From a virus: a DNA stretch of 64,000 nt. Shown here piece after piece: positions 1 through 64,000 of this stretch (within the stretch, counting starts at the first letter, position 1; the number at the start of each line of letters is the position of its first letter). The notes under the pieces are model-generated. The model was given only the letters and a program-made list of their open reading frames with translations. It ran no database searches and was not told the origin of the DNA. The DNA is taken from the IMG/VR virus record IMGVR_UViG_3300028706_000004, one strand, 5' to 3'. The position numbers and the translations under genes were made by a program.

Positions 1-132
1 CCATTCCTCATCACTACAATCTAGTAGTTGTAAAGGACTAGTATGAAAGACTTCGGAGAGGCGCGCAGCATTAACTATCGCACTTTGCTCTACAAGAGCA
101 TCGAAGGCTAGTTCGTAGGGTCCTCTAAAACA
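1..132 (-). CDS. Probable frameshift extension of the tail assembly chaperone (GT-like), truncated by the window edge
   Basis: 44 stop-free codons in the -1 frame relative to 108..665 (CFRGPYELAFDALVEQSAIVNAARLSEVFHTSPLQLLDCSDEEW); no ATG/GTG/TTG in frame. Confidence 0.5.
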
Positions 133-665
133 TCAACGGTGTCACCATAGCCAGCGGCTTCAAGTACTGCCAATGCTGCCCCCTCCACATGTGGGTCCGT
201 ACCAAAGAAGTTTCTAACTGCGTCTGGTACTGGCCTCGTGGCACTAGTCATTTCTAAAATCTCAGGCGCTGCAAAGTTGAGCGCATTGCCAGCTTCATCG
301 AACGCCTCTTCTCCGTCCATGCTGATGCCGACGCATGTTTGGCCAACTACTTGGCAAGCGAATTTGATCGGGTCGAGACCATTCTTTGATTCTTCGCCTG
401 CGTTTTTACGCCAAGCCTTCATTTGGGCTTGTGTGATGTTTGGGCTGATTCTCAAATGAACGCCCGGACGATCAGGAACCTCTAATAGAACAACGGTGCG
501 TTCTACTTTGGCAGAGACAACAGCCTTCAGGCGGTCAAGAACTGTCTCTTCAATCGGTAAAACACCCCCAATAACCCCCGCAGAGTCTTCCTTGGTTTTC
601 TTGGCGGTGGATTTTGAGTCTGAGGTTTTAGCCTCAGATGCTTCGTCATATAATGCGTCGCTCAT
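108..665 (-). CDS. Putative tail assembly chaperone
   Basis: 185 aa, directly after the tail tube gene, ends in ...EDPTN; call is positional. Confidence 0.55.
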   Translation of the reverse strand: MSDALYDEASEAKTSDSKSTAKKTKEDSAGVIGGVLPIEETVLDRLKAVVSAKVERTVVLLEVPDRPGVHLRISPNITQAQMKAWRKNAGEESKNGLDPIKFACQVVGQTCVGISMDGEEAFDEAGNALNFAAPEILEMTSATRPVPDAVRNFFGTDPHVEGAALAVLEAAGYGDTVDVLEDPTN

Positions 666-712
666 AAGGCGTACAGTATCACGCTATTCCCCCCGTGTAG
701 GGGAGGACTTAC

Positions 713-1189
713 TCAGTCGGGGGTTGTGCCGCCTCCGGCAATACCCTGCACTGCGAAAGTGAGCGCAAAAGTGGCGGGGGCGCCTGAAGATGCATCACCT
801 TCGGCTTCGGTAAGTCCCACCAATAGAGCGTTGCCGTAGTGCCTGTCAAGATTCTTGACGTTAATATCGCAATCGTAAGTTTGAATGCGGATGTCGTAAT
901 ACGAACTACCCACAAGCGTTCTAAGTTGATTGATTTTGAGGGCGATACCCGCTCCGGAGTCTGATTCAGTCAGATCATCATCGTAATGGGCGGTCAGGGT
1001 GATGTCGCCGATCTCGTAGGGCGCACATAGAACCTTCGGGAACTTGTCGCCGCCTTCATAGATCCTCTCGACAGCAGCCGTGATTTCACCACCAGAGACC
1101 TGAGCAAACTTAAACCCTTCCCACTTGGGGTGAGTTACGTTTTTCGGTTCAATCAGTCCGAGTACTTGTCGCTGTGAAATTTTGGCCAT
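713..1189 (-). CDS. Tail tube protein
   Basis: 158 aa, directly after the sheath gene; beta-rich pattern ending FALTFAV. Confidence 0.75.
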   Translation of the reverse strand: MAKISQRQVLGLIEPKNVTHPKWEGFKFAQVSGGEITAAVERIYEGGDKFPKVLCAPYEIGDITLTAHYDDDLTESDSGAGIALKINQLRTLVGSSYYDIRIQTYDCDINVKNLDRHYGNALLVGLTEAEGDASSGAPATFALTFAVQGIAGGGTTPD

Positions 1190-1202
1190 TAGTTAGCCCT
1201 CC

Positions 1203-2693
1203 CTATACCACTGAGTTTGTGAGGTTGGATTTGACGATGTCTACTTCGATCTTGTCGCCCACGCTCGATACCCGAAGGCCGACCTTGGCTTTGACAAGCC
1301 CATCCGCAAGTTGTGTAACCGGATTGATAGCTGCGTCACACTGAACCGTGTAACCCTTGTCAATTCGCTTACCTTTTGCATCGAAAGCTTCGTACAGCGC
1401 TCCGCTTTGGCGGAGGGGCTCCAAGATTCCGATGAGCTTGCCTTCGACCGCTGTGAAGATGTCGTTCCGACCGTTGATTACCGCGAAGATCAAATCCTCT
1501 AGAGCCACATTCGCTTCTGTCACTACACCGTTGACCGTATCCTGACCGGTGATGTAGCGGAAGTTTGTGGTGTCTCCTGACAAAGAGCGGGCTCCATAAA
1601 CTCGAAGCGAGCTATTGATCACTCTTAGTGCATTCACTAGAGCCACGTCTAGGGCGTCACCAGAGATCTGATCAACTTCCAGCTCTGGGGAAACTACCCA
1701 GCGGGCGTTTGAAATGATTCCTGCACCTGCTTGCTGTGGTCCAACCTGATTGTGTGCCCGCGAGCGTGTCGCTGCCACATAACCATCCGGTGGGATCAAG
1801 CGAGTTACGCCTGCTGTTGAGGTGGGGACGTTGATCCAAGGGAAGTAGCCAGCGGCATGTTCCGTGTTGGTTTCACTCGCCGTAATTGTCTCACCCCATG
1901 TTTCAGCCTGAGCAACCGTCTGTGAGGCTGCCGGATGCAAGATGGCAATCCGGTTGTAAGTATTGGCGTGGAGGATGAGACCCTGATAAGTCGCCGTTGC
2001 CGAGGACTCTGGGTTTGCCACACATCCCGTGCCGTAAGCATGGTTGAACTTGGTCAACGCTGCCGTGTGAATCGCAGTTGTGATGTTTGAACGGTCATCG
2101 TCGGAAGCCGTAGTGCCGCCAGTGGGCTGATCCGAATAGGTCAGTGCCGTAGAGGCCAGAGCGGCAGGAAGGTTGGAACCCAAACTTGAAGCCGTCACAT
2201 ACTTCGACGCGACTGCGCTTCCGTTAATCTTGCCGATAACCTGATCCACTGTGGTGCAGTTGCCCGATGTGAACACCTGAACGTTGTAGTAGAGAAGCTT
2301 AAGAATGACGCTACTAGCGACAGTTCCTGCCTCAACGGTGAAGGTCATGTTTGCGGACCAGTCGCCCGGTCCTACAGCCGTCAGCTGCATCGAGTCGCCC
2401 GAAGAGCTATCGAGGAGCTTATGTTTGCCCTCTGTGGCTGACGGGCCGACAACGCGAACGACGTAACACTGGGTGCCGCCCTCTTCAAAGAATGTTTCTA
2501 TGGTGGGGTGCAAATATGCGTAAGACTGGTATCCACCATATTGTGCTTCGAAATCAGCAATACTGGTGACCAGCGTGGCCTTTTCCTCAGGCCCTCGCAG
2601 AGCTAGACCGACAAAAAATGCTTGCGACGAATCGCGAACTGTGTCAGCCGATGGACCCGTTCTAACTGCTGTGGTAATGACTACTCCGGGCAT
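1203..2693 (-). CDS. Contractile tail sheath protein
   Basis: MPGVVITT..GP N-terminus; YFPW..V, PPDGYVAA..R..H, N..R....RVYGARSL motifs of sheath C-terminal domain. Confidence 0.92.
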   Translation of the reverse strand: MPGVVITTAVRTGPSADTVRDSSQAFFVGLALRGPEEKATLVTSIADFEAQYGGYQSYAYLHPTIETFFEEGGTQCYVVRVVGPSATEGKHKLLDSSSGDSMQLTAVGPGDWSANMTFTVEAGTVASSVILKLLYYNVQVFTSGNCTTVDQVIGKINGSAVASKYVTASSLGSNLPAALASTALTYSDQPTGGTTASDDDRSNITTAIHTAALTKFNHAYGTGCVANPESSATATYQGLILHANTYNRIAILHPAASQTVAQAETWGETITASETNTEHAAGYFPWINVPTSTAGVTRLIPPDGYVAATRSRAHNQVGPQQAGAGIISNARWVVSPELEVDQISGDALDVALVNALRVINSSLRVYGARSLSGDTTNFRYITGQDTVNGVVTEANVALEDLIFAVINGRNDIFTAVEGKLIGILEPLRQSGALYEAFDAKGKRIDKGYTVQCDAAINPVTQLADGLVKAKVGLRVSSVGDKIEVDIVKSNLTNSVV

Positions 2694-2837
2694 AAGACCT
2701 TCCCGTTCCTAATTGGAGCTTCCGGACATCGGAGCCGCCTTGTTTATTCTACAAAACGCTTCCGTGTATCCGTGTAACTGTTGATTATAGATTATCAGAC
2801 TAGAAGCTTTCTCTAGTGAGACTTTTACAGTATGTAC

Positions 2838-3200
2838 TCACTCTGCTTCTCGTTCCCACTCTGTGCCGTCCTGTACAAGACCGTCACCATCGCCATCTCT
2901 GGCATCAGGGTTGTATCCAGTACCTTTAGTTGACGCGGCAGGAGGTGTCTTTTTCTTGGAGGAAGATTTTTTCGGAGAGCCGCCACTAATAAGATTTAAA
3001 AGTCCAGCTTCGACCAATTTGTCTAAGATCGGATTGCTTTCTGAGACGCAACCGAAATGTCCGATAGGAACAACATGTCCCAGTTCGTCTATTTCGCGAA
3101 TAGCAAGACCCATGTTGTAGACGACAACGTCGCCTTCCTTAACGCGGGTATCCGCTTCGTCGCGGTGCATGCTATTAAAGCAATGAAATGAAGTAGCCAT
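2838..3200 (-). CDS. Small protein with C-terminal DARDGDGDGLVQDGT motif
   Basis: 120 aa; motif shared with the giant head-module proteins. Confidence 0.75.
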   Translation of the reverse strand: MATSFHCFNSMHRDEADTRVKEGDVVVYNMGLAIREIDELGHVVPIGHFGCVSESNPILDKLVEAGLLNLISGGSPKKSSSKKKTPPAASTKGTGYNPDARDGDGDGLVQDGTEWEREAE

Positions 3201-3214
3201 ACCTTGATTGTACC

Positions 3215-3475
3215 TTATCCTTTGTGCACCATATGTCCAATAGTGTCAAACTGGGCAATAACCTCTAAATGATCGGCAGCTAGTGCTCCGGAAATCAATT
3301 CTGTGTTGAGACACATCATATTACCTAATGGCTCTATTCTGTGACCACAACAGCTACAAGTCTCAATTATGTGTTGTGCCTTGCTATGAACAATAATACA
3401 ATTGGATCTTTCATAATCCATAGATATGGCATCGGCTGAGCCGCGTGGAACAGTTTGACATAAACAACAACTCAT
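3215..3475 (-). CDS. Hypothetical Cys-containing protein
   Basis: Fills the gap in the operon; ATGA overlap with the upstream stop; start uncertain. Confidence 0.35.
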   Translation of the reverse strand: MSCCLCQTVPRGSADAISMDYERSNCIIVHSKAQHIIETCSCCGHRIEPLGNMMCLNTELISGALAADHLEVIAQFDTIGHMVHKG

Positions 3476-4131
3476 TCTGACGAACCTCCGGTAGTCGTGT
3501 ACCCAAGGTTTGTCGGCAAGTCGAGAGAGGTATCGCTGACGCCAACATTCTTGACACCGATCTGGACACCTTCTTCTTTGACCGTGCCGAGATTGGTTCT
3601 GGCAACAACCTCATTGATGCCCAAGGTGTAGCCAATGTACGAACCAGCCATAACTCGATCACCTTTTACTAATGTCAAGTCGGAAAACTCTTCACGCATC
3701 GACGCTTCATCGATTTCTACTTTCCATGTGTCTCGCGCGTCTGTCGCTTTAAGACAGGGTCGATCAAGAAGAGCTGCTCTGGTCACGGTTGTTAACCGAT
3801 CGCGCATGTAGGTCGCAGCTTCAGAACCATTTGCTTTTGCCCAAATATAAGTACGCATTGTGTAATTGACTCGATACTCGGGTTCTGACGGCGTGTCCGA
3901 CGACCAGCCGAGTCTTTCCATATTCGCTGTCGATATGGCAACGGTAATAATCATTGGCCAAGCATCGATAGCGACTGGTTCAAAAGTCAGAAATTTCAAA
4001 GGGTCAGGCAAAGAGGCACTGTCGGCACCCCAACCGTTTCTGTATTCGACAAGACGAACAGGAAGGTCCGTTTCTAAGAAATCATTTACATAACTCTTGG
4101 CGAACTGTGCGCCATGCATCAGGGCTGCCAT
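3472..4131 (-). CDS. Putative tail terminator / tail completion protein
   Basis: 219 aa between virion morphogenesis gene and sheath; YRVNYTMRTYIW beta pattern. Confidence 0.55.
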   Translation of the reverse strand: MAALMHGAQFAKSYVNDFLETDLPVRLVEYRNGWGADSASLPDPLKFLTFEPVAIDAWPMIITVAISTANMERLGWSSDTPSEPEYRVNYTMRTYIWAKANGSEAATYMRDRLTTVTRAALLDRPCLKATDARDTWKVEIDEASMREEFSDLTLVKGDRVMAGSYIGYTLGINEVVARTNLGTVKEEGVQIGVKNVGVSDTSLDLPTNLGYTTTGGSSE

Positions 4132-4661
4132 TAGAGACTACTTTCCAATGCTGCACGGCCTTCTGACATGTAATCAACGGCCCATTGGCCCCAGCGAATA
4201 TGAGCCTCATGGGGTTCAAAAATAATTTGTCGCTTCGGCATCTTGCTTGTTCCCATTTGATGAAATTTGGCCCATTCGATATCTGTTCCAAAAACTGCTC
4301 GGTGGGGATGAATTTCGTTTGGATTTCCCCTCAAGCTAGACAGGCTATTAAATAAATGGCCCGTCTGTACGAGCGTCGGAGCTCCGGGAAAACGAGCTGC
4401 TTTCCATGAGCCATACTGAGCATCCAGTGGTGCCCAACCCCCTACGGGTAGTCCATTTGACGTGAAGTTTTTCGCCCAGTGCTGTTCTAAATCATCACGG
4501 ATGCGTTCGAAAACTGGGCCAAAATCTCTGGCACGCCGCTGCACACCATTGATTTCTCGTTTGAGAGGTTGAGTATTGAATTCGGTGTCAAACTCAATCT
4601 GAACACCTTTTGCCCGCCGCGCCCTTTGAAGCGGCTGAGGAATGCCGATTCGAAATGCCAT
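4131..4661 (-). CDS. Phage virion morphogenesis (Mu gpG-like) neck protein
   Basis: GWAPL..Y...K, L..TG.L..SL, FGT..EWAKFHQ.GT..MPKRQI motifs; start reassigned to MAFRIG (4661), abutting the upstream stop. Confidence 0.8.
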   Translation of the reverse strand: MAFRIGIPQPLQRARRAKGVQIEFDTEFNTQPLKREINGVQRRARDFGPVFERIRDDLEQHWAKNFTSNGLPVGGWAPLDAQYGSWKAARFPGAPTLVQTGHLFNSLSSLRGNPNEIHPHRAVFGTDIEWAKFHQMGTSKMPKRQIIFEPHEAHIRWGQWAVDYMSEGRAALESSL

Positions 4662-4662
4662 A

Positions 4663-5298
4663 TTAAGCCACCCGAATTCGGCGATGTCGTCTGACCGCCA
4701 GCAACTCCCTATCTGTAAACCCTGTTTCCATAGGGGCGATATTTCGAGGTTCGAGATCCTTAATGCCGACAACATCGTCGTGCATGTTCTGCATCTCTCT
4801 AGAAGCAGCCCTCAAAATCATTAACTTAAAAGTAGGGATGTTTGCACCAGCAAGACCGGCATTGTAAGTAATCGTTAATTTATCATTGGAGCTACCGCGA
4901 TAAACGTCTACGCCGTATCGACGTGCAACGTATTCGGTTCCGGCAACTAAAGTTTCGGCGGCACTTCCGGGAGTTACGGGAGTAAGAACGACACTCGCAA
5001 TTGAGTTAACCGGACTTTCTCGTAAGTACACCGTCGCTGGAGGATCTGTATACGAAAGAATGCCGCTTGTGTTCGAATCTAGTTTATTGTCATAAAAAAA
5101 TGAGGTTTCAGGAACACCCAAATGATTCGAATCGAGAATGTAATCCTCGGTGAAGTTGGCTGCTTCAATCTTTCTTCCTAAATAGGTTTCCAGTTCTGAT
5201 TGAAGACCGCCAAGAACAATGTCAGCAGCGTCTTGTTGACGCAAGCTGAACTCAATATCCATGTAGGTTTTAAGATTGGCACGAGTTACCAGAGCCAT
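4663..5298 (-). CDS. Head-tail connector/adaptor protein
   Basis: MALVTRANLKTYM..., ELETYLGR, ITYNAG, typical of gp6/gp15-like adaptors. Confidence 0.75.
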   Translation of the reverse strand: MALVTRANLKTYMDIEFSLRQQDAADIVLGGLQSELETYLGRKIEAANFTEDYILDSNHLGVPETSFFYDNKLDSNTSGILSYTDPPATVYLRESPVNSIASVVLTPVTPGSAAETLVAGTEYVARRYGVDVYRGSSNDKLTITYNAGLAGANIPTFKLMILRAASREMQNMHDDVVGIKDLEPRNIAPMETGFTDRELLAVRRHRRIRVA

Positions 5299-5309
5299 AT
5301 CGCAGGCTC

Positions 5310-5489
5310 CTATCTAATCGCGCGACGACGGCGCCTACCGCCTCTACGGATGATGTCACGCACTCGCTCATTGGCTATACGTCCACGACCACGGCGGGCT
5401 TCACGGCCACGCAAAAGAGAGCGAATACTACGACGAATTCGTCCAGCTCGCCGAAAATCGAATTCGCGTTCTCTACCGGGTGAGGGCAT
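5310..5489 (-). CDS. 59-aa Arg-rich protamine-like protein (not in the ORF track)
   Basis: Hand translation MPSPGREREFDFRRAGRIRRSIRSLLRGREARRGRGRIANERVRDIIRRGGRRRRRAIR; 24 of 59 residues Arg; GGAAGG RBS upstream. Confidence 0.7.
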   Translation of the reverse strand: MPSPGREREFDFRRAGRIRRSIRSLLRGREARRGRGRIANERVRDIIRRGGRRRRRAIR

Positions 5490-5561
5490 AACAACACCTT
5501 CCTAGATTTGATCTAGTTCTAAGTGTAGCACTAGGCCCTTACACTATATACCCGTTAATTG

Positions 5562-6128
5562 TTACCTATCGGCGTTAGGAGGTTTTTCTGTTGTGACTTC
5601 TTTTTTGTCAACAGTTCCGGGCGGAGCTTCCACCGGAACCCATGCCATCGAATAACGATGATTCGGAACTTTTCGGTGCTTAATGATCGAGCCATCCAAC
5701 ATCAATTCCAATTCATCGCCCTTCATACAAAAACGAGCCACGAAATCTTCTACCGAAAATGCTCTAGATCTTTTCAGTTGTTTTACGATTCGAGATAATT
5801 TATGGGCAACCATGTTCCCACGACCACGATTCAATTGAACGTGTAGAGCCATAGCCTCAGTTTCGCCACAATCAATCACATGAATAGGTACGCCATCAGC
5901 AAACCGTTCTGACAGGTGTTTATTACCCCTGATTGCTCGCAGCCGCTGAGAGCCGTCAATTACGTTCATGCCGTCCTTCTGAACAACAAGTGGGGAAAGC
6001 ACCCCATAATCCATTAGGGCCGCTGTCAGGACCAACAAATCCGGTCTAAGGATATATGTGGCATTCCACTCTGGAATATTGAGCTCCTCGTAATCCCGAA
6101 CCCACATCGTGTATTGCTCTGCACTCAT
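5562..6128 (-). CDS. ParB/Srx-like nuclease-domain protein (IbrB-like)
   Basis: L..YGVLSPLVV...VIDGSQRL...LNRGRG motifs; start moved to ATG 6128 (ATGA overlap with the upstream gene). Confidence 0.8.
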   Translation of the reverse strand: MSAEQYTMWVRDYEELNIPEWNATYILRPDLLVLTAALMDYGVLSPLVVQKDGMNVIDGSQRLRAIRGNKHLSERFADGVPIHVIDCGETEAMALHVQLNRGRGNMVAHKLSRIVKQLKRSRAFSVEDFVARFCMKGDELELMLDGSIIKHRKVPNHRYSMAWVPVEAPPGTVDKKEVTTEKPPNADR

Positions 6129-7252
6129 GAGGCTTCCTCTGCTGCTTTCTGCCTCACTGTGTGGGCTCTCGTTTTTGGCCCCACGGGGGAGGCTGAAGTT
6201 GTGGTGAGTTCGTTGAGTAGGAGATTCCTGATTAACCAATTAATCGGATACGAGTGCGGATCTAAAGCATGTTTCTTTCTGAATTCAGCCGCATACGCCT
6301 TAGCCCTTCGAGCTTTTGAATCACCGATCATGTAATCCTCGATGACACTAGTTACGCCGTCCCAACCCTCGTCGGCATAGTTGTTGATCAATTGCTCAAT
6401 GTCGAAGTCCTTCCACCAACGACGCTGAGCGTCGATCTGGGGAAAGCATTCATACAGCTTGTCGTAGAATTCTGGTTCTGTGGCAACCACATCCCCAATG
6501 CGTCGAATCGCGACAGAGTGGAGTGGTATCCCGACACGAGTATTCGATCCAGTTAATGCTGCCCTGTCGTAATACTCACAGTAGGGGGCATTATGTTCTT
6601 CGGTAATGAATTTGAGTACATCGTTAACATTCCAGTCGTAAATCACCTTCGCAAATTTGAGAGGTGTTCCACGCTTGATGCCGAAAGGTGTGACGATGTA
6701 ATTCTCGTGCAGCTTCTGCACCAAGGATCGGTAACGGATCATCGACTCGGCAGCCCGGACGCCAGTAATGAAGGCGACGCTTCCTTGCTTCCCTTGCATC
6801 GTGTAAAAATCAACAGCTTCAGGTAGGGGTTGACCCCCTTCTAGCCCGAACGATTTTGCGCTAATTACATCTTCCGGCATTTCGCGTACCCATCGCCCTG
6901 TTTGTTCTCGATACTCCCCCCACAACACCACGGGTTGTCGTCGGCCCAGAACCCATACCTCCCCCCCGTATGGGAGGCAATACCACTCCATGTCGACCCA
7001 ATCGAAATTTCTGACCATTTCGACATATTCGAGAACGAGAGGACTAACCATCTCTTCATCTCTGAATATGACTTTGACTGGACCTAAGTCACGTTCTTCG
7101 TGCACCTCTTTAGCCAGATAGAGAACAGCCGTACTGTCTTTGCCTCCAGAGAATTGAATACAAACGGTATCGAAGGTGTCGTAAACGTGACGTATCCGTT
7201 GACGAGCAGCATCGAGACATGTGATGTCTAGAAACATCCGCTGACGAGTCAT
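6125..7252 (-). CDS. PAPS reductase-family PP-loop protein (IbrA/DndC-related)
   Basis: FSGGKDS PP-loop, F.D.E, WYCLP, GVRAAES..RY, IYDW...DV. Confidence 0.88.
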   Translation of the reverse strand: MTRQRMFLDITCLDAARQRIRHVYDTFDTVCIQFSGGKDSTAVLYLAKEVHEERDLGPVKVIFRDEEMVSPLVLEYVEMVRNFDWVDMEWYCLPYGGEVWVLGRRQPVVLWGEYREQTGRWVREMPEDVISAKSFGLEGGQPLPEAVDFYTMQGKQGSVAFITGVRAAESMIRYRSLVQKLHENYIVTPFGIKRGTPLKFAKVIYDWNVNDVLKFITEEHNAPYCEYYDRAALTGSNTRVGIPLHSVAIRRIGDVVATEPEFYDKLYECFPQIDAQRRWWKDFDIEQLINNYADEGWDGVTSVIEDYMIGDSKARRAKAYAAEFRKKHALDPHSYPINWLIRNLLLNELTTTSASPVGPKTRAHTVRQKAAEEAS

Positions 7253-8037
7253 AACTCTGAGTGCGCCTCGACAAATGACATCAACTTCTCTGCAGTTGTA
7301 TCGCCTTCATAGGCCGGTTGCCCGCGAAGCCATCGCACAAAGGTGTACCAATCTTTCTGCTGGGCAGGATCATCGAAAACCAAGGTGTACTGGACAACTG
7401 CTTTATTTGACTCACCCTGAGGCGTAACTGTGCTGCCCTGAATAGCAATATCGTTATGGTCGACACTGTCGTCGGCGACAATCTTTCGTTCCCCATCCTC
7501 GCCATCCTGCACTAAAGCATCTAGCGCATCATCCATCCTGTCGATCAGAGACGGACGAGTAAATGTTGTGGTGCCATCTTCTCTGTCTGCGGCGATTTCT
7601 GCCTGCTCTTCGTAAAGAGCAATCTCGAAATCGTCCCACGCCAAGTCGCCCATAAGATCGCTGTACTCATCAACAACACTCAGAATCATGTCGACAGCCT
7701 TGGTGTTATCTGTATGGCCCAACTCCATTGTCCGGTTGTCAGCAAGGGCAAAAGCAACAGCTCGTTTGTCATCCCCATCAAAGGGCACAGCGGCAATATG
7801 AGTCCAGCCAAGCTTCTTGGCTGCTTCAACCTGATGGTTGCCAGCGATAACCGTGGCCTTATCGTCTTCGTTCAGACGAATCACAATGGGCTTCACTTGA
7901 CCAAATTCATCGTATGACGCAGCGATCGCTTCAACATTTCCAACTCTTGGGTTATTGAGAAGGGGCTGGAGGTCGCTCAATGGGACAAGCAACTCGTTGA
8001 GAGACTCGTGGACTTTGTAGTTACCCTTCATGGTCAC
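7249..8037 (-). CDS. ParB-like N-terminal domain protein
   Basis: L.P..NNPR.GNVEAIAAS..EFGQVKPIV..VIAGNHQ.EAAKKLGW..ALADNRT. Confidence 0.85.
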   Translation of the reverse strand: MTMKGNYKVHESLNELLVPLSDLQPLLNNPRVGNVEAIAASYDEFGQVKPIVIRLNEDDKATVIAGNHQVEAAKKLGWTHIAAVPFDGDDKRAVAFALADNRTMELGHTDNTKAVDMILSVVDEYSDLMGDLAWDDFEIALYEEQAEIAADREDGTTTFTRPSLIDRMDDALDALVQDGEDGERKIVADDSVDHNDIAIQGSTVTPQGESNKAVVQYTLVFDDPAQQKDWYTFVRWLRGQPAYEGDTTAEKLMSFVEAHSEL

Positions 8038-8372
8038 ACCTGCACTCTGACGTTTGCATTTAACGTTCGCATCGCGTCGATGGACGTTCTCAAGGAGAGC
8101 AATTTCTCTCGCTTCGATTTTAGTAGGGCTTCCGATATTTTGTACTCAAACTGTTCGTCAGCCATTTTGTAGTCGGCCCAAGATTCTCGTTCTTTGATCG
8201 ATCCCTTGGCCGACAAATACTCCTTAGCCCATGACGCTTTATACCTCGCCTCTTTTTTAGCATTGTCTTCAGCGAGGCTTTCAAAAGCTTCTGTTTCGCT
8301 TTCCAATTCGTCAAGGAAATATAACAGTCGTTGTTCGATCTCTACCTGACTAATAGGGCCTCTAAAGTTCAT
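8034..8372 (-). CDS. Coiled-coil hypothetical protein
   Basis: 112 aa helical protein, overlap-coupled to both neighbours. Confidence 0.6.
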   Translation of the reverse strand: MNFRGPISQVEIEQRLLYFLDELESETEAFESLAEDNAKKEARYKASWAKEYLSAKGSIKERESWADYKMADEQFEYKISEALLKSKREKLLSLRTSIDAMRTLNANVRVQV

Positions 8373-8889
8373 TATCTTTCCTCACAACATGGGACCAGTC
8401 GATGGATTCCAAAGCCTCTAAGTTCTTCTTTGGCCATTCTTCGTCAGACAAACCAAAGCGGGTACGTCCCATCTGCTCCAAGATCCACGCATCACACATA
8501 TCGTCGGCACCCTTGCCCTCCCAGACTAATCCAGTCCGGGCAGAGATTGCGGAGATGACTTCAGCCTTCGATGCGTTGCCTCTTCCAGTCGCGAACTTGG
8601 CACGGCAGGTCGGGGGGATGTCCACGAAGGTGTAATTCTCTTCATATAGAGCAAGACGAATGACGCCACCCAACTCTCCGATGGAGTGAGCTTGACTGGC
8701 TCGTGAAGCAAATGAGTAACCCTCAATCAACACCACGTCTGGGCGATGTTCGCGGCAGGCAAGCATGACTTCATCCCTGATGGCCGCAAGCCGTTCCACG
8801 CCCTTCTTCTTGACAGCAATTGCGTCCATGTCCCCGTCACAGGAGTAACCCGTCGATGTAAGGGACAGGTCGAGGCCCATGAACTTCAT
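8362..8889 (-). CDS. ruvC: RuvC-like Holliday junction resolvase
   Basis: MGLDLSLTSTG, IEGYSF, ELGG, KFATGRGNASK, D.CDA acidic catalytic pattern; start at ATGA overlap. Confidence 0.85.
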   Translation of the reverse strand: MKFMGLDLSLTSTGYSCDGDMDAIAVKKKGVERLAAIRDEVMLACREHRPDVVLIEGYSFASRASQAHSIGELGGVIRLALYEENYTFVDIPPTCRAKFATGRGNASKAEVISAISARTGLVWEGKGADDMCDAWILEQMGRTRFGLSDEEWPKKNLEALESIDWSHVVRKDNEL

Positions 8890-9266
8890 GGCTTTTTCCG
8901 CCACCCGGGAACAGCCAAACCAAGCTCGATTGCAGTTGCCGGTTCACGTCCGATGCGGTCATGGCAATCACGACACACGGCCATAAGATTTTCTTCTTCA
9001 AGAATGGAGCCACCCTGTGAGCGACGCTTCAATTCGTGAATATCGACGCTTGCATTCCGCTTGTAAAGCGTTACCTCATCGTGCTGCGCCCAAACCGGGC
9101 ACGCTTCACAATAGGGCCGCTCTTGCAGGAGGCGAGAGACCACCTTCCTGCGCTCAACGTATTTCTGCTGCATCTTCTTGCTGCGTGGGTTAAGAGAGCC
9201 TGTCCGCTTTAATGGGCCACTTCGTTTAAGCGGCCCACCACGCTTCATGGGCTTCTTGCGTTTCAT
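8886..9266 (-). CDS. HNH endonuclease
   Basis: CEAC...DIHE...RSQGG...NLMAVCRDCHD. Confidence 0.85.
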   Translation of the reverse strand: MKRKKPMKRGGPLKRSGPLKRTGSLNPRSKKMQQKYVERRKVVSRLLQERPYCEACPVWAQHDEVTLYKRNASVDIHELKRRSQGGSILEEENLMAVCRDCHDRIGREPATAIELGLAVPGWRKKP

Positions 9267-9772
9267 ACGGCGTCACTAGTTACCTGATCAAAGTTCCACT
9301 TATTCTCTAACGCTGCCCACAAGGCACGATCAATAGCGGTGTCTTCAAGGTCGTGCACATTCATAAGTTCTCGATGCTTCAAGATTGCACGACGATAAAA
9401 ATTGGCAGACTCAAATGGATTCATGTCGATGGGTTTACCGGTCTGAATCATCCCCATTACTTGACTCAAACGATTATCAACATGGAACTTAAAACGTTCA
9501 ACCTTTGTTTTTTTAGACGTATATGCATTTTCTGCTTCTCTGGCCAACTTGCGCCCGTCTTTGCCTAACGCCATATAACGGTTCGCGTCTGATTCGGCAT
9601 CTGCTTCGATGCTCTCAATCTGAGTCAAGAGGTTTTCAGACAATGCGTTCAGGGCTCGCTTCCAGCGATCCCAATTTTTTGCCTCTAGCAGAGTTTTTCG
9701 GTGGTCCGGCGACAGTTTGTTTTTGACTTCTTCCGCAACTAATTGCGCAAAAGCATCATCTGTTATTTGCAT
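9263..9772 (-). CDS. Hypothetical helical protein
   Basis: Operon-coupled ORF; start reassigned to MQITDD. Confidence 0.65.
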   Translation of the reverse strand: MQITDDAFAQLVAEEVKNKLSPDHRKTLLEAKNWDRWKRALNALSENLLTQIESIEADAESDANRYMALGKDGRKLAREAENAYTSKKTKVERFKFHVDNRLSQVMGMIQTGKPIDMNPFESANFYRRAILKHRELMNVHDLEDTAIDRALWAALENKWNFDQVTSDAV

Positions 9773-9774
9773 TT

Positions 9775-10542
9775 TCAACTCCAAGCAGGACACTGAGGCT
9801 TATACGCACACCAATTGCACAACGCCGTTTTTCTGGTCTCAAATTCATGTGTCTCACATGAAACATCTATGGCCTTTTTAGTATTTACAACGTATTCGAC
9901 AGTCTCATCAAAATCACTTTGGGTGAAATTATGTTCCAGCCTTACGCCATCTTTTAGATACAGCAATTCTAATTTTTCAGTTTCACCCACCCCCAACACT
10001 TTGGCTAGTGAGCCATAGATTTTGAGTTGGAGAAACTTGTCGTCACCATAGTTCGGATTGGGAGTCTTGCCGGTTTTGTAATCGCTGATAACCAGTTTGT
10101 CGCCAGCCAAGGAAAAGCGATCGATAAATCCTTTGAGGGTTACCCCTCCGAGCTCTCCGTTGAGTTCATACTCCAAGCCCTCTGGTTCGATCGCCGTGGG
10201 TTCTTCGACCGCCCACAAGTTCTCGACACACCACACGGCACGCCATTTGAATTGACGGATGCGTTTATCGCCCCTGACATATGGGTGAATCCGATTAATC
10301 CAGTCACCCGACTCCCACACTTCCGCGAAGAGGGGAACAATAAGTTCCTTGGTCCTCTCGTTGGGGTCATACATGTAAAACTGTTCACAAACATCGTGAA
10401 CCAAGTTTCCTAGCAGGGTTGCCTCACTGGGCTCATCGGGAAGCTTGTCAATTTTGCTGAATCGAAACTTCATCGGGCATTGGTTATATGTGCCCATCGA
10501 AGACGGGGACAGATGTGGTGGTGCTTCTAATTTCTCAGTCAC
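9775..10542 (-). CDS. RecB/Cas4-like PD-(D/E)XK exonuclease
   Basis: LSPSS....QCP, G...H, LKGFIDR, ISDYKTG, QL.IY, C-terminal CNWC.Y...CP. Confidence 0.88.
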   Translation of the reverse strand: MTEKLEAPPHLSPSSMGTYNQCPMKFRFSKIDKLPDEPSEATLLGNLVHDVCEQFYMYDPNERTKELIVPLFAEVWESGDWINRIHPYVRGDKRIRQFKWRAVWCVENLWAVEEPTAIEPEGLEYELNGELGGVTLKGFIDRFSLAGDKLVISDYKTGKTPNPNYGDDKFLQLKIYGSLAKVLGVGETEKLELLYLKDGVRLEHNFTQSDFDETVEYVVNTKKAIDVSCETHEFETRKTALCNWCAYKPQCPAWS

Positions 10543-10906
10543 TAACAGACCTCCATAGGTGCTGTGGGGCCTTGTGACGCGATGGCCTATTGGATAGCGC
10601 AGTCTCTGGTCGCCTGCATGTAGAACAGACTACGGGTTCGATAAGCCCGGCCTTTTCAGCGGCCTTCATAAGAGGCCCAAGCAGCCGGTTATCTTGAAGA
10701 GTTACTCCCTGATGATCTAAACGATCCAAGACGGCATCGGTTGTCCAATGAACGTCAGAAGGGAATGTTGTGGCGATGTGGTAAATCGCCCACTTGGCTG
10801 CTCTCTTTAGGTGTGGCTTTGCGTTTGATTCAACCAACCGCATTGCGGCATTGCGTTTGGTTGCGCCATCACTCGTTTGAGTCGTCATCATCAACGTACT
10901 CCGCAT
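10535..10906 (-). CDS. Hypothetical protein
   Basis: ORF in operon with a CxxC near the C-terminus; start uncertain. Confidence 0.55.
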   Translation of the reverse strand: MRSTLMMTTQTSDGATKRNAAMRLVESNAKPHLKRAAKWAIYHIATTFPSDVHWTTDAVLDRLDHQGVTLQDNRLLGPLMKAAEKAGLIEPVVCSTCRRPETALSNRPSRHKAPQHLWRSVSD

Positions 10907-11528
10907 TAAATGACAGACGAATTGCTTCTTCTGAGAGGGCCGTCAGGTCAGCTACTGTCGCTGTATCTTGCTGCGGCTTGGGCCTATTGCCGGAGAACTC
11001 CATCCAAAACTCGTTGAGCTTGGCCTTCTGGTCGGCATTTAGGCTTGACACTACAGAGGTAAAGGATTCCCATGCCGCTTTAACGGCTGGGTCGATTGCC
11101 TCTTCTTCGGCAATCTCCTGCTCCAGTTGAAGTGATTCATCTGACCTTGCAAGATACAAACCAACGCCAAGAGCCTGTGCGGCTTTCTTGAGGCTGTCCG
11201 AAACGGCACCTTTCATCTCGTCACCGAGATCGACAGGGTCGCCGTTTTTCATTCGCTTGATCTTTTGGCCACCAAAGCCGTCTTTGTAAACAACGTTGCT
11301 GTCGATCACAACAGTGAGGCGGACATGGGCGATAACCCACTCAGGGTCCAAGGCATCACGATGGCAGTCTCTGACCTCATAGGACCAGTTCTCAATCCCG
11401 AGTACGGTATTGAGACGAGTGATGACTTCGCTGATAGGAATATAGGTGAGGGAAGTCCCTCCCTTTTTCATACTGCGTTCGACTTCTCGTGGGAACGGTT
11501 CTGAAAGCTGGGCTAGTATGTCGCTCAT
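10869..11528 (-). CDS. Rad52/22-family single-strand annealing protein (Sak-like)
   Basis: LTYI....VI.RLN.VLG..NWS.E, KGAVSDSLKKAA..LGVGLYL. Confidence 0.88.
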   Translation of the reverse strand: MSDILAQLSEPFPREVERSMKKGGTSLTYIPISEVITRLNTVLGIENWSYEVRDCHRDALDPEWVIAHVRLTVVIDSNVVYKDGFGGQKIKRMKNGDPVDLGDEMKGAVSDSLKKAAQALGVGLYLARSDESLQLEQEIAEEEAIDPAVKAAWESFTSVVSSLNADQKAKLNEFWMEFSGNRPKPQQDTATVADLTALSEEAIRLSFNAEYVDDDDSNE

Positions 11529-12013
11529 CGGGCTTCACCCCTCCTGACAATGACGCTCGTCTTTGGTTCAGACGGCTCGCAGTAGAGATCAGCGTTAAGG
11601 CCAATCTCGCTCAATTTGCCCACCCTCCAGTAAGAAGGAGCAAGGTAGTCAAGCATTTGGATGGCCATGTCCTTTGGGGTGGCCACCACTTCACCGGTAT
11701 CCATGTCAACTGAGGACTGCTGGATTCGGTCCATGACCACGTTGGCAAGGTCTTTGTGGTTCCAGCCCTTTCGGGTGGACCCCATCTTGCGTTCCACCTG
11801 AGCGCCGTCACGCAACTCGATAAGTGGATCATTGATCATGAGGTCGCCCAGCAACCCTGAGACTTGGTCGTAAATAATCCCAAGTTCGACCTTGGCCAGA
11901 TTCAACTCTAAGACCAAGTTGGCCACATCTTGGGTTTCTCTGTCTATCTCGCCAACTCGTTCATCGAGCTGTGAGAGAAGCAGGCGGAGGGTTCTAATAT
12001 TCTCCAAATTCAT
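11525..12013 (-). CDS. Hypothetical protein
   Basis: 162 aa, coupled to the Sak-like gene. Confidence 0.65.
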   Translation of the reverse strand: MNLENIRTLRLLLSQLDERVGEIDRETQDVANLVLELNLAKVELGIIYDQVSGLLGDLMINDPLIELRDGAQVERKMGSTRKGWNHKDLANVVMDRIQQSSVDMDTGEVVATPKDMAIQMLDYLAPSYWRVGKLSEIGLNADLYCEPSEPKTSVIVRRGEAR

Positions 12014-12046
12014 AGCAACTCCGGTTAGTAGGGGTTTCTGTATTAC

Positions 12047-13354
12047 TCAGACAACGATAGCAACTCGTTTGCGCTGAGGCAACCCCAATCCGGCTAAGTG
12101 TGTGAAAGCTCCCGTGGCCGAGTCCACCTGATCGTCGTGATTGCAGGCTTCGGGGAAACTGGATAATTCGTCAAGCCAGTCGGTTAACCATGGCCCACGC
12201 ACCGCCCTGACGTTGCCGTTAGCAAGGGCGGCAGCAAATGGACGGGCACGAGTGACCTTGTCTCCGGTGGCACGCATGCCAATGAAATCGTAGCCGGGCA
12301 CGATGTAGCGAGCGTACTGATCTACAAGGGCTTTTCCAGAGGAGCCCGGTTCTTGTTCCATCCTGATTGGAACCCCATGCCCATCTTCGTAAGCGGTTTG
12401 GGCGATTAGTTGCTCCACTTTTTCCCCTTTGACCCTTGCACGTTTCACATCCAAAATGTAAGCAATTCCTTGGTCGAACATCATGAGGGTTCCGACTGTC
12501 CAGTCTGGATCAGGGTTGGTTGAGGACGGTTCAGTAGCAGCCAAGTCCCAAAAACGCACGGCCTTTGCCATTGAGGTCAGCTCTGGGATTTCGTTCTGAT
12601 CCAACAGGACAACTGATTCCCTATCGAACAGAGAACCTAAAGTGGTAGACCACCAGTCGCCTTCTTCGAGTCGCCTGCGTTCCACGGGGTCCAGAGCTTG
12701 CAGCGATTGTCGATACGAATCAGCGTCAATGCCCGGGTTGTCGTCCAAAAAACTAGGAACGAAAATTCGTCCCTCATTTTGACCCTCGATAATGAAACGC
12801 TGTCTAACCCAGTTAGGCGCGGGGTTGGAGGCACACCTCATCCGTAGAGGAACCTTTGAGAGTGGACCCGATGCCGGACGACGCAAGCGAGAGAATAGGT
12901 ATCGGTAGTCGGCTTCCCGGATTTCGGTGACCTCGTCCATCCCGATGAACTGGAACTCCGCACCCTTGTATCGCAAATAATCCTGACTGTTATTTAGGTA
13001 ACCAAATGAGATTCGGGCACCAGAGGGAAAAGTTGCCGTGTAGGTATTGGCGTTCCACTTCACATCTTCTTCCGGACCTGTCCACATTTGGAAACGATCC
13101 ATGATCGCTCCCGGCAGAGCAAGGTCGGCGTAGGTGCGACGAAACAGGATGGCCGAATACTGTGGCACGTCAACATATTGAAGTGCTGCCATCAAGAGGG
13201 CGGAACTTTTTCCGCCACCCGCCGCACCACCGAAGAGAGCTTCCAACGAATAAGTGCGTAAGAAAACTTTTTGGGTAAGAGACGCGTCCTCTGGGCAGTG
13301 AGGTGATTCGCGCGGCTCTAGGTAATCGAGTACCTTATTCCAATCCGTAGTCAC
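12047..13354 (-). CDS. terL: Terminase large subunit
   Basis: Walker A-like GGAAGGGKS, Walker B IGMDE, ASNP, nuclease WDLAA and HDDQVDS motifs. Confidence 0.95.
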   Translation of the reverse strand: MTTDWNKVLDYLEPRESPHCPEDASLTQKVFLRTYSLEALFGGAAGGGKSSALLMAALQYVDVPQYSAILFRRTYADLALPGAIMDRFQMWTGPEEDVKWNANTYTATFPSGARISFGYLNNSQDYLRYKGAEFQFIGMDEVTEIREADYRYLFSRLRRPASGPLSKVPLRMRCASNPAPNWVRQRFIIEGQNEGRIFVPSFLDDNPGIDADSYRQSLQALDPVERRRLEEGDWWSTTLGSLFDRESVVLLDQNEIPELTSMAKAVRFWDLAATEPSSTNPDPDWTVGTLMMFDQGIAYILDVKRARVKGEKVEQLIAQTAYEDGHGVPIRMEQEPGSSGKALVDQYARYIVPGYDFIGMRATGDKVTRARPFAAALANGNVRAVRGPWLTDWLDELSSFPEACNHDDQVDSATGAFTHLAGLGLPQRKRVAIVV

Positions 13355-13432
13355 TCCATCACCTCACAGTCTTAGCCTATTCTAGAATAGGCGACAAAGT
13401 GCAGCCTGTTCTTGACTATTGTAAGAGGGCAC

Positions 13433-13609
13433 ATGAATATTTGGATGAAAATACAAAGCCTGCAAGAGCGGGGAATAATAGCAAACGCTCTAATGGTATC
13501 ATTTATCATACTTACAGGCATCGGTGCAGCGATGGTATATCCGCCGTTGGGCCTTATAGTTGGGGGTCTAGCTTGTGGCATATTCGGATTTCTACTGGGT
13601 CTTGAGTAA
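13433..13609 (+). CDS. Small membrane protein preceding the portal
   Basis: 58 aa with two hydrophobic segments; GAGGG RBS; start reassigned. Confidence 0.7.
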   Translation: MNIWMKIQSLQERGIIANALMVSFIILTGIGAAMVYPPLGLIVGGLACGIFGFLLGLE

Positions 13610-13611
13610 CG

Positions 13612-15612
13612 ATGGCGTGGAACTCTACTAATAACAAATCTATTGACGGATCAGAACAGCGGAAACATGCCGCTGTGGGACCCGGCGCGCCCATAGCCAC
13701 AAACCCGACACTTGCTGGGCAACCTTACTTCGACCCTTGGGATATTGAACGGGCGTACCGAGAAGGCATGCAGAAGGTCACATGGGTGGCCCGCTGTGTG
13801 GATGTGATCGCTGGTAACCAAGCACGCCTTCCGGTTATTCTTCGTGAGGGCAATGCTCCAGATGGAAAACTAGTTACAAGCTCTTCCGTCATGAGGGAAA
13901 GCACAATATTAGATATCTTGAATACTAAATCTAATATTGGTGAAAATTCATTTATATTCAGATATCGGCTTTCAGCCCAACTGCTGATGAGTAGCCGTGG
14001 TGCCTTTATAGAGAAAGTGCGTTCTAGAGACGGAAGAATTATTGGGCTTAATTTGCTTCCCCCTCAACACACCGCACCAGTGCCTCATCCAAAAACATTT
14101 GTGTCTGGTTATGAAGTCGCCATGCCCGACGGAAAGAAAGTACGTCTTAAGCCAGAAGATGTTGTTTGGGTTCGGAGACCACACCCCTTAGATCCCTACC
14201 TGTCGATGACCCCGATGGAGTCTGCGGGCGTTGCTATAGAAATCGAAAACCTTGCGAAGCTATACAACCGCAACTTCCTTCTTAACGATGGCCGACCCGG
14301 GGGCCTATTGGTTCTCCGTGGCGAAATCGACGATGACGACAAGAACGAATTGAGATCACGATTTAGGGGCAATCTCGGTCGCGTTGGTTCAACCACCGTA
14401 GTAGCAGCAGATGACGGGGTTGATTTTGTCGATACCTCATCGAGTCCTCGCGATGCTGCCTACATCCAAATGAGAACCATCACCAAAGAAGAAATCTTTG
14501 CTGCCTTCGGAGTTCCTGAGACCGTTATAGGTAACGCTTCGGGAAGAACGTTCAGTAACGCGGGAGAAGAGATTCGTGTTTTCTGGATGGAGACAATGCT
14601 CCCCCACCTCGAACCAATAGCTCGTGCCTTGGATGAAATTGACCCTATTCATTACATCGACTTCGACACCTCAACGGTTCCCAACCTAATTATTTATAAA
14701 CAAGAACGCGATCGTTACTTGATGGATGAACTCCAGAACGGGTTGATAAGCATCAACGAATATCGTGACATGACAGGCAAAGAGACAGTTAAATCTGACC
14801 TTGCAGATTCATTACTTATGAACCCGAATTTGACGCCTGTCGCAAATACTGAGAAGGAAATGGAGCAGCCCAACGCAATGATGGGCGGGCAACCGGGCAT
14901 GATGCCACCTCAGCCCGGGATGCCAACGCCGGGAGCGGAAGGTCCGCAACCGGGTGAACAACCCCTTGACCCGAACACCATGCAAGGTTCTTTGGCTCAA
15001 GAACAAGAAAGCCCACCGGCTGCTGGACCACCTGCCGAAGCTGCTCCCAATATGGGACAACTCTCGGGTGAACCATTCGACATTGAGACCAAAGAGGACG
15101 ATCTGGGTGTGGACTACGAGCGTTGGACGGGCATTCTCGACCGCAGCTTCGAACGTCTGTTCGAGAGACAGCAACGAGTTATTTTAGAAAAAGCTGCTGG
15201 ACGAAAAGCGCGCACGCTTCTAACCGAAGGCACCTTGGATATCAAAAATATTATGACTCTCGGTACATGGGATCGACAGATGGATGAAGACATCCGACCC
15301 GTTTTGAACTCAATTATTAAAGACTCTCAAGAAAAGCAGTCCAATGAATCTGATGAGTACGAACCGCCATCTGGAGAAGATGTTCAGGTTCAACTGAATG
15401 CTCAAATGGATCGTATTAAATCAATTAATTTAGATACAGAGCAGATTATTAATCAAAAGATCACCACCTGTATGACATTACAGGACGAAGATCGCCGTCA
15501 TGCGGCGGTTAAGGGTGAGCTAGTCAGCGTATTTGCCAGCCTTCTTGCAAAAGCACCAGCGGCTTTGGCTGAGGATGAGGCTCGAAGGGCTTGGGTTTTC
15601 CCAATCAGTTAA
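13612..15612 (+). CDS. HK97-family portal protein with C-terminal Pro/Gly linker and helical extension
   Basis: V.RCV..IA..A.LP, G.SPMES, F.N.GRPGG.L, EEI.AAFGVP, SN, SINEYR. Confidence 0.93.
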   Translation: MAWNSTNNKSIDGSEQRKHAAVGPGAPIATNPTLAGQPYFDPWDIERAYREGMQKVTWVARCVDVIAGNQARLPVILREGNAPDGKLVTSSSVMRESTILDILNTKSNIGENSFIFRYRLSAQLLMSSRGAFIEKVRSRDGRIIGLNLLPPQHTAPVPHPKTFVSGYEVAMPDGKKVRLKPEDVVWVRRPHPLDPYLSMTPMESAGVAIEIENLAKLYNRNFLLNDGRPGGLLVLRGEIDDDDKNELRSRFRGNLGRVGSTTVVAADDGVDFVDTSSSPRDAAYIQMRTITKEEIFAAFGVPETVIGNASGRTFSNAGEEIRVFWMETMLPHLEPIARALDEIDPIHYIDFDTSTVPNLIIYKQERDRYLMDELQNGLISINEYRDMTGKETVKSDLADSLLMNPNLTPVANTEKEMEQPNAMMGGQPGMMPPQPGMPTPGAEGPQPGEQPLDPNTMQGSLAQEQESPPAAGPPAEAAPNMGQLSGEPFDIETKEDDLGVDYERWTGILDRSFERLFERQQRVILEKAAGRKARTLLTEGTLDIKNIMTLGTWDRQMDEDIRPVLNSIIKDSQEKQSNESDEYEPPSGEDVQVQLNAQMDRIKSINLDTEQIINQKITTCMTLQDEDRRHAAVKGELVSVFASLLAKAPAALAEDEARRAWVFPIS

Positions 15613-15710
15613 TTTCCGTAAAATAGTTTACGGAAACTGCAGTTCTTATGCTTGTTACTTACACGGTAGAAGCTTTCTGTCGCTTATTATGTATTGACGG
15701 AGGTTTCAAT

Positions 15711-18700
15711 ATGCCAAACGAACTGCTTGATGACATTCAATTTAAAGCCCGAAACGGCGCTCAGATCAGTGTTGACAATGCCCAAGGGATTGTCGAATGT
15801 TTTGTTTCTGGCATAGGCAACAAAGACAGTGTTGGCGACATCGTTCTTCCCGGCGCCTTCAATGAGAGCCTAAAAAGAAGAAAGCCCAGAGTGGTTTGGG
15901 GACATAGCTGGAACGACCCCATTGGAAAAGTTTTAGAGATCTACGAAGTCGCTAACTCGGACCCACGACTTCCAGAAAAAATGAAGAGTGCTGGAATCGG
16001 CGGTTTGTTTGCAAAAGTCCAGTTCAATCTGGGTGCAGAAAAAGGGCGAGAGGCATTCGCTAACGTCGCCTTCTTCGGAGAAGAACAGGAATGGTCAATC
16101 GGCTATAAGACCCTTCAAGCCACTTTCGATCCGGTCAAGCAGGCCAACTTGCTCAAAGAGGTTGAACTTTATGAAGTAAGCCCTGTGCTGCATGGTGCCA
16201 ACCAACTGACAGGCACGATTTCTGTCAAGGACGGAGAATACGGTGCCTGTGGAATTGGTGGTTGTGAATGTGGGACAAAGAACCACATTGCTTCAGAACC
16301 AGATATTCAGGCAGAAGAAGAGGAAGCTTTCATTTTCGAAAAGGGTCAGATGATGGGACGAGTTCCCATGCAAATGATCGTTATTCCAATGCCTAAGAAA
16401 CCAGATAGCGATTCCCACCACGCCGATAGAGACATTTGGTCTCGTGGTGAGGCTGGTCCCATTGACATGGAAGCTCGCATGGAACTGGCTCAAGAAATTC
16501 ACTCACGAACAAAGGTACCGATCAAGATCGTTGAGGCCACCGAGAACATGGTGGTGTTCCTCCGCAAGATGGTGGATGGGACTAACCGCATGTATCGAAT
16601 GGGATACCACAAGGCCAGCGACGGCAGATACATGTTTGGCAAACCAGCACGAGTTAAACCACAAACGGTTTATTCCCCGGTTCAACCGAACATGCCGCCC
16701 ATCGGCCCAATGAGCCATAAGCCGAATCATCATGTCAGCCCAATTCAGGGAAAAGAAACAACAGAAGAAGCTAAATCTGATTATCTTATTTCCTGCACAT
16801 TGGACAACATGTTTGAGTTCAAAGACATGCTTCAACCAATTTTCGATTATTACAGAGTCACAGTGACCCCTAGTGTCGATGGGCTGTTGTGTAGTGATTA
16901 TCCGTCCGGATTTGAGGACGCAGCAGATACGGCTGTGAAGGCCCTAGGTGGAAGACTGGGGCGAGGTGGTGGCTTGGGAAAAGGCCGTAGGGCTGGGAGA
17001 GCCCTCACCGCAGCGTTCGACCCAAAAGCTTGGGATGGTGATGGCGACGGAATAGTTCAAGAAGGTACGCCTTTCCAGCGTCCATCTATTCCCGGTATCA
17101 ACACAAACTGGCCCGGCGAACCAAAAACCAGAATCAAACCCCCTGATTACCCAGATGACAGTGCCCACGTCAGAGAGGCACGGAAGCCTCGTCGTAATCC
17201 GAATCGAACTCGTCCGGGTAAACGAACTGTCCAGAATCGCAGGGTGGAGCGTGCCGCTGGCATGCGCTCAGAGACTAGGGACCATCGCCTCACGCCGACG
17301 CTCAGAGAGGGAGATTTTCAGATCAGTGAAACCCTCTTGATGCACACTGATACTGAACTAAACAAACGCCCGATACTTCTTGTCGAATTAGCTGACGGAA
17401 CTACCCAGCCGTTCTATATGCGTTCCGGTACAGGTGACGTTCTTCGAGATGCCGACGCTCTCGAATCGGGTGAAGGTGGTAGCCACGGCAATTGGGTTCC
17501 ATTTGACGGTTTTGGCCTCGGGCGAAGAACGGAGTGGTTTAGAAAAGAGAAATACGCTGATTCGGAAGGACCAACTGGTCCCGGAGAGCCTTTGCATCGG
17601 TATGGAAACGAAGAGCTCAAAAAGGTGGGCGAGACGTTAGATGCATCAGAGAATGTGCAAGAGATGCTCAAAGACCGTTCTCGACAAATACCCATGTATC
17701 ACGGTGGGGCTGATGAGCCAGAGGGCTATGTGCCCGGCGACGACTCCACGTTGAAGTACGCAAGAAGTGATGACCTCAACGAAATGTTGGGCCTGCCCTC
17801 ACATGAAGAATATACGAACGAAGTATTTAGCCAGATTGCTGAAGATGAACGAGCGGGCAGTGTGCGATCCAACACTTATAAATATGGTACTCGCAAACCT
17901 ACCGGGCCGAGAGAGGGAACGCCGATACGCGGGGGCCGAGGAGCTACTGCACGCACTGGAGCAGGTCCAGCCGCAGTAAATCCGCGAGGACCCGGTACCC
18001 GAACAGAAAATATTGAATGGGACGCACTGAAGGCGCAGCTTCCATCACAAGCTATTAGAAATATGTCGGTTAAGGAACGTAAAGACCGAATTGAAGATCT
18101 GGATAAAAAACTAGATGTTCTAGAGGCCCAGATGGACGAGGTGGGACGATTCGACGCTGAATATGCTGAGATGAAACAACGTTTCATGCAGTTGGATTCA
18201 GAACGAAGAAAGCATTTGATTTCTGCGGCAATTCATAGTTGGGAAGGTGGACGTAAAAGTTTTGTTCGTTTGCCCGTCGAATCTAAGGGTGTTGAACTTG
18301 AGCTAACGCCAGATGAGATCGATTCACTTCGTTCCCATATAAAAGCACTGATTGGCAAAAGCAAAGACAGCAAAGTAAATGGTGTTTTAGCAAAATATGA
18401 TCAGAAACTTGCTGCCAACAAAGATGGGGTAGTAAAAATCCCTAGAGGGCAATATCACGACTTCACCCATGCGTGGGAGAAAGTTTCGCCGCCTACCCAA
18501 AGTCGAATGCATCCCAAAACAGGTCGCGACATACTCGAATTCGCTGCACTTTCACCAACCCAAAAATTTAGGTCGTCGCAACTCGACCTGCCAGACAATA
18601 AATACAGAGGATTCGGGAATAAGAGAATCAACAATGGTGCTCATCCTGACATAACTCCAGCCAATCAGGCAAAAATGATGGAAGCTATAGGTGCTCCAGA

Positions 18701-20846
18701 GGGTGAACGTCGGGGTCTTTATTTGCCCGGTCGCGACTATTTGATGTTCGCAGACTTAAAAGAACACGGCTCTGCTTCACCCCGACGGTGGGCAATCATG
18801 GAAGGCCAATACACACACGCCACCAAACAGGGGCGTTCGCGAGTAGATCTGCCCCAACTCGCTGGTGAGCCGGTTGTCGAAACGTTAAGGGGTGCCCGTA
18901 GGGCCGACATGGGTGGACCCAATATGAGTAGAGGTGGCCGCACGAGAAGACAATCTCGCAGTGGATCTCAGTCACTTCGAGCTTTCCCGGGGGATACCGA
19001 CGCCCTATTTGACGAACCTACCGGCGAGGACATCATTCCTGATATCAGAGATGTGAGGCCAGAGGATCGGGCGGATATCGACCGCTGGAACGCAATGGAT
19101 GATGCTGCGCTTAGTCGTCTAGGACAACGTCGAGTTGAGAGAATCGCACGACGTTCCGAAGCTCGTCGCGAGGCAGGTCAAGCGGCGGAGCGGCGACAGT
19201 CGAATGATCTTTTGTCCCGATGGGATGAAGCAACCACTGGCACCAGTCTCGACCCTGCGCGTCGTGGCTTGAGGTCGGAGCAGAAAATCCCACAAAGGGC
19301 AACTGCCGACGAAGCTAAACCAGAGACTCGCGGTCGCCCCATGGGGCATGTAATGGAAGATTCACAAGAACGCTTTAAAGGTAAGAAGTTTGAAGAAGTT
19401 AAGCCCGACGATTGGGACGATTTGAGTACTGAAGATAAGTTCGCTCTCCTCAGTGCGGAAATGACTCCAAGTAAGAGCGGGATGAGGCAAATTGACTATG
19501 ACCGTATCTACAATGAATTAGACAAGATTATAGAAAAAAGAGAGCTTCGCAGAGACCGTTCAGAGGGTCGCTTTGAAACGATAGCGGAGCGACGCGCTCG
19601 AAGAGGCGGAGTCATACTCCCAGCTAGTGTTCGCAAGCGTGAAACCGAAGATAGAGAGCCCCAACGAACAACGGCACAAACAGCTAAAACAGAACGTAAA
19701 AAAGTTCTTAATAACTTAGAGTCATCGTTTGCTAATGCTGACAGTAGAGCGACCAACAGTGGGGATGTAGTTCGAAGTGAACACGCAGACATTTGGTCTG
19801 AAGCTTTAGACATAGTTTCAGGGTCGGATGATTTGACCCATTCCCAATTGCGTGCTCTTGATGGATTGTTCGAGAGTTATCTCAGCAGAGAGTCTGGCGA
19901 ACTGTCGCCGGTTGAAGGCGAATTGCGTGCTGCCGCGCTAAGTCGTAAGAGTCATATTGAAGATCTTCTTTCCGACTATGAGGGTGATCGATTTATTTCC
20001 GAAGGAGACACCCCTCAAATTCGAACTCTGGGTGGGGGTAGCGACGACCTAGACATTATGGAACTCAACAACCTCGAACTATTTTCTCCAAGCGGTTTAC
20101 GATCCATTCGACAAAACAGCAGCAAGCTGTCGGGTACATCAACGCGAGAGTATGTAGATGCCAGACGACGACAAGGTTTGCGTTCGCAAGCTCATACATC
20201 CAGAGAAGAAAAGATCGGAGATCTTCGCAACCTTTGGAGTAACGCGCGAGCAACTGGTGACAAAGAAGAAATGGATCGTCTGGAACGCCAATTGCGAGAG
20301 CTTGGAGCTAAACCCAGTAGAGGCAATCCTCGACCACAGTATTCAGCTCCATCACGCAGACTCAACCTCAACCAAAATAATGAAACCAGTACGGGCAACC
20401 GAGGCATGCGATCAGAGCGCGAAGGTCGTGCTCAGATTACGGGCGAAGCCACATGGTTTAAAAAAATCGAAGATTCTCTTCAAAAAGAAATCGATATGGC
20501 TTCACGAGACAAAGATCAGCAAACAGCTGATGCCCTCCGAACCTTGAAACGAACATTGGCTCGTCAAGAATCGGGTAAAACCGGCGACAAGCGCACTAAC
20601 GCTGGTTCGTTGACTGTCACACAGACAGAGATTGACGAGATGCTCGATGCTTTAATGCATGTTTTGGATCGTCAAACTGCGGAAAAGGGGTCTCGAACAG
20701 AGATGTTTGCGGAATTGATTGAAAAGCTTTCTTCTGCAGCTATTTCGACTTTCATATTGAAAGAAACAGAAGCAATTCAAAGCAGAACACGGAAAGCCAC
20801 GAACGAAGCAGGTCGTACAGTCGACATCCCAAATACGGATTTATAA
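15711..20846 (+). CDS. HK97-type prohead protease fused to a ~1540-aa multi-module extension
   Basis: Residues 1-173: GNKDS.GD....GAF, WGH (His), EWSIGY (Ser), LYEVSPV..GAN; GGAGGT RBS; 1711 aa. Confidence 0.9.
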   Translation: MPNELLDDIQFKARNGAQISVDNAQGIVECFVSGIGNKDSVGDIVLPGAFNESLKRRKPRVVWGHSWNDPIGKVLEIYEVANSDPRLPEKMKSAGIGGLFAKVQFNLGAEKGREAFANVAFFGEEQEWSIGYKTLQATFDPVKQANLLKEVELYEVSPVLHGANQLTGTISVKDGEYGACGIGGCECGTKNHIASEPDIQAEEEEAFIFEKGQMMGRVPMQMIVIPMPKKPDSDSHHADRDIWSRGEAGPIDMEARMELAQEIHSRTKVPIKIVEATENMVVFLRKMVDGTNRMYRMGYHKASDGRYMFGKPARVKPQTVYSPVQPNMPPIGPMSHKPNHHVSPIQGKETTEEAKSDYLISCTLDNMFEFKDMLQPIFDYYRVTVTPSVDGLLCSDYPSGFEDAADTAVKALGGRLGRGGGLGKGRRAGRALTAAFDPKAWDGDGDGIVQEGTPFQRPSIPGINTNWPGEPKTRIKPPDYPDDSAHVREARKPRRNPNRTRPGKRTVQNRRVERAAGMRSETRDHRLTPTLREGDFQISETLLMHTDTELNKRPILLVELADGTTQPFYMRSGTGDVLRDADALESGEGGSHGNWVPFDGFGLGRRTEWFRKEKYADSEGPTGPGEPLHRYGNEELKKVGETLDASENVQEMLKDRSRQIPMYHGGADEPEGYVPGDDSTLKYARSDDLNEMLGLPSHEEYTNEVFSQIAEDERAGSVRSNTYKYGTRKPTGPREGTPIRGGRGATARTGAGPAAVNPRGPGTRTENIEWDALKAQLPSQAIRNMSVKERKDRIEDLDKKLDVLEAQMDEVGRFDAEYAEMKQRFMQLDSERRKHLISAAIHSWEGGRKSFVRLPVESKGVELELTPDEIDSLRSHIKALIGKSKDSKVNGVLAKYDQKLAANKDGVVKIPRGQYHDFTHAWEKVSPPTQSRMHPKTGRDILEFAALSPTQKFRSSQLDLPDNKYRGFGNKRINNGAHPDITPANQAKMMEAIGAPEGERRGLYLPGRDYLMFADLKEHGSASPRRWAIMEGQYTHATKQGRSRVDLPQLAGEPVVETLRGARRADMGGPNMSRGGRTRRQSRSGSQSLRAFPGDTDALFDEPTGEDIIPDIRDVRPEDRADIDRWNAMDDAALSRLGQRRVERIARRSEARREAGQAAERRQSNDLLSRWDEATTGTSLDPARRGLRSEQKIPQRATADEAKPETRGRPMGHVMEDSQERFKGKKFEEVKPDDWDDLSTEDKFALLSAEMTPSKSGMRQIDYDRIYNELDKIIEKRELRRDRSEGRFETIAERRARRGGVILPASVRKRETEDREPQRTTAQTAKTERKKVLNNLESSFANADSRATNSGDVVRSEHADIWSEALDIVSGSDDLTHSQLRALDGLFESYLSRESGELSPVEGELRAAALSRKSHIEDLLSDYEGDRFISEGDTPQIRTLGGGSDDLDIMELNNLELFSPSGLRSIRQNSSKLSGTSTREYVDARRRQGLRSQAHTSREEKIGDLRNLWSNARATGDKEEMDRLERQLRELGAKPSRGNPRPQYSAPSRRLNLNQNNETSTGNRGMRSEREGRAQITGEATWFKKIEDSLQKEIDMASRDKDQQTADALRTLKRTLARQESGKTGDKRTNAGSLTVTQTEIDEMLDALMHVLDRQTAEKGSRTEMFAELIEKLSSAAISTFILKETEAIQSRTRKATNEAGRTVDIPNTDL

Positions 20847-20890
20847 GATGATGTCTACTAATACTAATAAGACGCAAGAGGTAGGATACA

Positions 20891-22708
20891 ATGTCTAATA
20901 GCGGTCTCCGAGGCAAACAATCGAAGTACCAATGCATGTTGAGCGGCGAAAAGGTCGCAAAGCCATGTGTCGGCTGCATCAACCCTAAGGGGTGTCTGTC
21001 CAGAGCCATGCAGTACAAGGAGCCTCAACAAATGGGTCTGGAAGAAGAAAACGTAGTCAAGCTGAACACCGATGGTACAGCGCTTACATGTTCTAAGGGC
21101 TACAGTACTACTGATTGCGAGTATACTGCAGGTAGTAAGATGTGCGGTAAGTGTGGCGCATCAGCGGTCGAACTGAAAGAGAGTCCAATGGAACAAGCCA
21201 TCGTTAATGATGAAACTCTGGACGACGAGGACGCAGTGCTGATCAAGGCACTTGAAGAAAAAGCCAGCGTCATGGACGAGGTCTCCGAGGTTGAAGCCGA
21301 AAAGCGTCGTATTGAAAAAGACACTCGCGATAACTCTGATACCCAATTAGAGGATGACGATGACGACCCGGATCACGACGAGCACGAAGCTACAGAGGCT
21401 AAATCTGAAGATGATGTAGAAGAAAAGACCGAAGATGAGTCAATCGATGAAAAGGTTGATAACGAACCAATTTCTGAAGACGAGCCGATCGTAGAAAAAA
21501 CTGAAGATGACGGTTGGGTCGGCCTAGAGGAAGAAAAGGACGAAAAAGCTGGCGTTATGATGCGCGAAAGCCGCCTAAACGTCGACGATGAGGAAGAAGA
21601 GGAAGAGGATGCCGAAGAGGAAGAGGCTCCTGCTGCTGCTGCTCCTCCTCCTGCTGCTCCTGCTGCCGATCCTGCCGCCGCTGCTCCAGCCGCTCCCGTA
21701 GAGGAAGCCCCTCCGGCTCCCGCTGCCGAAGAGGAAGAAGTTCCCCCAGCCCCAGCTCTTGCTGAGGAAGAGGAGGAGGAAGAAGATGAAGAATACGAAG
21801 AGTCCTCAGCTAAGAAATCTGTCGGTGCATATTTGTGTGCCCTCGACCGAAAGGTCTACCCCGGCAACGCCTCTGTTTGCGACGACTGCCCGGGCGGCTG
21901 CGTCTCTGAAAAGGGCATGCCCAGCTTGCTCGAAGTTGAACAAGCTCTTGAAGTCCAATTCAAGGGCGCAGAGTACGCAACGGTAATTGATTCTGTTTAT
22001 TCAGATCGCGCAGATCTCTTTATCTGCGATCTTGATGTTGACGGCAAAAAGGTTATCGAAGTATTCGTTGAAGCTAAGTCTGGAGAGGTTCTCGGCTTTA
22101 GCCGCCTCGACGATTCTGTCTTTGAACAAAAAGATGCTTTCGAAACAGTTGACCTTGTTGACTTCAGCGAGGCTGCCGAAATCGCGGTTAAGACAATCGA
22201 AGGTGTAGTCAACGCCGTAGAGCCGGATGTATTCGAATCTTTCGACTGCTACGCGATAGAAATTAATGGCGTAGATGGCAAGTCACATGATGTGTTCGTT
22301 GCTCTTGACGGTGAAGTTTTGGGTTATGACACATACGAGCCGGACGAGGCAGAGGCCATCGAGGCCGAAGCTGCTGAAATCGCCCTTAAGCGTGCGTTCT
22401 CAGACGATGAGCGCGACGATTTGGCCGATCAGGGTCACGCCATGAAGGATGGTTCATATCCGATTGTGTCGGAAGAAGATCTCCGTAATGCGGTTCAGGC
22501 TTATGGTCGGGCAAGTAACAAACCAGCAACAAAAGCTCACATTATGAAGCGAGCTAAAGATCTTGGTCTGGAAGAACTTATTCCGACCAACTGGGTTGCT
22601 GGTAGTGACGAAAAAGCGATCCTGAGTGCAGATGATGCAGAATTCATGGCTTCTCTGATCGAATTTGAATTACTCGCGGAGGAAACCAATAACAACGGTC
22701 CCATTTAG
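20891..22708 (+). CDS. Acidic scaffold-like protein: Cys knuckles, Glu/Ala/Pro tract, two PepSY-like domains, C-terminal YPI...HI..RA..LG domain
   Basis: Very Glu/Asp-rich; FSEAAEIAVK...YAIEI...HDVFVALDGEVLG PepSY pattern. Confidence 0.75.
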   Translation: MSNSGLRGKQSKYQCMLSGEKVAKPCVGCINPKGCLSRAMQYKEPQQMGLEEENVVKLNTDGTALTCSKGYSTTDCEYTAGSKMCGKCGASAVELKESPMEQAIVNDETLDDEDAVLIKALEEKASVMDEVSEVEAEKRRIEKDTRDNSDTQLEDDDDDPDHDEHEATEAKSEDDVEEKTEDESIDEKVDNEPISEDEPIVEKTEDDGWVGLEEEKDEKAGVMMRESRLNVDDEEEEEEDAEEEEAPAAAAPPPAAPAADPAAAAPAAPVEEAPPAPAAEEEEVPPAPALAEEEEEEEDEEYEESSAKKSVGAYLCALDRKVYPGNASVCDDCPGGCVSEKGMPSLLEVEQALEVQFKGAEYATVIDSVYSDRADLFICDLDVDGKKVIEVFVEAKSGEVLGFSRLDDSVFEQKDAFETVDLVDFSEAAEIAVKTIEGVVNAVEPDVFESFDCYAIEINGVDGKSHDVFVALDGEVLGYDTYEPDEAEAIEAEAAEIALKRAFSDDERDDLADQGHAMKDGSYPIVSEEDLRNAVQAYGRASNKPATKAHIMKRAKDLGLEELIPTNWVAGSDEKAILSADDAEFMASLIEFELLAEETNNNGPI

Positions 22709-22732
22709 GGGCTCCCCGAAAGGTGGGTCCGA

Positions 22733-25700
22733 ATGACCGAGTTCTCTCCAAAAAAAAGAACCTACCTCTCAGCAAGAATTCGCCGTAGTCGGCGAGATTT
22801 AGAAGCTGCTGGGCTGGACTTTCTTGAACGCAGAAACATTCTTGCTGCACAGCCAACCCTTAACGCCCAAATTGTAGTTAAGGCGCTTGATGGCAGCATC
22901 GGAGATTCCCCTGAACAGGAAAAAGATAAGTCCAAAAAACGCACAGCCGGTTCAGGAGTTAAAGAAATAGAGCCCGAGGTTCGTTACGACCCCAAGGGTG
23001 TTCGTGATCCCGGACAAGTTTTCAAACTGCATGTCACTGCTCGTGACCTCAAAACAGGTCAAGATAATTTCGGGTGGATTGATCCGCCTAAAGCAGTGCC
23101 GAAAGAAGAACAGCGCTCCAATATGGCTGACGCTATGCAGTGGCGAGCAACCCGACCTCAGATTCGGATACGGACTTACGATCAGGACCCAAGAACGGGT
23201 CAACCAATCATTGAGACTGAGGAAGAAATTAAGGTCAAAGGTCTCGGCAGAACCCTCAAAGACACCCTTCCGGGCCAAAGCCTTGGGGGACGTGCCGCCA
23301 GCGGCCTTGGTCTCATTGTTGACGCTTTAGGGAAGTTTCGTTGCCCCCCCGGTACCCCAGCAGCCAACCAGTTCACCGACGAGTTCGGCACAAACTGTTT
23401 TTCACCTGTGGAGGTATTACGCGACACAGTCCGGGGTCTTGTCAATAGTCTCAGATCCGGTAGAGGTCGAAGCTGGTCATTACCCGGTCGAGGCGACAGC
23501 GAAGCGGAACAGCTGAGATCCAATATCGCAGAACGGCGCGCAACCGCAGGTAAGGCCGGACAGCTTATTGGTAATACTGCATCGATTGAAGCAGCCTTGA
23601 TTGAACGCAACACCGTTATTCAATCTTTAATGGATCAGTACGGCATCTCGGCTGGAGACGAACTAAACGAGGATATGTGGTCATTGTTGGAAGCGATGAC
23701 CGACGTAGATACCGGTGATTTCCCTGATCTGGAATGGAAGGGATTGTTCACCGGCATGTTCGGAGAAGAACTCTGGGACGACAATCTTACGATGCGTCAA
23801 AATTTGGAAAAGATGCGTGCGACAGTACGCGAAGACGTATTCAGTTTCATGGGTGCACAAACCAAAACGGGCGCACAAGCAATCCGGGATGCGTATAGAG
23901 CCAAAGACCCCACTGCGATGGAAATGGTTGACGGTCTTGTTGGTCGACACGAATCAGCGATGCGAGGCTTCTTAGGTTCGACTCTTCACGAGTTCGGAGA
24001 CGATCCGAGAGCCATGAGCGGTCTCAAAAAGATTTCTTTCCGAGCCTACAACCCAGATTATGACGACTTCCAAAGCTATTGGGGTACCGAAGGGGAATGC
24101 ATTCCCCTCTGGGAAGGTACCGGCACCGGAATGGCTACCAAACTCGAATTCAACGCTACTGCCATTGCCCTGCGACCGTTTCAAGAGGGTGGACTAACTC
24201 ATGAGGGTCCAGATGGTCGACCGAAACTCGTACAGGTTGACGCTGGAGGTACCTTTTCAGCATCAGTAACAGACGCCGAGAAATGGGCGGCAATCGCAGA
24301 CTTTCTTACACATACTGAAAAAATGGAATACTGGCATAAACAATATGCAAATGACCTTACTGCTGCTGCTCACGGCGGAAGTCTCGAAGCCTTTTCCATG
24401 CATGTCGGATACCACGAACTTGCGCACGTTAAACAGTATCAACAGATTGCACAACGTGTGTTGGAAGCTTATGAGCGTGATGGTCAATTCTCGATTTACA
24501 AAAGGGATGGCACTGGACTCGAATCATTAACTGCACATCCTTCTGAATGGACAAACGAACAGTTCGTTATGGCCGTTGTCTCCACATTCCAAGATGCGCT
24601 TCCACCCGGCACCACTACCGACTTTCCCCCGATGGACATGGTCCAATTTGAGGGAAGCATGCTGCATCTTCTCGCAGGACAATATTACCAAGACATGGTT
24701 CAAGGTTTCCTGCAAGCAACCTCTGGTGGTTATGCAGAAGATATTACTCCGGGTCAATATGTGAGTCCTTTGGACGCCAGAGGACTACCTGTTCACAATT
24801 CGGCGAAAGCCCACCTCAACCTGTTGTTTCTAGAGGGAACAGCTGAACTAGCGGCTCTTAAACGAACCGGAGGCATCGCAGGCGACGAACTCAATGAAGT
24901 TCTTGATTGGATGGACGCAGACATAGCAGACGTTGTCTACGGGATTCCAGAGGTTGACGTTCCGTTTAAACCCGGTTCCATTGTTCCCGACACTGACATG
25001 GGTGAAGCGCCTTGGGACACTCCTCTCGAACCGGGCGAAGTTATGACGCCATCAGGCATCATCATTCCAACTAGTGCTGTGAAAAAGATAGAAGCAGCAG
25101 CGGCGAGGAAGAGGCAAGAACGCCAACTAACTACGGAGAAGCGAAAGCTCGAAACTGCTAGACGATTGCGGCATCGAACAGAAATACACAGTTGGGGCAG
25201 CGGCGGGGACGGTGAAATCAAAACTGCGTCCGATGGAACAAAATATGTTTGGATCGGAGCATTAAGTGGTGAGGGCGAATGGCAGGTGCTAATTGACGAC
25301 CTGTTCGACCCAGCAGTTTTGGTGGAGCTCATCGACAACGATATTTTGCCAGCCGTCGGCCCGTTTGAAGCATGGAATGGACAGTGGTTGGGCGGCGCTG
25401 AGGGCGGTATGCGCTCTAGGCGAGAATTGGGCCAATTCGACAACGGACCCAGAGTCGGAAAGTTTTCCGGAGAAACACACGAAGAACCAGACGGCTCAGT
25501 CTGGGAGTTTCGCCCTACTCTTCGGGATCGTCCAGAAAAAGGTGGTTTCTGGCGTGATATGACAGACCCTGCAAACCGACGAGAAATAGCCGAACGCGCC
25601 ACACGCAGACGCCAATTGGAGGCTCAAGAGGGTCGAAGCATGGGACGACTTGCTCGCCCGGGGGCTGGAAGCGAATGGGAAAACATTGTCCGGAGGGGCG

Positions 25701-28700
25701 ATGGCGGGATGCGTTCCACAAGGGCCACTGTGGGACAAAGTTTCACTCCCGAGGAGATCAACGATCACGTGATACTCGACGACCTAGAGCTAGAGCTGGA
25801 CAGATTAGACCAAGCGCCCCCCACCATTTTGGGGCGGTTGCGTCAAAAGTTTGGTGGCCACAAAGGGCTGGAACAACGCAAACAAAGACACCGAGAGAGT
25901 ATTGCAGCCGTTAAGGAAGCATTAGCTGAAGGTAGGTTCGTCGAAAGTCTCGACGATTACATGAACCTTAGCGACAAAGAGAAGCTGAAGTTTTTCCATG
26001 GCAAACCTCTCGTCGTCACCGCTGATCAGACAGAACTTGCAATGAGAATCATTTTAGATAATTACCGCCTTAACCCTGAAGAATCTGATTCCGACAAACT
26101 CATGCACGTCAAGATTGTTCCAACTGATTCAGTTACCGGCGAAGAGATCCAGTCGCTACTGCATAAGGAATTCGCCGAGGCATTGGAAAACGGAATACCT
26201 ATTGCGGAGGCATTGGAAAACGGAAACGACGTTGAAGCACAGCGCCTAATCGCACAGTTGGAAGCTACTAATACCCCATTCATGCTCGGCAAGGAACATT
26301 ATGACTTATGCAAGGTTTCCGTAGCGGGCTCAAACATGTTCTGCTATGACCACGAAGGCATATTACGAAATAGTATGCCTCAGTTCAGTGGTCCTGTCTG
26401 GGATTTCGACACAGAAGAACACCAGAAACAGTATGAGGATGCTCTTACCAAGCTCGCCAACGCAGCCGGTCATGTCGACCCCTCAACGGATGAATATGAA
26501 GACTGGTTCAAGTCCACGGACGGCTGGACCGCTAGACGAGAAGCTCACGAGGAAGTGTTGGATGCAGGGGGCGCGGCGACAAAAGCCGCCACACTCTGGC
26601 ACGACCAGTTCGACGAAAAGGCGAGACAACTTCGGCTGGAAGGTAAACTGTCTGAGGAAGAAATCCTTGAAGAAGCAGCGAAAGCTACCCAGTTCGGAGC
26701 AGATACCACTCGCGAATTAATCGATCGACTGAGGGCAGACGGCGTTCGAGTCGAGGGTGGATTTGGCAAAGCAGATTTGCGGCCCGGCGATGATCTCGAA
26801 ACCGGCACAGAGAACCCAATCAAAAAGGCTTTGTTGCACCTGAAGGCCAGTCAGAACGAACTAATTGGACCTAAGGTGATGAAAGAAGCCCGGAAGGCCA
26901 CCATAAAGCAACCCGATGGGACATATATCAAGAACCCGGATCACTGGCTCTTCAAGGGATTCGAAGGTTCTTCAGATCCGATTTTGGTTACCGATGACGG
27001 ATTCATTCTTGATGGTCATCACCGCTGGGCGATGCTCGTAGCGGTTGCCAGCCTGACGGGAGACGAAGACGAAATCTTGGGCCACAAGAACGTTGTCGTT
27101 GTTCATATGCCAGTCAACGAGGCTCTTGGTTACGGGGTGGCCTTTGCCGACGATATGGGCATGCAGCGGGCACCTGCTGGACCGGATGAAGCTGCCCCAC
27201 ACCCTTCGACGCTTCCAGACGTACCGGGGACATGGGCGAAACGACAGGCTGAGCTTAGAGAACAGAAAAGTTCACTGCCTGAAAGCCCGATCGAAGAACG
27301 TGGAATGCGATCTTCCCGTCGCATGGATGGCGTGTTTGACGAAATTACCCGAGTCGGAAAATTCCATGGAGAGACTCACGAAGAACCAGATGGTTCAATC
27401 TGGGAATTCCGTCCCACTCTTCGAGACAGACCCGAACAAGGCGGGAATTGGATTGATCTTTCTGATCCCAGCATGCGGCGACATATGGCTGACCGTGCAA
27501 GAAGACGACGTATTGAGGAATCTGAGTCCGGCGGAAGCATGGGGCGGCTTGCACGACCGGGAGCCAACAGCGAGTGGGACGACATCACTCGTGGCGGGAT
27601 GCGTTCTCAGCGCAGAGAAATAGAACTGCGAAACATGGAACGTGAAATCCAAACCGCAGTAGGGCGCGAACGGGCTCTCGAAACAGAACTCCTTCAGCTC
27701 CGAGAAGATGAAGATGGTTTCGTTATTACCCGTGAAGAATTTGATAATTCGGTTGCCGAAATATCCGTTGAGCGAGAAGCGTTGAAGGAACGTAAGCGGC
27801 GGCTCCAGCAGCAGCACTCGATCCTTAAGCGTCATCGTGACAGGGGTTCCAGAACGGGCATGCGGTCGATTCGTGTGAGAAAGCAAAGTGACAACCCCGG
27901 CGCAGCAGAAACGATGACCGTCCGCAACGCCGACTTGGCTGAAGCGATTCCGGACTCAGCGTTCTCCGCTCCCAGTGGTTGGGGAAGCAACTATGCAACT
28001 GATCGCACTTCTAGAGCCTTACCGCCGATCCAAAGTCGCAGTAGGGCACTTTCGGATCACAATGAGAAGCTCAACGACTCTTTGGATGATCTAATGCATG
28101 TGCCGACTCTAGAATCTGACCGTTACTCCGAAGATTGGAAATACCTACAGGGACCAAATGGTTCATTTTTGGACATCGACCCAGAGGTTGCTGAGTTTCT
28201 ATCCAACCACGAAAAAGACGAAGTTAGTGAGACTATCGCCAAGGCTGCTGTTCAATTCCACCGAGGATTCGACCGGAGACCAAGAGTCCTGCTCGATTCG
28301 GACGAATTCGAAAACCTATTAGAAACAGGCAGCCACTCAAGGCCAGATATTCCATACGGCGAAAACAGTGTTGCGGATTTACGCATGGATTATGACCTTC
28401 GTAACGGTTTTGACACAAATACCCCGGCGTCTCAGCGACCAATAAGTGGGCACCTGTATCACGCCATGGATGATGACCAGATATCCGAAAGCCTCGATGC
28501 CATTGACGGACCATTAATGGAGCGACTCCCTGACTTCTGGGATTCAGAAGGAACAGCCCCTTGGGGAGATCCAGCAGCAATGGGTGGAGACATCGACATC
28601 GTTCTGCGCCCAGAGGTATCTGATAGAACCCATTACGGAACTGGCGATGCCATGAGTCGTGGAGCTATCCCGACACCAATGAATTCAAACGATGCTGACG

Positions 28701-29338
28701 AAATTCTGGCCGCACACACCCCCCGCTGGAATGGCGGGCAAGAAGACGGCCCCTTCAACAACACCGTGAAAATGCACGACCTGTTAAAAGCGGGAACAAC
28801 TGGAAACTACAGAGACCTCTCCCCCGACGGCGAGCACCATGAAGCACAAATCGCCGGGGGTATCGATATGGACGACATCGAGTTTGTCCGCTACCCGGTC
28901 AACAAGCTCAATTGGCGCAATCTCAAACTCAGTGATGCAGATACAGGGAAAAACGACAAATCCGCAGCGGCTAGGTTGCGCAGCGCAGGATTTAGTGACG
29001 CCGAAATTGGTTACTTCTACGACGCCATAAGCGAAGGACGAGTTACAGGTCTACGAAATGTCAACTGGCTTCGCCAACATCTTGCAGCCAAAAAAGCACA
29101 AGAACGATTCGATCGTCTTGGAGTTGGTGTCAAATTCACAAACCCAGACGGAATAGACCTTATGAATGTTGATTCGTTCATGAGTAATCTTCCGGGAGCT
29201 ATTGCGAGCACAACACCTGCAGATGTTTTGCGCAAACGAATACATCTTGAAATCGCAGAGCGTGCAGCTGAACTACTTCAAGATATTCGGAAAGAAATGA
29301 AGCCAAACCGCAACGCCTCCGCAGGAGTTTTGGTCTGA
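22733..29338 (+). CDS. Giant polyvalent head-module protein (zincin HExxH, ParB-like, DUF3626-like domains, 5 GMRS sites)
   Basis: 2201 aa; HELAH...EGTAE; ILDGHHRW; RPISG...DIVLRPEV..RT..GD...EAQIAGG. Confidence 0.85.
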   Translation: MTEFSPKKRTYLSARIRRSRRDLEAAGLDFLERRNILAAQPTLNAQIVVKALDGSIGDSPEQEKDKSKKRTAGSGVKEIEPEVRYDPKGVRDPGQVFKLHVTARDLKTGQDNFGWIDPPKAVPKEEQRSNMADAMQWRATRPQIRIRTYDQDPRTGQPIIETEEEIKVKGLGRTLKDTLPGQSLGGRAASGLGLIVDALGKFRCPPGTPAANQFTDEFGTNCFSPVEVLRDTVRGLVNSLRSGRGRSWSLPGRGDSEAEQLRSNIAERRATAGKAGQLIGNTASIEAALIERNTVIQSLMDQYGISAGDELNEDMWSLLEAMTDVDTGDFPDLEWKGLFTGMFGEELWDDNLTMRQNLEKMRATVREDVFSFMGAQTKTGAQAIRDAYRAKDPTAMEMVDGLVGRHESAMRGFLGSTLHEFGDDPRAMSGLKKISFRAYNPDYDDFQSYWGTEGECIPLWEGTGTGMATKLEFNATAIALRPFQEGGLTHEGPDGRPKLVQVDAGGTFSASVTDAEKWAAIADFLTHTEKMEYWHKQYANDLTAAAHGGSLEAFSMHVGYHELAHVKQYQQIAQRVLEAYERDGQFSIYKRDGTGLESLTAHPSEWTNEQFVMAVVSTFQDALPPGTTTDFPPMDMVQFEGSMLHLLAGQYYQDMVQGFLQATSGGYAEDITPGQYVSPLDARGLPVHNSAKAHLNLLFLEGTAELAALKRTGGIAGDELNEVLDWMDADIADVVYGIPEVDVPFKPGSIVPDTDMGEAPWDTPLEPGEVMTPSGIIIPTSAVKKIEAAAARKRQERQLTTEKRKLETARRLRHRTEIHSWGSGGDGEIKTASDGTKYVWIGALSGEGEWQVLIDDLFDPAVLVELIDNDILPAVGPFEAWNGQWLGGAEGGMRSRRELGQFDNGPRVGKFSGETHEEPDGSVWEFRPTLRDRPEKGGFWRDMTDPANRREIAERATRRRQLEAQEGRSMGRLARPGAGSEWENIVRRGDGGMRSTRATVGQSFTPEEINDHVILDDLELELDRLDQAPPTILGRLRQKFGGHKGLEQRKQRHRESIAAVKEALAEGRFVESLDDYMNLSDKEKLKFFHGKPLVVTADQTELAMRIILDNYRLNPEESDSDKLMHVKIVPTDSVTGEEIQSLLHKEFAEALENGIPIAEALENGNDVEAQRLIAQLEATNTPFMLGKEHYDLCKVSVAGSNMFCYDHEGILRNSMPQFSGPVWDFDTEEHQKQYEDALTKLANAAGHVDPSTDEYEDWFKSTDGWTARREAHEEVLDAGGAATKAATLWHDQFDEKARQLRLEGKLSEEEILEEAAKATQFGADTTRELIDRLRADGVRVEGGFGKADLRPGDDLETGTENPIKKALLHLKASQNELIGPKVMKEARKATIKQPDGTYIKNPDHWLFKGFEGSSDPILVTDDGFILDGHHRWAMLVAVASLTGDEDEILGHKNVVVVHMPVNEALGYGVAFADDMGMQRAPAGPDEAAPHPSTLPDVPGTWAKRQAELREQKSSLPESPIEERGMRSSRRMDGVFDEITRVGKFHGETHEEPDGSIWEFRPTLRDRPEQGGNWIDLSDPSMRRHMADRARRRRIEESESGGSMGRLARPGANSEWDDITRGGMRSQRREIELRNMEREIQTAVGRERALETELLQLREDEDGFVITREEFDNSVAEISVEREALKERKRRLQQQHSILKRHRDRGSRTGMRSIRVRKQSDNPGAAETMTVRNADLAEAIPDSAFSAPSGWGSNYATDRTSRALPPIQSRSRALSDHNEKLNDSLDDLMHVPTLESDRYSEDWKYLQGPNGSFLDIDPEVAEFLSNHEKDEVSETIAKAAVQFHRGFDRRPRVLLDSDEFENLLETGSHSRPDIPYGENSVADLRMDYDLRNGFDTNTPASQRPISGHLYHAMDDDQISESLDAIDGPLMERLPDFWDSEGTAPWGDPAAMGGDIDIVLRPEVSDRTHYGTGDAMSRGAIPTPMNSNDADEILAAHTPRWNGGQEDGPFNNTVKMHDLLKAGTTGNYRDLSPDGEHHEAQIAGGIDMDDIEFVRYPVNKLNWRNLKLSDADTGKNDKSAAARLRSAGFSDAEIGYFYDAISEGRVTGLRNVNWLRQHLAAKKAQERFDRLGVGVKFTNPDGIDLMNVDSFMSNLPGAIASTTPADVLRKRIHLEIAERAAELLQDIRKEMKPNRNASAGVLV

Positions 29339-32300
29339 TGAAAGCTATACACGTTGCCAATACGGGCGATAGTCGAATTTATTATCTATTGGAATCAGAT
29401 AACGACTCTACCGGTGTAGTGGTCAAACCCGATTCTCCTCCAACATTCGTCAACTTTTTTGCATACGTCTCTAAAAAACCGCGCATACAGCGTCTTATGG
29501 ATTCAGATTTTCATAAATTTCTTTGGACCGGCAACAAGGGAAGTCTAAAACCTCGCTGGGAACACGTCTTTATTGACCGAGTTGCCGAACCGGCTGATTT
29601 ATTGGTTGGCGTAAATGTGATTAGCAAGTTTAAAACAGACGACGGGCCTAGTCGTGTCCGACAAATGGAAGAGAAGGCCAACCGAGCTATCGAATATCGA
29701 TCGCTGATATCCGCAGGGCTCAACGAAAAAGCTTTTGCGAGAAGTGTCGGCAGGATGGCTGGTCGTGCAGCTACGGGAGCCGTCAGAGGTTTCCGTAGAG
29801 GAATTCGGTTTGACAGAAATGCTCATGACGGTGATTTGGATGGCTTTATTCAGGAAGGTACCCAGTGGGCTAGAGCTGCTACGCCGTCAGTACGAACGAA
29901 TCTAACTCCGGATGGTCTTAGGTCAACAAACCAACTACCACGGAAACGGTTCATGAAAGATGAGCCGCCAAATCCCACAACCTTGTTTGACGCTTCACCA
30001 CAAGACCTCTATGTAGCCAAGAATCGTTATTACAGCTGGAAGAAAACAGAAGCAGCCTTGTCTGCCCACCTCACAGGCAACGACCCTGAAGAGCTCTTGC
30101 AAAGTTGGATCGATTTAGAAAATGAATTGAGTGAAGCCTTTCTTGACGGGCGTCCCATACGAACCACTGACGATTTTCGAGAAATTGCAGCTCAACTTCA
30201 CAGCGGATTCGGACCCGGCCTCAATCAAAGAATGACAATTCGTTACAATCAGAATGGTGACCCAATAGGGCGTAAATATGACAATCCGGGGGGCAGCTAT
30301 TTCGACTTGATCACCCCCGATCGGCAAGGCGACGAAGAGTTTTCTCTGTATGAAAAATATACGGCATTAACTGTAATGAGGAATTTAAGAGATAACCCTG
30401 ATCTTCAAAACCACACCTTGGAAATTGCACATGAGGACAATCGAACCCCCGGCAATCCAGTCATTCAAGGACCGCCTGCTATTGCGGGTCAAGCGTCCAG
30501 CAAGCAAGGAAAGAAGTGGAAGGTCAACAAAATAGCTCTACAACTATTGAGAGCTACCACGGGTACACGGGAAGAACGAAACAAACGGTTCTCAGAACGC
30601 CTTGACGAAATGTTCGAAATTGATACAACGCCATCTCGTCACACAAAACCAAGAATCACTATCGGCTTACGCAAAGAAAAAGATCATCCGCAACTACTTG
30701 ACTTTGAGCTCGGCTTAGATGCTGAAGAGAGTTCAAAATGGGGTCACAACACCGCCACTACTGCTCTGATTGCCCTAGCAGCTCACCTTGACGATGTGCC
30801 CGAAGGTGAACAGGCAGCAGTTATCAAACAAGGTAAAGCAATATTTGGAGCCACGATTGCAACACATGAATTCTCTGGACATGGAAGTCATACTGCAAAT
30901 ATTAAATCATTTGCAGACAAAGATTCAGGTGGTGAAGAAAACGCATTAAAACGAGCATATGAACGAATAAAAGATCGTATAGCAAAAAACCCCATCGCTG
31001 ACAAAACCGCGCTAGATCTGGATAGCGAACATATAGATAAAACCAGCACTGGTGGTTATGCCTTGGCCCATGGAGCATATGGCCCAAGGGTGATTCTCGC
31101 CGTGGATAGAGCTGCTGCAGATTTATCAAACCACGGCGATATCCGAGGTGTTCTAAGTGTCGACCCTGACACTATGGGGGTCGGGCAATGGATGCGTTAT
31201 CTCGACATTATGGAAAAGACGGGTTCCAATAGGGCTCAGCGGCTTATTGAATGGATGGGACAACCCATCATGGATGGTGACGGCAACGCATACACAGCCA
31301 CTCCCGGACTCGCCCAGTATTTCAACGCATTAGCAGGTGAGGCTGCCCTTATTTGGCTAGACGTTGACCTAACCATCTCCCCGGGTGAAGAATTAACTCT
31401 TGCACATGTTTTGTACGGGATGTCTCCCAGCTTCTATTTCGGAAAATACCAATTGCTTTCCAGCGAATCCGCTGCCCATGGTGTCACCACATTGACAGAT
31501 CATCGAAAGGGTAAATATCTCAGCTACAAGCCAAGAGACGGAACTGCTACTGGAGAGAACTGGATCAGGGTTGATGACAAAGCACTATTTATACTCGACG
31601 ACGACAATGACATAGGACCGTTAGACGCCGTACCGGATAACGTGTTGGCTCAGGGTGGCTGGTATAAACGTGACAACGGTATCGAGCTACTCGACCAAGG
31701 AGTTTTACCCGCACCTACGGTACTTAGGGAAAGCGGAATACCCGGGTTCAAGTTTCGCGCCACGGACGACAACGCAAGCGTTATACGCGAGTCGGCACGA
31801 GTGTCGCCAGAAGATGTTGCACCGTTACTCGATGCTCATGCAGTAGTTAATCGTATTTTGGCTGATGAAAAATCTTCCATTCCGGTTGCCCCACGTCCTG
31901 TCACCAATGTACAAACTGCTTTCAAAGATCCATTCAACCCTACAGACCTAGAAAGACGTGCTGAAAGAAAGCGATTGAATGATGAAGAAGTAAAAAGGAG
32001 TCAAAACTATTTGGCCAAGCTTCTTAAAGTAAGATTTAATAAAATCAAAGAGTCGAAAAGCGAAGTTAGTTCAACAGGACTACCGGTTACTGAATTCGTT
32101 TCAAGTAAAAGCCCTGAACAGAGAGTCGAACTAAGACAAAAATTAGTTGACCAACTACTTGCTTCTCTCGTCTATGACCACAAGTTCATTGATAGAAGTC
32201 GAATCAATCAAACCCAGAGTTTCGGTGACCCTAGGGGGCAACGTGGCATAGATGTCATGGGAGACCATCGCCTCTTTGAAGAGGGTGGAGCACTCGAAGG

Positions 32301-32661
32301 AATTATTTCTTCCTTAGTCGGAACCCTTATTCAAGATGGCAGCTTCTGGGATGGCTTAAATGATACAGACATCGACCTGCTGAGGAATTTATCAGATAAT
32401 CTTGGGTATAGGGTTTATGGCAGTTACGCGGGTGCACATACATCACATGCCCTTCTCAACGAGCTAACAGGAGGAGGGCGCCACGAACTGGTAGCAGAGT
32501 TTATGACTCTGATGACTACGGGAATGGATTTCCCAATTTGGGGTCCGAATGGCCGTCGAGAACTTACTCCTGCGGAAGTGAATGCATTAACCCGCTTATT
32601 TAAATGGCTTTCCCCTAAGGGAACGCCAAAAATACGATCGGGAGGAACTACATATGTCTAA
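29338..32661 (+). CDS. Large head-module protein with DGDxDG motif and metallopeptidase-like region
   Basis: 1107 aa; TGATG coupling; FDRNAHDGDLDGFIQEGT; HEFSGH; GSYA...ELVAEF. Confidence 0.8.
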   Translation: MKAIHVANTGDSRIYYLLESDNDSTGVVVKPDSPPTFVNFFAYVSKKPRIQRLMDSDFHKFLWTGNKGSLKPRWEHVFIDRVAEPADLLVGVNVISKFKTDDGPSRVRQMEEKANRAIEYRSLISAGLNEKAFARSVGRMAGRAATGAVRGFRRGIRFDRNAHDGDLDGFIQEGTQWARAATPSVRTNLTPDGLRSTNQLPRKRFMKDEPPNPTTLFDASPQDLYVAKNRYYSWKKTEAALSAHLTGNDPEELLQSWIDLENELSEAFLDGRPIRTTDDFREIAAQLHSGFGPGLNQRMTIRYNQNGDPIGRKYDNPGGSYFDLITPDRQGDEEFSLYEKYTALTVMRNLRDNPDLQNHTLEIAHEDNRTPGNPVIQGPPAIAGQASSKQGKKWKVNKIALQLLRATTGTREERNKRFSERLDEMFEIDTTPSRHTKPRITIGLRKEKDHPQLLDFELGLDAEESSKWGHNTATTALIALAAHLDDVPEGEQAAVIKQGKAIFGATIATHEFSGHGSHTANIKSFADKDSGGEENALKRAYERIKDRIAKNPIADKTALDLDSEHIDKTSTGGYALAHGAYGPRVILAVDRAAADLSNHGDIRGVLSVDPDTMGVGQWMRYLDIMEKTGSNRAQRLIEWMGQPIMDGDGNAYTATPGLAQYFNALAGEAALIWLDVDLTISPGEELTLAHVLYGMSPSFYFGKYQLLSSESAAHGVTTLTDHRKGKYLSYKPRDGTATGENWIRVDDKALFILDDDNDIGPLDAVPDNVLAQGGWYKRDNGIELLDQGVLPAPTVLRESGIPGFKFRATDDNASVIRESARVSPEDVAPLLDAHAVVNRILADEKSSIPVAPRPVTNVQTAFKDPFNPTDLERRAERKRLNDEEVKRSQNYLAKLLKVRFNKIKESKSEVSSTGLPVTEFVSSKSPEQRVELRQKLVDQLLASLVYDHKFIDRSRINQTQSFGDPRGQRGIDVMGDHRLFEEGGALEGIISSLVGTLIQDGSFWDGLNDTDIDLLRNLSDNLGYRVYGSYAGAHTSHALLNELTGGGRHELVAEFMTLMTTGMDFPIWGPNGRRELTPAEVNALTRLFKWLSPKGTPKIRSGGTTYV

Positions 32662-33073
32662 ATGGCTCAAATTCTCTGACAAAATTCCACCTGCTGAATT
32701 TTTCACAAAAAATGCCGAGCGGGGAGAATTGGAAAAACCTTCAATTCAGGATTGGCAAAGCTTGTTAGAACGAGCGCTCGGTTATAAACCAAACCAGTGG
32801 AATGGGATGAGTCATAGTCGTGACGAACTGGTTGGGATTCTTCGTCAATTAGAAGATGGGTCTGATCCACATATTGATAACCGTCGAAACTCTATTGAAG
32901 AACGCATTGAACGTTACGAGCGCAGCAAACAACGGACAAGAGATGAAAGAGATGAGCAGCTAGAGCAGGTTGTCGATGTTGGAAGTTTCTTATTTCCTCC
33001 TTGGCATACGCATAGAGGAAGAATCACTTCATCATTGAATCCTGCAAACTTCGCAGATCCCGGACTGAATTGA
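32654..33073 (+). CDS. Small hypothetical protein coupled to the upstream large gene
   Basis: 139 aa; start overlaps the upstream stop. Confidence 0.65.
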   Translation: MSKWLKFSDKIPPAEFFTKNAERGELEKPSIQDWQSLLERALGYKPNQWNGMSHSRDELVGILRQLEDGSDPHIDNRRNSIEERIERYERSKQRTRDERDEQLEQVVDVGSFLFPPWHTHRGRITSSLNPANFADPGLN

Positions 33074-33099
33074 ACGTAAACTATTATAGGTGACTACAC

Positions 33100-33744
33100 A
33101 TGACAACTGACAGTTACGACATCAAAGGGCCACAGGACGTTCTACTCGATCTCCCTCAAGAGAGATTGACATCGATTACCCGTGGACGTGGACCGAGACG
33201 AGGCAATCTGGAGAGATTGCTTAGATATTGGCGCCCAATCATGAAAAAGCCCGGCGGGTTTACACGCTGTCGTGTCATTCTTAAAAATCACCCTGAGTTA
33301 TACCCACTGGAAAGAATTTGCGCGTGGCTCCATCACGAAACCACCGGTAAATGGCCCAACGAAGGGTGTCATCATCCGGGCATGAAGAATTGTAAAGGAA
33401 AACTTCGGAAGCTGGGATGGACTGATGCCGAATGGAGCAAGCGAATACGCAAGCGCTTCAAGAAACGTAAAAAAGGTTTCGATGAGGCTTGGGATCAGGA
33501 AGACGTATTTTTCGGAGACTTCTTAGAGTCTAAGAGCTCTTATACGACTATAGGGTATAATCCTGTAGTAACTACAAGTGACCTCAAGCATGCTTCAACC
33601 GTTTTAGCTGATTTCGTTGTGATGGAAAAGGACTTCACGTCCTACCTCCGAGATCACAACAATTGGGAATTAGTCGGAGAAGGCGACGACGGCGACGAAT
33701 GGGTTACAGATTTCAGCGAAGCTAAGGACTGTGGGTGCGAATAA
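33100..33744 (+). CDS. Head-module protein with L.RYW...GGF.RC...CAWLH..TG.WP domain
   Basis: 214 aa; motif recalled from actinophage head-module/MuF-type fusion proteins. Confidence 0.7.
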   Translation: MTTDSYDIKGPQDVLLDLPQERLTSITRGRGPRRGNLERLLRYWRPIMKKPGGFTRCRVILKNHPELYPLERICAWLHHETTGKWPNEGCHHPGMKNCKGKLRKLGWTDAEWSKRIRKRFKKRKKGFDEAWDQEDVFFGDFLESKSSYTTIGYNPVVTTSDLKHASTVLADFVVMEKDFTSYLRDHNNWELVGEGDDGDEWVTDFSEAKDCGCE

Positions 33745-33746
33745 AT

Positions 33747-35687
33747 ATGGCGACTTCCTACACCTACACGAAGGAATTGGGCTGCTGCGACGGTTTAGAA
33801 GTGCAGGTCAAACGAACAATTTTACGAAAGCTTGACGACACCATTCCTTCGGGTCTAATCCGACATGCACGCGCATCTGACGAAACTATTGGCGAATATA
33901 AAGCTTTATCTCATAGAAATGGGAATACTCGCCAGTACGACATCAGCGTAACTACCAAAGCGGGCTTAGTTGGATCAGGTTCTCGTCTTGGACAAGCAGC
34001 TCAGGCTGCGGGTTCAATCATCACACCCGGAAACATTTCCAGAGTTCGAAGTCCCTTACGTTCCGCCGGATGGCGGGCAATCACTCCCGGTCTCCCCGGA
34101 GGTGGACGAGGCATTCGCAAACGTGGACGAGCACACCGATGCCCAGAGGGCTACCAATACGGTGGTCGGTTTACTGATAATCAACTATCCACTTGCGGAC
34201 AACAACTTTTCGATATCCCATCTGCTATCGGTGCAACCATTGCCGCCATTCGTAGGGCCGCTGCTGGTGCACCCGCAGGACCCGAAGGTGAAGTAATTCG
34301 TGGACGCTCAGGCCAAGACGTTCTAAAAAGCCGTAGGCCAGATATTCCCCGCGTCGGCAACGACGACCGCCAAGAACGCATTCGTGCTACTGGAAAAATC
34401 ATAGAAGCCATGGGTAAGCCCGACATAAACACGGCTCGGCTCGTCCGTCGAGATGGGTTCCAGTTGGAGCCGGTCGTCAGTCCTGCCGTCCTTAGAACCA
34501 TCCCAGACAACAGGGATATGGAAGGCGCCACCTACTTAATGAATCTCACATCCGTTGATGGAATGGGCGGCGAAGAGTTGGGTCTCCTGTCCAATACGGG
34601 AGTTACTAATATCTCTTACGTTCTTCCTGACGGATCTTCTCTTTCTATTGAAAAGGTTCGAGGGCTCACTGTCGGTGAACGTAGAAAACTGGGCCGCACG
34701 GTTAATGCCGCCATGAAGAAAGACAATTCTAAAGATCCTGCGGCCAGACTAAAATTTGTCGACGAGGAGACGGGAACAGGTATCGCATACACGGAGGACT
34801 GGAAAGGATCAGCTCGTTCCGTTGCGGATGCCCTCAAATCCAAGCCAGACAAAACACCCACAGTGGAAGCTGAAGTTCCTGAAGCTGAAGTGCCCGAAGG
34901 TGTTGGCGACAAAATTGGTAACGTCGATGACGCTGTAACCCACATCAATGGTGGGGGCAGTCTTGCTGAAATTGATCCATCTATTTTGCAGGCTGCGATG
35001 CGAAAAGCGGGTACGAAACGACCCGGAGGCATCTTTGAAGTCGGCGATAATCGTTACCTTATGCAGTCTTCGAAAACCGATTTCGACCATTTACACGTTG
35101 CTACGGCAGCAGAAATCCAAAATCATCTAGGTTTGGCAGCGTTCCCCCCAGCGTTTACGGGGAAGGGTGGCAAGCGGCGTGGCTACGTTCTCGCTGCCCC
35201 ATCTATGGATACTGATCGGACATTCGATGATGTAGATCCAGAAGACGCAGTACGCATGCTCTTATCTGACTTAATTCTCGGAGTCAACGATAGACCGCCC
35301 ACTGCCGTAGGGAAACTAGGCGAAGCAACAGTGCCGACACATATACCGTCTGCACTCAAAGATTTGGACGACATCAGCATACAAGAAAGAATCGAAGAAA
35401 GCATTTCTTCGATGAAACCACTTTCGAATGAAAGCATATATTCTTCGCATTACCAACAATTACGAGAAGCCCAACAGGAAGCATTTCGCAACGAACTAGA
35501 ACGCCTCCTTGAAAGAGCTCGTACATTCAATTTTACTGATTACAAGGATCGCCTTTACCGCGACGGTGCTTTATCTGCAGCCGAAAAAACTCACCTAAAT
35601 ATTATTCAAACAATTGTTGAAGCTCGTATCCAGACACTTGCTGCTGCCTACAACGCGATTCTCGCCCGCTTGGACGGTTCCCAATGA
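33747..35687 (+). CDS. Head-module protein with RCPxG..FTD..C motif and degenerate HipA/PI3K-like kinase C-terminus
   Basis: Start reassigned to MATSY; ...AEI..HLGL..P...DLILGVNDR... Confidence 0.75.
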   Translation: MATSYTYTKELGCCDGLEVQVKRTILRKLDDTIPSGLIRHARASDETIGEYKALSHRNGNTRQYDISVTTKAGLVGSGSRLGQAAQAAGSIITPGNISRVRSPLRSAGWRAITPGLPGGGRGIRKRGRAHRCPEGYQYGGRFTDNQLSTCGQQLFDIPSAIGATIAAIRRAAAGAPAGPEGEVIRGRSGQDVLKSRRPDIPRVGNDDRQERIRATGKIIEAMGKPDINTARLVRRDGFQLEPVVSPAVLRTIPDNRDMEGATYLMNLTSVDGMGGEELGLLSNTGVTNISYVLPDGSSLSIEKVRGLTVGERRKLGRTVNAAMKKDNSKDPAARLKFVDEETGTGIAYTEDWKGSARSVADALKSKPDKTPTVEAEVPEAEVPEGVGDKIGNVDDAVTHINGGGSLAEIDPSILQAAMRKAGTKRPGGIFEVGDNRYLMQSSKTDFDHLHVATAAEIQNHLGLAAFPPAFTGKGGKRRGYVLAAPSMDTDRTFDDVDPEDAVRMLLSDLILGVNDRPPTAVGKLGEATVPTHIPSALKDLDDISIQERIEESISSMKPLSNESIYSSHYQQLREAQQEAFRNELERLLERARTFNFTDYKDRLYRDGALSAAEKTHLNIIQTIVEARIQTLAAAYNAILARLDGSQ

Positions 35688-38600
35688 GACAGTTCGCTAT
35701 TATCAAAGACGTTAGTTCGGATAAACTTTTTGCAATTATTGTTAAAGATGATGATTTTACTGTCTGTCATGGTGTCCATGCTGCCGGTAAAAAGTGGGCT
35801 GAAAGTTACAACAAGGGTTTAACCAAATCCATTTATGACGATCTTCAGCCGGGAATTTCCGTTGGATCGTTCGCGCCCGTAAGAGCGACAACACAAGCTT
35901 TGATTGATGAGGCAACCGAAGGGAAGCCCGTTCGTTTTCCTGATCACTCACAGCTTGTATATGTCAAGTCAGTTAACTACAGATATGCCGGAGAGATTCC
36001 GCAAGTAAAAGATGCTGGGCTATCAAATCTGACAGATAAAGATTTCTTTATTGGAGCAGACTATAAGGGATCAGCTTTTCGTGCCGATTCTGCAAGACTT
36101 TCACTTTTAGCCAAAGCACGCTTAGGACATTTCGGAGCCGATTCTAAAGGTTTTAATTTCACCGAAAAAGGAACAGATCAGAAGGCCCTAAACGAAGAAT
36201 TATTTCAAACTGCTCGGGGGTCCGGGAATGCACGTCGTGCAGCTAAAGCAGTACTTTTAGAGAAACATTTAAACCTAGAAGAACATCCGGGGTATCTCGG
36301 AACAAAAGAACATTCGTCATCTATCCGTACAAAAGCTAACCGTCTTGGTCGCAGACTCGCCCCGGGAGGCGGCGGAGGCAGGGGTCGCGGAGGTATTCGC
36401 AAAATCGGACGGTCAATGAAAGACCCGTTTGATCCAAACGCTTGGGACGGAGATAATGATGGGATAGTTCAGGAGGGCACCGTATGGGAACGTCCCTCAA
36501 TACCGGGCGTTAACACAAATCTTCCGGGCCAACGTCATACCCGAACCAAGCCTCGTAGCTTCCCACGCGATGACGCGGACGGTGTCGAATTTAGATTGCG
36601 CAATCGTCGTGAAGAGAACCGTGCCCAAGACGAGATTTTAAGTACTCCGGTTGGAGAGGTTATTGAAGATTTCCCCGAAGCAACCGAAGCTCTCAGAAAC
36701 ACACTTTCAGGATTCTCTGAAGATGATGACATTTGGGAAACCCCACTAAGGGATATCACGGATGATGGAGAATATTTTGGTGAAGATGATTTAGATCGAC
36801 TTCTTGATATTGCTGTACCGCGACGCCGAGAAGGCACTACTGACAGCTTCTATCGCGATGAACAAGGTATGCGTTCTCAGCGTCTACAGCCCGGGGACAA
36901 GGTCACCGTTCGCCACAGGGGCGAGGACACTGAGGGAACTATCGTCCGATTGGGGCAAGGCGGAGCGAGCGGCGTAGGCACTGACTCCTATGTAGTTGAT
37001 GTCGGTGAGCGGCAATCACTATGGAAACGCTCAGACGAGATTCTGGGCAGCCCGGGCGGCATGCCCTCTCAACGAGGCATGCGTTCTGAGCGATATGACA
37101 TCACACGAGATGAAGCTGGCAAATGGCGTGTCATTGATACGGGCAACAGAAACATGCGGCTTCCCGAAGAATATGACAACCGTGAGGAAGCTTTAAGAGA
37201 AGCGATACGAAGAGATAACCCTCGTGGCGGCATGCGCTCCCAGCGTCGCCCATATGCAGGAACGATTCCAGACCGGTCAGGCGAAACTCGACAAGAACGA
37301 GAGAATCGCAGAATGCGAGGCGAGTTCGACGAAATGACCCGAGTCGGGCGAGCCGCCAGAGAAACCCATGAAGAGCCAGACGGTTCAATCTATGAATTCC
37401 GTCCAACTCTTCACGACAAACCTGAACGGGGTGGCAATTGGATTGACATTACAGACCCCGGCCAAAGATCTGAAATGGCTAGGCGTGCTACGGAAAGGCG
37501 CCAACACGAAGCCCAAACGGGTACGAGCATGGGGCGGTTAGCGCGACCGGGTGCTGGTAGTGAATGGGATCGAATTACAAGGGGTGGAATGCGCTCTAGG
37601 GCGCGCGACGCTTCAGTAGATCGTGCCTCTCAATTGCAGGGCATGCGGTCAAGTCGCAGACGACGCCGAGGTCAAGCTGAACCCGGACTTGATCGTCACT
37701 CAGACATTGATGGTCAGATTTGGGAAAACCTTACCGATGCTGAAAGAGCGCATGTCGGAACGGCGATTGACACAGAAATGCGTAGACGAATGCACGGACT
37801 CGCATGGAATGACATGAACGGCATAGATCCTCGCAAGCCAAAACAAAAAAAGCGTTCAGAAATGACCCCCGAAGAAGAAATGGAAGCAACCTTCCACGTC
37901 AACCCCCTCGGAGGGATCGTAAAACAGTATTTCGATCAAGCAATCAGACCAGACTTTGAAAAAGACTATGAAGGTGACGAGCTTGCCCAAAAACTTAGGG
38001 ACTATATTTTCACCGACGCCGATATCGACACCATCGAAGCCGCGATAGAAAGTCAAATCGAAGCGACTGGCGACGCGACCGACAAGGCTGCCGACCAGCT
38101 CAAGGACCAGTTAAGGGAAATTCGAATCTACCGAAACATGGTCGAACAAAGCAACAACGGCAAAGACCCTGACGCCTTCCGATTCCTTGAGCATCTTACG
38201 CCGACACAGCGTGCCCGAATCTACAACCGTGCAAACGGTGCTGATAAAGATCGTCTAGAAACAAGTAAAGCTTCTTGGGGTCTCAGTAAAGGCAATCGCA
38301 TCAATTCGACTATCGGCAGCACGTTCACGGAACGTCAAGCCGCTATTGATGCTGTTGAGCCCGGCGTTAGGCGCCGTGCGGGAGAGTTCTCCCGATCAAT
38401 GGCACAACGTATTTGGGCTCCAAACCCGAACAATGCCTATCGTCGTGCGCTTAGAAAAGCTCGACGCGGAGGGGCGGGAAGTTCTCTTCCCGGTTTCCGT
38501 CGTGAAGAGGATAAAAGATCAATAGTTGCCCGCCGTGTCGCTCAACTGCGACGCAAGTTGCGGGTCGTTAAGGGTCGTAAAGGTATCCAAGGTGCAATTA

Positions 38601-39586
38601 ATGCTTCTGAAAAGAAACAAATCAAGAAAGCAGTCGATTTCGACGCAGATGGCAAGTTGGTTACAAGCGACGAAGGTATCGCACGTCTCGGCAAAGCCTC
38701 CAGAGCACTACTTGGCGACAAGTCGGTTCTGAAAGATGTCAGAATGAAGGGTCGTGGCGGTAAGGGCACAGACGGAGCTAGCGAAGATGAGGTCGAGAAG
38801 ATACTCAATCAGAACCCAGAAATGGCTGTCATTTGGGACGCTATGGGCATGAATGATTTGCCGGTTGTTGTAGACGATGACAACTTCGAAGCCCTAATTG
38901 ATGCTGGCCATCCCGTCATAGGTCGAGGACACGGAAGCGCTTCCAATGCAACCGATTATCTTGATGACGAATTGCGTTTCCTCCCCGGAGGAGGCGGAGA
39001 AGCCTCAGGCAAGGGCGAATACTGGTCAACCGGTCAAGGCAGTTGGGGTAGTTGGCAAACCGTAGAAGGAGGCAACACGGTTGCTGTTCTTACACCCAAT
39101 GTTCGCCGCATGGACGGAGACACCCTAGACGCCGAATTTACCGCTAATAGATCCGTTAGTCGGGCATTCGAGCTTGTACGAGCAACCTATCCCGGAGATG
39201 AATTGGAAAAAGCGGACATTGCCGAAGTCGTCTCCAGAATGGATGCTGAAATAGCAAAAATAACAGATCTTGCCGAAGGTGCCCCTATTTGGGAAACCGA
39301 AGTTGGTCAACTCTGGACACACTTGTTGGATTCGATCCGCACCAGCGGCAACCCCGACTCTTTGAATGCCATGTTGCTGCTTAACAAAATTAATAACACC
39401 AGCAACGGCAGAAACCTTATTGCCCCCATCTTGGGTTATGACACAATCCAGTCGGGTAGCGTAGAGTTGGTGATGAACCGCAGTGCCGTCATCACCCTAG
39501 GCAGAACCCTTGGTTCTTCAGGATTGAGTCAATTCTTCAAGCAAGCATCAGATGTACGCAGCGAAGGCAGAAGGGCTAGAGCATGA
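35684..39586 (+). CDS. Large polyvalent head-module protein (DGDxDG motif, 5 GMRS sites, C-terminal ART-like domain)
   Basis: 1300 aa; ATGA coupling; FDPNAWDGDNDGIVQEGT; LPVVV...RGH...GKGEY. Confidence 0.82.
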   Translation: MRQFAIIKDVSSDKLFAIIVKDDDFTVCHGVHAAGKKWAESYNKGLTKSIYDDLQPGISVGSFAPVRATTQALIDEATEGKPVRFPDHSQLVYVKSVNYRYAGEIPQVKDAGLSNLTDKDFFIGADYKGSAFRADSARLSLLAKARLGHFGADSKGFNFTEKGTDQKALNEELFQTARGSGNARRAAKAVLLEKHLNLEEHPGYLGTKEHSSSIRTKANRLGRRLAPGGGGGRGRGGIRKIGRSMKDPFDPNAWDGDNDGIVQEGTVWERPSIPGVNTNLPGQRHTRTKPRSFPRDDADGVEFRLRNRREENRAQDEILSTPVGEVIEDFPEATEALRNTLSGFSEDDDIWETPLRDITDDGEYFGEDDLDRLLDIAVPRRREGTTDSFYRDEQGMRSQRLQPGDKVTVRHRGEDTEGTIVRLGQGGASGVGTDSYVVDVGERQSLWKRSDEILGSPGGMPSQRGMRSERYDITRDEAGKWRVIDTGNRNMRLPEEYDNREEALREAIRRDNPRGGMRSQRRPYAGTIPDRSGETRQERENRRMRGEFDEMTRVGRAARETHEEPDGSIYEFRPTLHDKPERGGNWIDITDPGQRSEMARRATERRQHEAQTGTSMGRLARPGAGSEWDRITRGGMRSRARDASVDRASQLQGMRSSRRRRRGQAEPGLDRHSDIDGQIWENLTDAERAHVGTAIDTEMRRRMHGLAWNDMNGIDPRKPKQKKRSEMTPEEEMEATFHVNPLGGIVKQYFDQAIRPDFEKDYEGDELAQKLRDYIFTDADIDTIEAAIESQIEATGDATDKAADQLKDQLREIRIYRNMVEQSNNGKDPDAFRFLEHLTPTQRARIYNRANGADKDRLETSKASWGLSKGNRINSTIGSTFTERQAAIDAVEPGVRRRAGEFSRSMAQRIWAPNPNNAYRRALRKARRGGAGSSLPGFRREEDKRSIVARRVAQLRRKLRVVKGRKGIQGAINASEKKQIKKAVDFDADGKLVTSDEGIARLGKASRALLGDKSVLKDVRMKGRGGKGTDGASEDEVEKILNQNPEMAVIWDAMGMNDLPVVVDDDNFEALIDAGHPVIGRGHGSASNATDYLDDELRFLPGGGGEASGKGEYWSTGQGSWGSWQTVEGGNTVAVLTPNVRRMDGDTLDAEFTANRSVSRAFELVRATYPGDELEKADIAEVVSRMDAEIAKITDLAEGAPIWETEVGQLWTHLLDSIRTSGNPDSLNAMLLLNKINNTSNGRNLIAPILGYDTIQSGSVELVMNRSAVITLGRTLGSSGLSQFFKQASDVRSEGRRARA

Positions 39587-39897
39587 TTACTCCAGAAAAT
39601 CATAAGGAATATCACATAATGCTCTCAACGCTTCTGCGGTACCCCCCGTTCTCCACCGAAGACGACGAGAATGGCGACGAATTGAATTACATCGCTGGTA
39701 AAGAACTAATGGCCTACCACGACGAAGTTATCGCGCCAGCATCCGAGGGCGGAAAACTAGATTGGGAACTAGAAGGCGAACCCTTCGAAGAGTTCAGAGA
39801 AAAATGGAAAGAAGAACTTGAAGAGGCTGAACTCTACCAATCCAGACATGGCGACGATTTCGCTGCCGCCGCAAAAGCTGCCAGCGGCGATGAATAA
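39583..39897 (+). CDS. Small acidic protein, candidate immunity/partner protein
   Basis: 104 aa, strongly acidic, ATGA-coupled to the ART-like domain gene. Confidence 0.65.
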   Translation: MITPENHKEYHIMLSTLLRYPPFSTEDDENGDELNYIAGKELMAYHDEVIAPASEGGKLDWELEGEPFEEFREKWKEELEEAELYQSRHGDDFAAAAKAASGDE

Positions 39898-39899
39898 CG

Positions 39900-42641
39900 A
39901 TGCCCGAGGCACGCACGGACTCCGAAACTGCCAAGAAAGCGCAGGCTCTAAGAGAGGCTGCTGAACTCGGCTGTACCGGTGCGCACCGTCATCCCGATGG
40001 AACATGGATGGCGTGCAGCACCATGGAAGAATACGAGCGCCTCACCAACGGCGAAAAAGAAAAAAGCGCTTTAGATGTCGTTGAAGAAACTCAGAAGATC
40101 CGTTCCCAAAAGGGTCGCAAACGCAAGAAGAAAACTAAGCGCCAATGGGACAAATTGAGAGAACGGGGTGTCACTGGAATTGACACTCTGTCTGGTGGCG
40201 GACTCGTATCCGGCAAGGGTATGACTTTTCGACCTGTAGACGGTGACACGGACGTTTTCGACAACATCAACCAAGCGCGTCGTAGAGCACGCCAATTGGG
40301 ATGTATCGGTGTATCTAGACGTATATCCCGTAGCGGACGTAGGGTTTGGACCCCGTGCACCAACATGACGGACTATGCACGAGCCACTGGCAGTACAGCT
40401 CTTGGAAGGCGCTACCAGCAAAGACTGGAACGTCAACGAATACGAAACATTGTTCGTGACGAGCTATCTAAAATGAAACGACGTAAAAAGCGTCTATTCG
40501 AAGAAGTGTACGAAGTTAAAGGTATTGGTCGCCGTATCGGACGTACCGCACGGTTTGACCCAAAGGCTTGGGATGGCGACAACGACGGGATAGTTCAAGA
40601 GGGCACCCCATACGCACGCCCTGCCATCCCCGGGCTTAACACCAACCTCCCCGGGAAAAAAAGAGGTGTGCGTTCCGTTTGGGATGGGAAACCCGGCACG
40701 CTGAAACGTCCAGAACCTAAAGCAAAGCCAGAACCCGTAACCGACGAAGTCAGAATGGCGTCTCTTAGCAAGGAAATTGACAAGTTGCGAACGGAGAAAC
40801 TCGACCCTCTCCTTCAACAACTCAAGAAAGCCCAAAAGGAAGGTAGTCACGCTGACGTTGCTCGCATTAGGGGCATGATGGCGCCACTTCAACAGGAAGA
40901 ATCGCGTCTTCGTGAAGAACTCGGTACCGCCATGGGTAAAAGCAGATCGGCTCTATCGTTAGGAGCTTCTGCAAATGGTGGCATACGTTCTCGACGGCAA
41001 ATCGATCATATGCTTCAGACCCCTGAGCAAAATATTGAAGATATGGGAGCTGACATAGATGAGTATTTCGCTTTCTTAGATGAACATAATCGAATTGATT
41101 TTCATAGATATTCCATTCATCGACCTAACGATAGGCGAATTCGGCAAGTAGGAGAACCGTCAACAGACGAATATGCGAGTGGAGACGAGTTCGCAGATTT
41201 ACCCGAAATAGATCAAAACATTATCGAAGAGCATGACGAGCTTTGGAGTCAGGTCGAGTGGTGGGCAGACTTTATTGAAAATTCAGGGATTGAACGCAAC
41301 GACTTAACAACTGAACTCAGGGAAAAAGAAGATGAGCTCGATAGCGCAACGGAAAGCGCTTCAAGGCCATATCACGCAGACACTAGAAATTTCTTAGCGG
41401 CTATCGACGGCGACGAAGATAGGGATACCTTTATTGAGCGTGAATACGGTCCCTTCGAAACCAACGAAGCAGATCTGCCATACGGTGGCAGTAGTGAACC
41501 TGAGTGGCGTGAAGATCAATGGGGAAGGGATACCTTCAACGAATACACCGGCTACTGGGATGATTTGATTCGGATACGAGAAGAAACTTCAGATATACAA
41601 CGTGAAATAGACTTCATTCAGGATCAGATTAGTAAATACCACGGGAACGGCACTGAATCCGCCAGAGACAATTATCGCGAAGCCCTAGAAGCCAAGTTGG
41701 CTCAAAGGGCCAACGCAGACGCAATCAGGGGCGAGCTCGCTGAAGGGCGAATTGCCCTCGACCCCGGTCAGGGTCTGCGTTCGCGTAGAGATCGTTTAAG
41801 CCCTAGTGAAAAAGAGTGGCTTAAGATACTTCAAGATAATCCCGGTCTTTGGGCTGAAGCCCCAGCAAGTGTGCGAGCGGTTGCTTCAGACAAGATGAAA
41901 CGTGAAGCACTCCAGATACGCAATGATTTTTCAGGTGGGATGCGAAGCGGACGCTTTGGTAGCGGCGGAAAAGCAATGGGCCAACGAATACTTGCCAAGG
42001 TCAAGCCAGAACACAGAGACAAGGAAGATAGAACCCTTTACTTCATTGGTGGTACAACGGGTTCCGGTAAGTCCACTTTGATTAGCAATGGCTCCATAAG
42101 TGTTCCAAACGACACTGAAGCTGCCCACATAGATCCGGATTTCATCAAAACGGGCCTAGAGGGCTGGGACCCCAAAAACGCTATGGCATTCCACGGAGCA
42201 TCCGTTACAGCGACTCGCGGCGTTCTGGATAGTGCCATCAACGCCAAGATGGATGCTGTAGTGCAGGGCACGGGGAAACGAGCCGAACACCTCCGTACTG
42301 CTAGATCGCGCGGTTATTCGACTGTTGGTCATTTTGTTCATGTCCCCGGCGATGTAGCAAATAAGAGGATCGCCCAACGAAAAGCAGCTGGTGGGCCTGA
42401 TATCCCAACCGGTTTTGGTACCCAAATCGCTGGAGAACTAAGAGGCCATGTAAGTAGACAAATAACAGAAGGCCTATATGACGAGTTCTTCCTGTGGGAG
42501 AACACTGGAGATGCGCCAAGACTGATAGCGTTCAGAAATAGAGATGGGCATTTCGAAATCAATAGCAAAACTGAGTTCGATGCCTTCTTCGGTGACATCG
42601 GTGCAAAGTATGTAGAAAGGTATTGGAAAGATAACCAATGA
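39900..42641 (+). CDS. Polyvalent protein: two DUF3721-like Cys motifs, DGDxDG motif, C-terminal zeta toxin-like P-loop kinase
   Basis: 913 aa; GGTTGSGKST, HIDPDFIK, VVQGT, RIAQR...GG..IP. Confidence 0.85.
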   Translation: MPEARTDSETAKKAQALREAAELGCTGAHRHPDGTWMACSTMEEYERLTNGEKEKSALDVVEETQKIRSQKGRKRKKKTKRQWDKLRERGVTGIDTLSGGGLVSGKGMTFRPVDGDTDVFDNINQARRRARQLGCIGVSRRISRSGRRVWTPCTNMTDYARATGSTALGRRYQQRLERQRIRNIVRDELSKMKRRKKRLFEEVYEVKGIGRRIGRTARFDPKAWDGDNDGIVQEGTPYARPAIPGLNTNLPGKKRGVRSVWDGKPGTLKRPEPKAKPEPVTDEVRMASLSKEIDKLRTEKLDPLLQQLKKAQKEGSHADVARIRGMMAPLQQEESRLREELGTAMGKSRSALSLGASANGGIRSRRQIDHMLQTPEQNIEDMGADIDEYFAFLDEHNRIDFHRYSIHRPNDRRIRQVGEPSTDEYASGDEFADLPEIDQNIIEEHDELWSQVEWWADFIENSGIERNDLTTELREKEDELDSATESASRPYHADTRNFLAAIDGDEDRDTFIEREYGPFETNEADLPYGGSSEPEWREDQWGRDTFNEYTGYWDDLIRIREETSDIQREIDFIQDQISKYHGNGTESARDNYREALEAKLAQRANADAIRGELAEGRIALDPGQGLRSRRDRLSPSEKEWLKILQDNPGLWAEAPASVRAVASDKMKREALQIRNDFSGGMRSGRFGSGGKAMGQRILAKVKPEHRDKEDRTLYFIGGTTGSGKSTLISNGSISVPNDTEAAHIDPDFIKTGLEGWDPKNAMAFHGASVTATRGVLDSAINAKMDAVVQGTGKRAEHLRTARSRGYSTVGHFVHVPGDVANKRIAQRKAAGGPDIPTGFGTQIAGELRGHVSRQITEGLYDEFFLWENTGDAPRLIAFRNRDGHFEINSKTEFDAFFGDIGAKYVERYWKDNQ

Positions 42642-42863
42642 AAATTGCTTCACTGATTTGCGCTTCGTCATTCGCGATAGCCATCTATTGGTATTACTGG
42701 TTTAAAAAATAAACCAGAAAAAAACACCTGAATATTTGACAGTCTTCCCCTACTGGTACCACTATCACTAGTATGCTATTACTTGTACCGGCTCGGGTGC
42801 TTACCTTGGGATCGGACGAACAACTAACAATTACGTCCAATAATTAATCCCGAGGAGGGAAAT

Positions 42864-44198
42864 ATGAGCGAGGACACCTCCCGTCTTTCCGAGTTGCAAA
42901 CCGCAATGCGGACGAAGATGGATACAAACAAGGAGATCGCCGATTCTTTCGAAATCGAAGACGGCGTTGTCCAAGTCGATGCAGACCAAAAAGCTGCGTT
43001 CGACACAAACATGAAAGACATCAAAGAGATCAAAGGTCTCATTGATGGCATTCAGGAGATGGAAAAAGCTCGCGAGTGGGGTTCACAGCCCTCGACCGAG
43101 TCCGTCGCCGCAGAAGCTGCAGCCGAATGGGCAAACAGCAGCGAAGTCAAAGAGGCTGTTCAGCAGTACCGCACTGTCGGTGAGGCTTTTCTAGACTCTG
43201 CTGAGTTCAAAGCTCTTGCCAATGGCGCTGCTGGCGCGAACATGCCTGCTCCGTTCAGTGTCCCCGGAAGCCTTGCTTCCAAAGACCTTTACGGCCAGAA
43301 GGATGTTTACTCCGCTTTGCCCACGGGCACTCCGGGTTCTTTCGGCACCATCCAGCGTGACCCAATCGTCATGCCCCCACAGCGTACAAAGCGCGTTCGT
43401 GACTTGTTCCCGAGCCGCACAACCAACGCTGCTGTCATCGAGTACTTCCGGATGTCCGGCTTCACCAACAACGCTGCTGCAGTGTCTGAGCGCTCAGGTA
43501 CGCCTGAGGCGTTCACCGCCAAGCCGCAGTCGACCTTGGCGTTCGTCGGCGAGCAAGCACCCGTGCGCACCCTTGCACACTGGGAAGCTGCTCACCGCAA
43601 CGTGCTGGCAGACGAGCCGCAGCTCCGGTCGATCATCGACAACGAGCTTCTTTACGGCCTTCGCCTTCAGGAAGATGCACAGATCATCAGCGGTGCCGGT
43701 ACCGGTGAAAACCTCACTGGTATCACCGCCACCACTGGTATCCAGACCTACAACTGGTCTGCAGGTGCATTCACTCCAGTACCCGACACCAAAGCGGACG
43801 CCATCCGGCGTGCGGCAACCTTGTCGTTCCTCGCATACTACGAGCCCACAGGCGTCGTGATGCACCCGAACGACTGGGAAGACGTTGAGCTCACCAAAGA
43901 TTCCAACGGCCAGTACTTGGTCGCGGTTTCTGTGGCGCTCGGCGGCGAGCCTCGCGTGTGGCGACTCCCTGTCATTGAGACTCCGGCCATCGCTGAAGGC
44001 ACTTGTGTCGTCGGCGCATTCGGTACCGGTGCACAGCTCTATGACCGTGAGCAGGCCAGCATTCGGATCAGTGAACAGCACTCGGACTTCTTCATTCGCA
44101 ACGCCATCGTGGTGCTTGCGGAGCAGAGGCTCGCTCTTGCTGTGAAGCGCCCTGAAGCGTTTGTGAAGGTTACCTTCAACAACGCTCCGACTTCCTAA
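42864..44198 (+). CDS. Major capsid protein (HK97 fold)
   Basis: Coiled-coil delta domain; VRDLF, LRSIIDNELLYG....ED.Q...G.G, VMHPNDW, GLPV..T, F..N...V.AE.R. Confidence 0.95.
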   Translation: MSEDTSRLSELQTAMRTKMDTNKEIADSFEIEDGVVQVDADQKAAFDTNMKDIKEIKGLIDGIQEMEKAREWGSQPSTESVAAEAAAEWANSSEVKEAVQQYRTVGEAFLDSAEFKALANGAAGANMPAPFSVPGSLASKDLYGQKDVYSALPTGTPGSFGTIQRDPIVMPPQRTKRVRDLFPSRTTNAAVIEYFRMSGFTNNAAAVSERSGTPEAFTAKPQSTLAFVGEQAPVRTLAHWEAAHRNVLADEPQLRSIIDNELLYGLRLQEDAQIISGAGTGENLTGITATTGIQTYNWSAGAFTPVPDTKADAIRRAATLSFLAYYEPTGVVMHPNDWEDVELTKDSNGQYLVAVSVALGGEPRVWRLPVIETPAIAEGTCVVGAFGTGAQLYDREQASIRISEQHSDFFIRNAIVVLAEQRLALAVKRPEAFVKVTFNNAPTS

Positions 44199-44260
44199 TC
44201 TGACTTAGGGAGAAGCTCTACTTAGCAAATGGCTAAGTAGCACACAGAAAAGCACAACAG

Positions 44261-44293
44261 AAAGCCCCCGGTCCACTACGGGCCGGGGGTTTT
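44261..44293. terminator. Intrinsic (possibly bidirectional) terminator after the capsid gene
   Basis: AAAG-CCCCCGGTCC-ACTAC-GGGCCGGGGG-TTTT. Confidence 0.85.
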
Positions 44294-44331
44294 CTACTTC
44301 TATTGGGGCTTACAAGTAGTAATATTTAGCC

Positions 44332-44502
44332 GTGGCGAAGAATGCGAACGCAGACAATGACTACTGGGAAGAATACCGGCGTCTCGGTAAGGACTTCAGG
44401 GGTGACCCTGAAGACTTTGAAGATTTAGTTGTCGAAGAAGAGCATCCGCGAGCTATAAGAAAAAAGCGGGTCGAGAACACAAAGTTCACCCAGAATGATT
44501 AG
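44332..44502 (+). CDS. Small hypothetical protein (56 aa)
   Basis: Hand translation MAKNANADNDYWEEYRRLGK...; GTG start. Confidence 0.5.
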   Translation: MAKNANADNDYWEEYRRLGKDFRGDPEDFEDLVVEEEHPRAIRKKRVENTKFTQND

Positions 44503-44513
44503 GAGAGGCGCCT

Positions 44514-44915
44514 GTGGAATGTCAATGTGATCCCAATTGTGACTGCCGTACAGAATCTAAATACTTCTACGCAGCAAAAGTTTTACGAGTAGTCGACGGT
44601 GACACTATCGACGCCATGATCGATGTCGGTTTCGACATTCATCACAAAGCTCGTCTTCGCCTCCTCGGGATAAACACTCCCGAGACTCGTACCAAGGATT
44701 TGGTTGAAAAGGCTGCGGGTAAGGCTGCCACGGCTTACGCCATCGATTGGCTTGATGGTCTCGACACGATCTACATTCAAACTCACAAAGACAAGAGCGG
44801 CAAGTTCGGACGAATATTGGCCGACATCTATTGTGATGAGAATAAGAGCGCCTGCTTGAATGAGGATCTGGTCGACGGGGGTCATGCCACGGTTTATCAT
44901 GGCGGTAAGCGCTGA
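44514..44915 (+). CDS. Staphylococcal nuclease (SNase)-like protein
   Basis: VLRVVDGDTI..RLRLLGINTPE..KFGRILA. Confidence 0.9.
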   Translation: MECQCDPNCDCRTESKYFYAAKVLRVVDGDTIDAMIDVGFDIHHKARLRLLGINTPETRTKDLVEKAAGKAATAYAIDWLDGLDTIYIQTHKDKSGKFGRILADIYCDENKSACLNEDLVDGGHATVYHGGKR

Positions 44916-44980
44916 TCGTCATTTCAGAATCTTAAGCTAAAAGACGCCGCAAAGCGACCCCCTTGTGGTTCAATGTAGGC

Positions 44981-45406
44981 ATGACGACGGAGCACCGCAA
45001 ATCTCCCCGACGTTCCGTTGAGCGAATCGAGCGACTCGGTGGTTGGGGGAAAGTCAAATACCATCACCACTTAGAGTGTGGCCACATAGAGGTCCGTAAC
45101 AGGGCGTCTACGGCACCCAAGATTGCTTGCGTTTGGTGTTTGAAGACAGCCGAGCGAGATGCTGAGTGGAAAAATCCGGGGGCCGCTGAAAAAAATTCCA
45201 TCATAAGCATTGACTACGCCGCCGATCTAGGACAAGATGAGTTGGTCATCGAGCAGACTCGTGCAGCACTCGCCAGAGAGCTTTCGGTTCCGTCCGATGT
45301 CATCGACATAGTCGCCGTGGACGCTGGGGGAAATCTGGAAATCCAGTCTGCGTTGGTGTTTCTATCAGCTGACGACGTAAATCGGATTACTAGGCGGAAG
45401 GGATAG
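44981..45406 (+). CDS. Hypothetical protein with Cys/His cluster
   Basis: HHHLECGH...ACVWC; start reassigned. Confidence 0.6.
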   Translation: MTTEHRKSPRRSVERIERLGGWGKVKYHHHLECGHIEVRNRASTAPKIACVWCLKTAERDAEWKNPGAAEKNSIISIDYAADLGQDELVIEQTRAALARELSVPSDVIDIVAVDAGGNLEIQSALVFLSADDVNRITRRKG

Positions 45407-45407
45407 C

Positions 45408-45788
45408 GTGATTATAGAGAAACCGCCTCTTATGCCGCCCGACACGGGGGCCTGTACCGGGAAACCCACAGACTGGTGGTTTCCTCTCCGAAAGAAAGAA
45501 ACACAGGGAGCAGCTCTAGCAGAAGCCAAAGAAAACGCAATTGTAGCAAAGTTGATCTGTCAGTCGTGTTCTAGTATTAGTGAGTGTTTGGAATATTCTC
45601 TTCATCATGAGCCCCTAGGAATATGGGGTGGCATGGATGAAACAGAACGTGCAATACTAAGACGCTCTAGAAACATTTACGCTGATCGTTCTGCACGAGT
45701 GTATTTACCGGGTGCCCGAAGTGGGCGTGGTGGAACACGATCTTCGAATCCAACAGGGTATAGCCCGGGCAGACCTAAGCAAAGATGA
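45408..45788 (+). CDS. whiB: WhiB-family transcription factor
   Basis: AC..WWFP...C..C....C...GIWGG..E.ER. Confidence 0.9.
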   Translation: MIIEKPPLMPPDTGACTGKPTDWWFPLRKKETQGAALAEAKENAIVAKLICQSCSSISECLEYSLHHEPLGIWGGMDETERAILRRSRNIYADRSARVYLPGARSGRGGTRSSNPTGYSPGRPKQR

Positions 45789-47569
45789 ACTATAACCACA
45801 CCGCTTCCTTCTTAGAACGTCTCGATGGTGTCACTACTTCCAGTAATGGATGGGAAGCCCGTTGTCCTTGTAGACAAGACGACAATAATCCATCGTTATC
45901 CATACACGAAAAAGATGACGGACAAATATTGGTCCACTGTCATCGATCTGCAGGAGCGTGTGGCGCTGCAGAAATAGTTGCGTCTATTGGTTTAACTCTG
46001 GCAGATTTACGACCAGACAGCAAGAATTCGTCAACAGATTTCGACCCGCCTAAGTACGAAAAGTCAACACCTAAAAAACTTACTTTTGTAAGTAAATATG
46101 AATACAAAGATGCCGACAATGTGCTTCTTTTCGAAAAAGTTCGTTTTGTTGAACCTGATGGTAAGAAAACGTTTCGTCAAAGACGACCTGACGGTTCTGG
46201 TGGATGGACCTACAAGCTGGGCAGCACGCCTAAGGTTCTTTACAATTTGCCTAAGGTGCTTAGACAGAAAGAGAACGGCGAGTCCATCTTCGTCGTGGAG
46301 GGCGAGAAGGACTGCGACACACTGACCGAACTGGGTGCCTGCGCTACAACGATGCCGGGTGGTGCGGGAAAGTGGTTAGAAATACATACTGAAGCTCTTG
46401 CTGGGGCAACGGTAGACATCATCGCCGACAACGATGAAATCGGAAGAAAGCACGCTCTTCATGTCTATGGGGAACTCAAAAAGGCGGGCTGTGATGTTGA
46501 GATTTTCAAATGTCCAGAAGCAAAAGACATCACTGACCATATCGAAGCTGGGGGTTCTACAACCGAACTCATAAAAGTTGAGTCAGACATACTCAAGTCT
46601 GAGTTTGAGGGGCAAGAATCACAGCCAGAGCTAGAAGAAACACCAGAAGAAGAGCTTCCCCCACCTTCACCGGAAGAACTGGCTCTCGAACAAATACGGC
46701 AACTTCTTGATGACCCCAACAAAACCCCAACACAAATACTTAATAAGGCACAACAACTAACCCAGACCCGTGAAGAAACGACTCTCAGAGATGAGGGTCG
46801 TTTGGTCGTATGGGACGAGTTCCTCCAAGAAACTGTCAACGACGATTATGACTGGTTGATTCCCGGCCTTCTAGAACGTAGAGAACGGGTAATGGTGGTA
46901 GCTGCAGAAGGTGTCGGCAAAACAATGCTCGCCCGACAAGTCGCCATTTGTTCTGGTTTGGGCGTAAACCCATTTACATTCCAGAAGATGCCCCAAATCC
47001 GAACACTGACAGTTGACTTAGAAAATCCCGAAAGAATCATCCGGCGCACATCCAGAAACATCGTTGGTGCGGCCAAGTCCATGGGCTTCGCTGACAAAAT
47101 GCATGCACATTTATTCATTAAGCCAGACGGGCTTGATCTACTAAATGCTCATGACCGAATTCTGCTAGAGCAACACATAGAGGAAACCAAACCAGACATG
47201 CTGGTAATGGGACCGCTCTACAAAGCTTTCCTAGATCCGGGAACCCGAACTTCCGAAGCTGTGGCCGTCGAGGTAGCCCGATACTTAGACACGCTCCGCA
47301 CTATCTATGGATGTGCCCTGTGGTTAGAACATCACGCCCCTTTAGGGAGCTCCATGACTAGCCGAGAGTTGCGTCCTTTCGGGTCAGCCGTTTGGTCTCG
47401 TTGGCCCGAATTCGGGCTTGCTTTACAACCAGATCCCACCCATATGGGAGAATATGTATATGAAGTTAATCACTTCAGAGGCGCACGCGACATAAGATAT
47501 TGGCCGTTGCAAATGAAGCGCGGGAAAAAGTTTCCCTTTGAAGTAACACAGTTTATGGACGTAAGTTAA
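45785..47569 (+). CDS. Primase-helicase (Zn-binding + TOPRIM + RepA/AAA_25-like helicase)
   Basis: ARCPC..D.NPSLS, VVEGEKD, IADNDE.G, AAEGVGKT, DLEN. Confidence 0.9.
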   Translation: MNYNHTASFLERLDGVTTSSNGWEARCPCRQDDNNPSLSIHEKDDGQILVHCHRSAGACGAAEIVASIGLTLADLRPDSKNSSTDFDPPKYEKSTPKKLTFVSKYEYKDADNVLLFEKVRFVEPDGKKTFRQRRPDGSGGWTYKLGSTPKVLYNLPKVLRQKENGESIFVVEGEKDCDTLTELGACATTMPGGAGKWLEIHTEALAGATVDIIADNDEIGRKHALHVYGELKKAGCDVEIFKCPEAKDITDHIEAGGSTTELIKVESDILKSEFEGQESQPELEETPEEELPPPSPEELALEQIRQLLDDPNKTPTQILNKAQQLTQTREETTLRDEGRLVVWDEFLQETVNDDYDWLIPGLLERRERVMVVAAEGVGKTMLARQVAICSGLGVNPFTFQKMPQIRTLTVDLENPERIIRRTSRNIVGAAKSMGFADKMHAHLFIKPDGLDLLNAHDRILLEQHIEETKPDMLVMGPLYKAFLDPGTRTSEAVAVEVARYLDTLRTIYGCALWLEHHAPLGSSMTSRELRPFGSAVWSRWPEFGLALQPDPTHMGEYVYEVNHFRGARDIRYWPLQMKRGKKFPFEVTQFMDVS

Positions 47570-47571
47570 TT

Positions 47572-48252
47572 ATGGCAGCAGACGGAACAAGCAAAGCCCT
47601 GACTAGGGAGTTTCTGGCAGAACGCGACCTTCGCATGTTCAAAATGCGGCAGGGTGGCGTAACTTCCCAAGAAATAGGTCGTCGTTTTGGGGTATCCACT
47701 TCTGTAGTTTCAAAATCCATCGGTCGGCAGCTAGAACGCATGAACCGTGAAGCCCTTATGGCTTATCCAGAAGTTCTACGAATGGAATTGGAACGTCTTG
47801 ATTCGCTACAAGCGGCAATTTGGCCCATGACCCAACATCGCAGGGTTTCTCTAGACGATGGCACGGAAATTCAAGTGGAGCCAGACATGAAGGCAATTCA
47901 GCAAGTTCTGTCGATTATGGACCGACGCTCGAAGCTCTTAGGTATGGAAAGTAATAATATTTCCATTCAAATGGACATGTCGACCAACCTTTCCGACCCC
48001 ATTCGAGTGTCTATGGTTGGCGACAATGATGCTGCACCACTAGCCCAGTTCTCTCCCGAGCAAGAAGCCAAAGAATTGTTGCAATTGATGGCCAAAAGCG
48101 GTGTTTTGCCACAAGAAGAAGTAGACCAAATGTTGGGTTCCAAAGTATTAGATGTTCCTGAAGAAGACATCTTGGATTCCGCCGATGACGGCATCGTCGA
48201 AGCGGAGATTATAGAGCTTCCCCTACCAGCCCAGTCTGAAGACCTAGACTGA
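47572..48252 (+). CDS. HTH DNA-binding protein, possible terminase small subunit
   Basis: N-terminal HTH (QEIGRRFGVS); ELERLD.L...W...AI..VL.IMDRR.KLLG. Confidence 0.6.
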   Translation: MAADGTSKALTREFLAERDLRMFKMRQGGVTSQEIGRRFGVSTSVVSKSIGRQLERMNREALMAYPEVLRMELERLDSLQAAIWPMTQHRRVSLDDGTEIQVEPDMKAIQQVLSIMDRRSKLLGMESNNISIQMDMSTNLSDPIRVSMVGDNDAAPLAQFSPEQEAKELLQLMAKSGVLPQEEVDQMLGSKVLDVPEEDILDSADDGIVEAEIIELPLPAQSEDLD

Positions 48253-48257
48253 TATAC

Positions 48258-48845
48258 ATGAGCGACTCAACGAATATCCCGATGTCTCAATACCTCCCCG
48301 CAGATGCCGAGGACGACGCCGAGGAACCTGAACAGACAGAAACTGTTGAGACCGACGAGCTCCAAGCTTTTCTCGACGAGATGGGGGGGATTGAGCTCGC
48401 TATGGAATCAGAACCAGAGCCAAAACCAGAACCAACAGTTCAATATGACCCACTTGCGGCTGCCGCTCAACTGTCCCAAAAAATCCACGACGACAATGAG
48501 ATTGCTACTCAACAGGACAACGTCGAAGCGGCTATGGACAAACTGGCAGAAACCTTAGATCCCAAAATTTCTACAAAGATCAGTGACGACGACGGCCCGG
48601 CTGATAAGCAGATTCTTATTCGCTCCACGCAAAAAGATCATGAGCGCTGGAAAGTCGCAGCCGAGCGTGAAGGTAAGTCGTTATCTGGATTTGTTCGTGA
48701 CATCGTCAATACTTCAGTTACGGAAATTTTAGACTGTTCTCACCCCATGGAATACCGAGAGAGCTATCCATGGTCCGAACGATGTCTTAAATGCGACACT
48801 CGCCTATGGAGCTCAAACGAAACCCACATCGAGAACCGACGGTGA
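48258..48845 (+). CDS. Acidic protein with C-terminal ribbon-helix-helix-like domain
   Basis: ILIRSTQKDHERWKVAAEREGKSLSGFVRDIV. Confidence 0.6.
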   Translation: MSDSTNIPMSQYLPADAEDDAEEPEQTETVETDELQAFLDEMGGIELAMESEPEPKPEPTVQYDPLAAAAQLSQKIHDDNEIATQQDNVEAAMDKLAETLDPKISTKISDDDGPADKQILIRSTQKDHERWKVAAEREGKSLSGFVRDIVNTSVTEILDCSHPMEYRESYPWSERCLKCDTRLWSSNETHIENRR

Positions 48846-48991
48846 TTGAGCTCCGCCCTGCGGAAAAGTACGCATTCTGTCTTGAGTGCGATAGATTCAA
48901 GAGGCTCACCAAGCGTTGCAAAGAATGTGGTTGCTTTATGCCGTTAAAGGTTCGTGTTCCGGGTCTTCACTGTCCTATCGATAAATGGTGA
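48842..48991 (+). CDS. Small Cys-rich protein (49 aa)
   Basis: C..C......RC..CGCFMPLK....HCP..KW; GTGA overlap start. Confidence 0.7.
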   Translation: MIELRPAEKYAFCLECDRFKRLTKRCKECGCFMPLKVRVPGLHCPIDKW

Positions 48992-48996
48992 TCTGA

Positions 48997-49503
48997 ATGC
49001 CTATCCTCAGCTGCGCTATTGACGATCAGATGATCGAAGAAGCCAAGCGACTGGCAGCGGAGGTTCCTCTTCTCCCCCATTCCATTCGGAAAGGCGAGGG
49101 AACGGTTTACGGGTTCCTCGGCGAGCTGGTGTTCTTACGCCTCGTCGGAGGTAACCATGAGAACACCTATGACTTCGACGTTGTCATGCGTAGCGGTATG
49201 CGTGTCGATGTGAAGACCAAGATGGTTACGTCCGCCCCACGCCCCCATTACGAATGCTCTATCGCCGCGTCTAACACTAAGCAGGACTGTGACGTGTACG
49301 CCTTCGTTCGGGTACACGAGGACATGACCCAAGGTTGGTACTGCGGAGCGATGTTCAAAGACTTGTTCTTTGCAGAAGCCCGCCCTGTCAAGAAGGGCGA
49401 GATAGATCACTCAAATGGCTGGGTGGCATCAGCCGATTGCTTCAATGTCAGGATCGCTGACCTGACGCATCAGGCGCCGTCTAGTTCGTTGTCTTATCGG
49501 TAA
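48997..49503 (+). CDS. Putative PD-(D/E)XK nuclease-fold protein
   Basis: GELVF...DFDV...VDVKTK. Confidence 0.5.
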   Translation: MPILSCAIDDQMIEEAKRLAAEVPLLPHSIRKGEGTVYGFLGELVFLRLVGGNHENTYDFDVVMRSGMRVDVKTKMVTSAPRPHYECSIAASNTKQDCDVYAFVRVHEDMTQGWYCGAMFKDLFFAEARPVKKGEIDHSNGWVASADCFNVRIADLTHQAPSSSLSYR

Positions 49504-49519
49504 GTGGTAACTTTAATAC

Positions 49520-49738
49520 ATGGCTCACAAATACACTTGTGAATGGCTATACCACTTCACCTGTTCAGACTGTAAAAACTGGTGGTCATGGTCTTTGAGC
49601 CTGCCCGGACTTCAATATGTTCAAAAAAGCTGGCATTGTCCCCATTGTGGGAAGGTCAACGAGATACAAGATGCGGCGATTCGAGACCATTCGGAATCAC
49701 CATTTGGTTCTGGGCCAGAAACGCCTGACGAAAACTAG
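49520..49738 (+). CDS. Small zinc-ribbon protein
   Basis: CSDC...CPHC. Confidence 0.6.
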   Translation: MAHKYTCEWLYHFTCSDCKNWWSWSLSLPGLQYVQKSWHCPHCGKVNEIQDAAIRDHSESPFGSGPETPDEN

Positions 49739-49749
49739 TCGCACATCCC

Positions 49750-51675
49750 TTACTTGATGGGACAAGCTCCCCCTTCACAATCGTCTATTTCAACTTCGTG
49801 GTTGCCATTCGTTTGTGACAACGGAACTGAAAAGTCAATCTTAGAAAGCATCTTTATATATTCTGCCTCAGAAAACTCTTCATATGGGGGCATAGGGAAA
49901 TTATGATCTGCATGTAACAAAAATGAAACAGACTTAATTGATTTTGTATAGTTATTCTTTAGCCACTCTTTTATCTCCGGAAGTTCGTCTTTCCGGTAAT
50001 ACACCGTGACAGACACACAGTTGTCCGCCCAGTCTGTTTGCATTCGCTTAACCCATTCCAGCTGATCCACAGCAGTCATATCGGCAGCCAAAATGGCACC
50101 CTCTGGAGATTGACATGGAAATTCCACCACATAGGAGGTGTGGTCCTCGCGCCCATCTAGCCCAACGTCGTATTGGACATTGTGCCCACGCTTGCGACAC
50201 GCTTCAACTAAGGGGTCGGTAGAACGAAATCGAACACGGCGAATGTAATACTTAGCGAACCCGGGATGAATTCCCGGCGTAATCCCCGGCAAGAGAGACA
50301 ATGTGCCCGAAGGTTGAATTGTTGTAATTCGTACCGACTCTGGCAGTCCCATTTTCTCTGACTCTCGCTTATCTAAATCATCCAAATATTCATACATCGT
50401 CGGCAACCAAGCCAGCTGCTTCTCAGATGATTGCAATACTCCCGTAATCGATTGTCCAAGCCGAGTATTTTTACTTACGATGTTTGTGGTTTTTTCATAA
50501 GGATATTCGAGTTGGGTAACGGCCTTCTGTGTCTTGTATAAGAGATACGAAATCTCACGGAACTCTTTCAGCGATTCAATATTCGGGAGAAAAATCGTCG
50601 CCAAATTGCAGCTCTCGCCGTCACCGAGCGCGATCTCAGCGCAGGGGTTAAACCCCTCCACGCTGTTATCTGTCTTTGCCTCTCCGAGCCTTCCAACCCG
50701 GCGAGCCAGTTTACGATTAACGAGTCCATATGGTTCCCCACTCCCGTCATACCCATTCCAGAATTCAGGCATGATTTCATCAAATGAATCGGCATAAATT
50801 GAATTATTACTGCTAGAGCGCCATGCCGGGATCTTTCCGGTTCCCCAGTTCTTAGCTCTCAGAAACAGCACGTCGTCCGGGTCCCCTATGGCGATCTGTG
50901 CAGATCGACGAGATGAACCAGAAACAACAATTCTTCCGATTATGTTACAAATATCTAAAACATCTACGCTACGAAGTTTCTTACCTGCGCGATTATCCAT
51001 AACACCGCAGATGTCTTTTAATCCGTCGATAAGGGCTGCAGGGCCAGAAGCTGTTCCCCCAAAAGTTTTTAGTTTCGCTCCAAACTCCCTAACCAAAATG
51101 GTGGAATAGCTGAAGGATTTACCTGTGTCCAAGTAAGACTTCAACGTAGAGTGAAGCATCCGCGACCATCCCTGTCGCGAATCGGGCACGATAATGTCGG
51201 CATCGTTGGTCCGCTCGTGGGTGATTTCCACTCCCACTTTGACTTTGGGAAATTCGTGGATCTTTGCACGTTCAACTGAATAACCAACGCCACCACCCAA
51301 CATGAGCATGTCGAACAGAAATTCAAAGTCCTCGATAGTTTCGATATTGACGTAGTAACAGTTATTCAAACTTGCACCGTTGAGCTTCTGAACCAGCGGC
51401 GTCCCTAGTTGCCACAGTGCGCGACCTGAGAAGGAGCAGCGCAGATTGAACATGTGGTCGAACAGACGTTCGGCCTCCTTCTGCGTGTAGTCAACTCCGA
51501 TGTCAGCTGCGCCGTTAATGACCCGCTGTAACGTCTCTGGCCATATCTCGATTGTCCCATCGCCTTTTGATCGGCTGTACGTTCGTAGATAGACAACTTC
51601 ACCCATCCCCCCAAAACCCCATGGGGGCGTCTCTAGGGCGTAACGGTCTACGAATTCTTGGGTTAGCAGGGTCAT
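49750..51675 (-). CDS. nrdJ: Class II (adenosylcobalamin-dependent) ribonucleotide reductase
   Basis: NNC, NPCAEI...ESCNL, TTIQPSGTLSLL, C-terminal CEGGACPIK. Confidence 0.92.
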   Translation of the reverse strand: MTLLTQEFVDRYALETPPWGFGGMGEVVYLRTYSRSKGDGTIEIWPETLQRVINGAADIGVDYTQKEAERLFDHMFNLRCSFSGRALWQLGTPLVQKLNGASLNNCYYVNIETIEDFEFLFDMLMLGGGVGYSVERAKIHEFPKVKVGVEITHERTNDADIIVPDSRQGWSRMLHSTLKSYLDTGKSFSYSTILVREFGAKLKTFGGTASGPAALIDGLKDICGVMDNRAGKKLRSVDVLDICNIIGRIVVSGSSRRSAQIAIGDPDDVLFLRAKNWGTGKIPAWRSSSNNSIYADSFDEIMPEFWNGYDGSGEPYGLVNRKLARRVGRLGEAKTDNSVEGFNPCAEIALGDGESCNLATIFLPNIESLKEFREISYLLYKTQKAVTQLEYPYEKTTNIVSKNTRLGQSITGVLQSSEKQLAWLPTMYEYLDDLDKRESEKMGLPESVRITTIQPSGTLSLLPGITPGIHPGFAKYYIRRVRFRSTDPLVEACRKRGHNVQYDVGLDGREDHTSYVVEFPCQSPEGAILAADMTAVDQLEWVKRMQTDWADNCVSVTVYYRKDELPEIKEWLKNNYTKSIKSVSFLLHADHNFPMPPYEEFSEAEYIKMLSKIDFSVPLSQTNGNHEVEIDDCEGGACPIK

Positions 51676-51745
51676 AATTAGTTCTCTCGGGCTTCTAAAC
51701 TTGTTCAGCCTTCTGATTGTATCGAATCAGAAATTGCGGAAACTG

Positions 51746-52027
51746 TCAAATCAATCCTAAGTTTCTAGCCTCATCTATAGAGATGAGTTTCCCCTTAGCA
51801 TATTTCAAAACTGTAATGGTAATGCCACCCGCTAGCTGACGTTCTTCGGTTATATCTTCTTCAACTAGATGCGTTTGTCCATCTCCATATCCAGAAATAT
51901 GATCTGGAGAGGAATCGACACCTTCCGGCTTGCAGTTACCTGAAGGGTCACCGCAAACAGGACAGGCAATAGGGGCAGCACGAAGTACCTCAATGTTGTA
52001 CTCGCCTATGCGTATCGCTTCCGACAT
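51746..52027 (-). CDS. Hypothetical protein with CPVC motif
   Basis: Start reassigned to MSEAIR. Confidence 0.55.
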   Translation of the reverse strand: MSEAIRIGEYNIEVLRAAPIACPVCGDPSGNCKPEGVDSSPDHISGYGDGQTHLVEEDITEERQLAGGITITVLKYAKGKLISIDEARNLGLI

Positions 52028-52080
52028 GCGTTGCTCATAGGCACTGTCCGGGGGGTAACCAACCATCCCCCAACATTACA

Positions 52081-53007
52081 TCAGGAAGTGGACTCCCACA
52101 GGTTGTCCAATCCCCTGACCATCCCCCCGTTGCGGAGAAACTCAACGGCGTATGACAGCCGGAAATGGAACTTGCCCGGTGTCCCCGGTGGGTACCGTTC
52201 CTCCAACAGAAGGACCGTGTACTCGAAGGGGTACCCGTCCCACTCGGCGTCGAACAGGTCATACCCGTCAGGGAGACCCGACGAAGAAGGCGGTGGGGCA
52301 GGAGTGCTTTGTTCGGGTGCGGGTCCGGGTTCGGGATCGGGCAGGGGAGCTTGGGTCGTCGTAGTAGTAGCTGGAGCAGCCGTCGTAGTCGTGGCCGGTG
52401 CGACTGTCGTAGTAGTCGTAGCTGGAGCCACCGTCGTTGTGGTCGCTGGAAGGTTCGAAACCCACACACCGTCTTCGTTGATCTCCATGACAGGTATGGA
52501 ATACCCGTAGTCACCCATGCAGAGCGACTGCCAGACGGTAAAGGTTGGGGTCATCGGGTTCGCTGCGGCCCAGTAGGGATCGTTGAACCGGCGAATAACC
52601 ATGTTGGCGTCCAGAATCCATTCGGGGATTAGACCCGAACTGAACATCAACGCTTCGATCTCTGGGTAGTTACCGTTGGCCCAATCGTCAATGGACAGAA
52701 TCTGCCCGTCGGTCAGACCGCCAGCCCAGTTATCCCACGCCGGGATAGTCCCATCCTCTTGGACGTTTGTGCCCTTGCCTCCGTGGAGTTCTTCGTAGTA
52801 GCGGAAGACGATGCCGGGAGGGATCGTGCCGTCAGCTTCCATCGTGGTGATGTGTGCGGCCCACTCGTCGTAAGTCATGTGGATGAACCCGTACTCCGTG
52901 GAGCAGGGTGAGTAGATCGCGTCGTGAGTAGCGGTCGCAGGGGTCGCAAACATCAGTAAACCTGCGAGAACGCCTGCCGTCAAAAATGGCAACGTTATTT
53001 TTTTCAT
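52081..53007 (-). CDS. Exported protein with Thr/Pro-rich linker
   Basis: Signal peptide (A-x-A sites); ATTTTVAP repeats. Confidence 0.75.
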   Translation of the reverse strand: MKKITLPFLTAGVLAGLLMFATPATATHDAIYSPCSTEYGFIHMTYDEWAAHITTMEADGTIPPGIVFRYYEELHGGKGTNVQEDGTIPAWDNWAGGLTDGQILSIDDWANGNYPEIEALMFSSGLIPEWILDANMVIRRFNDPYWAAANPMTPTFTVWQSLCMGDYGYSIPVMEINEDGVWVSNLPATTTTVAPATTTTTVAPATTTTAAPATTTTTQAPLPDPEPGPAPEQSTPAPPPSSSGLPDGYDLFDAEWDGYPFEYTVLLLEERYPPGTPGKFHFRLSYAVEFLRNGGMVRGLDNLWESTS

Positions 53008-53015
53008 GTTGATTC

Positions 53016-53315
53016 CTATGAACGCGCCTTATTAGTCCTGCGGCCTTCTAACGCTTGCCGCAGTCGCGCTTCAACTAGTAGGTGGGCTGTCAGGATACCC
53101 CAAATTGCTTGAAGGGCAAACCCTCCCCAAGAGGTTTTGCTAAGCCTCCAGAAGCTCCTAGTAAGGGTTTCTACCCTCTGGGTCCTTATAGCCCATAAGT
53201 CCCAAAGGATCACCGTCGCACTAAGAAGGAGCCACCCCATCACCCCCGTCTTTCGTTGCCCCTTCTCCAAGTCGATAGGACCCAGATACCCCTTTACGAA
53301 ATCGTTAGGGGTCAC
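53016..53315 (-). CDS. Small membrane protein
   Basis: Two hydrophobic segments; coupled to the upstream gene. Confidence 0.6.
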   Translation of the reverse strand: MTPNDFVKGYLGPIDLEKGQRKTGVMGWLLLSATVILWDLWAIRTQRVETLTRSFWRLSKTSWGGFALQAIWGILTAHLLVEARLRQALEGRRTNKARS

Positions 53316-53944
53316 CCAAATTCCTGAACATTAAATCCATTTTCGGTCAACACACCCATAACCATGTCTATGTCTTGACCCATAATGTCCGGATCGGGGT
53401 ATTCGGAAATACAGCGAGCGATTGTCGCTGGAATTTTCGCATTCGTAAGGACATCTCCAACGCCCCTCTCGAATCCTAAGGCGTCACCCCACACGACATG
53501 CCTGCCCAAAAGGTATTGATATGGCACGCTAACCAATGTCGCCATAGGTGTATTAAAATCATCCATCTCGACATGCGTAGCTGTTAGAACTTCTTCAATT
53601 TCCGCACTTTTATCAAGAAATGCCTTGAAGATGTCCTCCCCTTTATGTAGTTCTGGAGTTTTTGATTGAAACCCTTCTGCAACGAGTGTGATTGCATCAC
53701 ATTGCCAAAATTTACGCATCGCTTGTATTGCGTGTTCACATTTTTCTAAACGCGCAGCGGCAGGCTTCTTCATATCCGCCTTAGAACACTGAATTATTAA
53801 TATCAATTCATCCTCACACCAACCAAAAAAGTTGAAGGGGAGATCCTCGCCCACTCCGAGCTCATCAACGAGATTTTCTTTGGCATGTTGGGCTGCAGTC
53901 ATTGAAAGAGCCAGCTTGGAATAGGTATCCGGGTAGTTCTCCAT
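53312..53944 (-). CDS. Hypothetical protein
   Basis: 210-aa ORF with normal composition. Confidence 0.7.
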   Translation of the reverse strand: MENYPDTYSKLALSMTAAQHAKENLVDELGVGEDLPFNFFGWCEDELILIIQCSKADMKKPAAARLEKCEHAIQAMRKFWQCDAITLVAEGFQSKTPELHKGEDIFKAFLDKSAEIEEVLTATHVEMDDFNTPMATLVSVPYQYLLGRHVVWGDALGFERGVGDVLTNAKIPATIARCISEYPDPDIMGQDIDMVMGVLTENGFNVQEFG

Positions 53945-53992
53945 TGTTATGTAGACTACACAAGGTACAGACTGACAAAGGACACCCTATTT

Positions 53993-54379
53993 ATGGCTGA
54001 AAAGAAAAAACAACCCGCAGCTAAAAAGAAAGCTCCAGCCAAAAAGCCAGCGGCAAAAAAGGCAGCAGCCAAAAAGCCAGCGGCGAAAAAGGCAGCAGCC
54101 AGTAAGCCAGCGGCGAAAAAGGCAGCAGCCAGTAAGCCAGCGGCGAAAAAGCCTGCGGCCCAAAAGCCAGCAGCAAAATCTGGAACTCGCGCTACTACTC
54201 CACCACGGAATCCGGCAGCGAAAGAACGTGCTTCGGCACCCCCGGCAAAGAAAGCGGCGAAAAAGAAAGATCCGCTGCCTTACGCTCCGAAACCTCCTCC
54301 TGCTGCTGAGAAAATGGAATCACCAATTGTCGTGAAGAAACGAGGTTTCTTCTCCCGACTGTTTGGGCGCCGCCAATGA
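53993..54379 (+). CDS. Histone H1-like Lys/Ala/Pro-rich protein
   Basis: KKPAAKKAAA repeats. Confidence 0.75.
   Translation: MAEKKKQPAAKKKAPAKKPAAKKAAAKKPAAKKAAASKPAAKKAAASKPAAKKPAAQKPAAKSGTRATTPPRNPAAKERASAPPAKKAAKKKDPLPYAPKPPPAAEKMESPIVVKKRGFFSRLFGRRQ
54043..54150 (+). repeat. ~30-nt tandem repeats encoding KPAAKKAAA(S/K)
   Basis: aagccagcggcgaaaaaggcagcagcc units visible in the sequence. Confidence 0.8.
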
Positions 54380-55233
54380 GCCTCTTAGTTCACGAGACAT
54401 TTGAAGATGGTTGGCAGGATTCATGGAAGGGGAAGGTCCACAACGCTTATGTAAGTGGCGACTCTTTGCGGCTGATGTTCCGAACCGGCGACCACTACGG
54501 GTGCGCTCTCTACAAGGAAGTGCCACCCTGCCGCCATGTGAAGGTGTCCTACATGGTCAGGGCACTCAGCAACTGGAACTCCCACAGCACTGGCAAGACA
54601 CTGGGGTTCGCTGATCTGCGCTACAAGGACGCCAGAGGCCGGTCCTACGGGCACGGAAACCGACAGCCTGATCCTGACGGCTTCTCATTCCGTACATGGT
54701 TCGGTAAGACTAAGGATGGCTACATGCCCATCGGCATGTATTTCTACCATCTTGGACAGGTCCCCAAGTGGGGTGATTCGGTCAAGGTCGGACAACTCAA
54801 GGTAGGCGGTAATCCCGTTCTCTTTGAATGTGAAGCCGATTTCGACGAGGGCTTCATTCGGGCTCGCGTCGATGGTGGCGACTGGGTTCGTCACAACCTT
54901 GTCGTTACCGACAAGACCGCTGTCACATGGGCGTGGTTAGATGCCTACTACGGTGGTCCAGCCGTGGCCCCTGAGAACATGGCGTGGGACATTTCCGATT
55001 ACAAGTTGGAGAACCTCGGCCCTGATGTCGCCGACCCGGGCATCGACTGGGCGGGCCTCGCCAAGATGATCGCCGAAAAAGAAGAAGCTGCTAGGGAAAC
55101 CGCAGAATCTGAAAATCCGGTGCCATTCATTAAAGCGTCTCCGAAACCGGTAGACACGATGGCAGAGATGACTCCGAGTTTGTCTGATCAACTCAGGAGA
55201 ATCGCAGACCAGATTGACGCTCTAGACTCATAG
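54376..55233 (+). CDS. Polysaccharide lyase-like (PL14-type) protein
   Basis: GKT.GF...GFSFR.WF...YFYH...GFIRA.VDG...YYGG pattern. Confidence 0.5.
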   Translation: MSLLVHETFEDGWQDSWKGKVHNAYVSGDSLRLMFRTGDHYGCALYKEVPPCRHVKVSYMVRALSNWNSHSTGKTLGFADLRYKDARGRSYGHGNRQPDPDGFSFRTWFGKTKDGYMPIGMYFYHLGQVPKWGDSVKVGQLKVGGNPVLFECEADFDEGFIRARVDGGDWVRHNLVVTDKTAVTWAWLDAYYGGPAVAPENMAWDISDYKLENLGPDVADPGIDWAGLAKMIAEKEEAARETAESENPVPFIKASPKPVDTMAEMTPSLSDQLRRIADQIDALDS

Positions 55234-55234
55234 G

Positions 55235-55387
55235 GTGGCCAGAGAAAAGTACGACGCCAGCCTGATTATCCCAGTTCTTGCGGACCCCAACCTCTGGATT
55301 GAATGGGTCGATATCAACGGCGAGGTTCATCACACTCCACGCTCACTCGCAGCCATCATTCCGCCAGACGCGAACATAGTAAAATGA
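55235..55387 (+). CDS. Small hypothetical protein (50 aa)
   Basis: Hand translation MAREKYDASLIIPVLADPNLWIEW... Confidence 0.45.
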   Translation: MAREKYDASLIIPVLADPNLWIEWVDINGEVHHTPRSLAAIIPPDANIVK

Positions 55388-55393
55388 TTAGTC

Positions 55394-55498
55394 ATGGGCT
55401 CATTAATCGCTTTCGTCATCGGCAGCTGTCTCGTGTTTCTTCTACTTACACTGGCCGACAACAAGGGTTGGCTTCCTAGTCGCAAGAACCGGTCTTAA
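55394..55498 (+). CDS. 34-aa single-pass membrane peptide
   Basis: MGSLIAFVIGSCLVFLLLTLADNKGWLPSRKNRS. Confidence 0.5.
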   Translation: MGSLIAFVIGSCLVFLLLTLADNKGWLPSRKNRS

Positions 55499-55500
55499 CC

Positions 55501-55644
55501 GTGTCTTACAAGCCATACACATACTCTGATTACATCCGTGAATTATATGACCACGGAATTTCAGTAGAATCAATTTGTTGGAACTTAAAGATAAAACCCG
55601 AAACAGTCGAAAAGTGGGTCGACAGCTCTGTGACTCGCCGCTAG
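55501..55644 (+). CDS. Small HTH-like protein (47 aa)
   Basis: IRELYDHGISVESICWNLKIKPETVEKWV. Confidence 0.55.
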   Translation: MSYKPYTYSDYIRELYDHGISVESICWNLKIKPETVEKWVDSSVTRR

Positions 55645-55654
55645 GAGATAAAAC

Positions 55655-55834
55655 ATGTATTCAACTATTTCTGATGAAATTCAGACAGCCTGCTGGAATG
55701 CATGCCTTGAATTAGAGAAACTCACTTTAGGTGATGATGCACAAACCCAAATAGACATCATCAAGGAAGCAGTTAAAGAACCTTCCAATAGGGAATATCA
55801 GACTGCCGAAAATAGCCAGCACTGGCACGGCTAG
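55655..55834 (+). CDS. Small hypothetical protein (59 aa)
   Basis: AGGAG RBS; MYSTISDEIQTACW... Confidence 0.55.
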   Translation: MYSTISDEIQTACWNACLELEKLTLGDDAQTQIDIIKEAVKEPSNREYQTAENSQHWHG

Positions 55835-56856
55835 TCTTCGAATACTCCTAGAAGATAGGGAATAGCTGAAATTGTATACCAATCTTCAGCAGTCATGCCA
55901 AATGTGTCGCTGAACGCGACCTCCCAAGCCGACCGGGTTGAACTACTCGGCTGGTTTATCGCTAACCACAGTTCGTTAACTTTCGCGTCCCCAAAGTCGT
56001 AAAACAATTTCTCGTTGACGAGCAGACCCATCGAATACTGGATCTCTCGTGTGCATTCATAGTTCTTCGTCACCGAATTGTGTTGGGTACGCTGCAAACG
56101 TTCCAATAGGTCATTTTCAGTCAACCTGTCAGAATTCGTAATCTGCCAGATTCGTAGACCGCGCAAGGTACCGGGCTCCGACCCAAATGGAATCGTGTAC
56201 AACTCCGCGTGTCCCTCAATAAACCAGCAGGGCAACAGCGTCCACGGACACGGCATCGACCAGTTCTCCCACCCCATTACCGTTTCCCAATTCGGGTTTG
56301 AACACTTGTCGGTCATCCAACCGCTTACCTGATATTGGTACCAATGAGCGCTTTCATGATGGGCTATCAACGCGGCACTAAACGCACCAAAATGTTCAAA
56401 ATCCGTCTTGCTTCCGGATACCACAATGACGTGCGGCATTCCAGTCTCGTCGGCATCCACCATCCCAACAGTTCCCCCTGACCGGACGGAACTTTTCCAC
56501 CAATGTGGGGAGAACAAATCACGCGGTCCTCTGGTAGTGGTTGACTCCCACCAGTCTCGGTCCCCTGAATCCATCACCGTAAGGGGAAGTGCTACATCAA
56601 AATCGAACACCCCTGACCAAAACCCGATGGCCTCTTCGTACAAGCCCATTACGGCGTCTAAACGATCAGCGGGAAAATCGGGAGCTACCCGTAAATCAAT
56701 TTCTTGACCCGGCCTGTGACGGTCAGTCGCAAGATCGCGGACATCCTCGTACACCTGTTCCCATACGGGCGGCGGAGGTTCACTCCAATAGGCGATGTGA
56801 TCCGCCGCAGAGCATTGATTCATTAGTAGGGGTATTGCTAGTAGTAGTGATTTCAT
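55831..56856 (-). CDS. Exported gluzincin-like metallopeptidase
   Basis: N-terminal hydrophobic signal; HESAH...WFIEGHAE. Confidence 0.7.
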   Translation of the reverse strand: MKSLLLAIPLLMNQCSAADHIAYWSEPPPPVWEQVYEDVRDLATDRHRPGQEIDLRVAPDFPADRLDAVMGLYEEAIGFWSGVFDFDVALPLTVMDSGDRDWWESTTTRGPRDLFSPHWWKSSVRSGGTVGMVDADETGMPHVIVVSGSKTDFEHFGAFSAALIAHHESAHWYQYQVSGWMTDKCSNPNWETVMGWENWSMPCPWTLLPCWFIEGHAELYTIPFGSEPGTLRGLRIWQITNSDRLTENDLLERLQRTQHNSVTKNYECTREIQYSMGLLVNEKLFYDFGDAKVNELWLAINQPSSSTRSAWEVAFSDTFGMTAEDWYTISAIPYLLGVFED

Positions 56857-56865
56857 TAGTACTGG

Positions 56866-57885
56866 TTAGTACATGTAGATGCGCCAGTTTCCTAACCGGT
56901 TGCGGGTGTTGTCCATCAAATATCGCGCCATACGCAGGTTGCAATCGACATCAAGCAGCATTACCTCCAGATCCCATCCCTCACACACCTTGAATACGGC
57001 CCTGCGGTGAATCGAGTTGATCTGCACAAGGCCATAATCAATCGAACCGTCTGAATTCAACGTGTCGTTGACGACCGTCGGCCTACAGCGACTTTCCTTC
57101 CAAGCAACATACGACCAAACGTCGACAGGGACGAGGCCATAAGCAACGAACGTGTCCTCCCACTCGGGGCAACGCTTCTCGGGGTCCATCGGATAGTCGT
57201 ACCCGCCATCTCCAACTATTTCATCCAAGCTGAAGGTCATATCAACAGGCTGCCATTGTCCTAGCCGGACAAGAGCCCTGATGTGTTCTCCACGAGTGAT
57301 CGGGCCATAAATGCCGTCTACATCTACTTCTAAATAGTGTTGGAGAATCTTCACATCCTCGTCAAAGCGAAAAAATGTGTACTCGCTTTTGAGAATCTCC
57401 AAGATTGTCTCTTCGATAAAGGTCTCTACAAATTCAGGTGATAATTCGGTAACCGTTACTTCCTGATTGAATTCATCGTCATAGAACTCTGGAGTGTGGT
57501 TATCTGGGGGACATTCTGGATAGTTATTGATGTCTCCCCAATGGGGAGGCCACTCTGGAAGAGGGTGAGCCCATCCTTCTGGTATTTCACTCAACACCAC
57601 ACAATCCGGAGGTGGCTCCAACACCTCCACTGTCGGAAGGTTCGCAGTCGTCGTGGTGGTTGTAGTCGTGGTCGAGGTGGCCACCCAAGTGATCACCGGC
57701 TGAGCGGTCGTAGTGGTAGCGCCACTGACGCTCAACCCCGATACGGGCAGATCTTCTCGCGTGAGATTAAAAGGTTGGTCGGCAACACTCCTGCTGTCGG
57801 CCCATATTGTCAAACCGTAAAGGCTTAGAACTGAAACCGAAAAGATTGTCAAAGCTTTGACACGGCTGCGGATGTCGTATCGCAC
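56866..57885 (-). CDS. Membrane-anchored lytic transglycosylase (SLT) with peptidoglycan-binding motif
   Basis: N-terminal TM, poly-Thr linker, DGIYGPIT, KESRC...DYGLVQIN...CNLRMA. Confidence 0.8.
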   Translation of the reverse strand: MRYDIRSRVKALTIFSVSVLSLYGLTIWADSRSVADQPFNLTREDLPVSGLSVSGATTTTAQPVITWVATSTTTTTTTTTANLPTVEVLEPPPDCVVLSEIPEGWAHPLPEWPPHWGDINNYPECPPDNHTPEFYDDEFNQEVTVTELSPEFVETFIEETILEILKSEYTFFRFDEDVKILQHYLEVDVDGIYGPITRGEHIRALVRLGQWQPVDMTFSLDEIVGDGGYDYPMDPEKRCPEWEDTFVAYGLVPVDVWSYVAWKESRCRPTVVNDTLNSDGSIDYGLVQINSIHRRAVFKVCEGWDLEVMLLDVDCNLRMARYLMDNTRNRLGNWRIYMY

Positions 57886-57894
57886 TTGGTCCTC

Positions 57895-58173
57895 CTACAA
57901 GTTTTCGGCTACCAAATACTCCTTGGACTTGGCCGTGAAGAACGCCTCAATGTCCTCAAGCTTGCAGGTAGCCGTAATAGTATCGTCATCTGTTGTTTCT
58001 GTAATGGTGAATCCCATGGATTCCAACAGCAAGTCTGCCCACTCCTCTGCGTCATTGTACTGTTCGTCCAGCTCGGCGTCGGTAAGACTCTCGTCATCGT
58101 CCGAAATGGCCAGCAGCATCACGGTGATGTGCTTCATAACCTTCAGTCGCAAGTCAGCATTTTTCGTAGGCAT
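57895..58173 (-). CDS. Acidic hypothetical protein (92 aa)
   Basis: Start reassigned to MPTKNAD. Confidence 0.6.
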   Translation of the reverse strand: MPTKNADLRLKVMKHITVMLLAISDDDESLTDAELDEQYNDAEEWADLLLESMGFTITETTDDDTITATCKLEDIEAFFTAKSKEYLVAENL

Positions 58174-58260
58174 GGTTGACAATGCTAACCGAATCGGTGT
58201 TAGAGTGCAACCTACACAACGATGGGGGTTCTCCCCCAAACCCAAGAGAAGCGAGCTGAA

Positions 58261-58707
58261 ATGAACAATTCGACATTCACCGGTTGCGGCAACGTAACCC
58301 AAGACCCGGAAATGAAATACACCGATTCGGGCATCTCCAAGCTCAAGTTCAGCATTGCCTGTAACCGCAGCTGGAAGAACGCCAAGACAGACGAATGGGA
58401 AGAGGACACCTCCTACTTCAACGTCATCGCATGGCGAAAGCTCGCCGACGATACCGCAGACGTTCTAGAGAAGGGTGTTGGCGTTATCGTCACCGGTCGC
58501 ATGGAACAGCGCGTCTGGGAAAAAGATGATGGGACCAAACAAAACATCGTCGAAGTGGTGGCTGAGAACATCGCCATCCAGACTCGCAGCATCTCCGACT
58601 TCACTCGCAAGCGCGCTGGGGACAACGCAGAAGGTGGCTCCAAGAGAGCTACGGCTACGTCTCCGCGCAAACAAGTAGAAGAGGAACTGGTCAAAGACCC
58701 GTTCTAG
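58261..58707 (+). CDS. ssb: Single-stranded DNA-binding protein
   Basis: GNVTQDPE..YT.SG, F.IA.NR, V..WRKLA, KG..VIV.GR, C-terminal DPF. Confidence 0.93.
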   Translation: MNNSTFTGCGNVTQDPEMKYTDSGISKLKFSIACNRSWKNAKTDEWEEDTSYFNVIAWRKLADDTADVLEKGVGVIVTGRMEQRVWEKDDGTKQNIVEVVAENIAIQTRSISDFTRKRAGDNAEGGSKRATATSPRKQVEEELVKDPF

Positions 58708-58899
58708 GTCGCGCGTAGGTAACGCGGAAACCACAGCGCGAGGATTTAGGGACCTCTTCTGGCATTGCCCGGTACAGAGATGCATGGGCAACCCGGAGGG
58801 GGTCCCTATTTCTCTCTCAGACAGCCACACAGCCCTCCTAAGGCGTTCCCACCTTCTTACTAGCCCCTTGGAGGTATAAGCAACTATTACTAAGGCACG

Positions 58900-58983
58900 G
58901 GCGGTGTGGTGGAATAGGCATACACAGGAGACTTAAAATCTCCCGACTCTTGAGTCATGCGGGTTCGAATCCCGCCATCGCCA
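58900..58983 (+). tRNA. tRNA-Leu (UAA)
   Basis: GGCGGTG/CATCGCC acceptor; GGAGA-CT-TAA-AA-TCTCC; long variable arm; GGTTCGAATCC. Confidence 0.92.
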
Positions 58984-58987
58984 CTTC

Positions 58988-59060
58988 GGGAGCGTAACTC
59001 AATTGGCAGAGTAGCGGACTTTTAATCCGACGGTTGCGGGTTCGATTCCCGCCGCTCCCA
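58988..59060 (+). tRNA. tRNA-Lys (UUU)
   Basis: GGGAGCG/CGCTCCC acceptor; CGGA-CT-TTT-AA-TCCG. Confidence 0.92.
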
Positions 59061-59064
59061 CTCA

Positions 59065-59139
59065 GCCCCCATCGTCTAGTGGTCAGGACACCAGCCTTTC
59101 ACGCTGGGAACACGGGTTCGATCCCCGTTGGGGGTACCA
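59065..59139 (+). tRNA. tRNA-Glu (UUC)
   Basis: GCCCCCA/TGGGGGT acceptor; CCAGC-CT-TTC-AC-GCTGG; encoded CCA. Confidence 0.92.
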
Positions 59140-59140
59140 A

Positions 59141-59213
59141 TCGGCGGTAGTTCAACTGGCAGAACGTCGGGCTTTGGACCCGAAGGTTGGAGGTTCGAGC
59201 CCTCCCCGCCGAG
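59141..59213 (+). tRNA. tRNA-Gln (UUG)
   Basis: TCGGCGG/CCGCCGA acceptor (U1-A72, G73); TCGGG-CT-TTG-GA-CCCGA. Confidence 0.88.
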
Positions 59214-59217
59214 CTAG

Positions 59218-59290
59218 GCCCCCGTGGCGCAACGGATAGCGCAGCGGGCTTCTATCCCGAAGGTTGTAGGTTCGAATCCTGCCGGGGGCG
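59218..59290 (+). tRNA. tRNA-Arg (UCU)
   Basis: GCCCCCG/CGGGGGC acceptor; CGGG-CT-TCT-AT-CCCG. Confidence 0.9.
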
Positions 59291-59299
59291 CTATTTGAT

Positions 59300-59533
59300 T
59301 TACTTGTCAGAAATTGTTGTTAAATCTTCAAGCCAAGAATCAAATTTTTCACGCATCGCAGCCAAACGGATACGACGCAGCACAATTCCCCAGTGAGGCA
59401 ACCTTTCGGCAGTTTTAAAGAAATCATCCACCAAAGTTTTAGCTTCTGCGGCCAATTCGTCTAATGACGCATCGGCTTTAGGCGTCCTTGGTGTGACTTC
59501 CCATGACATATTTGGAGTGGACTCGGGAGGCAT
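59300..59533 (-). CDS. Small hypothetical protein
   Basis: 77-aa helical ORF. Confidence 0.45.
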   Translation of the reverse strand: MPPESTPNMSWEVTPRTPKADASLDELAAEAKTLVDDFFKTAERLPHWGIVLRRIRLAAMREKFDSWLEDLTTISDK

Positions 59534-59551
59534 ATCAGGTATACTAGTACG

Positions 59552-59722
59552 ATGGCCACTTGGGACGGGGAACTGCAGGAAATTGAAGCCGTCATCGGCG
59601 CTTTACGCGACACCGTAAACGATGTTCGACGACGTTTGCAGATGCTGGAATCTAAAATTGTCACGCTTGAGCAGCAACAAGGGTTGATGCTCAAAGAGAC
59701 CGCGAAGCGGCGACAAATCTAG
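59552..59722 (+). CDS. Small coiled-coil protein (56 aa)
   Basis: Hand translation MATWDGELQEIEAVIGALRDTVNDVRRRLQMLESKIVTLEQQQ... Confidence 0.55.
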   Translation: MATWDGELQEIEAVIGALRDTVNDVRRRLQMLESKIVTLEQQQGLMLKETAKRRQI

Positions 59723-60495
59723 TCGAAGAGCTCCTGCCAAGACGCAGGACCAACAATGCCATCCATCGTAAGGCTCTCATTCCTTTGGAACTGCTTTACG
59801 GCACGTTCAGTACCGCGTCCAAAGATCCCGTCTATACCTTTTCCGGTCATCGTGCGACTAGAAGTTTTGGCCGTGCTAATGCCCTGTTTCTCCAACAACA
59901 TTTGAAGCAGCTTTACAGCTTCTCCGCGATCACCCTTGCGCAAAACTTGACGGCGGGCACGAGCAATAGCCTCAGCAAGTTCTTGGAGAGGATGCTTCGC
60001 TTTTGCCAATTCTTGATCTTTTACGCGAATCGCCTTTTCAGACTGCTCGCCCTTCAGCGCCGGAGCATCAAACCAATTCCACTGTCCGTTTAGAAAACGC
60101 CCATATGGTTGATGATGCCACCACTCGCCACTCACTGTAGGGTGTAAGCCATACTGCTTAGCAGTATTATTGACTTCCCAAGTGGATAAGCCTTTACCGG
60201 TAATGCGAAAATCGACAGCAAATCCGTAATTGTCAAATGCAGGCTGAGCCATATGCCAGCTACCCTGAAAGCCATTTCCAAAACGTCTTTGAGGATTGGC
60301 AGCTAAGTTTCCCTTGCCTGATTTATATTTATCGTATAACGCCTGCTGTGCAGCCATCGTTCTCACGCCCGACACGATAGCCACCCGGCCACGAATAATC
60401 GGATCGTCAAAAAACGCCCCCAAGCGTAATTTGAACCGAGGATGCAACTCATCGAGCCGCACCCAACGGGATGTCACTGGCAGGTCTATGTCCAC
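59719..60495 (-). CDS. Endolysin-like M15 zinc peptidase with C-terminal PG_binding_1 domain
   Basis: SG.RT...Q..L, NLAA.P..S.H, AVD, EWWH; G..GEAVK.LQ.LL...DGIFG..T..AVKQFQ..L..DGIVGP.SW. Confidence 0.88.
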   Translation of the reverse strand: MDIDLPVTSRWVRLDELHPRFKLRLGAFFDDPIIRGRVAIVSGVRTMAAQQALYDKYKSGKGNLAANPQRRFGNGFQGSWHMAQPAFDNYGFAVDFRITGKGLSTWEVNNTAKQYGLHPTVSGEWWHHQPYGRFLNGQWNWFDAPALKGEQSEKAIRVKDQELAKAKHPLQELAEAIARARRQVLRKGDRGEAVKLLQMLLEKQGISTAKTSSRTMTGKGIDGIFGRGTERAVKQFQRNESLTMDGIVGPASWQELFD

Positions 60496-60579
60496 TCGCT
60501 ATCACCTTCAATCGTTAACGTAAATAAAGACTAGCAGCTTGGGTTTACAGGTGGGGGTAAAGCTGCTAACGTCACATCT

Positions 60580-61095
60580 ATGGATGAAGTCAGCGCAGAA
60601 GCCATCATCAAAATCGAAGCCATGCAAGCCCGATTCACCGAACGAGCTCAAGCTGTAGCCAAATCCGGCATGCCCCCACTAGAGGGTCTCATGCGTCGCA
60701 AATGGATTCAGCAAAAGGAACTTGACTACCAAGATTTCCTCATCGTTGCCGACTGCGTCGTTGAAGTTGTCGAGGGCATCCTCAAACTCGATCTTCGACC
60801 GGCGATCTGTGATGCCACAATGCGGAACTCCCCCAACGGCATCATCGACAAAAGCCTAGAGAGAGAAACACACGTCGCCACAGACAACATCGCCAAAGCT
60901 CTCCCCACCGACGGAAACAAAATCACCCCCAAAATGCTCGACTCCAAAACAGACCTCCAAGACCTGATCGACGGAGCCGAGATGTTCAGAGTGGTCCGAC
61001 TTGTCCGACCAATCGTTACCAAAAAAAAAATTAAAAGAAGAATCGGTCTAAGCGGATACAACCCCAACTTCGAATACGGAGGCGAAAGCGGATGA
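60580..61095 (+). CDS. Hypothetical protein
   Basis: 171-aa ORF. Confidence 0.65.
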   Translation: MDEVSAEAIIKIEAMQARFTERAQAVAKSGMPPLEGLMRRKWIQQKELDYQDFLIVADCVVEVVEGILKLDLRPAICDATMRNSPNGIIDKSLERETHVATDNIAKALPTDGNKITPKMLDSKTDLQDLIDGAEMFRVVRLVRPIVTKKKIKRRIGLSGYNPNFEYGGESG

Positions 61096-61250
61096 ACCTC
61101 AAATCACTCTTCTTCGGCACCATCCTCGCCATCTCAGGCGGAATCATCTCCGGAGGGCTCGTCGGCGAATGGTGGGCCTTCGCAATCCTCATCCCCGCCG
61201 GAGCCTACGCAGGATGGACACTCGGAGAACGCAAACCGCGCAACCCCTAA
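61092..61250 (+). CDS. Small two-TM membrane protein (52 aa), possible holin
   Basis: MNLKSLFFGTILAISGGIISGGLVGEWWAFAILIPAGAYAGWTLGERKPRNP; ATGA coupling; near endolysin. Confidence 0.55.
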   Translation: MNLKSLFFGTILAISGGIISGGLVGEWWAFAILIPAGAYAGWTLGERKPRNP

Positions 61251-61309
61251 AAACCCATGCAACAACAAAAGAAAACAAACCCCTCAAAAATTTTTAGGCA
61301 CCCCACAAC

Positions 61310-61672
61310 ATGACCGGGGCTGAACAACCCACACCCCCCTCCCAAAAAGGCCCCACGGGACCCGGACAAAACACAATCTACGAAGCCCTAGAAATTTATA
61401 TCAACGAACTCAGCCACCTATCCTTCAACGAAGAACCAGACGACTACCTAAAAACAAGCCTCGTCATAGAGAACCTCCTCGAAATCCTCCTAAACAGCCA
61501 CAACTACGAAACACACGGCATCATCATCGACAGAGACGAACTCACCAAAGACGCCTACAAAAAAGGCATCAAGCTCTACAACAAAAAAAAGAACCAACTC
61601 CACCTGCAATGGACACTCACACTCATCACAACCATCGCACTCGCAACCATCCTCTACTCCGCACTCTCCTGA
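61310..61672 (+). CDS. Hypothetical protein with C-terminal TM segment
   Basis: 120 aa; hydrophobic C-terminus. Confidence 0.6.
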   Translation: MTGAEQPTPPSQKGPTGPGQNTIYEALEIYINELSHLSFNEEPDDYLKTSLVIENLLEILLNSHNYETHGIIIDRDELTKDAYKKGIKLYNKKKNQLHLQWTLTLITTIALATILYSALS

Positions 61673-61724
61673 ATTAAACCAGAGAAACATACACACCAAA
61701 ATTCTGTATGCGTGCCCCCACAGC

Positions 61725-61740
61725 CCGAACGTGTGTTCGA
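61725..61740. promoter_or_regulatory. LexA (SOS) box, Gram-positive/actinobacterial type
   Basis: CCGAAC-GTGT-GTTCGA matches TCGAAC-N4-GTTCGA at 11 of 12 fixed positions; intergenic. Confidence 0.7.
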
Positions 61741-61794
61741 AAAGTTTGCGGGACTATGAAGTGACGGTTCGGTAACTTCGTTCGGATTCGTTCA

Positions 61795-61842
61795 GGGTTG
61801 CCTCACGGTTTCGTTTGGGTTGCCTCACGGTTTCGTTTGGGT
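61795..61842 (+). repeat. 22-nt perfect tandem direct repeat
   Basis: GGGTTGCCTCACGGTTTCGTTT twice, plus GGGT. Confidence 0.9.
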
Positions 61843-61988
61843 GTTGCTCGCCGGTTGAGCTTGCGAAGCGGGGCAGAAGACAACTCGGTTCTCGGCGTGT
61901 CGAGGGGGGGGATGGTATTCCTTGGCTTTTCCCAGCAAATCGTGTTGCGAGGTTGCTTGTTGTTGGCATAACCGCTAGGCTTATCCCC

Positions 61989-62276
61989 ATGACAGGGCTA
62001 ATCAGATTCACGGCGGCGGCTACAGCCATCGCAGCGTTCATGGTCTTTGCTATCTGGGGCCTCGGTTGGACGAACGAACGCCACTCCCGTTTCACTTGTG
62101 AGAGTGGGACCCATGTGGCTGAAGCGTTCGACACCATCTGGGAGATTGCACGCACCCGGTGTGAAGGCAACCTTGAGAACGCCGTGTACCACTTCGTCCA
62201 ACTCAATGGTGGGACGGCGTCGATCCAGATTGGTCAGGAAATTCGCGTGCCCTCCACGGGTAATGCTGATGAGTAG
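61989..62276 (+). CDS. Membrane-anchored LysM-domain protein
   Basis: TM segment, then H.AE.FDTIWEIA....LN......IGQEIRVP; start reassigned. Confidence 0.8.
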   Translation: MTGLIRFTAAATAIAAFMVFAIWGLGWTNERHSRFTCESGTHVAEAFDTIWEIARTRCEGNLENAVYHFVQLNGGTASIQIGQEIRVPSTGNADE

Positions 62277-62547
62277 AGAGCCGTGGAAGCACAAGGCAGC
62301 CTGCATCTCTGCTAACACCACCATCTTCTTCTCCAAACGTGGAGGCAGTAGAGGTCCAGCCTTGGAGTACTGCCATCATTGTGATGTGAGAGATTCCTGT
62401 CTCGCTGAGGCCCTCGTTCAACCTGACCTCCTTGGTATCTGGGGCGGCACTACTCGGAGGGAACGTAGGAACATCCGACATCAGGAGAAGCTTTCGCCCT
62501 CCATGTCTTTCGCTGATGTCCTCGCTGTCATCCGCAGCCTTGACTGA
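62269..62547 (+). CDS. whiB: WhiB-family transcription factor (second copy)
   Basis: W..KAAC...FF...C..C.V...CL..AL...GIWGGTT..ER; start reassigned. Confidence 0.9.
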   Translation: MSREPWKHKAACISANTTIFFSKRGGSRGPALEYCHHCDVRDSCLAEALVQPDLLGIWGGTTRRERRNIRHQEKLSPSMSFADVLAVIRSLD

Positions 62548-62594
62548 TGTTGCCTCTCCTTGACACGACGTTGACATCCAACTAAGGTACGCAC

Positions 62595-63848
62595 ATGGCA
62601 TACGACACCGCAGCCCGAAGCAAGGCACTGAAGTGTAAGAAGGACTGCACCTGTGATCGACACGCCGCACCCATGCGCAACCGATCGCTCTCCGCTAAAG
62701 AAGCCAACGCTCGGCTGAAAGAGAAGAACCTCGTCGCACTGGAGCCTTGGCATGGACGCACCACCCAACCTTGGAAGGTCAAGTGCTTGACCTGCGACAC
62801 CAAAGGATCGCCCACTATCGGAAGTCTCTTCGCTACAGGCGGATGCAGGACATGTGGATACCAGCGTCTGGTAGCAGAACGCATCAAGAAGGCAGCAGTC
62901 GACGCAACGGCTTTGATGATCGACAATGGCTTCACCCCTCTAGAGGAGTACACAGGCAGCAAGGTTCCCATGAAATGCCGACACACCTGTGGGGCCACAG
63001 TCACGGTCAAGCCAGTCATGATCAAGCAGGCCATCAAGAAGGGTTGGACCATCACGCAATGTGAGTGCCAAAAGGGAACAGGCGCTAAGCCACGAATCTC
63101 TCAGGAAGCAGTGTTCGAAGAGATGAGGCAAGCAGGGCACGAACCTCTGGAGCCGTTCCTGTCCATCAAGTCACCTTGGCGAACCATCCATGTCGAATGC
63201 GGCGGCGAACGTCACTCCACCCTTGAACTAATCAGACGTGGAGGCTCAGGTTGCTACCCATGTTCACGAAAGTCAATCGACCCCAGCAGCCTCACGGGTG
63301 GTGCCAGCCCTAGATGGTCACACCCACACACCATCAGTCCAGAAGCAGCAGCAGACTACGTTCGTTCCAGAGGGTTCGAACCCATCGACGAATACAGCGG
63401 CTCTCAGAAGAAGTGGAAGATGAAGCACTCATGTGGCGCTGTCGTCACCCCCTCTCTCACGAACCTTAAAGGGGGCTCAGGTTGCAAAGCTTGCCACTCC
63501 TCGTTCAACTACATGGAGGAAGCCATCGTCTACCTCTTGAAGCACACGGGACATAACGCATTGAAGGTAGGCGTTGCAGGCGCAGAGTCCGCTGACCGCA
63601 GAATGGGTGACAACGTTCGCAATGGATTCGCCATCGTAAAGACTTGGGACATCACAACAGGTCAAGAGGCAGAGGACATCGAACAAGAAGTCATACGGCA
63701 CTGGCGACAAGACCTGAACGCACCGCCCAATGTTGAGAAGGCGCACATGCGAGGTGGTCACACTGAGACGGCCAGCATGCGCAAGGTCGGCCTAGCCAAC
63801 ACCATCGACTACATCGACACACTCGCACCCAGAAGGGACACAATCTGA
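62595..63848 (+). CDS. Repeated zinc-ribbon protein with C-terminal GIY-YIG-like nuclease
   Basis: About four W..C/H..CG....l..G.GC..C repeats; VYLL...LKVG..RR..EQEVI. Confidence 0.7.
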   Translation: MAYDTAARSKALKCKKDCTCDRHAAPMRNRSLSAKEANARLKEKNLVALEPWHGRTTQPWKVKCLTCDTKGSPTIGSLFATGGCRTCGYQRLVAERIKKAAVDATALMIDNGFTPLEEYTGSKVPMKCRHTCGATVTVKPVMIKQAIKKGWTITQCECQKGTGAKPRISQEAVFEEMRQAGHEPLEPFLSIKSPWRTIHVECGGERHSTLELIRRGGSGCYPCSRKSIDPSSLTGGASPRWSHPHTISPEAAADYVRSRGFEPIDEYSGSQKKWKMKHSCGAVVTPSLTNLKGGSGCKACHSSFNYMEEAIVYLLKHTGHNALKVGVAGAESADRRMGDNVRNGFAIVKTWDITTGQEAEDIEQEVIRHWRQDLNAPPNVEKAHMRGGHTETASMRKVGLANTIDYIDTLAPRRDTI

Positions 63849-64000
63849 CGGACTACGGGGAACACTTTCGCCCCTTATGGACCACCTGCGGATCTCTTGT
63901 CGCACCCAGCCACTGATGCCACTCGCCATGGCGTCGCCGCGCTAGCCAAAAGGCGGGACTGTGAGTGCCGTAGCTATCTCGGTCACCACTTGACGGAGCC

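Follow-up and report, generated by a model that had tools for sequence, protein, structure and literature searches.

The genome of an uncultured marine phage carries a protein cassette of ~100 residues three times across two giant head genes, each copy running from one GMRS peptide to another. At least 33 module families, the cassette among them, are shuffled between four paralogous giant genes in this uncultured marine phage clade. The motif G-[M/L/I/V/F]-R-S separates these modules; shared modules end at it, and recombination junctions in the DNA of close relatives fall on it as well. Taken alone, the repeated cassette and a protein-level motif bounding swappable modules are held with high confidence. 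The whole explanation, in which the motif also serves as the cleavage site of packaged polyproteins, is given a probability of about 0.6. The features are listed in Table 1 by their position in the window, the complete 64,000-nucleotide stretch of DNA that was analysed.

Table 1. Genes, domains, cassettes and motif sites of the head block
Feature	Position	Strand	Details
Portal gene	13612..15612	+	Upstream border of head block; Pfam PF04860, E 2.7e-47; no motif site
S78 prohead serine protease-cargo fusion, 1732 aa	15648..20846	+	5 G-[ML]-R-S sites; candidate processing enzyme
S78 domain	~15753-16238		aa 36-197 of the fusion, N-terminal; Pfam PF04586 (Peptidase_S78), E 5.8e-11; phrog_80 (head maturation protease), E 2.1e-26
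P0001, 2201-aa giant	22733..29338	+	Segments 894 / cassette / 532 / cassette / 87 / 490 aa
Zincin-like HELAH in P0001	24413-24427		Sequence signature only
Patch replaced in relatives	25300..25402	+	Ends 4 bases before the GMRS opening cassette A
Cassette copy A	25406..25717	+	aa 892-995 of P0001, both flanking GMRS included (sites at 25406 and 25706)
ParB/Srx-like DGHHR in P0001	27011-27025		Sequence signature only; region has just a weak phrog_2859 match
Cassette copy B	27302..27607	+	aa 1524-1625 of P0001, both flanking GMRS included (sites at 27302 and 27596)
Further GMRS in P0001	27857..27868	+	
1107-aa giant	29338..32661	+	One GLRS site (29914), its position kept in distant orthologues
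P0002, 1300-aa giant	35684..39586	+	Segments 397 / 70 / 51 / cassette / 18 / 645 aa
GMRS in P0002	36866..36877	+	DNA homology to a relative's gene stops 2 bases past the site
GMRS in P0002	37076..37087	+	Opens 51-aa module M1, present in 13 proteins
Cassette copy C	37229..37597	+	aa 516-638 of P0002 (GMRS sites at 37229 and 37586)
GMRS in P0002	37640..37651	+	Closes 18-aa inter-site peptide
913-aa giant	39900..42641	+	DUF3721 and C-terminal zeta-toxin-like domain (Zeta_toxin PF06414, E 4.3e-10); 4 G-[MLIV]-R-S sites, the last 20 aa upstream of the zeta domain
Major capsid protein gene	42864..44198	+	Downstream border of head block; phrog_10, E 1.4e-64; no motif site

Both open reading frames and all three cassettes lie where an earlier note on this DNA had placed them, with GMRS exactly at the ends it gave. 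Its claim that every copy runs between two successive GMRS sites holds, with one small refinement: the homologous core of copy C begins only after a 22-residue N-terminal extension that follows its GMRS, at ~37298-37325 (the earlier note had given 37325). Aligned over ~100 residues, the copies have amino-acid identities of 68–71% with 60 invariant columns, and base identities of 62–66%. In pairwise comparison the synonymous differences are saturated (pS 0.71–0.80) and dN is 0.27–0.30, with a dN/dS of ~0.1 (0.12 for the single pair with a finite dS). Synonymous saturation together with low replacement change indicates that the copies are old and maintained, as had been proposed, and the orthologous copies in relatives are conserved: copy A differs from its counterpart in two relatives by 1 synonymous base in 312, and orthologous copies C and C' have a dS of 0.135 and a dN of 0.015. 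All three copies within this genome are old paralogues of a single orphan module, ~95 residues long and ~11.5 kDa in mass, in which about 20% of the residues are basic and 18% acidic. All or almost all of the 2.4-kb stretch holding copies A and B is recovered in 14 DNA runs, which come from at least 11 marine studies, and contigs from three runs unmarked as possible sources span each cassette together with its unique flanks at 0 differences. The presence of the identical region in independent marine metagenomes, with support from reads and independent assemblies, shows that the repeat is not an assembly artefact, a concern the earlier note had raised.

Full copies of the cassette number nine, in six proteins from several independent assemblies, and related phages carry between 0 and 3. 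All nine are flanked by G-[M/L/F]-R-S, one flank being GFRS and one variant copy having an extra GLRS downstream of its GMRS end, so that cassette ends in homologues do coincide with G-x-R-S. An exhaustive HMM search of 1.84 billion representative proteins recovered the cassette in its own clade only; the other two matches were spurious repeat proteins. No match to it was present in the fetched portions of relatives L007, L008, L009 and L012, and in orthologue P0012 an unrelated 182-aa module sits between the same flanks in its place. A Pfam search of the cassette returned nothing at E up to 10, PHROGs whole-protein scans (E up to 0.001) placed no family over it, the best hit of a PDB sequence-profile search had an E of 1.7, the ESM Atlas (features) gave no usable match, and PADLOC run on the whole giants returned nothing. 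One of the two repeat proteins was compared profile to profile: the match, to the repeats of an SprT-like protein, covered 25 columns at 50% probability and was treated as no evidence. Judged by these searches, the cassette appears to fall outside every described protein domain family searched.

No tetrapeptide is more over-represented in the head-gene giants than GMRS; 13 occurrences are seen in the window compared with 0.09 expected from composition, always in frame and within four head-block giants. For the broader form G-[MLIVF]-R-S, usually followed by x-R, 20 of the 22 occurrences in the genome fall within five head giants (7,253 aa) and 2 in the remaining 21,196 aa. Homologous giants contain 5–10 sites each, compared with 0.1–0.3 in shuffled sequences. 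The codons of the site vary (GGN; CGN/AGG; TCN/AGC), indicating that selection acts on the peptide and not on the DNA. A 54%-identical relative also has GMRS, in 13 copies, and distant syntenic relatives have GLRS (8 copies), or GLAS and GLRS (6 each); such lineage-specific variants fit co-evolution with a trans-acting reader. At times the motif is doubled (GMRSGGMRS, GMRSQRGMRS) or bounds peptides of just 5–28 residues. No description of such a motif was found in open-access papers and preprints.

Cutting 22 giants at the motif yielded 33 shuffled module families, and among the 21 of them used for a random-cut control 87 cross-family segment matches (reciprocal coverage of at least 70%) were obtained, compared with 0–2 for random cuts. 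Cross-family alignment ends lie at a median of 7.5 aa from a site versus 74.5 aa at random placement, a statistic that is somewhat inflated as the motif itself aligns and orthologues are not independent. In close relatives, 10 of 12 internal DNA block ends are within 6 bases of a motif site, and the mosaic identity profile around cassette A switches at both of its GMRS sites. The neighbours of the cassette are different in every context, and Pfam KTSC and zeta-toxin domains begin 8–20 aa past a site. The proposal that GMRS delimits exchangeable modules is thus supported by four independent lines: segment matches, alignment ends, DNA block ends and the mosaic switch.

All giants are encoded on one strand between the portal and capsid genes, and the order portal, S78 protease fusion, giants, capsid is kept in relatives L007 and L008. 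The enrichment of the motif, its restriction to the head block, its flexible context and its lineage variants would fit the giants being putative cleavage substrates of the phage head protease, a gene for which (S78) is present in the same genome. According to the proposed mechanism, the motif would be the recognition site of a virion protease, and the giants would enter the prohead as polyproteins, each to be cut there into 2 to 6 pieces. The pieces would be autonomous once released, so in-frame recombinants joining two sites would still give working products, which would explain the mosaicism at the motif. The likeliest enzyme would be the S78 prohead protease (HK97-type, assemblin-fold), itself fused to the first giant; the assignment of the S78 domain as the enzyme reading the motif is tentative and is placed below even odds. 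Cleavage after Phi-x-S, between R/A and S, or between G and Phi would each fit some known protease habit. A precedent is gp245, the prohead protease of phage SPN3US, which cleaves head and ejection proteins behind A-x-E and favours Ser at P1' (PMC10052503). Neither the capsid protein nor the acidic 605-aa candidate scaffold has a canonical site, though prohead proteases usually cut one of them, an observation that speaks against the proposed mechanism.

Cutting would free the cassette as a small peptide of high charge, for which a beta-hairpin and an Arg-rich helix are predicted but little other fixed structure. Its AlphaFold model, from a 7-row alignment, has a low-confidence mean pLDDT of 50, which at that alignment depth is no proof of disorder. 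When the 532-aa domain of P0001 was modelled together with the cassettes on either side, the middle domain was predicted confidently (pLDDT 70–93) and confidence collapsed at both GMRS sites; a Foldseek search of this 734-aa model against the PDB found nothing (best E 0.36). The fold of the cassette, and any function drawn from the model, is a guess. A role as a strongly basic DNA-condensing protein is weakened by its net charge of just -1 to +3. Because related phages lack the cassette or have another module in its place, and because its copy number varies, it is taken as accessory cargo or an ejected effector peptide and not an essential assembly part, at just under even odds. It might instead act during assembly, as a propeptide, as a spacer that binds scaffold or capsid, or as a keeper of the enzyme domain next to it, and then be removed and lost from the head. 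Its high charge and poor structure in the models would suit such a role, as would its presence on both sides of the 532-aa domain, and in T4 and SPN3US the propeptides of head proteins direct proteins to the prohead before being lost (PMC10052503). However, an assembly-time element is rather unlikely given that the cassette is missing in syntenic relatives, is swapped for an unrelated module in P0012 and keeps no constant neighbour, and another motif shared by the giants (DGDNDG...PGVNTNLPG) could serve loading. AlphaFold gave no docking of the cassettes on the domain they flank, and the idea that they clamp this enzyme-like domain was rejected.

With regard to the motif, an alternative candidate to S78 is the zincin-like metallopeptidase domain of P0001 (HELAH), which might act inside the capsid or once ejected into the host, as has been suggested for polyvalent proteins at large. 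The HExxH of P0001 is accompanied by a downstream Glu, and HExxH variants occur in the distant orthologues P0007 and P0008. Thermolysin- and MMP-type zincins have hydrophobic P1' specificity, and the hydrophobic residue directly after the invariant Gly would suit such a pocket. Under the N-end rule, however, N-terminal Leu or Phe is destabilising in bacteria, and these are the residues that cuts between Gly and Leu or Phe would expose in GLRS and GFRS lineages. Such domains are argued in the polyvalent-protein paper (PMC5512222) to set the other domains free, but the region in P0001 has no match to a Pfam or PHROG peptidase family, and a canonical head protease, fused to site-bearing cargo, heads the same block. 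Cutting by the zincin is regarded as unlikely.

It is more unlikely still that the motif goes uncut, as a flexible linker or a docking or modification motif (contact with the capsid interior, portal or DNA; Ser/Arg modification) in giants that stay intact as beads on a string. Linkers too fall at domain borders and are favoured recombination points, and Iyer et al. (PMC5512222) describe some polyvalent proteins as transferred full length. A pure linker, however, needs no four-residue identity across lineages with free codon choice, the motif changes as a whole between lineages, and its doubling and the short inter-site peptides suit cutting better than spacing. An origin of the repeat or motif in the DNA itself (a signal for recombination, a recent duplication) or in faulty assembly is highly improbable and is refuted as the sole explanation by the varying site codons, the base divergence of the copies, the conservation of peptide and not bases in distant lineages, and the contigs from independent runs; junctions between relatives do lie on motif codons, and several sites have 8–14 bases of microhomology in common, which may aid crossovers but cannot account for peptide conservation.

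Several known systems resemble the shuffled, putatively cleaved giants. Polyvalent proteins (Iyer, Burroughs, Anand, de Souza, Aravind 2017, J Bacteriol; PMC5512222) are likewise giant multi-domain products encoded among late or virion genes, with extensive domain shuffling, and their delivery with DNA and the proteolytic release of domains by their own peptidase domains are proposed there. Recurrent effector-type domains of that repertoire found here are the zeta toxin, the ParB-like DGHHR signature, the zincin-like HExxH and, in P0008, ART-PolyVal (PF18760, E 2.4e-6, below the Pfam cut-off at 28.8 versus 31.2 bits). At least two repertoire domains are combined in one large polypeptide (zeta and DUF3721 in the 913-aa giant; the S78-cargo fusion), and the giants are located among virion or late genes, as would be expected of proteins predicted to be packaged and delivered. 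In contrast, term searches of the text of that paper return no defined recurrent peptide punctuating modules, assemblin-like peptidases are described there at C-termini only whereas the S78 domain here is N-terminal, and most modules here, the cassette included, match no described domain.

T4 gp21, phiKZ gp175 and SPN3US gp245 are also assemblin-fold head proteases that recognise a short consensus (A-x-E before the cut, preferably Ser at P1'). Many packaged proteins contain it, some of them at several sites, but these proteases mostly trim N-terminal propeptides of separate gene products (PMC10052503, PMC5694885). Here, the motif is G-Phi-R-S, the protease is of the HK97-type S78 family, and polyproteins of 900–2,200 aa would be diced into strings of autonomous modules. 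A consensus protease site at every module border of one translation product is found in viral polyproteins (picornavirus 3C, potyvirus NIa) and in MARTX toxins, in which a cysteine protease domain frees the effector modules and recombination swaps them among variants. RNA-virus polyproteins, however, hold a fixed gene set with no shuffling of accessory parts, MARTX toxins are secreted by bacteria and are not capsid cargo, and both use other proteases and motifs.

The processing and fast evolution of giant polyvalent phage proteins have so far been a proposal without defined sites, for which the present family gives a concrete code. The code predicts cuts in every giant (20 sites in this phage, with products of 2 to 101 kDa) and would explain why recombinants stay functional, and recombination junctions on it are seen in natural populations. 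If cleavage occurs, the proteins of the mature virion could be predicted from sequence alone for uncultured marine phages, small orphan cargo peptides such as the cassette could be catalogued for host-takeover and anti-defence screens, and the giants would be a natural case of modular cargo loading in HK97-fold capsids. More speculatively, G-Phi-R-S read by the head protease may make capsid cargo "plug-and-play", letting any peptide or enzyme module insert, duplicate or swap between the giants by recombination and giving the phage an evolvable library of ejected effectors, of which the triplicated cassette might be a dosage-amplified member with a new host target.

The conserved C-terminal domain was found at one locus each in IMG/VR and in JGI metagenome contigs. 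No homologue of the giants was found in cultured phages; only the capsid protein matches these, with 47–48% identity to actinophage capsid proteins.

The earlier note had described a cassette occurring three times in two giant genes, each copy bounded by GMRS, and the motif was found at every boundary it had placed. Alignment of the three copies gives 68–71% amino acid identity with 60 invariant columns, and their base identity is 62–66%. In copy C a 22-residue extension separates the GMRS from the core. The view that the copies are old and maintained holds, as synonymous sites are saturated (pS 0.71–0.80) and dN is low (0.27–0.30), indicating ancient paralogues under purifying selection rather than recent duplicates. 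Fourteen marine metagenome runs, drawn from at least 11 studies, contain the full stretch with copies A and B, and in three runs other than the likely source, contigs extend through each cassette into its unique flanks with 0 differences, which excludes an assembly artefact. Contigs identical to portions of the P0001 gene (window 25300–26124) are also present in the marine metatranscriptome run X15; this suggests that the gene is expressed in situ, or may reflect DNA carry-over rather than transcript.

Features of the head block and neighboring region, in window coordinates
Feature	Position	Strand	Remarks
Portal gene	13612-15612	+	PF04860
1732-aa protein	15648-20846	+	N-terminal ~200 residues: HK97-type prohead serine protease (PF04586 / phrog_80)
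605-aa acidic protein	20891-22708	+	After the protease fusion
P0001, 2201-aa giant	22733-29338	+	After the 605-aa protein
Cassette A	25406-25717		In P0001
532-aa module	25715-27310		Between cassettes A and B; ParB/Srx-like DGHHR signature at 27011-27025
Cassette B	27302-27607		In P0001
1107-, 139-, 214- and 650-aa proteins		+	Between P0001 and P0002
P0002, 1300-aa giant	35684-39586	+	Followed by a 104-aa protein
WDGDNDG stretch	36443-36529		P0002 aa 254-282; also 1732-aa protein aa 457-522 and 913-aa protein aa 211-254
Cassette C	37229-37597		In P0002
913-aa protein	39900-42641	+	DUF3721 and zeta-toxin domain; after the 104-aa protein
Major capsid protein gene	42864-44198	+	End of head block
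Five-tRNA cluster	58900-59291	+	Leu-TAA, Lys-TTT, Glu-TTC, Gln-TTG, Arg-TCT

The proposal that GMRS delimits exchangeable modules is borne out across the related giants. All nine full cassette copies recovered by HMM search in six proteins (two each in P0001, P0003 and P0006, one each in P0002, P0009 and P0013) have G-[M/L/F]-R-S at either end. Cutting 22 giants at the motif and clustering the pieces at ≥70% reciprocal coverage gave 33 module families whose members are shuffled between four families of paralogous genes (protease-fusion, P0001, P0002 and zeta-toxin types), the relatives sampled being about a dozen assemblies, several closely related to each other. The cassette, module family M2, occurs in three of the four gene families and the 51-aa module M1 in 13 proteins, and the order of adjacent modules can flip (M1-M3 versus M3-M1). 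The P0002 orthologues have conserved ends (88–94% base identity) and different middles, namely M22-M1-cassette in P0002, M23-M1-M24-M25-cassette in P0009 and M23-M1-M24-M22-M7 in P0012, where M7 replaces the cassette. In a control on 21 giants at ≥70% reciprocal coverage, the real cuts produced 87 cross-family segment pairs, whereas an equal number of random cuts produced 0–2 in 20 trials. Cross-family BLAST alignments end at a median of 7.5 aa from the nearest site compared with 74.5 aa for random placement, and 43% of the ends lie within 5 aa of a site compared with 6.6% at random (maximum 10.7% in 500 trials).

The same boundaries are seen in the DNA, where comparison of three relatives places 10 of 12 internal ends of homology blocks within 6 bases of motif codons. 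Upstream of cassette A, a patch of ~100 bases (25300–25402) is exchanged for unrelated sequence in two relatives; the replaced patch stops 4 bases short of the opening GMRS, and the replacement ends with a doubled site, PPGMRSGGMRS. The 700 bases farther upstream are almost identical to those relatives, cassette A itself differs from two relatives by one synonymous base in 312, and immediately past its closing GMRS divergence climbs to ~10%. In the relative P0003, copy A opens with a doubled site (GMRSGGMRS), and the tail of copy B holds an inserted 48-residue piece with its own GMRS.

The window belongs to a 91-kb IMG/VR phage contig with a completeness of ~61%, in which ~27 kb between portal and capsid genes, the usual place of scaffold and internal head proteins, is occupied mostly by giant genes. 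This gene order is also found in the distant metagenomic relatives L007 and L008. The capsid protein is 47–48% identical to those of actinobacteriophages, e.g. Brevibacterium phage Cantare and Gordonia phage Gray, and no counterpart of the giants was found among cultured phages. This resemblance of the capsid, together with MAG labels, tentatively points to marine Actinobacteria as candidate hosts. In an unbiased count, GMRS is the most enriched tetrapeptide of the seven large head-block proteins, with 13 observed against 0.09 expected. The relaxed motif, with M, L, I, V or F at the second position, has 22 sites in the 91-kb genome, 20 of them in the five head giants (7,253 aa) and 2 in the remaining 21,196 aa; a scan of the portal and capsid proteins gave none. 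An Arg lies two places past the motif Ser at 14 of 21 sites. Codons at the sites vary freely (GGC, GGT, GGG or GGA; CGN or AGG; TCN or AGC), indicating constraint at the peptide level. In other assemblies, homologous giants have 5–10 sites each compared with 0.1–0.3 in shuffled sequences, and a relative only 54% identical in the conserved C-terminal domain has 13 GMRS, a 186-fold enrichment. Two more distant syntenic relatives favor GLRS (8 copies) or GLAS and GLRS (6 each).

The most likely reading of the G-Phi-R-S motif is a protease recognition site, a mechanism that goes a step beyond the sequence statistics. This explanation draws on a four-residue peptide conserved with free codon choice, confined to proteins encoded beside the head protease (one being fused to it), located at the edges of folded units, sometimes doubled or bounding peptides of 5–28 residues, and, in other lineages, swapped as a whole for a variant. 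In the AlphaFold model of the 532-aa domain between its two cassettes, the central domain is confident (pLDDT 70–93) and confidence collapses at both GMRS, although low pLDDT with a shallow alignment is only weakly indicative of flexibility. The KTSC and zeta-toxin domains (Pfam) start 8–20 residues past a site. In T4, phiKZ and SPN3US, the head protease recognizes a short consensus at which it cuts many packaged proteins; for SPN3US gp245 this is A-x-E followed by the cut, with Ser preferred at P1' (PMC10052503). For polyvalent phage proteins, Iyer et al. proposed processing by peptidase domains that these proteins themselves carry (PMC5512222). As the cutting enzyme we favor the S78 protease, with a probability of about 0.4, over the zincin-like domain of P0001, which is an unlikely candidate. 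Cleavage after the Ser of Phi-x-S would match the hydrophobic-P3, small-P1 habit of assemblin-fold proteases. Cleavage between Arg or Ala and Ser would give products with a uniform N-terminal Ser, and cleavage between Gly and the hydrophobic residue would fit a zincin. That the motif is an uncut linker or docking motif is somewhat less likely still. If all 20 sites were cut, the five giants would yield 25 products of 2–101 kDa. Of the five site-bearing giants, three have in common a WDGDNDG...ERPxIPGVNTNLPG stretch, in each case within the N-terminal fragment, upstream of the first G-Phi-R-S site. The stretch forms the chief class of cross-family alignments without motif boundaries and may be a capsid-loading tag, which cleavage would split off from the cargo.

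Polyvalent virion-packaged multi-domain proteins are known as a class, and phage-protease processing as an idea. In the accessible literature, no account was found that combines a defined punctuation code bounding several modules per protein, its variation by lineage, its coincidence with natural recombination junctions, and an N-terminal S78 protease fused to cargo.

When 1.84 billion representative proteins were searched with a profile, the cassette turned up in its own clade only, and it has no match in Pfam, PDB sequences or the ESM Atlas. It is a peptide of ~11.5 kDa with ~20% Arg and Lys, ~18% Asp and Glu, and a net charge of -1 to +3. Its AlphaFold model is of low confidence (mean pLDDT 50), with an Arg-rich helix of 20 residues and a short beta-hairpin that spans the invariant H-x-E-P-D-G-S...E-x-R-x-T stretch. 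In the separate model that includes the 532-aa domain, the cassette does not pack on this domain, which it flanks. Two variants show the C-terminal tail MGRLARPGAxSEW to be optional. Neighbors of the cassette differ from context to context, it is absent from the fetched portions of four related contigs, and one orthologue has another module in its place. An orphan that does not dock, with variable neighbors, and missing or replaced in relatives, is with modest confidence an accessory, autonomous cargo peptide, perhaps folding on a target, as opposed to an element essential for assembly; a propeptide or spacer is the main rival explanation.

The 532-aa module also occurs in non-punctuated polyvalent proteins of other phages, down to 33% identity. 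P0010 and P0011 are such proteins, the former carrying zeta-toxin and 2',5'-RNA-ligase domains as well, the latter a MuF-like domain. AlphaFold models the module with confidence, and a Foldseek search of the whole model containing it gave no match in the PDB. A module of the relatives (P0009 of the relative L005, aa 645–710, and P0012) consists of three tandem 23-residue repeats, TRPLTPEERADHEERFGPGTRDG, for which Pfam gives a weak match (E 0.002, below the cut-off) to the Acb2/Tad1 hairpin. The 605-aa protein, which may be the scaffold, has an extremely acidic composition, long E/A/P tracts and Cys-rich knuckles at its N-terminus; it is without a canonical site, having GLRG at aa 5–8 and GMPS near aa 372. 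Within residues 1–160 of the capsid protein, ~130 residues form a delta-domain-like N-terminal region; after it comes PGSLASKDLYGQKDVYS, in which L-A-S and V-Y-S resemble the Phi-x-S core and could, speculatively, mark a maturation site.
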